A stretch of 64,000 nucleotides of DNA from Pavona decussata (taxonomy: Eukaryota): positions 1,178,001 through 1,242,000 of the forward strand of contig CDRNST010000196.1 of the NCBI GenBank assembly GCA_977016875.1. The letters are read 5' to 3'. Position 1 is the stretch's first letter, and every line of letters begins with the position of its first letter. The notes below the pieces were generated by a model, which saw only the letters and a program-made list of their open reading frames with translations, did not search any database and was not told the origin of the DNA. Position numbers and translations under genes: made by a program. This document shows positions 1 to 64,000 of the stretch, piece by piece.

Positions 1-189
1 ACGCCAAATGTGAGATTCGCGTTTTTGTTTTCTTGAAATACTAGTGCACAGATAAGAATAGTGCAAAAATAATTCTGACCTTTGATGCTAACGCAAAACT
101 ACTCAATTTTACTGAGAAACTGATAACAGTGAGCGGCAAATATAGGGTAAACATGGCCACGTGGTAATTTCTGCCGTTTGCCGTTTGCC

Positions 190-443
190 GTATGCGTATA
201 TGCGTGTATGTATAATTATGTATATTCTACTTATTTAATTTTCTCTCATCTAGTTTCTTAAAAGAATGAATGCGTGTACTTATCTACTTACTTATATTTA
301 TATTTACTAATTTATTCTAATTTTATTCACGTTTGTAATAATATTATTATTAAGTTACACAGCCCGCCTCGAATAGCTCTGCTATATGCGGGCTGTGTAT
401 TCCTGTAAAACATATAAGTATATTAAATAAAGTTGTTGTTGTT
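190..443 (+). mobile_element. 3' end of a non-LTR retrotransposon (LINE tail)
   Basis: AT-rich UTR, stem-loop ACACAGCCCGC...GCGGGCTGTGT (357-398), AATAAA (426-431), (GTT)4 tail; a similar architecture occurs on the minus strand at about 31125-31330. Confidence 0.55.
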
Positions 444-717
444 AACTGTTGTAATTCTAATTCTTTTTTGTTATAAGGACCTTACAAGCTTTGAGACAAA
501 ACTACAAGTTTGGAGGCCCTATGGATGGCCAAAGTTTAAGGAAACTCGTGTCTGTCAAATCAACTAACGCGTTAAACCTCGTGGAAAAGAATTCCTCCAC
601 ATTAAACAACTTAGACCATGCGATGTTGATCAACGGATTTATATAAACACAGAAATGAATCGTATAGTTTGTTCAGCACTGTAGTAAGGCTGCACGCTGA
701 TCTAACAAGCTACACAC

Positions 718-844
718 CTTTGACAAGTCCGTTTTGATCGTCTCTTCAGATCCTTTTATAAACCAAACGAACTCTCTAGTGGTCGAAGGCTCATCCCACG
801 TGAACAACACACACTGATTAGGATGCAAACAATGTTCCTTGCAT
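718..844 (-). CDS. VPS13: VPS13 exon 66
   Basis: CKEHCLHPNQCVLFTWDEPSTTREFVWFIKGSEETIKTDLSK. Confidence 0.9.
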
Positions 845-3800
845 CTAAACAAAACATACGTGACAGTTAGAATAAACGTCATAGTCGAAGTTCTCCATTA
901 CTTTTTAACAACTACGTTATTGCATTTGAAATTTGAAATGCTCCCCTGTGCTTTAACTTTCAATAAATAAACCGTCTGATTACCTAACAGTGTTTGCATG
1001 ATTTACGACATTCGTTTCGATACCAATTACTTGCAAAAATGCAGTTTTCACTCGTGGAAATTAAAAGACAAACTGTACCTTTCCCTGTGACAAAGAGGGC
1101 AGAGTTTCCTTGACAACTCAGGCCCTCCAACCATGTGAAAACGCTCACATTTTCAGTAACAAAAAGGAAACCATAGTTGATCAAAAATAAGTTAATTTGC
1201 CGTTGCTGTTAACGGTTGAGAGCACGTTTTCTTTGACAAGTCTTCCTGTTGAAAGCATTACAATTTTGCCCATCAGAACTCTCAACGTATAAGTGCCAAT
1301 ATGGTAGCCAAGGCAAAGAGAATGCTAGTTTACCCTTCTTGTTTGTAGCAGATATCCAGCTTAGTGCGGTTCTCCAGTCTGACTGGCGCTGCTCCACTGT
1401 AATATGGAGTGACTGTGATGATAGCAGCGGAATCTTTAGTCAGCATCTCAGCACACACTGCTCCAAACTAACAAAACAAGCACATTTATGCCAGTTCATA
1501 ATACACTCTTAAGACACATAAGCTTGTACATGATGCTTTCTCGAACCCTGATGTAACACATACAGCAAGATAATTTCCCTTTAATTGAAAATGTTCACAA
1601 AGTGTTAATGTATGATTACAAAAATACTGTAAGAATAATTGAACAGTGACCGCATTTGAAGCGTTAATGAAGGGTTACCCTGGTAAGTGTTTGGTGAGGT
1701 TCTCCACTTCAGTGGAAGCAGAGAGAGTGGAGTGGTCTATATGTAGAACGAAAAGGGCACGTGGGCAACAGTCGGCCCGAAGGTCCTAAGGCCAACTGCT
1801 TATTGTAGCAAGAAGCAACTGGGAGTATTACTACTCTCCCCTTGATGAGACACTTGTCCGTCACAAGGTCATCCCCAGGATTTTGCTGTGTTTTCCAACT
1901 GTTCGCCGGTACTGAGGTATACACCTGGAAATTCGTTTTGCACCCAAGGAACATGACATTCAAAGAGCCCTGGCTCGAACCACCGACCATACTATTGAAA
2001 GGAAGATGCGTTTTCCACTAAGCCAATACAGCTCCAAAGAACAAACCAAACTCCAATTTTAAGTTCTTATCGCTTTAGGATACCAAATGTCACAAAACTG
2101 AGTCTGTTTTTATCACTTACCTTGCCGTTCATTTTGAGCACCACTGTCACATCAGGTTCAAAGTTAAAACGCGGAGACACTTCACTACTGTCACCAACTC
2201 TGATGGCCAGATTTTTGGAGGGACATGAAACTGGCCAGAACGGTATACACTGTTGATGGCAACGAAGAATTTAATAAAGTATAATACTCAAACAGTTCTG
2301 TACAGGCCAGAAAGACTGAACTTTCATAGAAATAATGAAATGTCGTGGAAATCTGAAGACGTCACGGTAAATTTAAAACTTAGTTAGAATGTGCACTTTA
2401 CCTGTCCAGGTTGTACTAATACCCAGGACGACGCTGTCTCGTCCGGTGAGTCTGTCAGTAACACTGGATACTGTAAAAAAGACCAAACAGAATGGTCAGT
2501 TCTCTGCAGCTAATGGTTAACAATGGACAACAGAAATACCTTCTGACGAAATATGCACCTTCTGGCACAAGCACAAGTAACAGAGAACCACTAGGTAATT
2601 TGATACCCTATTATCCACATAAGTTTCTAACCACATGTTGACTCTACATAAGACCACAATTTGCAAACCAACGTCAGATAAAGGACACTGCAAATGTGGA
2701 GCATGTTAATGTTATAAGTAAAAAACGTATTCGGCTCGTCATGTTCACGGAACTATAAGGAAAAAAATGTACGTTACCGAGTGAAGGAGTAAACTTGATC
2801 AAATCGCTAGACATAATTCTTACAACATTGTACCATACCTACCGAATTAAAACAAATCTTACCTCTGTGGCATTGTTTATCAAGTGAAATGGCGTAAACT
2901 CCACAATCTTGGTTAAGCTGAAGTAGGATAGTGTGGTCTGCATACCAAGCTAATAACGATCAGAAAATTATTGAATTATTGGTTAAGCAGAACACTTTAC
3001 TTACTTAAGTGGTGTAGCTAAAGGATCACAGCTAAGCACCTGACAAAACATCTGTGAGACCAGCATTAGTGAATGCTTTTTTTTTCTCGAAAATATAGAG
3101 CGGTTTCCAATTTAGCGTAGAAAGTAATTTGCATTTGTTTTGGTTTGCTATAGTGCGCTCTGTGATTGGTTAGTAAAACGCCTGCCTCTTTCTCAACCAA
3201 TGACAAGGAAAACCAAAAGCAACCATAACTTGTTCACACGCGTTTTCCCGCGCTTGGCGCCGGTAACTTGTATTGGCTTCGAATTCTGATTGGCTCATTG
3301 CGCTGTTTACGTTTGCTCTGATTGGACAGAGTAATTACTTTGATTTTAGTTTTCAACACTTGATTGAAAAACGCTCTATTGAAGTTGATTGAATTGGTGG
3401 CGATCAACCCCTTTAACTTTACGACAGATACAAGACCGCATTCTATGGAGTGTAATAGTCTGCCTATTTTCATTAACTAAAAACCAGTCTTTTTATATCC
3501 TCAAAATCCCAATTGGTTTACCGATTCCACAAATCCTAAAAATGAGTGGTACTTGATTGTAGTCTTCAGCTATAATTGTAGAAAGTTTATCGCCTTTTGA
3601 CCAAACACAAGAGCATCCTCACTTATTTTAATTACATGCGTTACCTCATGCAACTTTCCATCTTTCTTGACCTTAAGCAATCCTCCACTGCCTGCTGCAT
3701 CCAGAGAAAACTTGTCGGACCATTCACCAGCTGCCAGACGAACACGGGCCTAATAAAAAGGAACGTTAAGTCATGTTCTATTGGGACTAAACACTTCAAA

Positions 3801-6800
3801 TTCAACCCCATTGTAGAATTTTGGTGTCTAAGAAGAAAACTCTTCCGACCGCGTTTGGTTGAAACTATCAATTAATATTGAAATGCGTATGTGTCAACTA
3901 CAGATTAGTACCAGTCACCAACTACACGCTTATCGATCCATGAAGGCAGAAAATCGAAAAAACAAAAAAAAAAAAAAAAAAAAAAAGAAAAAGAAAAAGA
4001 AAAAAGAAAAGAAAGAAAGAAATCGCCTTCAACCACTCATCTTGAATACGCTGAATTTCCTGAACTGATGTGGTGTCTATCAAAGTGCAACACCTTTCTG
4101 TCTTGTGCTTAAAACAGCCGATTAGTAGTTGACCGAATCAATCGTCAATGTCAGCTAAGTCAACAGAGCGGGGGAAAACGTACCACTCTTAACAACTTCA
4201 CAGAAACGGGATTGACCACCCTTTAATTGAATCTAACACCCAGGCACACAGACCTATAGCTGTGGCGATGTGGCGAACAATACGTTATCTCAAAGTATTG
4301 TATATGAAAGCTGACTCACTGTGTTTTTCGCGAAGAGGCTTCCTTTCCCACGGTAGGAGAACATCACAGGCTCAGTCAACGACGTTGGATGAGGAATGAC
4401 AGTGTCATCATCAGAGGCCTGTAATGACAAATAACACGATGTTATAGCTTTCTCATCATGGAACATTCTCCAACCACGTTTCTAAAATATCCAACTAATT
4501 CAATCTAAGGTTTGTTTGGGCATGGTGTCCAAGCAGAAGCAGAACTCAAAATCCGTCCTGCAAAAATTATTAACTGGTTGCTATTGCCACAGAAAGTATA
4601 CAAAATACGAATCCACACTTCCAGATTCTTAAAAAACCAAGATGACGGATGTCCGGACAAATTGGAGTATGTCCTATGAAAATAAAGATTTGAAAGTACA
4701 CATGTCCTGCTAAGTAGCAGAAATTATTTCCATGCCCTGTGTAATCTGAATTACCATTTCATAAACCTTTTTATTCAAGTAATCTGAATCAAATTCATCA
4801 CAGGTCAGGATAGTTGTCACTGGCCATACCACGAGAGATCTTGGGAGCGAGAAGGTTGTATTGCATGATGAAAAGCATAGCAATCTACAGCAAGCAATAG
4901 TTGGGTGAGATGATTATAATATAATAAACGGCACTTGTATTCATTTCCAGTGCCAACTATCAAGCGTGAAGCAATTCACGCCAACAGCATTAGTGCAAAC
5001 AGAGTTCTATAAACACGTACCATGTACTCAAGATAAATGTCAGTCTTGTTCACCATCCAGTAAGGACTGTACAAAGTGACGTTCACTGTGCCTTCAAAGG
5101 TGACAAAAAGTCCCAGCTCCTGTAGCAGAAATAAATCACTGTTACATGAAGTTAAAGATGGTATACTAATGGGTAAATGAAACAAAACATGGATCAGCAA
5201 TGTCACATTCCTTCTACCTGACTTTGTGTCACACCATTTCCATTTCAAAGTTTTTTTGTGGTTTTTGACAACTTTCTGACTACTTCCCTCCCAAGTAGCC
5301 ATTCAGTCAAATAGCCTTCGCCAGTTCTTGAATCCCATTGGCCAGTTGAATTGGACGCCATTAGAACGGTGTCAAAAAATGTCAAAAAGTTGTCAAAAGC
5401 TAATCAAACACTTTCTCAAGTGGGCCAAGGTATGACACACAGCACGATAGAGACTGAAATACAGAAACCAAATAGACATATCAGGGAGGTGTGCAATTTA
5501 TAGAGGTTTTATGCTGTAGAGGAAGATGCAGAGTTTCCACATTACCAGGAATTTTCCATATGCTGCCTCCTGAGTGGACTGTAAAGTGAATGTCGTGAGT
5601 TCATCCATCCCTTTCCAAAGTTCAATTTGTCCTTTCCACATGCTCCGTTGATAGTTGTCAAGCTGAAAAAGCAAAAAGGTAAACCTCCACTTCACTTTAC
5701 AAAAAGATTATTTTCTAGATGTTTACTGAAGGCCAGTCAAAGTAAATGTTGAGTAATACAATGAAATGCACTTAAAAACAACTTCACATGTGACCTACAA
5801 AACGTTGGCAAAACAGTCCTAAGAAAGCACATGTTTTTGATAATACCTTACGTGAAAAATATCGAGAGTACATAAACATTACCACCTTAATTGAAAATAC
5901 ACCTGTTTATTTTCAAATTAATTAAAGGCCAATCCTTTTGGATACTACCTTTTCCTCTATACTACTCATATGTCCGCAATTTTAATGACGAGTTTATACC
6001 ATACTTGTTGCCTTCGATATACCTTCACGTTCTCACACTTTTGGGAATGTCAAATTTATCTTGCTTTACGCAGCTTACGTAAGAGATACAGAAAACAAAG
6101 AAGCCTGAAAGTCCTTATCAGTGTGCACGCATTTCCGTCCCAAAATAGTGGGCCTTTTGTTACACCCCCACTATACTTCTAACGTGTTCAGTGCTAAATG
6201 TTTAGTTGAAACCTCTCTATATAAAAAAAACACCAAAAGGTAGATTTATACTCTATGCTCCTTCACAATATCCAAACTTAAACCCATCCCATATCAGATG
6301 CAAACAACTTAAAATAGCCGACATTCATGTATTCCTTTCCTGGAGAAATGGATGGTTCTATCCCCACCATACTACTGATGTGCTCATTCTTCAATAAAAA
6401 AAAGACATTAAACTTTTACTACTGGTTAAACAGTTCATAAATGAGCACTGTAACACAAAGGCAACTGTGGTCAGTTTTGATTACCTGGACATGAAGAATT
6501 ACTTTGCCATCGAGTCTGACAGAAAACAAAGGCCATCTGTCACCACCCTTGAGTTCAACCAGAGGCAGGCCCTATAAGCGACGTAATAAAACACTGAAAC
6601 AAACTAACCATGTAGTACAAAAGGGAGAGGAGAAAAGTAAAACAGAAGAGATACTACAGTGCATGGTCTGAAGCCAGGAGTCTCATCAGTCCATCTAGTA
6701 CGACTGTTTACGTGGTATTCTTAATACCACTGATCAAATTATTGGCAATATGATCAGAATGTATCTTCGAACTGTTCGAAGTCAAGTGAAAAGTGTTACG

Positions 6801-9800
6801 TCAGCAGATGATATTTACTGTATGTCTTTGGTTATTGACTTCATTGACCAATTAGGGCCTGGTATCTGTTTCTCAAAAGTCCAGGTAACTTACCAGGCCC
6901 GATAAGTGACAAATGTTTCTTAACAGAAGTCAATTTTTGTTAGCTTTGAATACTAAATTTCAAAATCTTTTAATTTTATGAAAACATTGGCTTAAGTACC
7001 ATGTTTGTAATCACTGTGTAAGCGGCGAAAAAAGCATTTAAAAATATACTTCTAGGGCCCGATAAGTTACCGGGACTTTCGAGAAACGGCCCCCTGGTGT
7101 GTGTTTCTCAAAGCTCCCGAAGAGCTTTGGGGCCCGAAAAGTAATATTCTTATCCCTTTTCTACTGATTGCTGGTTGTTAAGCGTCAAAACTGTAACAGA
7201 ATGTGTTTCTTAATCTTGGCAAACTTAAAATGTTTATACTTTCAAAATTAGTGCACGTGAAAAAGTTGTTCGGCAGTTTGAGAAACGCATGTCGAATGTC
7301 ATCGGCTGTCAGGATTCAAAACAGTGAGATACAAAACAAATTCAACTTGCCCACTCACAGTAGCTCCCAACTCCATTTGGCCAGGATTTTAGAGCTCGGT
7401 GTCTTTTTTCCAAAAGAACTCCGAAAAGAAAAGTTAACTGTACTCACCTGTGTTGCATAGCGAATGTTGTATGGTAGATAATTGTGTAAAATAGCTGGTG
7501 GGTAGACATGGAGGATGTAATTGGGAGCTTGTTCCAAGGACCCGTTTACTGAAGCATAGGAAACTTCCTCACATGTAATCTGTAAAGAGTTGTCAGGGAA
7601 AACGAACATTCAACATTTGCAGAATTTCCATCTGCATTTCCACTGCTGTGCTCCAACTGGGACACAACATTTTCATAACTGAAACAAATATTTTTTTATA
7701 CACCAAGAAAACGAATTACGCGTGGTATAAGGACGTAAATTTCTTCCCATCTGATAATCATAATAAACATTATTAAAAACAAAGACAGGGTTAGATAAAT
7801 AAAAAGACCATGCACGTTTTGTATACACTACAAATAACACAAGAACTGACAAAGAATATGCATTTGTGGCACCAAATACTGAGCAATATGGCCAGAAGTA
7901 CACGCTAACGTGATGCGTAATCATTTGACAAACATCTCAAATTCTCCCCAAGCCTTAATTCATCCCCTGAACAAAAATACATCTTTCAAAAAAGAAGTCA
8001 TAAGTAAGTGAAGATCAACTCTGTATAACATGAAGCACTGAAATTAAAAATAAAATAAAAAAACGTGCATATCGGGACGTAAGTGAGTCAACAGCAGCTT
8101 GTACATGTACGCATAACGTACCTCCATTTGGAAGGGTGGTCCATCTCCAGCTGGTGGAGGACACTGAATCGATAAATGGCCTTCAGATGCTAGCCTGTTC
8201 CACAGTAGGGGAGTGGAACTCTCACCATACCTGACCACATAATAATATTACATTAATCAGTACAGTAATCAGTTGGGACGAAAGGTACCTTGCAGTCTAA
8301 GCCTGTTCCTTTGAAATGAAGCATGAGTTTTCACCTATCAGAAATGCTTTATCTGTCAGCATGTTTTCATGTCAATATCACTTGCAGACGAACTGACAAA
8401 CAAAATCCTAAATGACTGACCGCCTGATTGACAGTCTGCCTTGCTACAGGCAAATTTTACTTCTCCCTGTCATAAACTCCCCTTGAGAGTGTATCCCCTC
8501 TAGACATGTCCAACTGACTCTGCAGGTGGCATTGTAGCCGCTGTAATATATAATCGTACACATAGAAAAATAGCAAACTTGGTGTCCTGAGAGCTATTCT
8601 TCTACCTTGGTTGGATGGTCGATTACCATGAAAATGTGAAATGGTCATACTAGGGTGTTGTATTATAATCAGTACAAACCCAAATCCTGCTGGCCTGAGA
8701 TAGAGTGCAGCTTTGTGAGCCAGAATAAGAGGGACGCTGTAGACACTGTCAGGTTGAACTGTTGTGATACGTGAAAGCTGTTCGTCTTTCTTGCATAGCA
8801 CGTCCATTGGGATTGGGAAGTGATTATTGATCTGTTGTTAAAACGGACGAAAAGACAGAAAAAAGCTTCAAACCAGATGTTCCCCACCCAAACTACAGCT
8901 TGTAAAATTGGTATAAAAGATACCTTCAAACTAGAATTTTTGTTCTGAATACAGCTTATGATAGGCATGGAATAAAATGATGTCCTCTTAAGTGACTTCT
9001 TCGTTAAACCAGGAATCGAAAGTAGGGAGGGGATTTTTAAACATTGCATTGTTCCAAGTTATTATTCTTCGGCTACTCTGTTGGTTGGTTTGGATTAAAA
9101 GCAATCATTTTCCCCAGTCAAAATTCCAAACTTCGAAAAGAAAAATAAATCTCTACTTTACTACAGCACTGGTGGCAGAACTGACCTGTAACGGCGACCT
9201 AATTGTGACTGTCCTCTGGCCTTCCCCACTCTCCACTTGGATAACAGCTGATACAATTAACCCTGCAAGAAGCTAAGGAAAAAAGATAGTATTTGAAACA
9301 TCAGTGTTCTTTCAAAAGCTGTGACAGAGGTTTTACACTGTTAAATGAAAAAATAAAAGCAAAAGAAAATAATAAACAACAGAGAAATTCAAACCCCTAA
9401 GTAACAACAAAAACAAAGAACACTCCCTTATAAAACAAATTAAAATAATTTCAAAACAAGTCCTGTTACACAGTACATAAAAAACGAAAACAAAAGAAAA
9501 TGATACAGGTGACACGATGAAAGGACATAAAAAATACATGGCAATGAAAAAAGGAAGTAATTGATGTAGAAAAAAGTTTCAGTATTACGCTATATGTACT
9601 AATGCACAATACCATAAATGCTCCTGAAATATAAACCAACAAGTCAGAATAGAAACATAGGCTACAAACGAGGAAAGAGAGAAAAGGGTTCATGATTGCT
9701 CTATTTAAAGTACTCATGCTGCGTGATAGCCTACTTTAACCATTGTCAAGCAATGGTGTCGCATGTTGCACTGTAACGTTCTATTTCCAGTTTTATTTCA

Positions 9801-12800
9801 CTGCAAAGTTTTTTTTATTTATTTTAATGTCTTTTTTCACCTTTATGTCAGGAATGTTATTTTATTTTTATTTAGCAGATTTGCCCGGACAAAGACGCCC
9901 CATTAGTTTATCTAGTACTTGCCCATCACCTCATCTGGGTGAAGATCCGTTACCAATACCATTTCATTTATGGTGCTCATTTCTGGCATTAATATGATGG
10001 TTTCTACCAACTGAAATATAAGAATACTAACTAAGCATGCATGATTATGTTCACTTAAAATGATTAAATGTCAGATTGGAGCACTGCTAGATCATAAAGC
10101 TGTAGGGCAACTTTCTATTTGCAGTTTGCTTTATCTATGATCACTTATCTTCTATCAGGTTATATTTATGTAACATGCCTCGCTGAATGTTTGGTCAAAC
10201 CATGATAAAGGGAAATGAGCATTGTTCCCTCACACAGACACTTAAATACAAGTGTAGTAGAAATCGATTTTCAAGATCGTCCACTTTACATCCCATGTTT
10301 GATTGAGACACAAACAAGATTGAATCAGTGATCGTAAATACATTATACTAAAACCCGCAAGTACATATACATATTTGTTTGCTTTTTAAATGTTCCAACA
10401 GTGTGTTCGGTTTGATAGAAAAACAACAGGGATCAAAAGTGATAATTTATTTACTACGATTCATGATTTACTTTACAAATAAATTACACAAGAAATTAAA
10501 AGTAAAAATATTTGTCATCGCTGGTGTTAGATTAATGGCACGTTTACAGTACATGTATAGTTGGTTTGCATTGCCGCTATGTTGGTAAACAAAACAAAAG
10601 AAAATTTGCTCACTTATTTTGCATAAAAATTGCAGTTAACTCCCAGAGGAGAAAAATCTTATTGTTCCTGAACACCAACATGGCCGCCATGACGTCACGT
10701 GCAAACCATCAATATTGTTTATCTAAGGGTATGTACGTTAAAACAGAGCTTGTAACAAAATATTTAATCATAACTTATCTAAAGTTAAAGTAGTTTTGAT
10801 AAAGGTTATGGTTTGTTTTCTTTACTACTCTCTTTTATTCTTAATTATTCACTTCAAAGGGCTTATCAAATGTTATGGTTTTATCGTTATGAATTGTTCA
10901 AGAACAAGTTAGAACTTCTTGTCCAAAACTGGAAATGCTGTTGTTAACATGTGCAACCTTTCTAAGGCATATTTATTTGTGACAGCAAAGGACTGTTTAA
11001 AATCAGTGAAACATTTTTTGTTACTAATTACGGTTGATCCTGTGGGCTTCTTTAGATCTAACGTAAACTTAAGCAGTATTCATTTAATTTCTTACTTTTT
11101 TTGGAATGATGTTGTGCAGGATGACTCGTGATTGTTTTATTGAGATTGCCTTCAGCTCATGATAACCTTGCACCTTTGAGACAAGCAAAAAATAAATTAG
11201 ACTACAAAACCCCATTCTTTTGCATCAATACAATGAAATCGTAGTCACTTGGCATCCACCACTCCATTACCTAAATGCACTGAGGCATTTTTCACAATAC
11301 AAATAAATTAAAAAATTTATCATGGTTCCATATGACAAAATCAAACAAACATAAACTGTTGTGTACAATGTAAACCCTAATCTGTTGCCAACCATTTCCA
11401 AAAACATGTTTGGCACTCTTGTTTTCGTAAACTGTTCAAGAAATGTTTCATACTCAAGAGTTGAAACTATGAACGTCTTTGATTTAATGGAATTTTGTTC
11501 AACATTCTTCTTCAGCCGACATTATTTTGAGCGATGATTTGACTTAAATAAAAAAATCAGTAAAGTGGTAAAGGTATGATTGATAGAAAGTAAACAACAA
11601 CTGTGAGTTCGCTATTCCAAAAAGTAGCTAAACAAAGTTAGCAATGGAAATGGAACGTTTGCCAATTGTTACTGTGAAATGTTTTGTTCCAGAAAATATC
11701 CAAACTCGTCCCTGCTGACAGGCTAAGCTGGGATATTTAAGGAGAAATCAGGAAAAATCATCTTGGATTTGATTTTAATCCATTTAAGACAAGGCGTCTT
11801 GACAAAACGTTTCCTCTATTCATACTCGCAAGCTTAGGAGACAATAGTGTAGCTACTGTCCATATTACTGTTATTAGATCAGTTACCACCTGTTGCTTAC
11901 CATAATTTTTGTTCTACTCAATTTCGGTTGTCAATGTATTAAACTGGCATTGTCATGTTCTACCATTCTACTAATGTGTGTGCTTTATGTGAACTGAGCT
12001 ATTGGCTAAGGATGTTTGACATTCCTACCAAATCTGCAGTTTATCGATGGGATGTTATAACAGTTTAGACTCACCTCAATACCAATGCTGGGACCCGCAC
12101 CAGAGATACTAGCTCGCTCAAGTTTGCTGGCTCTTTTATCAAATCCTTTTGCAAAGCGAAGAGAAAGACTCTGACCAGGGGCGATTGCAACCATCCCATC
12201 ACTACCCACAGCAGAACGACTCTAGTAAACAAAAGGGATGCAGGTACACAAATGAACATGATTGCTTGAACTTCAAGGCCAGGGCCAGGTTGCATAAAAG
12301 ATCAAAAGACAAGTGTGAGTATTATAAACCGTCTTTTACATTCCGAGGGATTCTTTGCTGCGCTTTCATGAATGAATTAGTCCAAGAAAGAAAGCATGAA
12401 AATCCTTTGGAATCCAGGTAGTAGCTTCCAAAAAACTACACCTTAACTTGAGGCCTTATGCAACAGGACCAAGATTCTTATTCAATAGCAAAGTCTACAT
12501 GATAACCTAAATCATCAAATGCAGCCCTCTGTAATTACTGCTTTAAAAATAAAGACCGTCTAATGTACTATATGCCTTTCTATTGCTCAACGTTTTGTGA
12601 AACTGGGTTTACAATATACCAGTGATAAGAATTTGAAAGCTATGATGACTTTTACTTGACACTTAGATGCCCTTATAACTACAAGCTTTCCTCCACATTC
12701 AGACATTTGTGTCAATTAACTTCCATATTGGTATTTTGTAACAAAAAGAGTTCAGACTTTACTGAGCTTTTGAGAAATATTGTCTGATTGAACCACCCAA

Positions 12801-15800
12801 CCGTCTACTAACCTGTTTGAGTTACAAAGTGTACTGATATGAAACAATCCCCAGGCGGTTGCTTAAAGTAATTATTATCGGATCATGATTGAGGACCATG
12901 ATTGGCTAGAGTGAATACTTTCAAATGATATTTGGGTCAAAATTCAATCATAATTAACTTTTTATGCCCAATATGAACACCGCTTTAGAAAAACGAAAGT
13001 ACTAAAGGATTAAAGTTTACCTCCAACTTGTTTCCTGGTCGTATTTTCACTTCCATTCCAAGCTATTGAGAAACAAACGACGGTTCATTGTTAGATCACT
13101 AACTCAAATTAACGAGAAGAGCTTGATGCACTGTCATAAAATTGCTCCCAAACCTCATTCCATATCTGATATGGAGGGATGTCTTCCAGAGCCACCTCTG
13201 CTGAGCCTTGCAGAGCCACAGCCTCTTTGAAGGCCTAAATGAAAGGTAAGAAAATATAACTGTAAACCTAGAATAAAAGGAATCATGGTACATTGAGCTT
13301 ATATATTAGTTATGTACTCATGTAAGATTAAAATAAAAAGAAAGCAAACCGTATGTGGTTCCTAAATGGGTAGCCACCTGAACTTATTTTTCTTTGGAAC
13401 TTCACTTGATGATTTAGTGATTAATTGCCTTCAAATGGCTTACTCTCTACTTTTTTAAGTTTGTTCAACGTGCGAAATTCAAGTGTGTTGGCAGTTAGTC
13501 GTTTTGCCTTGATTTAAACTTCCACTTTCATGATTCCGTGAAGTACAAGGTTCTACTACACTGGTAAGTAGACAAAATACAATAGAGAAGACTGTTTTTC
13601 CTTGGCATCAATGCAAAAAAAAAAATGGCTTTCACTCAGTTTAAAAGATTTTGCTTCCGAGTTGAGAAACGTTCGTTTAATAAACTTCTGAAACTATCAA
13701 CAACATTTCACATAGTGGTCCCTGAATCAGCTGAGAGGGTCTTCCGGCTTGTCAAGATTCCTAACAATTAGCTGCTCATAAACTGTGACGTGAAACCACT
13801 TTCTGTTGTTGTACACCCGAGGAAATGGAAACGGTTGAGACATGTGCTCTGCATGGGGATGATAGTCTTGATTATGATAATGAATACTGCACAACGGAAA
13901 AAATTAAACTGATTTCATTTTGAACCACAACAGGGTCAAGGATTCTATAAAGAGTTCTACTGAGATGGGCATCAAGTGCAGGCGTTGCAGAAGCAGGATC
14001 AAGGTGACATGGTAGAGAACAATGAAAAGGGGATTAAAGAAATGTACCTTTAAACTGGAAACAGCTGGGCACTAGTGGAACCCTTATGTGCCACTTAGTA
14101 ATCCGGGTCCTGAGTGACTATGTAAACGTTTTCTTGTTTGTTTTTTTATCTTCCAGTCATGAACTAAGGTGTTATTTGACTTACCGCTCCAAGCTTCGTG
14201 AAGACATCCAGACATGTCTTTGTCACAGTCAACTCCAGCTTATCTTTGGATTCAACATTCAGTGACAAGGCCGCTTCAGAACTGTCATCCAAATTGCTAT
14301 CACCATTTGCCATAGAAAACTGGTAACAGGGAAAACAAGAAAAGCAAAGAAACTGTGTAAGAAATTGGAACTACTGAAAAGGAGTGCAAACACTCAATCC
14401 CAGCTATCTATAAACCATAACAAGAACTACCCCACTTCTTTTATATAAAAGCCATATTTGTTTTCTTTTGTTTCCTACAAAAGACGGTAAAAGTAGGGTA
14501 GTGTTCTAGGTAATGTTTTGCAACGTTTCTCTTAAGGGGAGGAGGGGGGGGGGGGCAACTATTCAAAGTGGTTGACATAATGTAAATATGGTATCTGCTC
14601 CCCATGTTACATGAACAAAATGACCAAGATTCAACTTGGAAGCACTGGATCTGGCTTTCAAAAGCAGAATTTAGCTACAGCTGGACTTGTGTCAACTTGC
14701 AACACAGTTTCAAGGCTTCTCAACGCAATATTCTGTCAACTCCTTTTGTTCTATACTCTTTCCCCCTTTGCCTCACTCCACAAGTTTCCTGCAATTCCAC
14801 TTTCTAACAAAAGTAGCAGAAACCTTGGATAATATTTAATCCCGGACACACTACTCGATCTGAAAAGAATTCTGGCCCTGGTTGTCCAAAGAGTAGATAA
14901 CTCCATCCAGTGGATAACATGTAACCCCATCCAGCACACGTTAAATTGAATACAACGTTTACACTTGTAGTTTACAAGCTGGGCTGCTTTTCAAAAACTA
15001 GTTAAATAACCATCGTTAAAACGTCTAACAATGTTTCTTGGACTCGTTTTCTACATGAGCATGTAATAACAAGAACCCAGATTGTGGTCATTATAAGATT
15101 AAACACTTTATTAAAGTGGACCCTGGTGTTGATTTCTTGTGAACCCTGCTGACTCAAAGAACGCATTTTGTTACCTCAAGATTGAGTTCCCAATGTCGGT
15201 AAACCTGCCTATCATCTACCACTGGCTCAATAAGAGGCTCCCACTCAGACACATTCTCATTGAAATAGTTACCAATAAGGCCAACTCCTGCACGAACGGT
15301 TAACTGATGACAAAAGGAGAAGTACATACTCAGACGTTTGCAGGAAGTTTGTCATATGAACTTGGTTTAATGGCCTTAGCTCCAACGCGTCTCCTGTAGC
15401 TCAGTGGTAGGCCATCCGAACTAGTAAACGGAAGGTCTTAGGTTGACTCCTGTTGGAAGAACTCGGATTTTCGTTTTCCGAGTTTGCTTGTCACTGACTG
15501 AAAAATTCATCTAGCATTTATTCACCAGGCTAAAAATATAACATCACATTTCTTTCACAAAGAAGTATTATTACATGAAGCTGTGAATGCGACAAAATTA
15601 AATTGACAAAATACAATTGTAAGTCGACCAGTTCGTCCTTTTTTTTTAACGAAGACCTTTAGAGGCTCAACTTATCAGCAGGTATTTTCATTCATCCTAA
15701 GTGACACATTGGTGCAAAAACAAGAAGCCTGGAACACGTTTTCATAAGCTTTAACAACCCACTTTTAGCTCTCTGTTGAATCGGGTTCATTTAAATTGCT

Positions 15801-18800
15801 AAGAAATATATGAATTCCAAGACAGTGTATTCTGTAACTCGCAGTATTGCCAGAATTTTGATTTTTCTGGGCAGTTTTACGTTTTTGTTACCTTCTGAGG
15901 TAAGTACCTTCGATACCTTTACGGTTTTAGCCCATCATATGTCTTTCTGCTTTTTGCTGAGTAACTTTGCAGCTAAATTTCATGTCATAATAAGGGCGAT
16001 CTTGTTCAGAAAATTATGATATACAAGATGACTGATTGCTTCACAAATGACTTAACTTTCCCGTCACATAACATCAAACTTAAATAATTCATCTTGTCAA
16101 GGTTTTGGAAGCTCTCTACCACAAGGAAATTAAACTTGAGACTTCATAAAACAATCTGATTATAATGTTTATGGTGTTCGCTACTGAAAACGGAGAATGA
16201 ACCTGCTCTGCACAGGGCTGCTTCTTTTTTTTTTTTTTTTTCTTGTTTCATTTCGGACATTTCCGTAACCAGGTGGGGCAGGAGGTACATAACTCTCAAG
16301 AGCATTACAGCTATGACAAAACCTTTCTCGTGTGTGTATTCTAAATATCACGATTTTGTGCCAGTAACTGACGCGTAAGCTGGTGCTTCTAGAAATAACT
16401 AATTTTTCTGAGGAAGTTTATTACGGTAAAATAACGAAGACAGATCACCACACTTGTTCACTAATTGACTGAGCTTAGCCAAGTAAAACATTTTTCACTG
16501 AGTGTAGGCTTATGCACAGCAAACGTCTTTAGGTTTGGTTCACACTGGCAACGGAATTGGAAGTGCAGTTGGAATCAGAAGCGAAGTAACCTCCCATTCC
16601 AATGTGAATACAAAACCGGAGACGGAATTGCAACCGTAAGTTCGTTGGAATCGGAAGGGTCAGAACGTTTCCTTTTTCTTCCGATTTCGATTCTGATTCT
16701 GTTGTTTGCGATCAAGTGTGAAGTGGTTGATCGGAATTGGAAGATCAAGTAGAAGGATCAACCAATCCCAAAGCTCATTCCCAATCCCTTTACGTGAGAT
16801 TTAAAACGGAAAACATGGCGGCCTTCCGCCATTTTGAATGAAAGGGAGGCTTCCGTTTCTGCTTCTGTTGTATTGATTCACACAAGGACAGAAGATTTTT
16901 CTGATTTCGACTCTGATTCCGCTTCTATCGCTTATGTCACTAGTGCAAACTAGGCGTTATTAAACTCACTATCAGCCAAAAAATTAAAATGTAACAATGA
17001 AACAAGAAAACGTTTAAGAACAAATCTCAAGGTATGCTTACCGCTGAGGACCAGTTCCTTATTTCTCCTTGTACAGATCCATCAACAGAAAGGAGTGGGA
17101 TGACTTGGCCACCAAACATACCCTCCATCTTGACGTCAAATCCCTCCATTTCAAACACCAACTAACATGACAAATCCACAATAATCAATACATATGTTTA
17201 TAATTTACATATACATTAGCTGCAATTCCCAGGCAAATCCAGGACAATGTTTCCTACCCTTTAGATTACAAGTTATGAAAATAACTTACCGTTTCTTCCT
17301 TACTTTTTTCAGCCTCATTAGCCTCAATGTGGTCGGGAGCTTTCTCTTCAACTGAGGAATCCAAAACAATGTTTATTATAAGTGCCGTTCAGTATTCTTA
17401 CAAGGTAGAAAAACGAATCTCAGCTACTACAACAACAACATTCCCTGAATTGGCCAGTCAACATTCCGTTTCTCAGAAAGTTGATGATGTGTCCATCACT
17501 CCCACCATTATTATGTTACATTCATAGGCTGGATGGGTGACTTGAGATCACGAATGGACTCGCAGCGCCTGCAAGATCCACCTTAACAAGCTGACACAAG
17601 GATTTGCTTCGATGTGCAAAATTTAATTTCCATAAATGAACAATGAAATTATGTGAATATTTACGCATTTTTTATAAGTTGAGATAAATTTGTAAAACAA
17701 CAATACCATAAATTATTTTATTTGCCATCTCCTAAGGGGTTTTCAAGACCTTTTTACAAACTTCATAAAACAATAACAGGGCGCTAGAACACTGGATAAA
17801 TATATTCATGACTATTGCCACACACTGGAATCACAATCATGGGTTGGACTGCAGAGCAGGCAGAACTAGAAAGAACATGTTAGCAAAGGGATGTACGTTC
17901 AGTGACAGAAATGCATAAAAAGATTACCTCCAACTTGAACCTCTTTGGGCAGCAGTCTCAGGTGATAGAGAGAGTCCCATGTCTCATCTCCATCATCCAG
18001 CTTCACGTGATACTTTGGCTCACTTGGTTCAGAAGCATCTACTTCCATCACTGTAGAACTGTAATACCGTGGCTTGTTCTTGAACTTGGCTATCACTCTT
18101 GTACCAGGTTTAATATTGGCAGCTTTTGGAGGAACATCGGGGATGACCCTGTGAGACGCATCTTTCAGTTCATAGAGGAACTTGTCGCCATCGTAGAGAT
18201 CAACGTGTAACTTGGTTCCCTTGTACGAGACAAATCCCTTGTAGTACCTTATTTTCGAGGTATGTGCCCACACCACGGTGCCAACTCCTAACACTCCTTC
18301 AGGAACTAAAAGACAAAAATAGGTTGACTCGTTGTTTCATATCTGATTATGATAACAAGATTGTCAAGATTAATACCATCTGACAAAACAAAACAAAAGA
18401 TTAATACCAGCTACTCCAATAAAGTTTTCCAAAGAAATCACCCTCCAAACACGTAATGACGCATTTTAATATCCGCCATTGATTAAAATGCTTCACTACT
18501 CTCAGAGACTGGGAGTAATTACTTGATGAGCTTTATTGTAAATAACAATTCATTCCGAAAAACAACGTAGGAAAGAATACATCGATTGCATAACATAGAT
18601 TACAAACGTGTTTAAAATGCAGATAGAATGTGTAAAAGCTACGAACCTGTGGCTACAACATCACATAGACACAGGGTTGCTAAAAATGACAACCCGACGC
18701 AAGAATCTAAAGTACAAATGTGGCTACAACAGGGATAGATCAGCCATTGGAACAAGAAAAGCATTGGAGTCGTGGCCATTAAACCTAGCTTCATTTCCTT

Positions 18801-21800
18801 TTCATGTATTTTCTCTTACTTGGTATAGGTTACTCATTTTCAATTGAGTTTGCGATTGGATTGACAAAATAACAGAATGGGCAAAATGTATTCAAAGTGT
18901 TTGAAAACGTTAACTTGAAGGTTTCAGAACAGTTTTATCGTTTCTCTTCACTTGTCTATGTAGAACAGTCATCATAAGAAAAAAATATCCCAAAGAAAAG
19001 AAAGACGTAAAGTTTCCTGGAAACATATACAAAGCTGTGAAAGAAATGTGATGTTATGTTCAATCCTGGTGGACAACAGAGGTATTTTCAATCAGTGACA
19101 CACTGGCAGGCATAGTCAGAAAAAGGAAGCCCCAGTTCCCCCACCAAGAGTCAAACCTTTGACCTACGCAAGGCTTCTGACAATTGCGTCTACATTTTTA
19201 AATTAAAAAAAACGTACCCTTTGCATTTCTTGTCATTAAGATCCGCATTCCGTTAGGACTAAAAATCCAGGTGTCACCACCGCTTATGAACCTAACACGA
19301 TAGATGACCCTCCCCTTCTCTTCCAAATGCTTTATTTCAGCAATGTTTCCAGCCTCCCAAGAAAAGCCATCAAAGGTGGCAATAACAGTAGTTCCAATTT
19401 TCAAGGCTGATGAATCTGGAACAATGTCTGGTACAATTGCAGCGCTGTCGTTTACGTCTACTATTTGCACATCTCCGCCATAGATTCGTACCACCAGCTT
19501 GCTGTACGTTTTGCTTGATACAAAACCCTTTTGGTACATGTCATCTTTGCACCTGACAAACACGATGGTCGAGACAACAATGTCTCCCTTTGGCACTAAA
19601 AAGAAAATGTACATGTTAGAGTACTGAATTATATTCTCGGTTTGACTTAACTTAAATAATTTTATTTCTTAACATTGTTATTTAAAGTCAGTACAAGAGA
19701 AGGGTAAGTGATAATTTTGGAAGAAACTGGCAAAAATGATAAAACGTAGCTTGGTTTGGATGTGTGAATGTTCCCGTTTTGGTTTATGTGTTAAATGTTC
19801 GTTAATGTTTGTTTCTGGTGTGAAAGTACTCCGAGAATTTTCTCACAACAGCACCATTGATCCGCCCTCCTGGAAGTTCAGGATGGTCTAACAATGAATG
19901 AGCACAATGTTAGCCTTTGGGATTCCATTAAAACACGAACACACACAATTGTTTCTGCCGCACGTCATGAAGGAACACATTTAACCTTCCTCTACACAAA
20001 TGAGACCTCCAAAATGTAAGGAAAATCTATCAATGTTTATTTGGGAGTAGTCCTGATTGTGAACATGAGGGACGACTTGAAGAAAGGATAGTACATGCCG
20101 TGTGAACACTGGTTATGAACAATTTTTATGAAGATTACGGCTTTTTATAATAAACGAGTTTCGGATGAAACGTCATCCATCTTCAATGCTGCTGGCTTTA
20201 CGAAAACTTGGTCATGAACAATAGGGAAGACCAGAACAAATGAGCTATCAAAAATGTTCTGTTTTATTTGATGGCTTCAAACTGGTTCACGATGTAAAGG
20301 GAATTTTGATTAAATTCATCAGTTGTTTGAATCTGCAAAACTGAGCGATCTTGTGGATCATTCAGAAGTTATTTCCCACAGTTAAGCTAAGAAAACGATT
20401 AGACTTATGTACAAGCTGTTTTGTGTGCTTCAAAAGTTTGCTGGATCTACTGCAAAAATGCTGACGTATTAAAAAACTATTTCTGTTCCATGTCTTTGCC
20501 ATGTTATGTTATAGCAAGTTGCATAACAGTCAGTTGAAACAAAAAAACAACAACAACCTGACGAATACCTCTCCAACATGGACCCGAAAGCAGTTTAAAG
20601 ACAAAGACAGAAACAATTACCTCCGGGTTTGATGGTAGTGAGGATGCGAATCGTTTCCAAAGTGTTCCAGTCTTCCACCCCATCCCAAAAGTCAACCCGA
20701 TATAGTTTCTCTCCATTCTCCTCCTTATTTTGAATAACTTTTCCCTCGACGTACGAAGTCTCCTTTGGACGTTTTGCAATCACCTGCACGCCAATAGCAA
20801 GATCCTTGGGTTCAGGATTCTTGTCAATAATGACAGCTGAAATGTCATTTGCGTCAAAGAACATTGGCAAGCTGTTATCGAACTGAACGATGGGATTTGC
20901 CAGAGCAGACAGGATGAACCCAGGATCGTAGTTGTGATGGTTAGTGAGCGACCTGGCCAGGACACGCCTCCCAGGGACTAGCTGGTCCTCTTGAACTAGA
21001 ATTATAGTGGATCAAGTAAAATCATGAAAATATGTGACTTCCTAAAGGCAAAATTCATTTTACTTTTAAGACCCCTAGACAATTAACAAATAAAAAGAAA
21101 CAGATGGTCATGACCAACACTGTGTAAAATACAAGCAAATTGCACTGATCTAAGCTTGGTTGCTCTAACTTTAATGTGTCGGTATTATGTTGACGAGAAA
21201 TTGCATGTACAACACCCTTGGGACTAACTACGTGAAGACTAGATTACCTTAAGGCCATTCACTCCACACGATGAATCATTACCTACCGGGTGATAGATAC
21301 CATCTGTCCTCAGTTGTGATTGGCTTTTCACTCCAAAGCTCTACTGCATTTTCAGTTGATTTTGTTTCGCCTTCTTCACTCTTTAACAAAGAAAAGAAAG
21401 TTAAAAAAATATGAATGGCGACATGATACAGTTCAAACGTTTGAGTCTGTGAACTTAATGTGGAATGGTGACCACTTATAAAGTTAGTAAGCAGCCCTTT
21501 CCTGTGTTAGTTTGTTTGCTTGTTTTTGTTTTGGGGGTTTTTTTGGTTTTTTTTTTTTTTCAATTTATTGTCTCTTAACTTTTAGAAAATGGTGACCTTT
21601 GTGTGAGAACAAACTTGTTCTCGAGGTCAAAGCAAGAATATTGCTGAAGGCCATGGCAAGGATGCAGACATCCCAAATCCTTAACATAATAACAGCTAGA
21701 GTAAGTATGTGTTGCTTTGGTTTGGTTTTATGAAAAATCTGTTTTTAGAAGAAAATATCACATTAGCCACTGGTAGCAGGTTTTTCCTTTTTTTCTTTCT

Positions 21801-24800
21801 TTCTTTTTTTTTAATTTCGAGTATTAATTGGTTTATCTGATATCTATGTTCACTGTGATAAAGACGATGTCACAACTGTTGGTTACACTTCAGCATGGCG
21901 GAAAACACAACGGCAAATATTTTTGCCTTCGGATGGACAAATGTCAGACTAAGTCACAATTTTCATCAGACAAAACAATGCAGTCAAAACCTTTCGCGGG
22001 GCATTAAATCCCGTCACAGCCGTGAATTGTCAGACACTTGGAAATACCGTCAGCCATTGTCAAATGACCGACCAACGGTTACCTGCAGTTCTGCAGGACC
22101 AAAAGATTTGGGTAATCAAATATAGTGTGATTGGCTCAAGGTGAAGAGGACAAACTTAGTTTGTTGCTACTGCACGAGGCGAAAACAAAATCGCACTTAT
22201 CAATGACTACAATAAACCTCTTGACCATAATAGCAAAGTTGACTCATTGCAATGCATGTCTACAAACCAAACTCGTCTCTGGATAAAAAGGTAACGGGTA
22301 CAAAAGTTCACCTAATGCACGCTGAAAATGAGAAAGGCTTGGTGGCCAATTACACTAGGGCAGATACACAGTTAAGAAGTACTTTTGTACCAAGTGTTCA
22401 CGCTTAGTTCTTCGATATTGATTTCAGAACCACAGTGCAGTGTTCAAAGAACTTTTTACACTATAATTCTTTACAGTATAATTATTTACTTGTAAACAAA
22501 CACGGCCGCCATTTTGATTTTGATAAGCAGCACAAAAACGTTCTTTTCTAGTCCCCACTAAGACCTACAGGCAATGGATTCTGATTAGGTCAATATTTGC
22601 AGAAGAAAATTGGACAAAAATATCCCTTCTAGAGGAGAGGGGGGTTTAATCCAGGTTTAATGAATAAATTAATATCAATGTCAATTTTTGACTACGACGA
22701 AGAAAAAGAACAAGAAAAAGAAAAAAAAAAAAAAAAGAAACTCGACCGAAACCTGGACACGATCTGCCCCCAGGGCACCCCGCGTAAAAATGGCAAGACT
22801 AGTTAAAGTAAAAAAATTATATAGACAAAACGTTATTAATGCAGTGCATTGTTGCACAACTTTGCCAATCCTGCTCCCTCTCATAACACACACCTTAGCA
22901 GGAGCCAATGACATGAGACACGCTGTCAGTGTCCTGATGGTGGGTGGCGAGACATGGACATACGCCATTCCAGTTGAGACATCAACACGCATATTTCCAC
23001 CTTCTGGGAGAGAGCTGAGCAACGAGATATGAGACAACTGGAGAACCTACAGAAAATACCAGAGTCCACTAAATGGTATAAATATTTATTCAAAACAGGG
23101 AGGAAAATGTTTCTAGAACATGCTCACTTGTTATAAGTGTATGTAAGTAAAAATGGTTCAACAAACTTCTTACGAAAATGGAGCTATGCCTGACAGTTGC
23201 CAAGCCAACTCTGAGAGTATACAACAGAGTTAGTGGACCCATAGCAACCCTGCGCGAATTAAATCCAACCTAATTCACTCACGTAGGGTAATGCTGACCA
23301 ATTGAACTTAAGAGACCTAAGATGATCAGTGGAAACATAGCATGAGTCGATTGGGTTTACCTGAGCTCTGGTAGCATTATTTCTAAAGCAAAACTAAAGA
23401 AAACATCCAGTAAAGAAACAACATCACCAAGTGAGTGATGTGGTCAGTTAATGTTCATTGAACCTGATGTTGCCATGGCACCTGCATTAACATTTTTGTT
23501 TTTAGCTCATTTTAGTGTCTTTCTGTTACTTGTCGTTCCATTTTGGTGGTTCACTGAAGTTTTCGGGAAATCCAGAGATCCAAGATGGCCGCCGTTTGAC
23601 AATCATGACGTAATTACCACATTCTTTGACGTCATCACTTCTCGCTGTGGACCTCAAAGGAAACGTCTTTGAACGAGCTATTTATCGTCTAAGTGTCATT
23701 ATCACAGCTGAAATAGCCTCGAATTGTCTGGAATTTTTCTCAAAATGTATGAAGACATGCGCTCTCATCACTATATGACATTGAGCAGGGGTAAGAGGGG
23801 AGAGTGCATCAGGGCATTTTGACACTGGTTGTAGTCAAAAGCCTCGGGTGCGGGCTTATTTTAAGGGGGGCTCATATTCGGAACGTTCATTGTGTGGACC
23901 TTAATATAAAAGAATCTGCCTTCACTTTCCAAATTGATCAGACTTATCAGTCCCATTAAATCAATCTCGCCAATAAAAATTTTGAACTTTATATAAAAAG
24001 AACGGGAGGAAAGTGACAATCAGAAATCACTGACTCCTACCCTCGACTTGGTTGACTTTCTTCTGCTCTTGTCAAAAGCTGCTGATGTAATCACAACATC
24101 CGAAACGGAACCAGACATTTTCTGTTGACCATGGCCTTGGACAAAGTGGAAATCAATAGAGTTCTGCAAAACAAGTTGAAGAGCGAGTCAATGATTGCGA
24201 TTGAAATTGATAGTCACCTTTAGTTTACTAACCTTCAAAAACAAAGCATTCGTGTCCTTATCCCTTGCATCTGCTAACAGCACAATTTCTGGGTCTTTGA
24301 TTGAGATTTGGACAGTGATTTGAGGAGGCTCTTCATCTTCAGCCTTCGCTCCAACAGGCGTCTGTTTAGTGACAGCTTGAGAGGGCTGTTGGATAGCAGG
24401 AAGGGTAGGAGTTCCAGATTCATCGGTGTTCAATGCCGACATGAAGACGTTGGACAGAACCAACAGATACTCCAGGTTTACCACCACATCGAAACTCTGT
24501 ATTTCCATTACAACTATTGAAATCAATAACGACAATGTTAACGCTTTGGACTGAAAGTCTACTGTTTATCCTGTCTAATATCTAATACTGTTGCATTTGT
24601 GACTAATGTAAATTATCATGTTAGGTGGACCTTGGTGTTTTGTTGTATTTAGTTTTTTGCTGTAAATTTTCCTCCTTGCACTGCACTTAATTGTATTTTA
24701 ATACAGTTGGGATGGTGGCAATGTGTTTTCGTAGTCTCTGCAATGTCATGGTGTTTTTCCTAACACAAGTAACTTAATTCTCGGCAGGTAAGGAATATTA

Positions 24801-27800
24801 CTTGTTTTGTCCTGATTAGAGGCTTGTTGGAACTGAATGTCTATCATGTTCTTTACTTCGCTTGAGCCTCCATCAAACCTCTCAATCATCCTACAAATAA
24901 AGAAAAAGGAACATCATCAGCCGTTATTAATTTTAGAGTTGGCTTTCCTAAACGTGAATATTTTGTTTTGTTCCTCCGTAACACCTGTTTTCTTCTTCAC
25001 TCAATCTCGTACTAAATCTTCCATAATGTTACAGAGTTCTCATCATGAGTTCTCATAGTCATTGTGAAAAGATTTCTAAGTTTAACAAGCGGGTAGCTGT
25101 GTCACAAAGGTGTGTCTGCACTTCCAGTGATTAAACCATGTCTTAATCAGCAATTCATCACTACAACACATAGTACTGATTCCAAAACAAACCAGTTGTA
25201 CATAGTAAAGTTTCCTTGCTTTTTTCGTCCTGAAAACTAACGCTGCATTTGGGAATTACGATTAATGTTCAGGGTACAAAAAAAATGAACTGAAATAGGT
25301 TTGGAAATGTCTTCATATAAGCGGATATCACCTTTTTTTACAAACTGGATCATTCAATAATGCCAATCTAGGGTTCTGATTGCCTGAGAGGCCATGGGAT
25401 ATCAGCCATAATACCATGCCTGAGAAAAAGCGGCCACTCAATTGCAATAACTAGCAATTTTCTTGGTTGTTTTTCTTTTAACAAAATAATTACTTCACTC
25501 GCGCTTGTTGGATATGGGATGATTAAAGCTGCGAGCATGACATATCCAATGTGTGCTCGTGGAACAATTGTTAAATATATATCAAAGACTATGATTCTGG
25601 TTATACTGCATCGTCCCACACTGCCCCTCTCCACGCAGTGAAGAACTATGCCGTAACAAATGGATCAACTTTTGGGAAGAATCAGGGATGAATGAAGAAA
25701 GGTACTTAATATTAATTCTTGTTACCGAGTCACGCCGTCTTCACTCTCTGGCCGTTTGTCGTCCAGCAAGCAGGTCTGCAATGTCACATTGGCATTTATG
25801 ACAGAGTTGGACATAATTTTTCCTGAGGTGGCCACCTGAACAAGTGAGAACTGGCCCAGACAGCAGTCTTCATCCCTGGAAGATTTTTCACCTGTAGGCT
25901 GGTAATGAGACAAACAAGCTACAGTTGAACCTCCCTGAACAACTACAAGTGAAGGAGGATACGCCCAGGCCCAAAACAAGTGAACATGAAAGATACTAAT
26001 AATGATGAAGTAACGATAAGTGTCAAGACACTACAAAACACTACCGTACATGCACTAAGGGCGCTTTAAGCATGGGCACAGTCTATTATCTTTGTTATGT
26101 ACGGTAGTGGTTTGCGGTATCTTGACGCTTAACATTATTTTAATAATAACAATAACCTGTTTTCAGCTTATACTCGGGCCATATTTGACTGCATGGTGCG
26201 TAAGCTTACAATCTTTTGGCAGTGATAACCTCCAGCATCATTAATTCCCCCAAATCGAAAGATACAGAGATATAGTGAGGCAATAAGTAAGCACCACATA
26301 GAATTGCATTTCTTGCAGTCATAATGAAATACAGGGAAAAACGACATTTGTCATGCCAAAAGACACTATGAAAATAGAAACACAAACAGATTAAGTTTCT
26401 TCGCGTCTGTTCATGTGACCCCGGGTCATGATGACGCTAACAGCAATATCCGGTATGATCGTTGTGAAGGCCACATTCAATTAAACGTGTTCTCCGCTTT
26501 CTATCAAATCTTGTGGTGATCACTGGCATTGTATTAAAACGCAAACTTTTGCAAACGTTTCCCATCATCGTTGTTCAAGTCCGGATATTTACAGGTTTGG
26601 ACAGAAATGATTTAAAGTAGTCATTAAGAATTTCCGAGATACTTCTCCCTATGAATGCTAAAATCTTAATATTTTTAGTCATTTGTGTCTTCCCAGAGAG
26701 AACTATCTCAATATTCTCAATATTATCTTAATAATCCTCAATTTTGAGGGTAGACTTAATAATACGTTTTGAAAGTAATTTCGTGTTTGCTCTGCTTTTG
26801 CTTGACTATTTAAAGACGCGTAACACCTTGTAAACCAATCAGAAAACAAAATTTTAATCAGCAGTGACTTGTTCACACGCGTTTTCCTATGCTTGACACA
26901 TTTACTTGTAGTTGGTTCACTGCAGTGTTTGCCTCTGCTTTGAATGGTTAGACTGCTTACTCTGGGCATAGTTAAAGGGACACTGTCACGGCGATTTTGC
27001 TACATTTTCGTCAAAATGGCTCAAATATTTGACAAAGAACCTTTTTTCTAACATGAAATTGCTGTTAGAGCACCGAGAAGGAAATATCAAGGGATTTATC
27101 TGGGGAAGAACAAACTATATGCAGTTTTTGACGACTTCTCTACAATACACAGGAGGAACTTGAAAAAACTGGCCAATTTTTTCATTTGCAATCCATTTCC
27201 ATCCTAGCCATCCCCAGCAAAAGATAATTAATAGTTTCTGTGCATTATTAGGGTTATTGTTAACAAAACTGAACCATTATTTTGAGAATTCCATCGCTTC
27301 AAATATGTTTTTTGGCTATTCAAAGTGACATAAAAATTCGGTGACACTGCCCCTTTAATTAAAGGCAATGGTTATAAAACCTGCCAAACTTCTTTGTTAT
27401 ATGTTTTTGTTTGCCCTTTTGCCCTTGACCCTGCACAAACAACAATAGAATTTGGAATGTTTTGGAGCAACTGACCAATCGAAACGTCTTTGTTAAGATA
27501 TTCAACGGTAATGTGAATGTTAAAACAAAGGATTATGCAGGGTCGCGGCCCTTCCAACATAAATTGCAGCACCATTGTTTTCATGGCAAGGTTTCCTAAC
27601 CAGTCCCTCAATTAACTATACTCTGGGTTTATTTTTGACTGACATGAAATCGCTTTTCTTGTATTTGGCACAAAAACATGTTGGTAACAATTTAAAACAT
27701 TCCGGTAAAGAACATCTGTTCAACAATGCAACAAGTGTACAGCACTCACCTTGGCAGTTTCTTTCCAAAACACTGCTGCAGTAACTTCTTCAATCTCAAA

Positions 27801-30800
27801 AGAAAATTTAACTGTGACCCACACTTCTTCACTGACATTTGGTGCTGTAGCATCTGTCTGGTCCGCACCTTCAGCTTCTAAAATTGTTCATGTAATCATT
27901 AATTAAAACCAAAAGCAAGGATGGAAAACATTTGTTTGGTATGAGAGAAAATTGAGGTAAGAAAATTGACTTTGAACCAAGGTGGTTCCTGTTCAGCTGC
28001 GCAGACTCAGCTAAGTCAGATGGCTTTTCTCTTTCTAAAACTCAACCTTGATACGCATTTCATTGATAAATAGATATACATACACGCCAACTGAACTGCT
28101 TAAAGAAGCTGTTCCAAAAACGCCACTACAGGAAAAGCAAGCGAGGGGCATGCAGCCTCAGCTTGTTGACTCTAATATCCTCTGAAATAAACATGCTTCC
28201 AAACCTCACTTAAACCAAAATATCCCCACCACAAAAGAAGACACAAGATTGTATTCTTTTCACAAGAGACTACAACTTAAGATAAAGGTGGGCAGGCAAG
28301 CTCTATTACTGTGCCTTTCAATAACATACGGACTCTGAACTTCAACCCAGCTAACGATTTGCGTGTTTTACTGCCATCAATCATAATTACTGCGACAAGC
28401 GACTGACCAGAAAAATACAGAAACCGACAAAGTGGATCAAAATCCGCCAATCACAGCGCACGAACATGACCTTTTGACCCTGTTGAGCCAAACACTTTGT
28501 TTTCTAAGAGGTCCGCAGCAGTGATTGACGGCAGTGAAAAGCGTAACGGTTGATTGAATTTTGAACTTCAGAGTCCGCATGTTATTGAAAGGCGCAGTAA
28601 TGCGAAAACTTCTTGCTAGAGTATAAAAGTATCATTTAATCCCAAATTAAAATATTAGAGCAAATTCTTACCCAGTCCTTGCTGAGCAATAGGCTTGATA
28701 CTTGCTTCCAGTTGTGAAAGTTCTAAAAGTCGAATACAACGAATGGCGGAGTAATAATGAAAGCTGGTCAATGCCATTCCGATTTAAGAACAAATTGTTT
28801 TCCATAACTATGCTCTTCACTTAAAATACATTTCTTGACTAACTTACAACAACTATTACTTAGAATAAAACAAATAAGCTAAAACCAGAAACTTGGGGGG
28901 GGGGGGGAACTCGGAAACAAAATGCACACCTTCCCTCGTTCTCGGTTTCTGTTTACTTCTCATGCAAATATAAATTATGACAAAGTAAAACCCTCTCGAC
29001 ATGGTCACTCAATTTAGGCAAGGTTAGTTTTATTTGCTTTTTGTACAACTTAGCAATATTAACATAATATTTCTTGACTTCTGTGTATATGTTGTGGCTC
29101 AATTTTATCCTTATTTTAAATTTTATTTTCCATCGTTTCAAACTCATCATCACGCATTACCAAAATAACTAAACAATCAGAAAACAAAGACTATGATATC
29201 AGTTAACGAAAAGATAAGCGGACCTGTTTGAATTTAGTGCAGAGTTTTCTTGGAAATGTTCCACAAGGAAAATGAACACTCCCACAGGTTGCATCCTGGG
29301 GACAAAGGCTCTTTTGTAAAATGTAACCTTGTAACCAAACGGTCATTTTAAAATGTAAACTCAAACTAAGTTCATCTGAGCTTGAAATCCCAACTCCTCC
29401 GCAGAAATCAATTTCAGTAAGAAGTAATCCCACCTACGGAATGGCAACAAAACATTCTGGCGGTTGTGATTAAATCTCATCAGAAAAAGCATTTTAACCT
29501 AGCTTCCATGTACCTTTCAAAAATGATAATTTGACGATTTTAACAATATGAATATCCCCAAAACTTACCTGATCAAAGTGTAAAGCACGAGACGATTAGA
29601 TGCAAAGTCAGTAAACCCGCAAAATGCCCCAAACTAAACCATTCAATATTTGACCAGACCCATCAAGAATTGCATCAACTATGTATGGACAAAATTTTTG
29701 GCAAATCACACCTCGTTGGTATATATATGTCACACACAGACCATGAATCTGGAAGTCTAAAGGTTACAAACCTGCGCCACACACATATCGCGTCAAATCT
29801 AACTCCTATGTCCTAACTTAACCAAGGGCAATTTTTGCCATGGCAACATGATTCCTCTTCTTACATGAAGCAACCCTATGCCATGCAAACTCCTCTGTTG
29901 GTTCATTAGTGCTCTTCACTAAGCATATCACTATGTAGGAGGACAATGGGAACGACCAAGAATGTTGCCAGATTCTCCCAACATCCTAAGTAGCTGTATA
30001 CAGTGTTAGACTTACAGATAAACCTTAATTACCTGTCTCCACGGGAATGGTTCCTTCACTTAGGTTCTGGAACAAGATTCCCATTATGGTTCTGATATCA
30101 TCTTCTCCAGCACACAACTACAGCAGAGGAGTGCATACAAAACAAATTGCTGTTACTAAACACACCACAATTTGGAAGATAATAATGACCCATGCATGTA
30201 TAACTTTAATAGCAAATAACTGTTTTTGTAACTGATACAAAATTGTGTAAGAAAACTGATCTTCAAAATTAACACACGTAAAAACCTGAACTTCTAGCAC
30301 CCTTCAGGGGACTTGGTCAGGCTTCGAACAGACGTACAAACAAACGAAAGTCTGGAAAATATCCATACTATAAGTGATAAACACTAAATAAATCTTACTA
30401 ATTTTGGAATTGTTTTTCAGCGCATCACACAATAAAGAGGCGAAATAACATTTTCTAAGAACAGGTTAAGAATCGAATAAAGATGATACATTGTTACGGT
30501 CAACCCAGGTCACGCGTGAACAATATTTTTGAAATTTGAACGGAGTTTTGAAATTTACATGTCTGTTTTGAAAATTGCCAACGAGATTTCAGAGTTCCCG
30601 TATAAATTTCCCTAGCTTATTGACGGTATAAAGCTATGAATTTTTCTTTACATTGCAAAATTGAATATGTCAAGAATAACAATTGTTTCCCAAGTATTTT
30701 GAATCTTTTTTTCAGTTAATGCGTCTTTTTCGGAACCATTTCCAGAGAAATGTCCAACATTCCATTCACACGTCGGACATTACAAAGAGAAATTCGAATG

Positions 30801-33800
30801 TTCATTTCATTCTTGAAAATACTGTTCACGCGTGACCTGGATTGACTGTAAGAACATGAAATGAACAAATTGTCTTCATCATCCTGTCAATACAAAGAAA
30901 TGACAAGAACTTGTCTCTCCTCAAAACAATACACCTTGTTTCACTGTACCATATAACCTTGACCTTACGTTAAGGCTGGGACAAAAGTTACAACACTTAG
31001 TGAAACAATGGCACATTAAACGTGAAAAAGTTTCCGCTCGTAATAATTTTTCATTCTACATTGAAAATTTTAGACTGGCTACATAGTAGAATTTAAATGT
31101 GTTGTGCCTTTTTCACTTTTTTTTAATCAATCAATAATCAATCTTTATTATATGCTTTAACAATTTTGTTAGCTAATTACACTCAACCGCATGTAGCGAG
31201 CGCTACACGAGTGGGGTAGTGAAAGGGAAAAAGAAATATACAATATAGTGAAGACACAAACACACTAGAAGAAATGAAACAGTGCAGCAATATAAGAGAT
31301 GGAAAGCAATTACATTTTATAAAATAAATATTGCACCATATTGCACCATATGTCTGGGGTCTAAGACAAACAAATCCTAAACTGACCTTCACAGCATGCA
31401 GCTTCCCCATGACATCAATATCAGGAACCTCATGATACCATGGAGATAAGTTGCGAGCTAGATACACGGCTAGACTTGCTGGCTCCAGGACAAGACGGGT
31501 TGGTCCAATGTTTTCTCCATCTGTCATTATAGCCCTAAAGAGCATAAAGATATAAAACTGGAAACGTTTTACAGGCAAGACTAGTTGTTCCTCATTTTGT
31601 CATTTAATATGCTGAAGTCTACACACAACCACAAGTGGCAGTCTTCTTTTCTTGTCGTAAAGACCCATAGGAAAATAGAAATCAATTCTCCCTTGCATAA
31701 TAAAATTCACCTTATTGCAGAAAAAAGTCAACTGTAGATGGCCCAACCAGTAACCCAATGCAAAAAACCTCACAAACCCAACATATCCTTTGATAAATAG
31801 TAACAATACTTTGTCTGGTTAGAGGAGCAAAAGGAGGTTCACTAATAATGTGAATCTGACAACACTGACTCTCCACACTACAAAGATGCCTGTAACATGT
31901 TTACTTTGTAGAATGTAATTGTAACGTGCCTTATTGTGGCCACCCAACAAACTTTATTTTTACAAGTTAGCCATAAAATACAAAACATGTTTTCAATAAT
32001 TCGTTGTTGCATCACTTGCCTGTTGGACTTCGCAAGGAGGAATTGTGTAACACTGTGACACTTGTAGGTTCTGGAGTGATGTTCGTTTGATATAAAATCA
32101 GCTTGTCTACAAGCTCACTGGAGGCAATTCTGCAGGCTATTTCTGAGACACAATTTGATGTGGACTTGTCAAATTTCAAGTACTAAGTGGACGAACTATG
32201 CCAGGGAACAGATAGATAAACTTAGGGTAACACCTTTGCAACCAGAGTCTGTTCCGTCTGTAACAAAATCTGTGGACTTTCTTAATGACAAAGCTGTCTG
32301 TAACGACGTGGTACTTTTTACCATGAAGGATCTCCAGGCTGACAGAAGTTCGAATATGAAAATACTTTTCAATTATAACGCACCAATATTTAGCATATAT
32401 AGATATATAGATATATAGATATATAGATATATAGATATATAGATATAATAACAGATACAGAGAATCTTCAAAAGAAAAAAATACTACTTTTTGGCTTCCA
32501 TTGCAACAACTAAAGGCGAAGTTAATCTTGACTGCAAAGGTTGTAAAACTTGCAAGTGAAATTCAAACCTTAACAACTGCACAGACTTCAGCTCTACCAC
32601 CATGTTGTCTACAACAACGGCGTCACTTCCACTGGGATCCTCCCCGGTCTGCACCAGATTGAAACTGTTAGAGACACTGAGGTGACCAAGGTTTGCAACC
32701 AGAGCATCATAGGAAGTTGAGCTGACAGGGATGACTATCAGTGGAGCCTGGATGGATACGGAAAGGCTAATTCTTGAACTTTGGGTCTGGAGGTTTTGAA
32801 TCTATAAGGACAAAGAGTAAAAAAAAATCATGCTTTAAGCTAGATGTTATATTTGTACTTACGAACTGCAGGAAGTGGCGTCTAGCAGTACGTGAACAAA
32901 CCGCTTCAAATCTGGCACATTTTAAAGCTGTGCACATGTTCAAGAAAGAGGGACAGATAGCCACCTGGCTGTCCTGTCGTTTTCCATGGTTTTGGCTAGC
33001 TCTTTAAAGAAGACAAAATAATATCCACTGAACAAACTATTTCCAACCTGACTTATTTCATGTGCTGGATAGAGCTGCCTACACTTTGAATAACTGGCAC
33101 AGTCACCTGGTCATCCCATAGTTCTTCATGGACCAAAGCCACCTTTTGAACTTTATGGAGAAATTAGTTTCGTTTCAAGGGGACCAGTTTAATATTTCTG
33201 AGTAAAAGCAATCTTTGTACATATGATTTCCTCATAATGATACACAATGGAAAATATAAACCGTGTATAAAAAAGTGGTAGACACAGCAACATCAGCATG
33301 CCATAGCAAATTGTGAGACAAGCTACAAGACAAACAAGTTCAGTTAGGAACGATATGTAAAGAAACATAAAAGCCATATAGCTATGATGAATTTGTAAAC
33401 AGACAATGACAACAACATATTACGTAAATGTTGTAGATCTGTAATTTGTTGAAAAAATCCCTGTCCTTCTCGTGTCATTCTTGCAAAGCTTGTTCTTTTT
33501 AAATTACGAGGCATTTGCCAAGGACACGTTTTCAGAATACAATGAAACTTCGAGCTTATTTTTCAAGGGTCTCTGTGGCCGCTTAAATTGCTTTATATCT
33601 GCAAAGATCACCTTTTATGCGCTTATACTACTTCTTGCTAAAAGGTAAGCACCATGTGGCTGTTTACTTACAGTTGCAGTAGCTGACTCAGCTGCACTTT
33701 TTCTGGCATACTCCATTGCATCCTTTGCTCTTTGAAACTTGTTCAAGAAGTCCTGATAAAAATCATAAGTGCAATTGCTGTTCCCTTAGGCTTCAGTGAA

Positions 33801-36800
33801 AGTTGTGTTAAATCACTAGGTTGTACTCAACATAAAAGAGACAAAAAATCGTAGTCTTTGCCGACTAGTATGGCAAGAAAATGAAGTTAATAAGTAAATG
33901 AGTCCACATTTTTACATGTGTCCATATCAACCTTCATTTTCGGTGATATCGTGTTAAAGCTCAGTGATGATATAAATAATTCCCCTTGTTACACAGCACC
34001 TTCAAGCTAATCAGGTAATCCTGTTACAAATAACTGTCAGTTATTGACCCCACAATAACCTCTGATCATAGAAACCATGCCACATTCTTTTAAAAATCAT
34101 ATCGCCACGAAGTTCTACCGATGCAATTTTAAAGAAATGAAATGGTCCAGAAAGCTGATGTACATTGGGCCAAGACAACCACACCAAACTAGCTTGGAAA
34201 ACCTGTTTCGGCCCACACACCTCCGCCACTCATCATTCTGTTGTCCATAAGTATTCCTGTCCATAATTCCCATTCAGTCAATTCTCAGCACACCATACTT
34301 ACCAACAGGCGCATGACAAATTTGTTGAGAAAGACCACTCTGATACATCCTATTCCCATCTGGAATCTCACATCTACAGCTTCCATGTTTCTGAAGTTGC
34401 TGCCAGAAGTTGCTTCATTGTAGGCAACAACCTGGAGAAAAACGTAGTAATTAATCAAACTTGTCTGGTCTAAAATTACAGGTTTAAGAAACAGGCAGAC
34501 AATGTTGTGTGTTCAGAATATCGTTATTTCATAATAGAAGATGGCTGTCTCACAAACCTCAAGGCTGAACACCTCCTGGTTTACAATGGACACTATTTTT
34601 GGATACAAAGCTCCTGGAGTGGGATCCATTACTGACAAATCTTTCATCCTAATAAACACATTAGAAAAAAATTGTAGAAACGCTCGTTAGAAAAATAAAT
34701 GACCTTAACATTCCGACTGTAAGAACCTCTCAATGCTGCTATAAAGACCAGGTTTGTGCTTTCTACGAAGGCTTATATTCGTGTGAAATATACATTTCAC
34801 AGATTACTGCAGAAAAAAATCATGCCCATCTAAAACCTAGTGGTTAATTAGGTAAGTGCTTGACAGCAGTTTTTACAGAGTTATCTAAGGCACAAGTTGA
34901 CAAGATGAAAGTTAAAGAATAACATGACCTTCTAAACCTGAAGGTAATAACATTTTCATCTGGGTAACGTTCCCTTACATGTTTGCTATAAAGAACCATT
35001 TATACCACTAATTAAGAGAAACAATTGTCTGTTCCCAAGTAGGTACTCATAATTACACTGCCCGTGCCGAAGAAGTTGATGGGCAACTGCTTGCAATAGT
35101 AGACACCAGGTAATATCTTTGAGCCTTCTTGATAACATACCTGGCAGTAACTTCTGTTTTGCTGCCCTTCACCACGCAGTAGGCTGACAACCCTGTACAC
35201 GAACAAACAACTGTTGCTGAGCAAAAATGTCACTTTGCAAGCCTCAAAGATCAACAGATGCATTTTGATTGGGAGTTAAGGTTCAGGAGGGTCTCAGTTA
35301 ACACCTATGTCCTCCTTGAGTTCCCACAAACAGTTATATAGACAGGTCCAATGATAGTCAGACCTATATTAAGTGGCCCTCTATAGTCCAGTTTCGAATT
35401 TGCCAAGACCGATAGATAAAAAGACAAAAGTCGCAAAAAAGTCACTAATGTTAGGAGGAAAGTGCTGAAACCTAAAATAAAACAATACAAACAGTTATGA
35501 AAAGTTCATCTTCTCACTGGTATTTGTGAATATTTTACTTCAGGTTGAGGCTAACCCTGTATAAATGCATCTTTGTCTTTTTTTATCCAGCGGTCTTGGT
35601 TAATTCAGAGCTGGACTATTAAGCAGCTCCACTCATTAAGTGGGCATTTCTCAAACTCCCAAAAATAGCCTTGAGTCCCTTAATTACTGTAATCAGCAGT
35701 CGGTTCGAGTCACCTTTTAACGTTGTCCCAACCACTAAAGTTCCATTGTTTTCAAAAGTGTTGAACAGTCACCTCGAAAAAACACCACCATACAAGCATA
35801 CGTTAATGGCCAATTCATCTTGTGTCAGTTTTGCCCTAAGTATGCTTTTAATGTCTGGACCTTTGGATGAGGTCCTGGAGTAATACTAACATTACAGCTA
35901 CTGAGCAGTGCTTTCCTTAAGCGCCCCACGGTAATCTCAAAATATTATGAAAACTCAAGAGCCTGACACCTACCTCCAACAATGATGTGACTCAAATCAC
36001 CCTCTAAAGAAGTGACAGTAACACCAATCCCTCCAAGTTTTGCTGTTACTTCAATCTGCACTTCCTCTTGATCACCCTTCTTCTTTTTGCCCTTCTGTGC
36101 TACAGTTTGCGAGGCCTTAGAGTCATCTTGGACACCTACTTTGGAACCATCAGCAGAGACAGCTGGACTCTCCTCGCTGGTAAAGGCAAGAAAGTAACTG
36201 TTTAATTGCTTGAAAGCAAGTGATGCTTAAAACACTTTGGGAGACCATTATGCAAAAACATGAGTGGCCACCTCTTAGAAGGAGCATCTGTGGGTGGTTG
36301 AGAGCGCCTTGGGGGTGTATCCATCAGTGACAATATGAACAGCCCTAAACTGGTTTCAGAGGTGAAACATAAATAGAATGGAACACAGGACTACAAACTG
36401 GTCAATGTAAAGTGGACAGAACACTGATCTTATGTGAGACACAACAAAGAAAGTGGTCCAAAACAGACGGGTATAATATGAGGTTGTCAGAATTATGTCC
36501 CAGCTGGTACAAGCATGAGAAAGGTGAGCTTTATTGCAATACTGCGAATGGTTGGCCACACATTTCTCTTTATCAGTGTCTTGCAACCACTGATCCTGTT
36601 ATAACATGTGGAGATATGGAGCACAGGGTCATAAATTTTGTATATGTAGAGGATTGTACCTGGGGGGCAGCATTCTTGTTGATAAATCGATGATATTAAG
36701 TAAAGCTTCTTGATGCAGTTTAACTTGCAGCGAAGAGAATTCCACATCAACAGACTGTTGGGTAGACTTGAATCTTGACCTGTATTCAGGATGGTCTGAT

Positions 36801-39800
36801 TCAACCTTGATTACATAAAAGACAAAGTGATTGTTTGAGTTATTAGCTTTTATTCTACACTGCACATCGTGGAATTTATGCAATTCTAAACAAAATTGGC
36901 ATATGAACCATAATTTAAAATGTCAAATGTGGCACAAGAATTTTGCCAAGGATGCCTAATCTCTTAGTTGTGGACAAGCCCTTGTAACGCTTTGATGGAA
37001 CAATTACATATGGATTCCACTGAGTACCCTACAAACAGACGTTCAAATGTCCTGGGCACACTTATTTGAAAATGGCCCCATAAAAATTAACAAAGGGAGG
37101 GCCACCATGCCACCATAAACTAATTTGTTGAATAAACCCTGGCAGTGCTAAACTATTTCATTAGCAAATAACAACCTTCATAAACTTGACTGACAGCAGC
37201 TCTGCTCCAACAGGAGTTTGTACAAGATAAAGAGGGCCTCCATCCGGCCCATAGGTCATCTCCTTTACAGCCAAAGATCCCAGAGATGCAGTTGCTGTAA
37301 GGTCCCAAGGGTGCATAACCACTTTTGTACCCAACCCATTGATAGCCAGTTCAAGACAAGGAGTTATATCTCCTGTCTTATCCACTGTGCCGACATCAAC
37401 TGCAATCTGTAATGCAATATTAATAGAGACTGTCACTAACGAGTAGAGCAACAGACAATCAAATCCGGAGGTTAGTGGCTCGATTCCCACTGAGGTCAAT
37501 GATTTTTTTCTTTGCCTTGAATGGTCTCCTAATTCTATTTTAGAGTTAATGCTCAGTGGGATTTTCACGAGTTCACTTAGCACTTTAACATACACTACAG
37601 AGTTAATTCTCTGATCCATCGTTATGAAGTTTATTTTGTAAAAAAAACCTCAGGATCCGGCAAGCTCACTCTCTAAGACCTACCCCCATGAAGCATGAAA
37701 ACAACCGGGACCAATCCATTTTGAAGAAAACTAAATTATTGTAGCAATGATGCATAGAAAAGATTTTCTATCTTCCATTTGTAACATAAGTACATAAAGT
37801 CAACCTGGCTTCAATTGATGTAGCAACGTCGGCCACAATTTTTACAAAAATGTTATTGTCCCCTCCAATAAATAACACAAATAGAGGCCAATGAAGAAGT
37901 GATCAAAACTCAAAATTAGGTACTCCCGTAAACTGAACAAGCTATTTGCCCTGTGACAACTGATGTGTTAACTTCAAAAACGCGCCCCTGCAATACAATA
38001 TAACACAAAGGATTTGCCTCTACTTCATGCCCTACATTGTGCTCTATTAAGAACTGTGTTTGTTATTTGAACCTCATCTACTCTCGCTTAATTAGGGTGA
38101 CTAGAGTTTCCTGCTAACCTCCATTTTTCATTCGTTTTGAGTTAAAAATTGGTTGCTTCATGTAAGGACAAAGGGAGCTTATCCTTTGTACACAGACAAC
38201 GGAATTCACTGCATCTTATTTTACTCAAACTAAGCGCAAAATTGAGTAATGGCCAATGAAAGAAAGGTCTGCAACTTAAAATTGGATCTCATTTAGAGGA
38301 AGCTGTTCTCAGGGTCACGTTACAGGAAGTAGAGATAATCAAGCCTTATGACTCGTAAACAGACTACCTACTCCGACCTACCTGTTCTATTTCAAACTCA
38401 AGTGAAACTTTTATCTGTTTCGCCAAGGCCTCTTTTGCTTCAAGTTTAGCTTTCTCCAGCTTGGACTCACTAACAGTGACAGAAAACAACAAATGTTAAA
38501 TGAACAAAGCTTAAACAACTGATGAAGTATTTTGTAGTATTGAAGCAATTACCATCCAAAAACAGTACTGAAATCTCTTATCAGGGACTTTTCCCAAAAC
38601 TAAACACATTCCTTATTCTAAGGTTGACTGCTTACAAGAGATTAAAGTGCACTCGTAAAAAAAGATTCTTTGCAAACAAGTAGAGCAATAGTGTGGCTGC
38701 ATGTACTCAAGACCAACAATTAGCAGAGCTGCATATCATTTAGGTAATTATCCAAGTGTACACTGCATGTGTTCCCATTGAAATCAAAGGAAAACTTACC
38801 AAAGAAAAAGGATGATGAAAAGAGCAGACTGGTGAAGATGACAAGGAAGAGGATGAGGATGAGGATGAGGATGCAGATCGTGACAGAAACCAACCTGCTA
38901 AATTTCCTGAAGCCAGTAGTCTCAGTAGGATAGCTAGAATGATTTTGTTAGAACAGTTAAGAAGACTAATGTTGCTGGCTGTGGTTCTGACAACTTCAGA
39001 GGAAGTCCTCTTTAAAGTCAATTGAGTAGAGTATTATCAGCTGGTGCTGTTAACTATCCCGTTTTTCACTCACCTGGTCAGTTAAGACATCAGTGTCACT
39101 GGTTAGTAAGTTAGTTGTCATCCTCGTGCTGGTCTAATGTTAGTACTATTTGTTAGTGAGAAAACATTTGCTATGAGTCCATACCGTGATGGTGTTCCAG
39201 GAGGAGTAATGAACAGTTCTTCCTCTTCGTCGTCATCTTCTGCTGTGCCAGCTTCCAGTACACTCAAACTGGTTAATGGCCTGATTATTCAGGTAAGCAG
39301 TGTTATTTGTTATAAAGACTCAAAAAAGCTTATTGGTGAATTATCAGTTTACGATTAGTCTACATGTTAGTTTAACGCTTACACTGGTCTTCCGTCAACC
39401 TAGTTTGTCAAATATATTTATTTCTCAATGTAAATCCATACCTTGAAAGTGTTTCTGGAGGAGTCATAAACATTTCTTCTTGCTCTTCATGTTGTACTTC
39501 TGTGCTAGCCTCCAGAACCCCCAAACTTGTGACATTTGACTGAGTTCTTGTACCATATCGCCATTCTTCAACAGGAATATCCTGATATAAATTTAAATCA
39601 TGTTTTAGGTTTGTTTCCAAGCCTGATCTTCTGCCTCCTTACTTGGTAAAACTTACACAGCGACAATTCCTGGTCTAAAAACAAGTCTTGTAAAAAATTA
39701 TCATAGTGTGACAAGCACGGCACAAAGTTGTTCAAACTAGACTGTGACAAGTTTCATTGCAAAGCCAATCTGACAGAAACGCTCAAAAGCAATCCTATTG

Positions 39801-42800
39801 GAGAAGAATGAAAACCTATCTGGTACAAACTGTTCAAAGACTAGAGTACTAAAGTAGTCCTGTAGTACAACAAATGTCTGAAATCAGTGTTTTAAACCAA
39901 AGGCAAATATTTTCTTTGTTCTTATAGATTTGAGGCCACCGTGAAAGTTATCAGATATAGTGTGAACATAATCCCCAGATTTTCTTCCAAGAGCACACCT
40001 TGTTCTCCCCCAAGCTAACAGCAAAAGCAGTTTAAGGCCAGGTCATCACCTCATTTTTGTATAACTATGCGTGCCTCCGTTTTACCTTCACCTTGGCTAT
40101 GGATATCCTGATAAAACAACCTCTTTCATGTTATACGTTACATGAACACCATTATACCTACCACTGGTTTGGTATTTGCTTGGTCTACAGCTGTTTCCAC
40201 TCCTGGTATTGGAATACTCTGGGCAAGCTGCATCAAAATATCAAGCATCAAGAGAGTCGCAACATCCAAGATGGGAAGAGAAAATCTAAGGCGACTCTCC
40301 GTTTGCAGTGGGAAAAGGTTTAGGTTCTGTTTCTTTTATCACGTTAGTCAAGTTAACAAGACTACAAGATCTTGCAGTGATACTAGAAAGTTCACCAGCA
40401 GTAGAAAACGAGTAAAAAAATCAGGCCTAAATGATACCTCAAACAATGACACCACTCTAACAATCTGAGCTAACTGGGTATTGGCATTTGCAACTTAGAC
40501 AAGAAAGTTAAAGACTTCATTAAACACTATGTAAACCGCCGGTGGAAGATTGACCCGCGCTACAAAAGGAACCATGGCCTGGCCAAGCCATCAATCATTT
40601 TATTGTAGACACTGAGTTCTTAAGATCGCATAGTCCGTGCGACAAGATACAATAGAATACTGACAGAAGAAATTTGAAATTCGTATCAGAATTTGCATTG
40701 TCGATAAAGTCAGAGATTTATTCTTAACAACACAAGTTTTTACGGCTTACTTGTAAAATACTTCATCGAAAATCTTCTTTTAACCTGAAGTTAATGAAGT
40801 TGATTTTTTTGAAGACATGTTTCGCTTTATTTCTTAAAATCGTTCCCACACTACTCACATCCTACTTGCTCACTTCGTCAACCAAATGTCACTATGTGAC
40901 GTTGAAGCGGTGATAATGTGACAAAGGGTAGGAGAAGCTATCCCTTTTACGAAACTTTTGAACGCATATGACTACAAGACACAAAGATAAGCTGTTCTGA
41001 ATACTTTTCGTTGCCGCATCTCTTGTAGTGTAGATACACGCGCCAAACTTCACTTCGTGTGTAATAAACCAAACCGATTACAGTGCTGACACTACGGCAA
41101 AGGGCACGTTTGTCTCCTTTATAGTGTGGGTCCTTGTTTTCGTTGTGGTGATGTAAGCAACCTTAGCAGTTCCCGAGAAACCCTAAAGAAAACCAAGTTT
41201 AAACAGGACTACAATTCCTGTGCTTCATTCATGATCATGAAGGACATTTAGTTTAACCAAGGCTCAGCAATTGTACCCAAAACCATCCACGAAAACCTAT
41301 ACCAATTCTATAACCTCTGTAAGTAACATACAATGGGCTTTGTCTGCAATACTGCCTATCTGCAGGGGGTTCTTGGTTTTCTTAAGAGGACAAGAGTTCA
41401 TAAAAGAAGGCAATTGATTAGGATCCTAAAAGCAGCAGAAAATGCCTCCTTATGAAGTATCTACAGCGTGCAATAAGTTAATTAAGAAATTGACCATGAC
41501 TATTTTCCAAGGTATTATTGAGGTACTAATACCTTAATAACTTGCTGCAGCTTATCATCTGACACGTGAACCTTAACAGAAGGAAGGCTACCAGACAACT
41601 TAATTCTGTAACAAACAAAAAAATGTATGTTAACACTTCGCAACCAAGGTTACTTCTCTTTATTTTTATCTTTTTAACTGTTAAAATATAATATCTACAA
41701 AATAGGTTTCAGTTTATTTGTCAGTTATATTACAACAAAATTCAGTGGCGCAAATTTTTGTTAACAGAATGTTCAAAAGAAAGGGACTGTGCATCAGTGT
41801 GTTACTTTACCATTTTCCAACACCACTTTAAAACTAATTAAGACCAGACTTCCCCAGTTTCAATTCAACCTTCAATAATTATTTTGATAACAATCGAGAA
41901 GTTCAAAAATTATATCTCCAAGAAACCAAGAAATCAGGTTCATCTTGTTATGGCATATATTCTAGTTCAATATACATGTACAACTCTTCTTTAAACTTCA
42001 TTAAGATGTCTGTGACATATTATCGAACCTACCAGCACAGACAGCCATCTGATCAGCCGAAAAACCGAAAACGTTAAGTCATGTGAAGAGGTTCCCACTT
42101 TTGAATCCATGGTTGAAAAAATTAAGAAAAGGGTATTATTTCCTGTAGCTCTGTCTACATTTTAAGACCTTTCATTTTAATTGTTGAATTGACTGATTGT
42201 CTAGAGGTCTGAATTTAATCTGCTGCGATTATTTTTCACCAAAATATTTTTAAAGACTGAAATATAAATTTCAACTCACTGTGCGAGCCTGATGTCATCA
42301 GGGTTTAACGCTTTTTGTAGCTTCATGTCAATTTCCATGGGATCCAGGATGTGCATCCTTGACTTCACCTGCTTCCTTGCCGATTGCCAATCCTCGCCTA
42401 CATTACAAAACAAACAATTTACTTAAATATTGCTAGATTGTAAACTGTTATCAAGTGACAAGGGAATGATATAAAATGCATGCGCAGTGTCACAGTGCTG
42501 CAAGTAGTTTGGGGGTTTGGACTTTGATCACAAGAAGTGAGGGTCACGCTCGAGGGGATCTCTGGATTGTGCCATATTGTTTCCTAAGAATGTTACATAC
42601 CATTGTACTGCCAAATCACTGAGGAAACATGACAAATGCTGGACGTAAAACAAGACAAAAACGATTGCTAAAAATAGTCTCAAAGGTGACAACCTTCTTC
42701 ACAGTGACAAATGGAAGCATCTCAGATTCCAGGAAGGAAATTATCAAAAGAGACAAAACTACAAGCCCAAACTTCTCAAAAGGGACCAGGAGCATCAGAT

Positions 42801-45800
42801 GAGCCAGAACCTACTAAGACTGTGGCAACTGCTATTTTTACAGTAAGTGTTACTGCTAAGTTAAATAAGAGTTGTTATGTCTAGTGAGAATGTTCCCCAC
42901 CTTGATACAACTGTTTTCCAGAAAAGCAACTCTTGACAAACAAATGTTACTGAGAATCCTAAATGAAGAAATCCTAAGGAAGGTGCAGAATTTATGTCTG
43001 CATTTTACATACAAAGGTAAAACACACTTACCTGCTCTTGCAATAAGGATCTGAAGGTCATCCAGTTTGAAATCAAACTTGTCATAACACTTTGACTCCA
43101 AATCCTCCATGCTAAGCTCCTAAGAAAATAACATATTTAACATCAGCAAAATAAATCAAGCAGTATCAGGAATAGACTGTTCACAGTTCCCCTATTTTTC
43201 TGTGGGATTCTCGAGACCGGTACGCTTGGATGGAACCGCCGCCATCTTGGTTTGTAAGAGCGAGCGCGATCTGGGGAGAGTGTCTAAACTACCGAGGGGA
43301 GCCGGAGTGGGTGTTAGTATAGTGATGGAGGGGAAGCGAAAAAATAGAGGGACTGTAACAGCTTCTCACCGACTCGCGTTCAAAAGGCCCGTTGCACCAG
43401 CAACGGCAACACCTCATTGGTCAATTAGACAATAGTAGTTCTGAAGCGTTGACAGCAAGACTGACGTATCCTTCACCGCCAGTTCTAAAACTGGATACGT
43501 AATGTTGTAATGGTGGGAAATGTTTTGATTTTTATCGTTTGTCTCGTCGGCTTGGAGGCCAAACATCCTCATCGCAGCTCGCATCTTCTAACAAAACGTT
43601 CAGTGTAAAATTCGCTCGGTACGGGTCGATACGGTGGACGGAACTGATTCACTGAAATGGTTGAAAATCAGCGGACGTTTGGAAGGCGGCAGACTGCAGT
43701 TTTCCATCTCTTTGGACTGCTTTGAAGTAGATGGCGAACTGTAGGGACAACTTTTTTGACGATTCTCTGGGGCGAAACAACACACACAAAGCGATTGAAA
43801 CGTTGCTGATCTTGGCTTTCGTCGCAAGCGCTGTTGCAAACACGTGAAGATTTATATTTCCCATCTTGTGGATCAACTTCAACTCCAAGATGTGCTTTTA
43901 AAAGATCGGCTAGAGGAATGCTGGCAACTCCAGCTCTTTTCAGGATCTTAAACAAATTTCATGTGGAAATGTACCTAATTTGCTTCCCGAAATCGCTGAC
44001 TGCTATATTTTAAAAATAAATGTTACAAATGCGGTTTCGCTGTTTATAGCTTCACTCTATGTGTTTCGCTTGTATAACTGTTGAAATTCGCCGTTTGCAA
44101 ATAGCTGATGTACTGTACTGTATTTTCATGGCTATCTTCACTCGAAAGACTTTCGCAACTTCATTTTATTTCGCAACTGTACTTTGTTTCGAAGTTTCGA
44201 AATGGTACAGTAACTGTACTGTAACAAGATCTATCATATTCCCTTCAATTTGACATGTTTATCTCTGGGGAGTATATTTCTTAGTTGATTCAATTAGTCG
44301 AGGCGACAAAGTTTCGGCACGCCCCTCGAACACGAGACAGTGAGAAGCTGTTACAGTCTCCCTATTTTTCCCGCCGCCTCCCAACTCCGCTCCCCTCCCC
44401 TCGGTAGTTTAGACACTCTCCCCAGATCGCGCTCGCTTTTACAAACCAAGATGGCAGCAGCTCCATCGAAGCGTACCGGTCTCGAGAATCCCACGGAAAT
44501 TAGGGGGACTGTGAACAGTCTATATCAGGAATGCATTTATGGTACATCACTCCGGCTTAAGATGGTATGCACATGTAATATAGTTTGAGAATGTGCATTC
44601 CTGCAGCATATTCCATAGTTGAAGTTAACCTACCTTAGTGGAGACAATCCTCTCTTGATCAGGATCACTTGTGATCTTCAGACGTCCAAGATCAATAACC
44701 AAGACATCGCATGACCTGGTTAAAAAATATGTTCTGGTATAAAAAGCACCAAGCCTGGCAATGCTCGCATTGAATAGCCAATCAATTACTACGCGTAAAC
44801 AAACAACTGACAAACAACAGACACCTTTTTTATGTATGACAGTTACGAAGGCAAATGGTTAAAAGTTTCGGAAAATAAGTTGTTTCTTTTCTTTATTTTT
44901 TCAGGGAGGAGGGGTGACGGGGAGGGGGCTCTTATGACACATTGGTTTCAGTAGGGATTCTGAGACATTCTTGTTTAGAGGACATTTTGGAACGTCTAAA
45001 AGGTTCAAAAGTGTCAGTCCAAATGAAATCATCTACTTTCTCTTATCTGTCTATCGTAATTATCTATATTATGAGAAAATCTCCTTTCGTAGTACTAGCC
45101 TAACAGGTCATGACAAGAATACTCATAATGGTGCAAATTTTCCATTGATAAGGTCAGACTTACTTCTTAAAGGTGCCTCCCTCAGGAATTATGATAAACG
45201 GAGACTTGACATCAACATTCACATCTGTTATCTACAAGTAGGCCAAATGTGTGATATTAAGAACACTTAATAGTTTTACAGTGTCTTTAATGATATGTTT
45301 TAGGTCCCATAGTGAGGCCTCAAGAAAGTCCTCAAGATGGGGCTGGGGGGCTTATTCGAAAGGGGGTAATTATTTCAAATCATGAGGTTTGAGCTAAAAT
45401 TAAATTAGCTTCTGAAATGCGTTACTACACCTTTGGTACACTTGAGTGTGAAGTATTTCCTTTATGTTTTCCAACATGGGACAACGGACTTGATAGAGAC
45501 ATGGTGCTTATAATGAAATAAAAAGCTGACCTTTGAACACTATGCTTCTCAGTGAGAGGGGGCTTGATACAGCTTTTACACCATGCTGAATGGATTCCAA
45601 TCAAGGAATGGTGTCTAGCAACACTGTTGCTTAAATAACAAATGATTTTCGAGGGCAGTTGAGTCATGCCATTGAAACTGAGTACCTCCCGAAGTTTTCT
45701 TTTCAGTTTTAATGAGATAATTGAATGTCTTTGCAATGTCTTCATACCTTGTGGTGTTCTACTGCATAAGCCAAGCTAGCTTTGGACACTGACTTCAGAT

Positions 45801-48800
45801 CTTCGAGTCGTGAGTATGCTGCTGCAGACAGCCTAGGAGAAGGACATCAAAATCCTACCAGTTACTCAACAATACTTACAAAATTGATGGCCCAGGCTAG
45901 ACTCCCTTACTATGAAGAAATGCATGTCACAAATATTGACTGTAAAAATGAGGACAGGAACACTTTGTACAACTTGTGGTATACAAAAAAATGGGTTCCT
46001 TTAAAAGGAAACACACAAAAGGGTTCTCCCCATGACCTTCTTCCGTTTTACACTAAAGTGATAACTTCCAAGTAAGTGCAGTTTCTAAAAGAGAGAATCT
46101 CTCATGCCGCATATTTCATGACTTTCACAAAGAGCAGTCCCCAGCACACCCACTCTCCGGATCGTGATCATGACAATTGAAGGCTTTAATTATCAGTGGT
46201 ACCATTTCTCTCAAAGTTTACATAAGATATATTGTAGTATCAAGTAAAGAATCCTTGTACTCACTCTGAGAGATGAACATCTTTTGGAGGTTGAAAGAAT
46301 GTGATCACATGTTCGATTGTGTTCTGGGAGACAAAATCGAAGTAACGATCAAGAACAAATAATCAACAGAAGGCGAAGTTGTTGTAAGCCATTCTTAATT
46401 CAATGTAAGAGAGCACTATTCCCTAAGAGTGACCTAAAACTCACCGTCAATATTTCACTACATTCACAGGTGGCCACAAATTAAAAGTAGGGAAGTAACA
46501 ATTATTCAGCCTGTTGCTGTGCAACAACAACTGTCAGCAAGATATAATCACTAGACATACTGCTTATCCGTGTTGGGATCAATGGCCGTTTCTTCCCACA
46601 AGAGTTGAACCTATTATATATATACGCTGTACACTGTCTCCCAGGTCCTTGTCTGCCATGTGACGGAATGTAGAAGACAGAAATACAGAAATTAACGTGG
46701 TCCTGTTTTGTTTGTCTATGTGTATCACATGTGTTCCAAGTATTAAGTGAATGGAAATGTTTTTGGAAAAAATTCAAAAAGCCTCTCCTTGAGAAAAAAA
46801 AAAGAACGCCTTCACCAACACCTTAATCTCTACATGATCATGCTTCAAATTGGCTTTTGCTATAAAGCAACCTGATACTTACTGCATCATATATGACTTG
46901 GACTGGTTGTGAAGAGACAACAGCCCTCTGGTCACACTTCCCATCCAAGGGATTCGTCTCAAAGGATGCATTGAACAAAGCAAGATGCTGTTCTGTAAAC
47001 AATACAATAATACTTGCATATTGTCATATTCTAAAGATGCATGTAACGTGTCTAAAGGATAACGATCCAGGTTTTACACGCTTTTAACCTTATTTCACCT
47101 GGGATTTTAGGAGTTCCTGAGCATGGGGGAAGGCAGATTCCGGCCCCAACTTCAAATGCATCAAGGCCACAGTAATAAATCTTGGAGGATGTATAGTATG
47201 TCCGAAACTGTTATCTTTGAGATCCACAGAAAAGGAAAATACATCACAAGGTGTAATAATTACAGCATTATTTCTGAACAGCTGCCGTCCTGGATTTCTC
47301 AATTTCTCCAAAAACAAAAACTCAGAAACCATCAAAATTGACCCCCAAAAATGTTTTACCAAATGGCATCACAAAACGCACCAAATTGCTGTTGCTGTGG
47401 AAACACGAAAGCACATGAACAATGTCATATAAGATATACATTTCTGGAAAGTCATGAAGTTTTGCGCCATTTGCTTAAATACTAAGAATGATATGAACGT
47501 GAAATATGGTGAATAAATTATTTCAGTCAGTGACACAGGCAAACTCAGAAAAAGGAAATCCGAGCAGTACCCAAGATGTTTGTCACATGACCCTGGTTTA
47601 ATGGCCAGCACCCTCGAGTCTCCTCCAGTCCAGTGTCAGAGCATCCAAACTGTCCTAACGTCTGCATGTAATATCATGAGAAGAGTTGTGTATTTTCTTA
47701 TGCCAAACCAACCTGTCTTATCATCTTGTGATGTTATCATAAGTGGCATCTTCCCATCGTTACCAGCAGAACCAAACATTTTCATCATGTCGACCTTTGC
47801 TGTCACCCTAGACAAAATTTCAGAAAAATGATACTCAGCTTAATGTGAAACTGCTGGTCTGGGTTATTACATGCATTTCCCTTTCATAAACAGTTATTGT
47901 TTTAATCCTTTTGTGGACCCCTGGCAGAGGAATTTTCACTGATTCTAGTAATTGGATTCAGATTGTCACAACAATGGAACTATGTCAAAGCCATTTTTTT
48001 TTTCAAACCAGCTTAGGCATTAAAGTAGCTGATCCATAACAAAATATGCGTCTGCTGCTGTTGGGAAGACACGTAAAGACTCAACTCACTTGATAGCTTG
48101 CGCTGATGGCCTCTGCAAAAGGTCTGCAAACAGATCCCGGAAACTTAGTCTTGCGACGTCAACTGACCTAGAAAGAAAGTTACTTATCACTTTTCACGTT
48201 TCCAACAGATCGTGGTTACCAGCTGCAGTTGAACCGGTCTTATTTAACAGTTCTCTGTAAAGAACAGATGATAAGGCGCCTGTTAACATAAAACTATCAA
48301 AACCTGGAGGCCAAGTGCCTGAGGCATGATACAAATGCCTACTTACATACTAGCACTGACGACTGAATAAACCACTCTTAACACAAAACGCAAAGCTGAA
48401 AACAGTTTCCTTGCTTCATAAGAAATGCACCTCACCATAACTTCATTTGTTCATAACTGGTCATACAGTTGCCACCAAGGGGACATAATCCATAGGAATT
48501 GATAATGACAATAAATTAACAGTATGGCAAATTCAAATCACAGTCATTTTCAAGTTAATTCACTCACGAAAGTCTTTCTGATTTGAATTGATTTAAGGGA
48601 AAATTTGATCATTTGGTAAAACTAGTCCCTTTTTTCCCAGACAGCAATCGTTAACACATTTTCATCAAAGTTACGCATTTCAGAAATTTGGTTGGCATGA
48701 TGAAACTCTCACATTTATTAATTCAGCTCTAAGACATAAAGTCACATCTCACAACAGACAAACACAAATTGCAACTTGCATTCACCAGAAAGCATGAATA

Positions 48801-51800
48801 TCTTTGGCCGTTGTGTTGCACAGTGCTCCAGCCTCAATTGTTTCAAATTCACCTTTCTACAGCTTCCACCACAGGATGTGTTACCAGGTATAAAGCTTTG
48901 TCACTATCTCAAATTTGTAAGCATTTTTCGTTAATTTTTACCATTTATATAAGCAGTTTAATTGGCAAAACGTACCATTATCTTTGTACTCACTATCGTG
49001 ACCAACATGGTCAAAGCTTGGCGTGCTACTACACCTTGGATTGTTAATACAAAATATACAAGCCACACTCACTTGGCTCCTGTATCATCTCTGAGAGCCA
49101 CACTTATTTGTTTCAAATGGACAATGACCTTATTTTCCACATACTAAAACAAAAACCAGAAAGATTTCACGTATCATTTCGTTTATGTTACAGTTACAGT
49201 TGAGATTAAGCCATTAACAACAAAGATAACAAATATGTAGAACTCGTGTATGTGTGTGTTTATTCGTACCACATTAATGAGAATATTCATTTTCTTTTTA
49301 TTTCCCCTGCAAGTTACATAGTTGCACTAAAATACAGAACACTCCCAAGTGCTGTTTCAGCATTCAGGGAATAAATGTTTGGGATAGCAAGTGTTCAAGA
49401 TGCCCACTTTAAATAATCGTGGTACAACAGTTCCAAAAGGAAAAGGTTTCTGCTTGAAAGAGACACATAGACAACCTGTAGCTGACACTAGATAGCTCAG
49501 CTATTCTGTGAACTCTACAAGCACTTTACAGAGAATAAAGATGCAATATGTTGCAAGCGATTCTCTGTTGTTCACGAGTCCACAGTGTACTTTCAAACCT
49601 CTTTCAATTAGTGAAAGGCCAGTCATAGTTTTCTGCACTGGAAATAACCTAGTACTTACTGTAAATATTTCTATAGCTTTCAAATTCCTAATCAAGAAAT
49701 CAACATTAAGTTGCATGATCTAGCAACTAATGGTGCAAAACTGAAATGGCTGAAGAAAATTCTTAATATACATCAGGGTGATATACACGAATGCAATCAA
49801 TTTGGAATAAATAAGAAGTGACATGCTATTAATACTGAATTTCACCAGCATGGAATTAACACGTTTTGTGCTTCAAGAACACTTCTTTACAAGACTCAAA
49901 CGTAGCTGCTAGAGTGGCTTCAAGCAAATAACAATCAACATGTACCTCTTTTGGGAATGCAGTTATCACTTCCCCCTCACTGTAGCCTATCGCTGAATGT
50001 AGCTTTTCCAGTTCTTCTTTCTTCTGCTCTTCAGTTAGAATTTCTGTTAAGACATTAAAGCTAACATTTATAGCTTTCAATTTCACTGTGGAGGAGAAAG
50101 CCACAATAATTTGGTAACAATGACTTGACCTTTTTGTTTAGTGCATCTATTGTTTGAGGAGACCCCTTGAAAACGTCTTATCGTATTTTTAAAAGAACTG
50201 TCAATTTTTCCATCAAATTGTCACAGAAGGTGTCATAAAATTTTGAATGCTCTGTGAATGTTTGAAGGGAAAAGAGGTATGTGACACTGGAACTTTTGTA
50301 CAGTTCCAGATATCAGACATGTCATGAAGCTGGCTACATAACCTAGTGCATTACAGGGTGTTTCAAAAGTTCGTTCCGATTTAAAGTTGTTTATTTCTTA
50401 AACAAATCAATTGTTTGTTAGAACTTTTTCAATAAATTGAGGTAGATAATTTATTAAAATGGGTGGCAATAACAATTTTAATTGTCAACTTGATGTCTTT
50501 GCTTCGATTTTCGCGCCAAATGTACACACGCACGTTTTCCCGCCATTTTTTCGCGCCCTTTGTGCATGTTGTTCCTTTCCCGAATTTGTTGTTATTCCCT
50601 AATTTTTTTCCTGAACTTTCTGTTTTCTCTGTTACGAAAATGAAGTCAGACATTGTTTCTGCTAGAGCTCAAGCAGCCATATTACGATCATCTGGTCATT
50701 CAGTCAAAGAAATCGCTAAATTTTTTAACAAGACTGAACGTTGGGTGAACAAGTGGTCGAAAAGAGAGTGCTTCGAAGACAAACCAAGACGCGGGCGACC
50801 GTCTGTTTTGACGAATTGTGCTCGAAAATATATTGAGAAAGCGAAGTACAAACGGAACAATTCAACAAGGAAGATTGCCAAGAATCTTCAGCAGACAAAT
50901 TTCCAACTTTTGAGCATAACGGTGTGGAGATACATGACTAGGAAAGGATGGAAGGCTTTCAAGCGAAAGAAGATACCTCTGTTGAGCGCAAAGCAAAGAA
51001 AAGCCCGTTTGAGATTTGCCAAGAAATACGCGAAGCTGACAGCAGAGGATTGGGACAATTTTTTATTCACAGATGAGTGTCCTAAATATCTTTTCCAGTA
51101 CCCAAATCCAAAAAACGATACTGTATGGGGCTCGCAGGAATGTGATGTTCCTCCAACTTTCCAAGTGAAGCAAAGTGCAAAGGTGATGGTGCGGGGTGGC
51201 ATGACGGGTCGTGGGCTCACAAAGTTACACATGCTATCCACAGGCCAAACCGTAACTTCTGAATACTACATCAACCAAATCCTTGAGAAAGAAGTCAAAC
51301 CGTTAACATCAAGGCGTCAGGTTACTGGTGGCCCGATAGAGAGGAAGCTGTTTAGCTCAAAGAAAGAGATGACATTCGTTGAGGATGGAGCACCGGCTCA
51401 CACTTCAAAGGCAACTCAGAGATGGTGTCAAAAGAATCTGCCAAACTTTATAGCCAAGGATGGCTGGCCAGCGAACTCTCCTGATCTCAATCCCATTGAG
51501 AATATCTGGAGTATCATTGACGAGACAACGTACAAAGATCCAGCCCCCAAAACGATGAAAGAGCTGAAGAGGCAACTACGCTTTGCATGGAAAAATGTGA
51601 CATTTGACACGCTAAAGGAACTCGCACATTCTATGCCTAGGCGATTAGAAAATGTCATTAAAAATAAAGGCGGGCATTCTGGTTACTAATAATTTGAATG
51701 ATCGAATGAAAAATAAGCAAAAAATAATATACCTAAGTTTTAAAGAGGTAGTTTAAATAAATAATGAAACGTTAGAAGAAAACAAATCGGAACGAACTTT

Positions 51801-54800
51801 TGAAACACCCTGTAAATGATTAAGTCAAGATGACTTTCAAAAACTCACATCTATACTGAACTTCTAAATTCTTTCTTGATTCCCTGCCTTAAAACTGTTC
51901 CTGGAAAACTAATTTTCTACATATTAATCATTAATTACAATTCTCATGATGACACACCATGAAATGTTTCTAATTTCTTGAAAACATTATGCTTTACAAA
52001 TTCCCGGACATTATCTGTGTAATGCCCATGAAAACTAAGAGGAACTCGAGCAAATCTTCCAAAAACGCTTCAATTTAATGGAAGCCTCACCAGACTGCTC
52101 CTCTTTCTTGCTTTTGTCACCAGAGCCAAACCATCCTGAAAACCATCCACCACTTTTTTTCTCTTCAGCTTTCTTCTTCTTCTTCTTCCTTAAGGCTGCA
52201 GCCTCCTAGTGTAAAATAAGGTGAGTGTTTGAAGGCACTTGTAATCTGGTCAGAATCGCACAGATCAACATGAATGACAAGGTAGTTTTTTCCCCGCAAT
52301 TTGAGCTAAATATAGATTGTGATGGCATCTTTTCTTTCTGAGATCCACCACGGGATACTGAACAGCATCCATACAACATTCATTTTCTGAGAATGCAAGT
52401 GAAGACCAAATAACAGCTATTGGAGAATTCAGTAATTCATCAATGATGAAGCATTCTCAAGTAAAATTAACTCAGACAAAATTCTTAGTCTTGCCAACAG
52501 CAGTCGAACCCATGGGTTTCCAATAGCTGGTTGAATGCTCGACCATTGAGCTTTGAGGGACTCGTTTTAAACAAGGCCATAACTGGTTCAAATGGCATAT
52601 ATATATAGTTACCAAGCCACAACGCCTAGAAACAGCATAATTTGGTGAGGGCAACCAATTCTCTCGAACCTCTTAACACCGGGCACATGCAATGACAAGG
52701 AAAATAATTCAGGCACAAGGATGTGATTATTGTGCAGTCTGCAAACTTCAGAAGAGAATAAGATTTATGTAATCTAATACACTTTTAACCGCCTGTAATC
52801 TGGACAAAATCATGTTCAACCAAAGCAACAAGCAGCATCTGATGACAGCTGTTCGACATCATTTAATTTCCCGTAATCTACACAAAACCACGTTTAACCA
52901 ACACCCTTTACAAAGAAGCAACTAGTGATACATGTTCAGAATGGTTGAATTTCAGGTAGTCTACGCAAAACCACATCCAGCCATCCATGTGCAACTTAAC
53001 TAGCAAAATTTGCTGGGAATCAAAATCAAATTTCATAGGCCTATCTATTTCTTCACAAATTTAATTTGCAGAAGTGAGGCTGTTCTCCTGACTGCATGGA
53101 GTCACTGTGTCTTTAAAGGAAAAACAAGAACAAAAACTGGGCGTTGATTTGGTGAATACAATTTGTGGTTTCAAATCTCTTTAAGCTGGGTAGCTATAAT
53201 GGTAAGGATAATAATATCAAGGCTGTGTATGGCTGAGGGTAACATAATAACTATCATTTAACTTTGTATAATATACAACCAAGAACCTGTTGACATGTGT
53301 TAAGTATCACTAAATTACCTGTACATCACGCCAATCCACATTTCAACCGACAAATGTCTTAAGGAAAATAATCCAGGATACTAAGAAGGTATGAGCTACT
53401 TGTAATAGATCCAAAAGCCTCATTAAACCATGTGTATCCTTATAGAGCAGACTTAACTGGGGATCAAAATCTACTGCCACTGGGCCTTGTGCATTCCTTG
53501 ACATAATAATAATAATTTGTGGAAAAGAGCCTGATCTTCTGATTTCATAGAGAACAAAAAGTAATGAACTGAAGGTAATTTGGTAATTTAGTACAACCTG
53601 CGGGTTCAAACCTTTCAATGTTGTCCAACAGTAATGAGATGTAAGAAAAAAGTGAGCCTACACATCAGTAAGGAATGAGGGCAACAGATTTTACACCTCA
53701 ATCATTCAACTTCCTATAATCTACACATAATAATGTTGAAGTAACACCTGGAGATTCACGCTAAACCAAAAATATTAACAAGTGAAATCTGGTGAAAGGA
53801 ACTAAGAATGCTTGAATTGCTTAAAGTCTACACTCTACATTTTGGGTGGTTGCTCACGGGAGATTTGACTGCAAGTAATCCTTAACAAATGAAAGCTTTC
53901 CAAGACATATTTCTATATAATTTCACAGTGGGTGCCATATATGGTATGTTTAGAAATCAGCACAACCTGAAAAGAAAGACTAGCTAGACATGCATGTCTA
54001 TACAAACCTCATAAGCAGCTTGGCGCCGACAAATTGTGATATTTAAAACATCAAGCTCATTTTCAAGCTCCTAAAGAGAAAAACGATACAAGAAATTTAA
54101 AATTTTAAGGTTAAGAGATAATTTGCATGCAGCGTTTTTTGTACTGAACAGGAAATAAAATTCCTACCATGTACCAAACATGAAGAAATACCTCTAACTT
54201 CTTGACAAGAGAATCAGAAGGTTTGTCTTGAAGTAACTTCTGCTTAAACAAGTCTTTGTATCGTCGACAGAGCCCCCTGAGAAAATGATAAAAGTTTAAT
54301 GAACATTCCCATCTTAACTTGACAACGACACACCTGACAAATTTTGTTGAACTACTGGTCTATTGTAAGAAACATGAATGTAAAAAGAAACAGTGTTAAA
54401 ACCTGATAAGCCTTTAATCAGCCAAATAAAGATTGAAATTTACTTGGTGGGGGAAGGGGGGGGGGAAGGAGAAAGGAACTGCATCTAGCCTAGAGGCAAT
54501 ATTGTCACGAACGACCATCAAAACCTAATTCAGCCCCCGTTAGGTACCTGATGTCTATAAAAAAAAAAACAGGACAACCAAAGTATACATATATACAAGG
54601 ATCACTGTTTCTCCTAAAACTAACATAAAGACTATCTTAGTGAAACCATATTAAGCTACCTCAATTCATTCATGATCTTATCCCACCAACCCTGATGATG
54701 GCACAAATGGGAATAAACTATTGAGCACACTTTCTGCCAAAGAGTTTGTTCAGTTGTATTCTCAAGAGATTCTTCTATATTCTAAATTGAAGATGGAACT

Positions 54801-57800
54801 GTCTCTATGATGTCAACCATGCAACATTGATCAAGGTTTTGCCACATGCAGAAATCAGAGCAAGGTTAGAACCTCCTTTTCTCTTGTTTTTAATTTTCGT
54901 TATTTATTTTCTTTCAAGATCCTGGATGATGGGCCAGCCAGAGTTGACCACCCCACCCTAGAGAAGGACGCTCTACGATCTGAGCTTAACAGGAGTTGTG
55001 AGTCATAATTTTCACATTAAAATTTGGATAAATGTCAAATTAATAGAGCATAACTAGTCAGCTTGCCTGTGCTTCTTTATGTGTGTCCATGACCAATTCC
55101 TCAGTCTCCTCCTCACATCTTCCTCAAGAATACTCGTAATTGCATACTTCCACCTAATTGAAGAAGGGGGCAAAGTAGGTTGCAATTGTTTGATATGATA
55201 TACAGCAGCAAGATAAAACATGCTTTCATTAATGATAATATCAATTTTTAAAAAAAAATCACACTGCTCCTCCTTACACTGTCCTTGTTAAGATGTGCTG
55301 TGGCATTATAAGAAAGTTTGATTTCTTGTGTTTACATTTACAACGTTATTTTCTTTTTTTAATTGAGCGAGTCGAGAACACTTTTGTTTTGTTTGGTGAA
55401 GCAGTGCTTAAAAAAATTGTTGTGCCACTGTCTTATCCAATTAGAAATAAAATTAGAATATTGACTTCCTCACATGCATTTGCCCATGATTGACACACCT
55501 ACTTGTATTCGTTTTGAGTTCTAAAATGTAATTGCCTCATTGTGTTGTTTACATCTTCTGTCATTGGTTGGCGTGATAGCCCAAGTTTTGGTTTTACCAC
55601 AGTCAAACGAAACCAGCTTTAAGTTAAAACGCATCCTTATGAAAAAAGTCCCATTGCCTTTCATTTTCAAAAGGTACAAACACTTGTGCATGGCTTATAT
55701 ATGCTTGTAGTTGTCCATGACTATAATACAGTCACTTACCACTGATTGGCATGGCCATGGAGAGGGTTGTTAGGTTTATATTTTCTGAACGTGGAATTTG
55801 TGGCCATTCGATCAAAGGATTCCAGTAATTCCATCACATCATGATACTGCTGCCTCATCAAAACTAAGGAAATCTCTTGCAAGACAAGGCTTAGGAAAAC
55901 CTGGGTAGAAATAACATGCACAAAATAGTCACATTTAATTGTCTGATTAAATACCCAAGGCATGTGGCAAAAACTGGGTTCATTCAGGGCGTTGATTAAC
56001 TGTAAACAATCTGGACAAAAAGACAAGTGCAACGCTCAAAAATAGAATTATCCTTTACATATCTGAATTGTCTGAGCAAACACTGCCTTCCAATTATGCT
56101 ACAGAACATTTTTTGTTTCTCTTTTGCTCATCTTCCTAGACTTAGGTAGACTTAGTATCATTCTTTTACCCAGAGATATGGCTGATCTTTTTCTTGAAAG
56201 GACACTTGTTTGTCCTTGGTACAATGTTTTTGGACCAGAGATCACATGATCAAGACACTAATGACTTTAATGACTAGCTTGTACCTAAAATTCCATCCAG
56301 GGAAAGAACGATCATAGTGATTGATAACATTTGTCTGGGCAATACGTCCCCCTACAGTTGGGACTTCACTGCGTGAAGGTCTCAGTCACTCGGTCTCCAC
56401 TGATTGACAATGTTATGCTCAAAAAACCACTGTGCTTTCGAGACTGAATTACTAAAGAGCAGAGAATTTAAGTACAGTTATACACAAATGCAACAGACAA
56501 GCTGAGAAACCCACAACAAACAAAACAGACCATGTACTGATGTTGCCATAGTTAAGTGAAGCCACCCAGAATACCCCAAGTAATGCATACCTTTGGAATA
56601 CTCAAATCTGAGCCTGGTTTGATGTTCATCTTAACTTTAGTGGTAGCTGAGATTGGCTGTAAAACTAAACCAGAAATTAATTTGCACAGATAATGTCAGA
56701 CTGGTGAATACTGTTGCAGTGTTAAGCAATATCAATTTCTGAGTATGTGTCATTTTGCATGCAAACTTGTGTCAATGCATACAACTTTGTAACTACATTT
56801 ATGCAAATGAAACTTCAACTGCGCATCACCAAAGATCTCTGAGAATGAAAGCAAGAAGACCATTAAGGCTGAGCACCAAATTTTAACCAGCTGGTACAAC
56901 TTGACAATAAAAGGATCACAAGAGGCTCATTATAAAGCGCTTGCCTTCATCACCTCTTTCCCATACTCACGATCACCTTCCTCACAGCACACTCATTCAC
57001 ACCTTCCCTGTGCTAAAACATTCTTACTGACCCTCGAACAAAACCCTGACATGTTAGCCACGTCAAACAGTAACACTCACTGACAAACCCTTTCTCCTGC
57101 ACTTCTGCTGCTAATCCCTCACGATGTTCAAACAACAGCACACTCCCATTATATGCCATCTTAGCTTAGAAATTAACACCTCCTCCAAAAGGGTCTTTTT
57201 AACCATCACAAACTACTTCCTCAATACAAACCCTGCACTACCTTCCTGTTGAGTCTCTCCTCTGCCTTAGTAGATCGGATGTCATCACTCCTACTCCCTT
57301 AACCTCCTTATAACTCTCTCTCCATCACCACCACCACCTTGTTATGCCAGGTGTACCAACCAGACCACATGGCAAATGGATAATTTGACAATACATGATA
57401 GGGTTCCCATAATCACCACATGCATGTTAAGCAACATATGGGAACCTCCATCACGTAATGTCAAATTATCCATTTGGCTTGTGGTCTGGTGACGATGGAG
57501 AGAGCTGTGAAGGGGGTTTAAAGTTCTAGGGAGTAGGACTGGTGAGATCAAATTTAGTAAGGCAGGGGAGAGACTCAACAGAAAACTAATCCGAACACTT
57601 TAAATCCTGCACCAGCCCCAGGTCTGCTCAATGAGTAGTGCTGATTATGAAGGGGCATCGCTAGTCTCCACCTTCAACGAATCCTTCACACTCAGCTTCT
57701 TCCTTTCCCAGTTCAGCTTCCAACTATAGTCCTTTCTGGGCGTACTGGCGAGGTTCACGTGATAATCTGATTTATACCTTGCACAGCACTCGCAACTCAT

Positions 57801-60800
57801 AGTTTTCAATCTCCAACCAAAACCACTCTCTGCTGTTCACTCCTTGACCACATCAACCGGTCTGGCTTTGCAAATTGGTGGCAAACCAGAAAGTCAGCAG
57901 CACCATGTTGAAGGTGAAATGTGCAAAACCTTTTTCACACCATGGTGTACTGCACACCCTAACATCCTCCTCCTTCTTTTACAATGAGTGCGAGGAAACC
58001 AAATAATAAATAGAATAAACGAGATGAAAGACATATGGTCCTAAGCTACAACAGATACGAAACTTTATATACCCAGAGAGAGTGCATCCAAGATAGTTCT
58101 AAATGAACAACTGGTTTTGATACACGGCCTGATCGCGTTTTTTTAACTATGGTTGGTCAGATGCCTTTTCCTTTGTGGTGTAAAATTGGCTTAGGTGCCT
58201 TGGGGTTTCTTTTATGCCTTCTAAGGCTGGAATCGGTGAACTAACACCAGGATAAGAGGTGCTTGGAGATGACGGCAGTGGTAAAATTTCATCTTCAGCC
58301 CTCCTCAATGTTGGTTTGTGGCAGATGACTGGCTGAGGCTTCTGAGAGGCAGAAGATAGCTGTGCTGTGTTGGATGGTTCATCTGAAACCACAGCAGTGG
58401 GTAATGTGCAGATGAGCAGTTTTTCATCCACATCTTCAGGATGAGGGTGTCCGGTGGGGGTGGGGCTGCTGGGCGAAAGTGTACTCGGTTCTTTCTAGTG
58501 AGCCCAATGGGGGCTCTCTAAGATACATGATCTGGGGGAGGGTAGGGCTGTTCCAAGACCATACAACCATGGAGCAGACTTGTGGAAGGGTGACGGTTTG
58601 ACATAGATGAAATCACTGATTTCCATACGTGGCAGTGTGCCGATGGCCCTGGTGTGTTAATGGTGTTAAGTTTGGGCTCGTTTGTTTGGTAGGAAGCAGT
58701 CTACGTGTAAGGCGTCACATGCCCCATTGTACTAAGGTTAGGGTGTGACTGACATGGTTGGGGGGTGGGGGGTGTTTCTGTACAGGAGAGGTTTGTGTAG
58801 GCTGGGTTTACCAGATTTTTTAGAATCCACTTGACCATTTTCACTTAGGCTTCTGATTTCCCATTGCCTGGTGGCCAGGAAGGTGAGCTTGTGCTGTGTT
58901 GGATCTGGTATTTTTGATAGAGCCTTTTAAAGTCAATTGCAATGAATTGGGCACTGTTGTCAGTAAGGAATACCATAAAATACCATGACGAGTAATTTGA
59001 CCTTCTGTTTTTGTTGCAATTGTGATGGATAAAATGTTATCCAGCGCATCGACTACGATGAAATCAGAGTAACGATCTGTTGTGACGAGGTAGGCACCTG
59101 ACTCAAATTCACAGAGGTCTTGACTGACGAGCTGCCATGGGTATCATGGCGTTGGCTGTGACTTCATAGGGGCCTTATAGTTCCGTGTTTAAAATTGTGC
59201 ACACTTATCACAGGAGTGGCAGAGCTCTAGAAAGTCAGACTTCATCCCTGGCCAAAAGCCAACGTCCTTACTGAGACATAGGTTTGATTCTGGTCTGAAG
59301 TTTGCTATGTAAACCTTCTTCAGAACGTGGGCACTTCAGGCCACAGGGATGACTACTGGGTTTTCCTTGTTGATGATCCAATTTTGGCGGTGAGCTCATC
59401 TCTGAAGGTCCAGTAGGAGTGGAGGACCTGGGAGAGTTGTGACTTGCTTAAAAGCCAGCCTTAGATGATGATCTTGGTGAATTCACAAAGGGTAGGATCC
59501 TGTTTATCCAATCTTTGATATCTTCCAACATTTGGGAGGTGATTCGTGGGTTTTGTAAGTGGTGGTCAATGTCAAGTCTGAAGATCTCAAAGTTGCTTTG
59601 CTTCAAGTCGTTAGTGGTAAGAAGTGTGGACCTGGAGAGCGTGTTGGCCAGTAGGAATGAGGTTCCTCTTTTTTGTATGTGACTCTGATAGAGTAACGCT
59701 GCTGCAATGGAGCTGCGTGGAGTGGTTTTTCGAAGACTGTTTCTAGTGATTGGTGGTCAGCCTGAACATTGATTTTAGGGCCATAGATCGACTGGTCCCA
59801 TTTGTCACAGGCTGCCACGATGGGGAGGCATTATTTCACAATCTGGGCCCACAGCTCTTCATTTGGTCATAGTTTACAGGAGATGTAGGCAACTGGCTGG
59901 AGATTACTAGAGTCATCAGGGTGAAGCTGGGCAGCTCCAAAGCCATTTTGCGAAGCATCAACTTGAAGAGTGATCGATTTGTTGACGTCGAAGTGGGGTA
60001 GACATGGAGAGGATGAGATGAGCTGCCTTGCTTTACTGAAGGCCTCTTTATGGACACCTGTCAAAATGAATTCTCTGTCTTACTTTGTGCTGTCAAAGAG
60101 GGGTTTGATAGCATCACAAATATTGGGTAAAAGTGGTTGAGGTAGTTTACCATGCCACAGAATCGTATCACTCCTTTGTTTGTCTGTTGGGACAGGCATG
60201 TTTGATATGGCTCTAACCTTGCTAGGGTCAGGTTCTATGCCTTGCTCAGATATCACATGTCCCATGAAGGTGATCTTTGACAGCTTGTATTGGGTTTCTG
60301 TGGGTTGAAATTTAGGTTCCTTTCACGGGCATGGCTCAAAAGGGTAAGGTGTCACCTTGACCCACCACAAGTATGTCATCAGTTATGCAGTAAACCCAGA
60401 GCTTCATGCATTTCATAGCTGAAGTTCTTCTGGGGCATTGCTAATCTCATAAGCAAGGCGTAACCAGCAATATCTGCCCCATGGAGCATGCAGGGCCGTG
60501 CACAAGCTCGCTTGCTCTGTGACGTTTATCTGAGTTAAACCATGAAGGGCATGAAAGATCGAAAAGGTCTTGTGCCTCGTGCCTGACAATTTTGGTAGTG
60601 ACTCTTCAATAGTAGGGATTTGGTAGCGTGGGATGATAGTGGCCTTGTTCAAGTTCTGACTTGGTCCAGACCAAGTCATAGTTTGGCGGTGCCCCCTGTT
60701 CCTGCATCAGCTGGGGGGTTGGAATACTCCTTTCCCACTCTTCACTACGTCATCAAGTTTTGCTTTTACCTTAAGCAGTTTCGCTACTGCTATCCTATGG

Positions 60801-62790
60801 ATACCAGCATGGAATGGGGTGATAAGGTTGAGCCACAGTTCCAAGGCCTCAAAGTTCTCCTCGTAGTGCCATTGTTGGTCATCTTTCTGGGGGGGTTCCT
60901 GGGGAGTTGTTGTGGATTTGTTTGTTGTATTGTGGGGATTTGGTGTTGTCAGATGACTGTGTGGTTTAGGCACGATGTCTGTTGTTGCTGAGGAAAATCT
61001 TGTCTTGTGGGAGGTTATTACTAATTAGACCAAGACGCTAGCTGTCTTTACCACTGATTAGTGCAGGCTCACCAGGCACGTCTGTTGAGTCTATCACTTG
61101 AAACTCCAGTGTTTCAAAGTGACGGTCCTTCACTCACATGCAAGGCTTATTTTACCTATGGGATGGATGGCTTTTCCAGAGTAGGGAAACATCTTTGCAT
61201 AGGATTGCTGTGGTGGGGGAGGGGTGTTCAATATCTTTTTGTAGACTGATGATGGAAGAGTGTTGATACACATTGCTGCTGAATCTACTTGCATTAGCAC
61301 CGGCACTGTTTTTTCAGGGCTCACAGAGACAAGGAGCAAGGTGAAGTACTTGTCATCCTTGAACGAGTTGTCATAGTGAGTGGAAACCAAGAATGATTGA
61401 ACTATGTAGTCATCATCATCAGGGAGGTATCCACAAGGGTGGAGGGTTGTTCGGTAAACTGATGAGCAGTGTCTGTGCACTTAGCAAGTGAGCGCCTATT
61501 GGACATCCTTTGTTTCTTCTCATACCCCACCTTGAACCTGTCCTTGGAAGATCTGCACACTTTACTAAGGTGGTTCTCAGTCATGTAGCAGTTAGTGCAG
61601 TAGGAACCTGGTTTGGTTACGGGGCATTCGTTGTGGGGATGCCTGAGGCCTCCAGACCAGCCGCACTGTGGTTGTGTAGGGTTGTGAGGTTTGCCTGATG
61701 GATTTGTTTCTCCGATAGTAGGTTGGTAGACTGAACAATGGCTATGTTAGTATTGTGGTGAGCTTCCGATGATTTTGCTCAGGCAAGTTGCTCTTCGAAT
61801 GTGTAGGGGGTTTTCTCTTCTTCTTTGTAATGATAGAGGAGTATCTCCCTCAAATCCTTGTTGTGAGCTCCAGTGTATAAGCAGTCACGCATGAGTTTCT
61901 GTAACGGGTTGGTCATTTCTGTAGACCTCGTCTTTTTGGCCATGAATTTGTGTTTCAAAGTCTTATGGAATAAGAGGGGTTTTGTGTACAGCTGAAGATG
62001 ACATTGTCGTGGCCAAAAAAGTGCTCTTCAAGACGTTGCTGGACTTTTCTCCATTGACTTTTCTCGGTTTCAGTCAGCTTTACAAGAATTGTATTGTCGA
62101 AGATGTTCAAGACGTCATCTGATAGCACAAGGTAAATGCTGCTATTTCACACTGTGCTTTGTCAGCAACCCAATGTTATGGTGTATCCGGATCCTTCTTA
62201 AGTTCTTGCCAAGACCATTGTAGAAGGCACCAGGCATCGAATTTCCATCGCCAGATCCTTACACTTGCCAGTTTGTCATTAGATATTATCAACCTCTGAG
62301 GCTTGCTTTCAGCTGGATGTGCTTTGTGATCAATCAGCAATGCTGCGAAGGTTTTCAAGATTATGTTTCGGTTCGCTGGCTTTCTTGGGTTCCCAACATG
62401 GCTAGGTAGGTTTCTCCAAGGGCTTTGTGTAGGTTCTTCACATAGTTTTACTTCTGACACCAAACAGGCAGAAAACAAGAGAGACAGCAGCACCATGCTG
62501 GAGTTGAAACATGAGAAACTTTTATTCTGATTGTGGTGCATTGTGACCCTACAGACCAAGGTTTAAGCACTGCACCAATCAGTTCACACTACCTCGCCAT
62601 CTCATCTGCATGATTCGTTATCTCTGCAACACTCCATCAGCGTCCAATTGTAAATCGTGGTACATGATGCAAAGCAAAATACATTTGTCACAAACCAAGG
62701 GAAAACAGACAAAATTAACTCACTGTATTTGAAGCCTGGTGGAGAGTAATAGTTTGCTGTCCTGGTGGCTATTCCTCCCTTGGCTTGATT
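718..62790 (-). CDS. VPS13: VPS13A/C-like bridge lipid-transfer protein, multi-exon gene (66 exons traced, about 2668 aa; 5' and 3' ends outside window)
   Basis: Spliced translation gives VPS13A/C hallmark motifs in the correct order: [153 protein letters not shown]. GT-AG boundaries (one GC-AG) and exon phases chain without a stop. Confidence 0.95.
1334..1467 (-). CDS. VPS13: VPS13 exon 65
   Basis: FGAVCAEMLTKDSAAIITVTPYYSGAAPVRLENRTKLDICYKQEG. Confidence 0.9.
1770..2035 (-). mobile_element. Degenerate tRNA-derived SINE with central core
   Basis: Minus-strand head TGGCTTAGTGG...GGTTCGAGCC followed by TTCCTTGGG..CCAGGTGTATA..GTACCGGCGAA core and GAGTAGTAATACTCCCAGTTGCTTC tail. Confidence 0.55.
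2121..2249 (-). CDS. VPS13: VPS13 exon 64
   Basis: CIPFWPVSCPSKNLAIRVGDSSEVSPRFNFEPDVTVVLKMNGK. Confidence 0.9.
2402..2470 (-). CDS. VPS13: VPS13 exon 63
   Basis: YPVLLTDSPDETASSWVLVQPGQ. Confidence 0.86.
2863..2949 (-). CDS. VPS13: VPS13 exon 62
   Basis: [29 protein letters not shown]. Confidence 0.92.
3096..3378. mobile_element. MITE (TAGAGCGGTTT...AAACGCTCTA family); degenerate relatives near 26750-26960 and 55370-55620
   Basis: Terminal inverted repeats TAGAGCGGTTTCCAAT / ATTGAAAAACGCTCTA; shared internal CACGCGTTTTCC and GATTGG motifs between copies. Confidence 0.7.
3645..3749 (-). CDS. VPS13: VPS13 exon 61
   Basis: [35 protein letters not shown]. Confidence 0.92.
3957..4022. repeat. 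Poly-A / A-rich low-complexity tract (another at about 22702-22740)
   Basis: Direct reading of sequence. Confidence 0.85.
4320..4418 (-). CDS. VPS13: VPS13 exon 60
   Basis: ASDDDTVIPHPTSLTEPVMFSYRGKGSLFAKNT. Confidence 0.88.
5021..5119 (-). CDS. VPS13: VPS13 exon 59 (VAB/SHR-BD)
   Basis: [33 protein letters not shown]. Confidence 0.93.
5546..5662 (-). CDS. VPS13: VPS13 exon 58
   Basis: LDNYQRSMWKGQIELWKGMDELTTFTLQSTQEAAYGKFL. Confidence 0.88.
6485..6571 (-). CDS. VPS13: VPS13 exon 57
   Basis: GLPLVELKGGDRWPLFSVRLDGKVILHVQ. Confidence 0.85.
6858..7293. mobile_element. Two adjacent Harbinger-like MITEs
   Basis: GTTTCTCAAAAGTCC...GGACTTTCGAGAAAC inverted pair (about 6858-7095), then GTTTCTCAAAGCTCCCGAA...TTCGGCAGTTTGAGAAAC (about 7093-7293). 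Confidence 0.55.
7448..7579 (-). CDS. VPS13: VPS13 exon 56
   Basis: ITCEEVSYASVNGSLEQAPNYILHVYPPAILHNYLPYNIRYATQ. Confidence 0.92.
8122..8230 (-). CDS. VPS13: VPS13 exon 55
   Basis: YGESSTPLLWNRLASEGHLSIQCPPPAGDGPPFQME. Confidence 0.88.
8680..8831 (-). CDS. VPS13: VPS13 exon 54
   Basis: INNHFPIPMDVLCKKDEQLSRITTVQPDSVYSVPLILAHKAALYLRPAGFG. Confidence 0.9.
9186..9272 (-). CDS. VPS13: VPS13 exon 53
   Basis: [29 protein letters not shown] (acceptor position slightly uncertain). Confidence 0.82.
10556..10714. mobile_element. Short MITE
   Basis: TGGTTTGCA...GCCGCTATGTTGGT and ACCAACATGGCCGCC...TGCAAACCA inverted termini. Confidence 0.55.
11096..11173 (-). CDS. VPS13: VPS13 exon 52
   Basis: VQGYHELKAISIKQSRVILHNIIPKK. 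Confidence 0.8.
12075..12221 (-). CDS. VPS13: VPS13 exon 51
   Basis: SRSAVGSDGMVAIAPGQSLSLRFAKGFDKRASKLERASISGAGPSIGIE. Confidence 0.82.
13021..13062 (-). CDS. VPS13: VPS13 exon 50
   Basis: LGMEVKIRPGNKLE. Confidence 0.8.
13154..13234 (-). CDS. VPS13: VPS13 exon 49 (start of VAB domain)
   Basis: AFKEAVALQGSAEVALEDIPPYQIWNE. Confidence 0.88.
14185..14319 (-). CDS. VPS13: VPS13 exon 48
   Basis: FSMANGDSNLDDSSEAALSLNVESKDKLELTVTKTCLDVFTKLGA. Confidence 0.9.
15175..15303 (-). CDS. VPS13: VPS13 exon 47
   Basis: [43 protein letters not shown]. Confidence 0.93.
15390..15560 (+). mobile_element. tRNA-derived SINE; related minus-strand copies near 19040-19170, 47480-47580 and 52470-52565
   Basis: A-box TAGCTCAGTGGTAG, B-box-like GGTTGACTCC, body TTTTCCGAGT..TGTCACTGACTGAAA shared with the other copies. 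Confidence 0.65.
16528..16958. mobile_element. Degenerate MITE with GGAATC/GATTCC subterminal repeats
   Basis: GGTTCACACTGGCAACGGAA... left end, ...GTCACTAGTGCAAACTAGG right end; repeated (C)GGAAT motifs in both orientations. Confidence 0.45.
17042..17161 (-). CDS. VPS13: VPS13 exon 46
   Basis: LVFEMEGFDVKMEGMFGGQVIPLLSVDGSVQGEIRNWSSA. Confidence 0.92.
17290..17351 (-). CDS. VPS13: VPS13 exon 45
   Basis: EEKAPDHIEANEAEKSKEET; phase-1 entry. Confidence 0.8.
17928..18305 (-). CDS. VPS13 exon 44: inserted tandem Tudor/SH3-like module 3
   Basis: 378 nt open, phase 1-1: PEGVLGVGTVVWAHTSKIRYYKGFVS...RVIPDVPPKAANIKPGTRVIAKFKNKPRYYSSTVM...KYHVKLDDGDETWDSLYHLRLL. Confidence 0.85.
19218..19595 (-). 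CDS. VPS13 exon 43: inserted tandem Tudor/SH3-like module 2
   Basis: 378 nt open, phase 1-1: PKGDIVVSTIVFVRCKDDMYQKGFVS...AIVPDIVPDSSALKIGTTVIATFDGFSWEAGNIA...IYRVRFISGGDTWIFSPNGMRIL. Confidence 0.82.
20621..20995 (-). CDS. VPS13 exon 42: inserted tandem Tudor/SH3-like module 1
   Basis: 375 nt open, phase 1-1: QEDQLVPGRRVLARSLTNHHNYDPGFIL...IVQFD...VIIDKNPEPKDLAIGVQVIAKRPKETSYVEGKVI...LYRVDFWDGVEDWNTLETIRIL. Confidence 0.82.
21287..21380 (-). CDS. VPS13: VPS13 exon 41
   Basis: SEEGETKSTENAVELWSEKPITTEDRWYLSP (matches VPS13A/C LW..K...WFL); phase-1 exit. Confidence 0.86.
22894..23046 (-). CDS. VPS13: VPS13 exon 40
   Basis: VLQLSHISLLSSLPEGGNMRVDVSTGMAYVHVSPPTIRTLTACLMSLAPAK. Confidence 0.88.
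24041..24163 (-). CDS. VPS13: VPS13 exon 39
   Basis: NSIDFHFVQGHGQQKMSGSVSDVVITSAAFDKSRRKSTKSR. Confidence 0.86.
24233..24513 (-). CDS. VPS13: VPS13 exon 38
   Basis: VMEIQSFDVVVNLEYLLVLSNVF...ITVQISIKDPEIVLLADARDKDTNALFLK. Confidence 0.9.
24802..24890 (-). CDS. VPS13: VPS13 exon 37
   Basis: MIERFDGGSSEVKNMIDIQFQQASNQDKT. Confidence 0.86.
25726..25898 (-). CDS. VPS13: VPS13 exon 36
   Basis: PTGEKSSRDEDCCLGQFSLVQVATSGKIMSNSVINANVTLQTCLLDDKRPESEDGVTR. Confidence 0.86.
26976..27354. mobile_element. MITE, Kolobok/T2-like
   Basis: TTAA|AGGGACACTGTCAC ... GTGACACTGCCCCT|TTAA. Confidence 0.75.
27750..27877 (-). CDS. VPS13: VPS13 exon 35
   Basis: AEGADQTDATAPNVSEEVWVTVKFSFEIEEVTAAVFWKETAK. Confidence 0.85.
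28305..28601. mobile_element. MITE with long TIRs
   Basis: ATTACTGTGCCTTTCAATAACATACGGACTCTGAACTTCAA vs TTGAACTTCAGAGTCCGCATGTTATTGAAAGGCGCAGTAAT; similarity extends inward about 80 bp. Confidence 0.75.
28672..28722 (-). CDS. VPS13: VPS13 exon 34 (linker)
   Basis: LSQLEASIKPIAQQGL; phase 1-1, strong GTAAG donor, low conservation. Confidence 0.65.
30033..30117 (-). CDS. VPS13: VPS13 exon 33
   Basis: LCAGEDDIRTIMGILFQNLSEGTIPVET. Confidence 0.86.
30497..30848. mobile_element. MITE, Tc1/mariner-pogo type
   Basis: About 33-bp TIRs C(G/A)GTCAA(C/T)CCAGGTCACGCGTGAACA; TA flanks at 30495-96 and 30849-50. Confidence 0.8.
31387..31534 (-). CDS. VPS13: VPS13 exon 32
   Basis: AIMTDGENIGPTRLVLEPASLAVYLARNLSPWYHEVPDIDVMGKLHAVK. 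Confidence 0.92.
32395..32446. repeat. (ATATATAG)n tandem repeat
   Basis: About 6.5 copies of the 8-bp unit. Confidence 0.9.
32569..32801 (-). CDS. VPS13: VPS13 exon 31
   Basis: [47 protein letters not shown]...DNMVVELKSVQLLR. Confidence 0.92.
33672..33752 (-). CDS. VPS13: VPS13 exon 30
   Basis: DFLNKFQRAKDAMEYARKSAAESATAT. Confidence 0.9.
34303..34431 (-). CDS. VPS13: VPS13 exon 29
   Basis: [43 protein letters not shown]. Confidence 0.92.
34558..34648 (-). CDS. VPS13: VPS13 exon 28
   Basis: MKDLSVMDPTPGALYPKIVSIVNQEVFSLE. Confidence 0.88.
35141..35192 (-). CDS. VPS13: VPS13 exon 27
   Basis: LSAYCVVKGSKTEVTAR. Confidence 0.82.
35974..36176 (-). CDS. VPS13: VPS13 exon 26
   Basis: EESPAVSADGSK...KKKKGDQEEVQIEVTAKLGGIGVTVTSLEGDLSHIIVG. 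Confidence 0.86.
36660..36805 (-). CDS. VPS13: VPS13 exon 25
   Basis: VESDHPEYRSRFKSTQQSVDVEFSSLQVKLHQEALLNIIDLSTRMLPP. Confidence 0.9.
37176..37406 (-). CDS. VPS13: VPS13 exon 24
   Basis: IAVDVGTVDKTGDITPCLELAINGLGTKVVMHPWDLTATASLGSL...ELLSVKFMK. Confidence 0.88.
37438..37625 (+). mobile_element. tRNA-derived SINE fragment
   Basis: GTAGAGCAAC...GGCTCGATTCCCAC (A/B-box-like) followed by T-rich body; no acceptor stem. Confidence 0.5.
38382..38469 (-). CDS. VPS13: VPS13 exon 23
   Basis: ESKLEKAKLEAKEALAKQIKVSLEFEIEQ. Confidence 0.85.
39185..39268 (-). CDS. VPS13: VPS13 exon 22 (symmetric phase 2-2 cassette, second FFAT-like motif LFITPPG)
   Basis: LSVLEAGTAEDDDEEEELFITPPGTPSR; 84 nt; paralogous to 3' half of exon 21. 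Confidence 0.72.
39442..39581 (-). CDS. VPS13: VPS13 exon 21 (acidic tract + FFAT-like motif MFMTPPE)
   Basis: DIPVEEWRYGTRTQSNVTSLGVLEASTEVQHEEQEEMFMTPPETLS. Confidence 0.8.
40162..40227 (-). CDS. VPS13: VPS13 exon 20
   Basis: LAQSIPIPGVETAVDQANTKPV. Confidence 0.82.
41533..41605 (-). CDS. VPS13: VPS13 exon 19
   Basis: IKVSGSLPSVKVHVSDDKLQQVIK. Confidence 0.9.
42280..42397 (-). CDS. VPS13: VPS13 exon 18
   Basis: EDWQSARKQVKSRMHILDPMEIDMKLQKALNPDDIRLAQ. Confidence 0.9.
43032..43119 (-). CDS. VPS13: VPS13 exon 17
   Basis: ELSMEDLESKCYDKFDFKLDDLQILIARA. Confidence 0.9.
43173..44522. mobile_element. Non-autonomous long-TIR DNA transposon, Mutator (MULE)-like
   Basis: About 200-bp imperfect TIRs beginning TAGACTGTTCACAGT / ending ACTGTGAACAGTCTA; exact 9-bp flanking duplication TATCAGGAA (43164-43172 and 44523-44531); internal decayed Cys-containing ORF on minus strand. 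Confidence 0.85.
44634..44715 (-). CDS. VPS13: VPS13 exon 16
   Basis: SCDVLVIDLGRLKITSDPDQERIVSTK. Confidence 0.9.
45164..45231 (-). CDS. VPS13: VPS13 exon 15
   Basis: [23 protein letters not shown]. Confidence 0.9.
45748..45832 (-). CDS. VPS13: VPS13 exon 14
   Basis: LSAAAYSRLEDLKSVSKASLAYAVEHHK. Confidence 0.88.
46265..46323 (-). CDS. VPS13: VPS13 exon 13
   Basis: NTIEHVITFFQPPKDVHLSE. Confidence 0.88.
46883..46992 (-). CDS. VPS13: VPS13 exon 12
   Basis: QHLALFNASFETNPLDGKCDQRAVVSSQPVQVIYDA. Confidence 0.92.
47713..47807 (-). CDS. VPS13: VPS13 exon 11
   Basis: VTAKVDMMKMFGSAGNDGKMPLMITSQDDKT. Confidence 0.85.
48090..48167 (-). CDS. VPS13: VPS13 exon 10
   Basis: SVDVARLSFRDLFADLLQRPSAQAIK. 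Confidence 0.88.
49073..49143 (-). CDS. VPS13: VPS13 exon 9
   Basis: YVENKVIVHLKQISVALRDDTGA. Confidence 0.85.
49946..50043 (-). CDS. VPS13: VPS13 exon 8
   Basis: [32 protein letters not shown]. Confidence 0.9.
50354..51812 (+). mobile_element. Full-length IS630-Tc1-mariner DNA transposon (DD37E type), intronic, antisense to host gene
   Basis: Perfect 29-bp TIRs (CAGGGTGTTTCAAAAGTTCGTTCCGATTT at 50354-50382; reverse complement at 51784-51812), TA duplication on both sides, single transposase ORF. Confidence 0.95.
50640..51689 (+). CDS. Tc1-like transposase, 349 aa
   Basis: ATG at 50640; N-terminal HTH with GRP motif (KPRRGRP), FLFTDE, EDGAPAH, WPANSPDLNPIENIW; 37 residues between second D and E. 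Confidence 0.92.
   Translation: MKSDIVSARAQAAILRSSGHSVKEIAKFFNKTERWVNKWSKRECFEDKPRRGRPSVLTNCARKYIEKAKYKRNNSTRKIAKNLQQTNFQLLSITVWRYMTRKGWKAFKRKKIPLLSAKQRKARLRFAKKYAKLTAEDWDNFLFTDECPKYLFQYPNPKNDTVWGSQECDVPPTFQVKQSAKVMVRGGMTGRGLTKLHMLSTGQTVTSEYYINQILEKEVKPLTSRRQVTGGPIERKLFSSKKEMTFVEDGAPAHTSKATQRWCQKNLPNFIAKDGWPANSPDLNPIENIWSIIDETTYKDPAPKTMKELKRQLRFAWKNVTFDTLKELAHSMPRRLENVIKNKGGHSGY
52091..52205 (-). CDS. VPS13: VPS13 exon 7
   Basis: [38 protein letters not shown]. Confidence 0.88.
54008..54070 (-). CDS. VPS13: VPS13 exon 6
   Basis: ELENELDVLNITICRRQAAYE. Confidence 0.88.
54192..54276 (-). CDS. VPS13: VPS13 exon 5
   Basis: GLCRRYKDLFKQKLLQDKPSDSLVKKLE. Confidence 0.85.
55067..55153 (-). CDS. 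VPS13: VPS13 exon 4 (GC donor)
   Basis: [29 protein letters not shown]; donor AG|GCAAGC. Confidence 0.88.
55740..55900 (-). CDS. VPS13: VPS13 exon 3
   Basis: VFLSLVLQEISLVLMRQQYHDVMELLESFDRMATNSTFRKYKPNNPLHGHANQW. Confidence 0.9.
56591..56664 (-). CDS. VPS13: VPS13 exon 2
   Basis: ILQPISATTKVKMNIKPGSDLSIPK. Confidence 0.9.
57246..57581. repeat. Long imperfect inverted repeat (foldback)
   Basis: Outer arms about 57246-57337 / 57485-57581 and inner arms about 57361-57411 / 57436-57488 are reverse complements. Confidence 0.8.
57965..62462 (-). mobile_element. Decayed Ty3/gypsy LTR retrotransposon internal region (gag-PR-RT-RH-IN) in the intron between exons 1 and 2
   Basis: PBS-like TGGTGTCAGAAGT (62450-62462, minus); gag knuckle CTNCYMTENHLSKVC; protease QVDSAA; RT YQIPTIEE..PWGRYCWLRL..ISNAPEE and YCITDDILVVG; RNase H LQVDASQNGFGA; integrase FWPGM..CDKC, PWQLVSQDL; PPT-like AAAAGAAGGAGGAGGA followed by TGTT at 57961-57980; many stops and frameshifts. 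Confidence 0.88.
62724..62790 (-). CDS. VPS13: VPS13 exon 1 (numbering within window)
   Basis: NQAKGGIATRTANYYSPPGFKY; AG/GTGAG boundaries. Confidence 0.8.
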
Positions 62791-64000
62791 CTATAGATAA
62801 AGTCATTTTAATGCAATAATTTTAATAAAACCTTAACAGCTCCTGATTATAATTTAACAAAAATAAAATAGCAAACATGTTTACAGTTGACGTGATGAAA
62901 CTAAACATTTTATGTTAACTTCTTAGCATCATGATGAGAGTACTATTGGATTCTACCAAGAGTTCCTCAATTGTCTCCATTGATCAAACAGTTTATGTGA
63001 ACACTTTTCATTTTTAATGAAATATACCTGGAAAAATCGCGTCACATCACGCCATGGTATATTGAACCAACTATCATAGATAGTGAATAACAGCAAAATT
63101 AAGTTCATTTAATAATTACCACCCATTCCTTCTGTGATGGTAGTTTCTCAATGCTATCATTTGTATTCCAGTACAGGGCAAGACTGTCAAGTTTAGCAAG
63201 CTGAAAAATAAAAAAGTGCAATTATGTAAGTTGTTAACTAGAAAGAGTTCCAATTGATAAAATAAATTTGTGTAGCTCCAAAAAATATCCACACCCCTCC
63301 CAAACAATTTTGTTTTGTTTTGTTTAGAACCGGCCCATTCATCTGGCAATTGAAATTAAGCTCCCATATCTTCCTTTAAAAAGTTTTTACTTTTGAGACC
63401 CCCCTTTCTTGTTTAACGTGGCTAAATAAACTACTACTACCTCTATAAGGAAATACTTTTCAACACAAACATAAACGCCAACTCTGCCAAGAGCGTGGAG
63501 CCCGCATATGAAATGGTGAATCTCCCAATCTCCTGTACAGGTGACCAAATCTTTCCAGATAAAAGCCACAGTTTTTGAACTTTTTCCTATTTTTAACCCT
63601 AAATTTTCCAACTTCTATTGTCATATCATGTTGAAACTCATGTTTTAAGTAACCATAACTTGCTCAATTTTTCATTCATGTTTCCTTCAACATTACAGAC
63701 ATTAACAGAATCGGATGGAAATGGATCAATTCTGCAGGGAAGTGGGGGGAGGGTGTGGTGGGTTGATACTCTTAAGGGGGAGGAGTGGGGTGATGATAGG
63801 GGATTGGCACAGTAAAAGAAAATATCTTCAGATTTCAGATCTACAGAGGTTGGTATCTCTGCATTTAAGGATAAAACGTCCTTCAGTTAAGTGAAGCATT
63901 AAATCAATTGAGTAAATCTAAACCTAATTTTATATAAAAAAGTCTGACTTAGTTTTTTGCAAAATGTTTATTATGGATGCCTCACCTTATGCACAAGTTG

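Follow-up and report, generated by a model that had tools for sequence, protein, structure and literature searches.

A three-module tandem Tudor array within the VPS13A/C-type protein of the coral Pavona decussata and other cnidarians

Bulk transfer of lipids between organelles is the task of VPS13 proteins, whose site of action is set by their accessory domains. The identification of accessory-domain ligands is the main route to VPS13 cell biology and to the human diseases of VPS13A-D. Those known in human VPS13A and VPS13C are WWE, VAB, ATG2_C, and PH; Tudor is not among them (PMC7613979). Lineage-specific accessories are also described, such as the UBA and ricin-type lectin domains of VPS13D, the beta-sandwich of VPS13B, and the PH, C2, and Vps62 domains of plant VPS13M1/2 (PMC7613979). 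The VAB domain is placed between the last bridge repeats (PMC7613979, PMC13430412). A Tudor-type insert is not listed in the survey of the family, and the words Tudor, Nematostella, and cnidaria are absent from its text (PMC7613979). Tandem Tudor domains are described in chromatin proteins; that of BAHCC1 reads H4K20me1 via W1990, Y1998, F2020, D2022, and D2024 (PMC12219854).

The window in this study is a stretch of 64,000 nucleotides of P. decussata, and it holds part of a VPS13A-like gene at 718..63212 on the minus strand, delimited by collinear tblastn matches and by matches to VPS13_M and VPS13_VAB. About 60 exon matches are collinear with residues 205-2877 of the 3574-residue Montipora VPS13A-like orthologue (tblastn), which is approximately the part of the gene present in the window; the first coding exon (C196:1256769-1256876) lies ~14.8 kb past the right end of the window, and the C-terminal part of the gene is also outside it. 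With family profiles, VPS13_M was matched in profile order at 32801-32487, 24565-24191, and 15351-15157, with profile positions 439-542 and 737-779 on either side of the array described below, and VPS13_VAB at 5302-4979, so that VPS13_M is followed by VAB in the canonical order. All named relatives found by protein search are VPS13A or VPS13C, and in a search of solved structures only VPS13C and VPS13A chains matched the segments flanking the array. Overall, sequence comparisons support the assignment of the gene as one for a VPS13A/C-type bridge-like lipid-transfer protein, closer to A/C than to VPS13B or VPS13D. With Branchiostoma VPS13A as query, the best match in the coral genome was the present locus, which appears to be the only A/C-type VPS13 gene found there. 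A VAB family search of the genome was rejected as evidence on copy number, since it matched another VPS13 paralogue (contig C66) and missed the short VAB exons of the present gene.

The last bridge segment before the insert is encoded by the minus-strand exon 21287..21383 (5' boundary uncertain by ~3 nt), identified by its translation, which contains ELWSEK..RWYL, and by the transcript joint 21287|20995; it shares 66% identity with Montipora VPS13A-like residues 1691-1722 and aligns near human VPS13C 2240-2259. Three minus-strand exons follow, each coding for one tandem Tudor module: module 1 (20621..20995, 375 nt; ORF, DUF4537 match, and splicing), the most variable; module 2 (19218..19595, 378 nt; ORF, weak Tudor_5 match, and splicing); and module 3 (17928..18305, 378 nt; Pfam, AlphaFold2, and structural matches), the most conserved. 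After the array, and before the bridge domain continues, comes a short charged linker exon of 62 nt (17290..17351, minus strand), bounded by the joints 17928|17351 and 17290|17161. The next exon (17038..17161, minus strand; transcript joint and translation) resumes the bridge domain with LVFEMEG..NWSS, shares 76% identity with Montipora residues 2125-2166, and aligns with human VPS13C from ~2286 and with the matching segment of VPS13A. Each module exon has AG before and GT after it, its sole open frame begins at the third base, and it ends with one base beyond the last full codon, which gives phase 1 at both ends. The three exons sum to 1131 nt, or 377 codons.

Transcript contigs from three studies (X1, 6709 nt; X6, 6491 nt; and X5) join the array to the flanking VPS13 exons at 21287|20995, 20621|19595, 19218|18305, 17928|17351, and 17290|17161, all with CT..AC on the plus strand, i.e. 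GT..AG on the minus strand. The array exons are expressed, and they are constitutively included in the transcript contigs seen. A further joint in X6, from 21368 to 18016 with six extra letters, ends within module 3 where there is no splice site and was taken as an assembly chimera. An earlier sequence-only reading of this DNA had described the three open, AG/GT-bounded, phase 1-1 exons, an insert of ~377 aa, and the two flanking motifs, all of which are borne out by inspection, and the four junctions that it predicted from 21287->20995 to 17928->17351 (with 20621->19595 and 19218->18305 between them) are exact in the contigs of the three studies.

The module exons were searched singly, and the fold of the array was modelled on residues 1690-2130 of the Montipora orthologue rather than on the joined exons of the window. 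Pairwise identity among the three modules is 28-29% with 19 invariant columns, in agreement with the residue pattern that the earlier reading had proposed for them. Among known structures, the AlphaFold2 model of module 3 (pLDDT 90.1), which has two barrels, comes closest to the BAHCC1 tandem Tudor domain (TM 0.75, Z 13.7, 2.5 A rmsd for 117 aligned residues), with further matches to SETDB1 (Z 13.4) and SGF29 (Z 12.2); across the three, 111-120 residues are aligned. SETDB1 is also the best profile match (4e-11), and the BAHCC1 tandem Tudor domain was the only hit when solved structures were searched with the sequence of module 3. The 53BP1-type arrangement of barrels was set aside, as 53BP1 aligns with a TM of only 0.40 and an rmsd of ~7 A; therefore, the barrels appear to be arranged as in BAHCC1, SETDB1, and SGF29. 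The model of the Montipora array contains six barrels at moderate confidence (pLDDT 74.5, pTM 0.57), so that its mutual placement of the modules is tentative. In this model, disorder is predicted for the linkers that flank the array, and the equivalent of the linker exon (array-model residues 410-441) has low AlphaFold2 confidence. The count proposed from the letters, a pair of beta-barrels for each exon and so six altogether, agrees with these models, as does the proposed Tudor fold (pLDDT 90 for module 3, with the BAHCC1/SETDB1/SGF29 matches), and the models support the view that each module is a packed tandem Tudor domain of two five-stranded beta-barrels.

Both Tudor_5 and BAHCC1-like_Tudor match module 3 above their Pfam cut-offs, at 35.4 bits vs 31 and 35.2 bits vs 28, respectively. 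For modules 1 and 2 all family matches are sub-threshold, yet these modules are homologous to module 3. The match of module 1 to DUF4537 (1.4e-5) spans both barrels but stays below the gathering threshold (25.5 bits vs 27), and the same Pfam search gave no DUF4537 match in modules 2 and 3 of the window. DUF4537 exceeds its cut-off on the orthologous arrays of medusozoans (46.4 and 37 bits) and is listed in precomputed annotations of the Montipora, Nematostella, and Hydra VPS13A-like proteins, so the resemblance to this family noted earlier is real, if sub-cut-off in the window itself. A search of the ESM Atlas returned generic Tudor and Agenet clusters only.

The three modules differ in conservation. 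Module 3 is the best-conserved VPS13 exon in the window: it is 94% identical to its counterparts in other robust corals, where the median is 72-77%. The values are 61-67% for module 2 and 58-65% for module 1. Within the species, variants in module 3 comprise four synonymous and one nonsynonymous (4:1), and those in module 2 four and two, respectively; module 1 is highly polymorphic, with 5 synonymous and 16 nonsynonymous variants and an in-frame 3-nt insertion behind 20888. These comparisons show module 3 to be under strong purifying selection. Module 1 looks almost neutral within the species, which counts against the explanation preferred below.

The three-module array is present at the same site in Montipora, Oculina, Stylophora, Pocillopora, Nematostella, Hydra, Hydractinia, Clytia, Sanderia, and four marine sequences. 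Every cnidarian sampled has it, including stony corals, Nematostella, Hydra, Hydractinia, Clytia, and one scyphozoan; all full-length cnidarian models retrieved contain three modules, and the arrays of different cnidarians align collinearly. It is absent from VPS13A/C of all the bilaterians examined (Ptychodera, Branchiostoma, Octopus, Latimeria, Patiria, and Tubulanus). Since the same site is occupied in VPS13A-like proteins of Anthozoa, Hydrozoa, and Scyphozoa, the array is, to judge from these comparisons, an old and phylum-wide accessory domain and not a narrow lineage oddity. The sequence-only reading had suggested a lineage-specific way of targeting membrane contact sites, and any narrow sense of this is corrected by the distribution. 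It also knew of no VPS13 with such an array: literature searches found no description of a Tudor domain in any VPS13 and no paper on the array, although RefSeq and UniProt models already contain it, two of them automatically named "Tudor domain-containing protein".

The phyletic sampling covered the cnidarians and bilaterians named above and no sponges, ctenophores, placozoans, or octocorals, so that the time of gain can be placed only provisionally. In a profile search of 1.84 billion representatives, two full-length VPS13 proteins were among the best 150 of 280 matches; known full-length coral and Nematostella VPS13 proteins were not among these 150, and therefore the search gives no argument for absence in any lineage. 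A search with the Montipora array region found four stony-coral proteins only, as its hits require exact 5-residue words; further species come from it, but it cannot set the outer limit of the distribution. In the tree of modules, orthologous module clades are formed within Anthozoa and within Medusozoa, and the nodes joining both are without resolution; therefore, the tree neither shows nor rejects a triplication before the anthozoan/medusozoan split, and a single origin of the array is supported by position and collinearity instead. At other places in the coral genome there are at least 14 more module-like single open exons, and several of these have consensus phase-1 donors; Nematostella has stand-alone proteins with two to four modules. 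The probable evolutionary scheme is that a VPS13A/C-type gene in the cnidarian stem acquired, in three copies, a tandem Tudor module encoded by a single phase 1-1 exon; the copies most likely came by exon shuffling and duplication from a stand-alone tandem Tudor gene family still present in cnidarian genomes. If so, the array would be a clean case of domain gain via symmetric one-module exons.

The array adds ~377 residues, which fold into three packed pairs of beta-barrels, six in all, and take the place of a loop of ~27 residues in human VPS13C. It lies ~200 residues upstream of VAB, at the bridge end on the side of the acceptor organelle. There it may serve as an extra partner-binding surface, like the VAB, PH, WWE, and UBA domains of other VPS13 proteins, that places or regulates the bridge at the contact site. 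To judge from fold and position, the array most likely functions in partner binding, where the bridge meets the acceptor membrane. Module 3 could be the main binding unit, and modules 1 and 2 may be more freely evolving auxiliary units or spacers. Overall, the gain of three tandem Tudor modules by a cnidarian-stem VPS13A/C, where they act as an extra partner-binding surface, is probably the best explanation of the data.

It is possible, if tentative, that a lysine with one or two methyl groups, on a protein of an organelle surface or of the cytoskeleton, is bound by the second barrel of module 3, which so couples the acceptor end of the bridge to a methylation mark. Direct alignment places F/Y/L/D/D at the BAHCC1 cage positions in the second barrel of module 3 in the window, as in three other robust corals, and F/F/F/D/D in Nematostella. 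BAHCC1, whose cage is compared, is a reader of H4K20me1 (PMC12219854), and module 3 is both the one module above the Pfam cut-offs for Tudor_5 and BAHCC1-like_Tudor and the most conserved exon; complete W/Y/F/D/D sets occur in paralogous modules elsewhere in the genome. However, Montipora has Y/Y/F/N/E and the medusozoan positions are degenerate, without most cage residues; therefore, the cage is not conserved wherever the array is. The near-complete cage is confined to the second barrel of module 3 and to anthozoans. Modules 1 and 2, and every module of the medusozoans, have an incomplete cage, and therefore one conserved ligand type across Cnidaria is not evident; nor is a cytoplasmic methyl-lysine target known here. 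Methyl-lysine reading is a plausible candidate function of module 3. A more far-reaching proposal, rather doubtful as it stands, is that a methylation mark steers cnidarian VPS13A/C, module 3 reading mono-/di-methyl-lysine on an acceptor-organelle or cytoskeletal protein and thereby tying bulk lipid transfer to a post-translational code; such steering could serve cnidarian-specific membrane expansion, e.g. cnidocyst biogenesis. To our knowledge, the reading of a methyl mark has not been reported for any lipid-transfer bridge.

The array may instead be an internal regulatory or structural element, which packs on the bridge or VAB (groove gating, autoinhibition) or acts as a spacer with no external ligand. 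The incomplete cages of most modules and the fast, spacer-like evolution of module 1 fit this, as does the conformational switch at the C-terminal end by which human VPS13C is reportedly regulated (PMC13430412). It seems unlikely, however, in view of the conservation of module 3 across robust corals, which is above that of every bridge-domain exon in the window and exceeds the need of a spacer; moreover, both linkers are predicted to be disordered, and therefore a flexibly tethered unit is suggested. Quite improbable is a regulated cassette, whose exons are included or skipped by tissue or condition to give isoforms with any number of modules from none to three. Since each of the exons is phase 1-1, any combination preserves the reading frame, RefSeq has many isoforms of coral VPS13 (e.g. 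isoform X9 in Pocillopora), and minor isoforms could escape notice because assembled contigs lose rare variants; but in the contigs of the three studies every one of the exons is included and no joint skips any of them, and each full-length cnidarian model retrieved has three modules. Although stand-alone tandem Tudor genes exist in cnidarians, an origin of the modules from a distinct Tudor gene inside a VPS13 intron, or from a mis-assembly, is refuted by single contigs that run from VPS13 exons through the three modules into more VPS13 exons via canonical splice sites, and by the same architecture in independently assembled genomes or transcriptomes of at least nine named species, which leaves it hardly credible.

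The insert is a strongly conserved Tudor array, present throughout the phylum at the acceptor end of the bridge, and represents a kind of accessory missing from the family survey (PMC7613979). On the reading of the array as a partner-binding surface, a 125-residue module with a recognisable pocket would be a defined handle for finding a new class of VPS13 partner, and Nematostella, Hydractinia, Hydra, and Clytia are tractable cnidarians for such work.

Among known systems, the tandem Tudor domain of BAHCC1 (PDB code: 8ye8), the H4K20me1 reader, is the closest in structure to module 3, with 24% identity; both aspartates and two of the three aromatic positions of its cage are kept in module 3 of the window, with Leu for the cage Phe. 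BAHCC1 itself is a chromatin protein of the nucleus and has a single tandem Tudor domain. Coral modules 1 and 2 are without most of the cage. The triple Tudor domain of SETDB1 and the tandem Tudor domain of SGF29 are packed double barrels of the coral-module type, but they read histone H3 marks in chromatin enzymes and differ from the coral array in domain count and context. The Pfam family DUF4537 (PF15057), for which we know of no function, has a profile that covers both barrels of a coral-type module. Human VPS13A and VPS13C (PDB codes: 9yqp, 9yg5) have a domain order like that of the coral protein, with an N-terminal region, a middle region, VAB, and C-terminal modules, and the segments flanking the coral array align directly to both; the short loop upstream of VAB that the earlier reading expected in them is seen in the alignment, human VPS13C having ~27 residues (~2259-2286) where the coral has ~400, and VPS13A a short loop there too. 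The accessories of VPS13B, VPS13D, and VPS13M1/2 are, like the coral array, folded non-bridge domains in a bridge loop, mostly near the C-terminal end, and are thought to offer partner-binding sites; they differ from the coral insert, in which the module occurs three times, each time on a separate exon.

The VPS13A/C orthologue of Pavona decussata carries an array of three tandem Tudor modules, which are encoded by minus-strand exons at 20621-20995 (module 1, 375 nt), 19218-19595 (module 2, 378 nt), and 17928-18305 (module 3, 378 nt), together 1131 nt or 377 codons. In each exon the sole open frame starts at the third base, AG precedes and GT follows, and one base is left after the last full codon; therefore, all three are of phase 1 at both ends. 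Pairwise identity among the modules is 28-29%, and their 19 invariant columns agree with the residue pattern that the sequence-only reading had given for them. The flanking VPS13 motifs also lie where that reading had them, ELWSEK..RWYL in the exon 21287-21383 and LVFEMEG..NWSS in the exon 17038-17161.

The public runs matching the window all come from one coral species, and in the probable RNA runs about one quarter of the sampled window words are present, which equals the exon share of the sequence. Transcript contigs from three studies (run X1, 6709 nt; run X6, 6491 nt; and run X5, shorter) were aligned to 16300-21700, where they cover exons alone. Their joints (21287 to 20995, 20621 to 19595, 19218 to 18305, 17928 to 17351, and 17290 to 17161) include all four that had been predicted for the array, and all of the skipped parts are CT..AC on the plus strand, i.e. 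GT..AG for a minus-strand gene. None of these contigs from the three studies has a joint that skips an exon, and assembled contigs may miss rare isoforms. A low-depth contig of X6 joins 21368, in the upstream VPS13 exon, to 18016, within module 3, and has six additional letters between them; since both ends fall outside splice sites, it is likely to be an assembly chimera. The intronic stretch 16662-16886 reaches a word depth of up to 620 in the coral metatranscriptome run X10 and many short contigs end there, which probably points to a repeat or to an element with abundant transcription, independent of VPS13.

Module 3 matches the Pfam families Tudor_5 (35.4 bits, cut-off 31) and BAHCC1-like_Tudor (35.2 bits, cut-off 28) significantly, module 1 has a DUF4537 match below the Pfam threshold that spans both of its halves, and module 2 has weak Tudor matches only. 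The AlphaFold2 model of module 3, from a 75-sequence alignment, has a mean pLDDT of 90.1 and consists of two five-stranded barrels. In Foldseek the tandem Tudor domain of BAHCC1 is its top match (TM 0.75), with the Tudor domains of SETDB1 at TM 0.71 and SGF29 at 0.65-0.68, and a second structural aligner gave BAHCC1 a Z of 13.7 (rmsd 2.5 Å over 117 residues), SETDB1 13.4, and SGF29 12.2. 53BP1 reaches TM 0.40 only, therefore its barrels are arranged differently from those of module 3. The whole array was modelled by AlphaFold2 on the Montipora orthologue, and it shows six barrels (pLDDT 74.5) with disordered linkers on either side; with a pTM of 0.57, the mutual placement of the three barrel pairs is uncertain. 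Taken together, the profile, AlphaFold2, and structural matches indicate one packed tandem Tudor domain per exon, and the tandem Tudor reading first made from sequence was thus right.

Larger open segments around the array give Pfam VPS13_M matches in profile order, with positions 136-210 at 32801-32487, 439-542 at 24565-24191, and 737-779 at 15351-15157, and a VPS13_VAB match follows downstream. The array is thus placed within the middle region, with profile position 542 on one side and 737 on the other. About sixty exon matches are collinear between the window and residues 205-2877 of the 3574-residue "VPS13A-like" protein of Montipora capricornis (50-93% identity), which is a species other than the window coral; Oculina is the nearest among those retrieved. 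A Branchiostoma VPS13A query against the coral genome gave its best matches at the window locus only, and it places the first exon of the gene 14.8 kb past the right end of the window. A second VPS13 paralogue (G000:C66:2179910-2232417, in the coral's own genome), in which the VAB-domain exons are clear and the match to this query is weaker, is presumably the VPS13D- or VPS13B-type gene. The VPS13 intron between exons 62725-62790 and 56579-56665 holds, at 58150-62000 on the minus strand and thus in the orientation of the gene, a retrotransposon-like run of fragmented open frames, recognised by eye from a gag-like zinc knuckle and reverse transcriptase-like and integrase-like stretches, with a G+C of 0.42-0.44 against about 0.38 elsewhere.

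In comparison with solved structures, the Montipora sequence that precedes the array can be aligned to human VPS13C as far as about residue 2259 and the sequence that follows it from about 2286; these numbers are native since the tag of the 9yqp construct is at its C-terminal end (PMC13430412). The matching segments of human VPS13A are likewise linked by a short loop. The VAB domain begins about 200 residues beyond the array site, and is itself inserted between the final repeats of the bridge, which are RBG10/11 in the numbering of VPS13A (PMC7613979) and RBG12/13 in VPS13C (PMC13430412). By inference, the array would be attached to the last bridge repeat before VAB or to the junction ahead of VAB, and its site would be at the bridge end directed towards the acceptor organelle.

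A three-module profile search found 280 representative proteins. Modules were counted, from Pfam annotations and a local hmmsearch, in VPS13A/C-type proteins of bilaterians and of cnidarians (stony corals, Nematostella, hydrozoans, and a scyphozoan). Three modules, neither more nor fewer, are present at one and the same site between VPS13_M and VAB in the VPS13A-like proteins of Anthozoa (Montipora capricornis, M. foliosa, Oculina patagonica, Stylophora pistillata, Pocillopora verrucosa, and Nematostella vectensis), Hydrozoa (Hydra vulgaris, Hydractinia symbiolongicarpus, and Clytia hemisphaerica), and Scyphozoa (Sanderia malayensis). They are also present in proteins from a Tara Oceans marine sample (P0023) and ENA assemblies (P0025 and P0164), to all of which hydrozoans are nearest, and in P0168 from JGI and Logan, which groups with the scyphozoan Sanderia. 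The modules are absent from VPS13A/C of Ptychodera, Branchiostoma, Octopus, Latimeria, Patiria, and Tubulanus, and the relevant Pfam families are likewise lacking in all of about 110 other VPS13A/C proteins from bilaterians. Therefore, the array is not the narrow lineage feature that had been proposed but is phylum-wide among the cnidarian classes sampled, and it is found in public gene models. In UniProt the proteins of Nematostella and Clytia bear the automatic name "Tudor domain-containing protein", so that both sequence and label are already public; a survey of VPS13 accessory domains mentions neither Tudor nor cnidarians (PMC7613979), and no description of the array was found in the literature on VPS13 with Tudor, DUF4537, and cnidarian terms. 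Overall, it is an accessory domain of a VPS13A/C orthologue for which no earlier discussion was found.

The cnidarian arrays align collinearly, with about 30 extra residues in medusozoan module 1. In a tree of 39 modules, the orthologous clades of modules 1 and 3 within Anthozoa and of modules 1, 2, and 3 within Medusozoa are strongly supported, and the nodes linking anthozoan to medusozoan clades are without resolution; a single origin of the array is supported by the identical insertion site and the collinearity, and not by the tree. As to its source, at least 14 more matches of the module type lie elsewhere in the coral genome, on contigs other than that of the array, each within one open frame and often in neighbouring pairs (C60:2577842-2579806, C80:1472548-1475327, C80:1246659-1249715, C80:5771972-5772322, C275:733463-734542, and C162:33143-33478; also on contigs C89, C104, C84, and C35). 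In several of them a single base separates the last full codon from a consensus donor (GTAAGT or GTGAGT), and the acceptor lies two bases ahead of the first; by this heuristic they appear to share the phase 1-1 layout of the array exons. These loci look like a stand-alone multi-module Tudor gene family, as in Nematostella, which has stand-alone proteins of two to four such modules (cf. LOC5502812, LOC5502073, and LOC116605099). These paralogous module-like exons and the Nematostella proteins fit a gain of the array by exon shuffling from such a family, followed by tandem duplication.

The modules are under different constraint. Compared with the robust corals Oculina, Stylophora, and Pocillopora, module 3 is 94% identical, module 1 58-65%, and module 2 61-67%, while the median of all VPS13 exons in the window is 72-77% (Stylophora, Oculina); module 3 ranks first among the exons against both of these species. 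Same-species transcript contigs show 4 synonymous and 1 nonsynonymous variants in module 3 and 4 and 2 in module 2, which are quiet by comparison with module 1, where variation is unusually high (5 synonymous and 16 nonsynonymous, or 21 variant sites in 375 nt, and an in-frame 3-nt GAG insertion behind 20888 in X6). Since both comparisons agree, module 3 is strongly constrained. Module 1 evolves almost neutrally or is diversifying, and its variation could reflect a relaxation of constraint, diversifying selection, or divergence between haplotypes; it is still open and recognisable throughout the phylum.

Of the proposed mechanisms, binding of a partner at the acceptor end of the bridge is the best supported, and module 3 would take the lead in it. 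In eukaryotic proteins from metagenomes and transcriptomes, modules of this type are fused to FERM-FA, BTB-BACK, RING, and long EF-hand arrays (P0054, P0062, P0052, P0036, P0092, and P0053), therefore they are not confined to chromatin proteins, which suggests cytoplasmic, membrane- or cytoskeleton-linked roles. It is rather unlikely that the binding takes the form of methyl-lysine reading by the predicted pocket. In BAHCC1, the H4K20me1 pocket is formed by W1990, Y1998, F2020, D2022, and D2024 of the C-terminal barrel, and alanine substitution at these residues abolishes binding (PMC12219854). At the positions of this W, Y, F, D, D cage, module 3 has F, Y, L, D, D in the window coral, Oculina, Stylophora, and Pocillopora, F, F, F, D, D in Nematostella, and Y, Y, F, N, E in Montipora; the cage is mostly lost in module 3 of hydrozoans and scyphozoans, and modules 1 and 2 keep no more than parts of it. 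Judged from these residues, a low-methylation type of methyl-lysine pocket is plausible in anthozoan module 3, and the cage is not conserved across the whole array. Complete W/Y/F/D/D sets, as in BAHCC1, occur in the barrels of several modules on other contigs of the coral genome.
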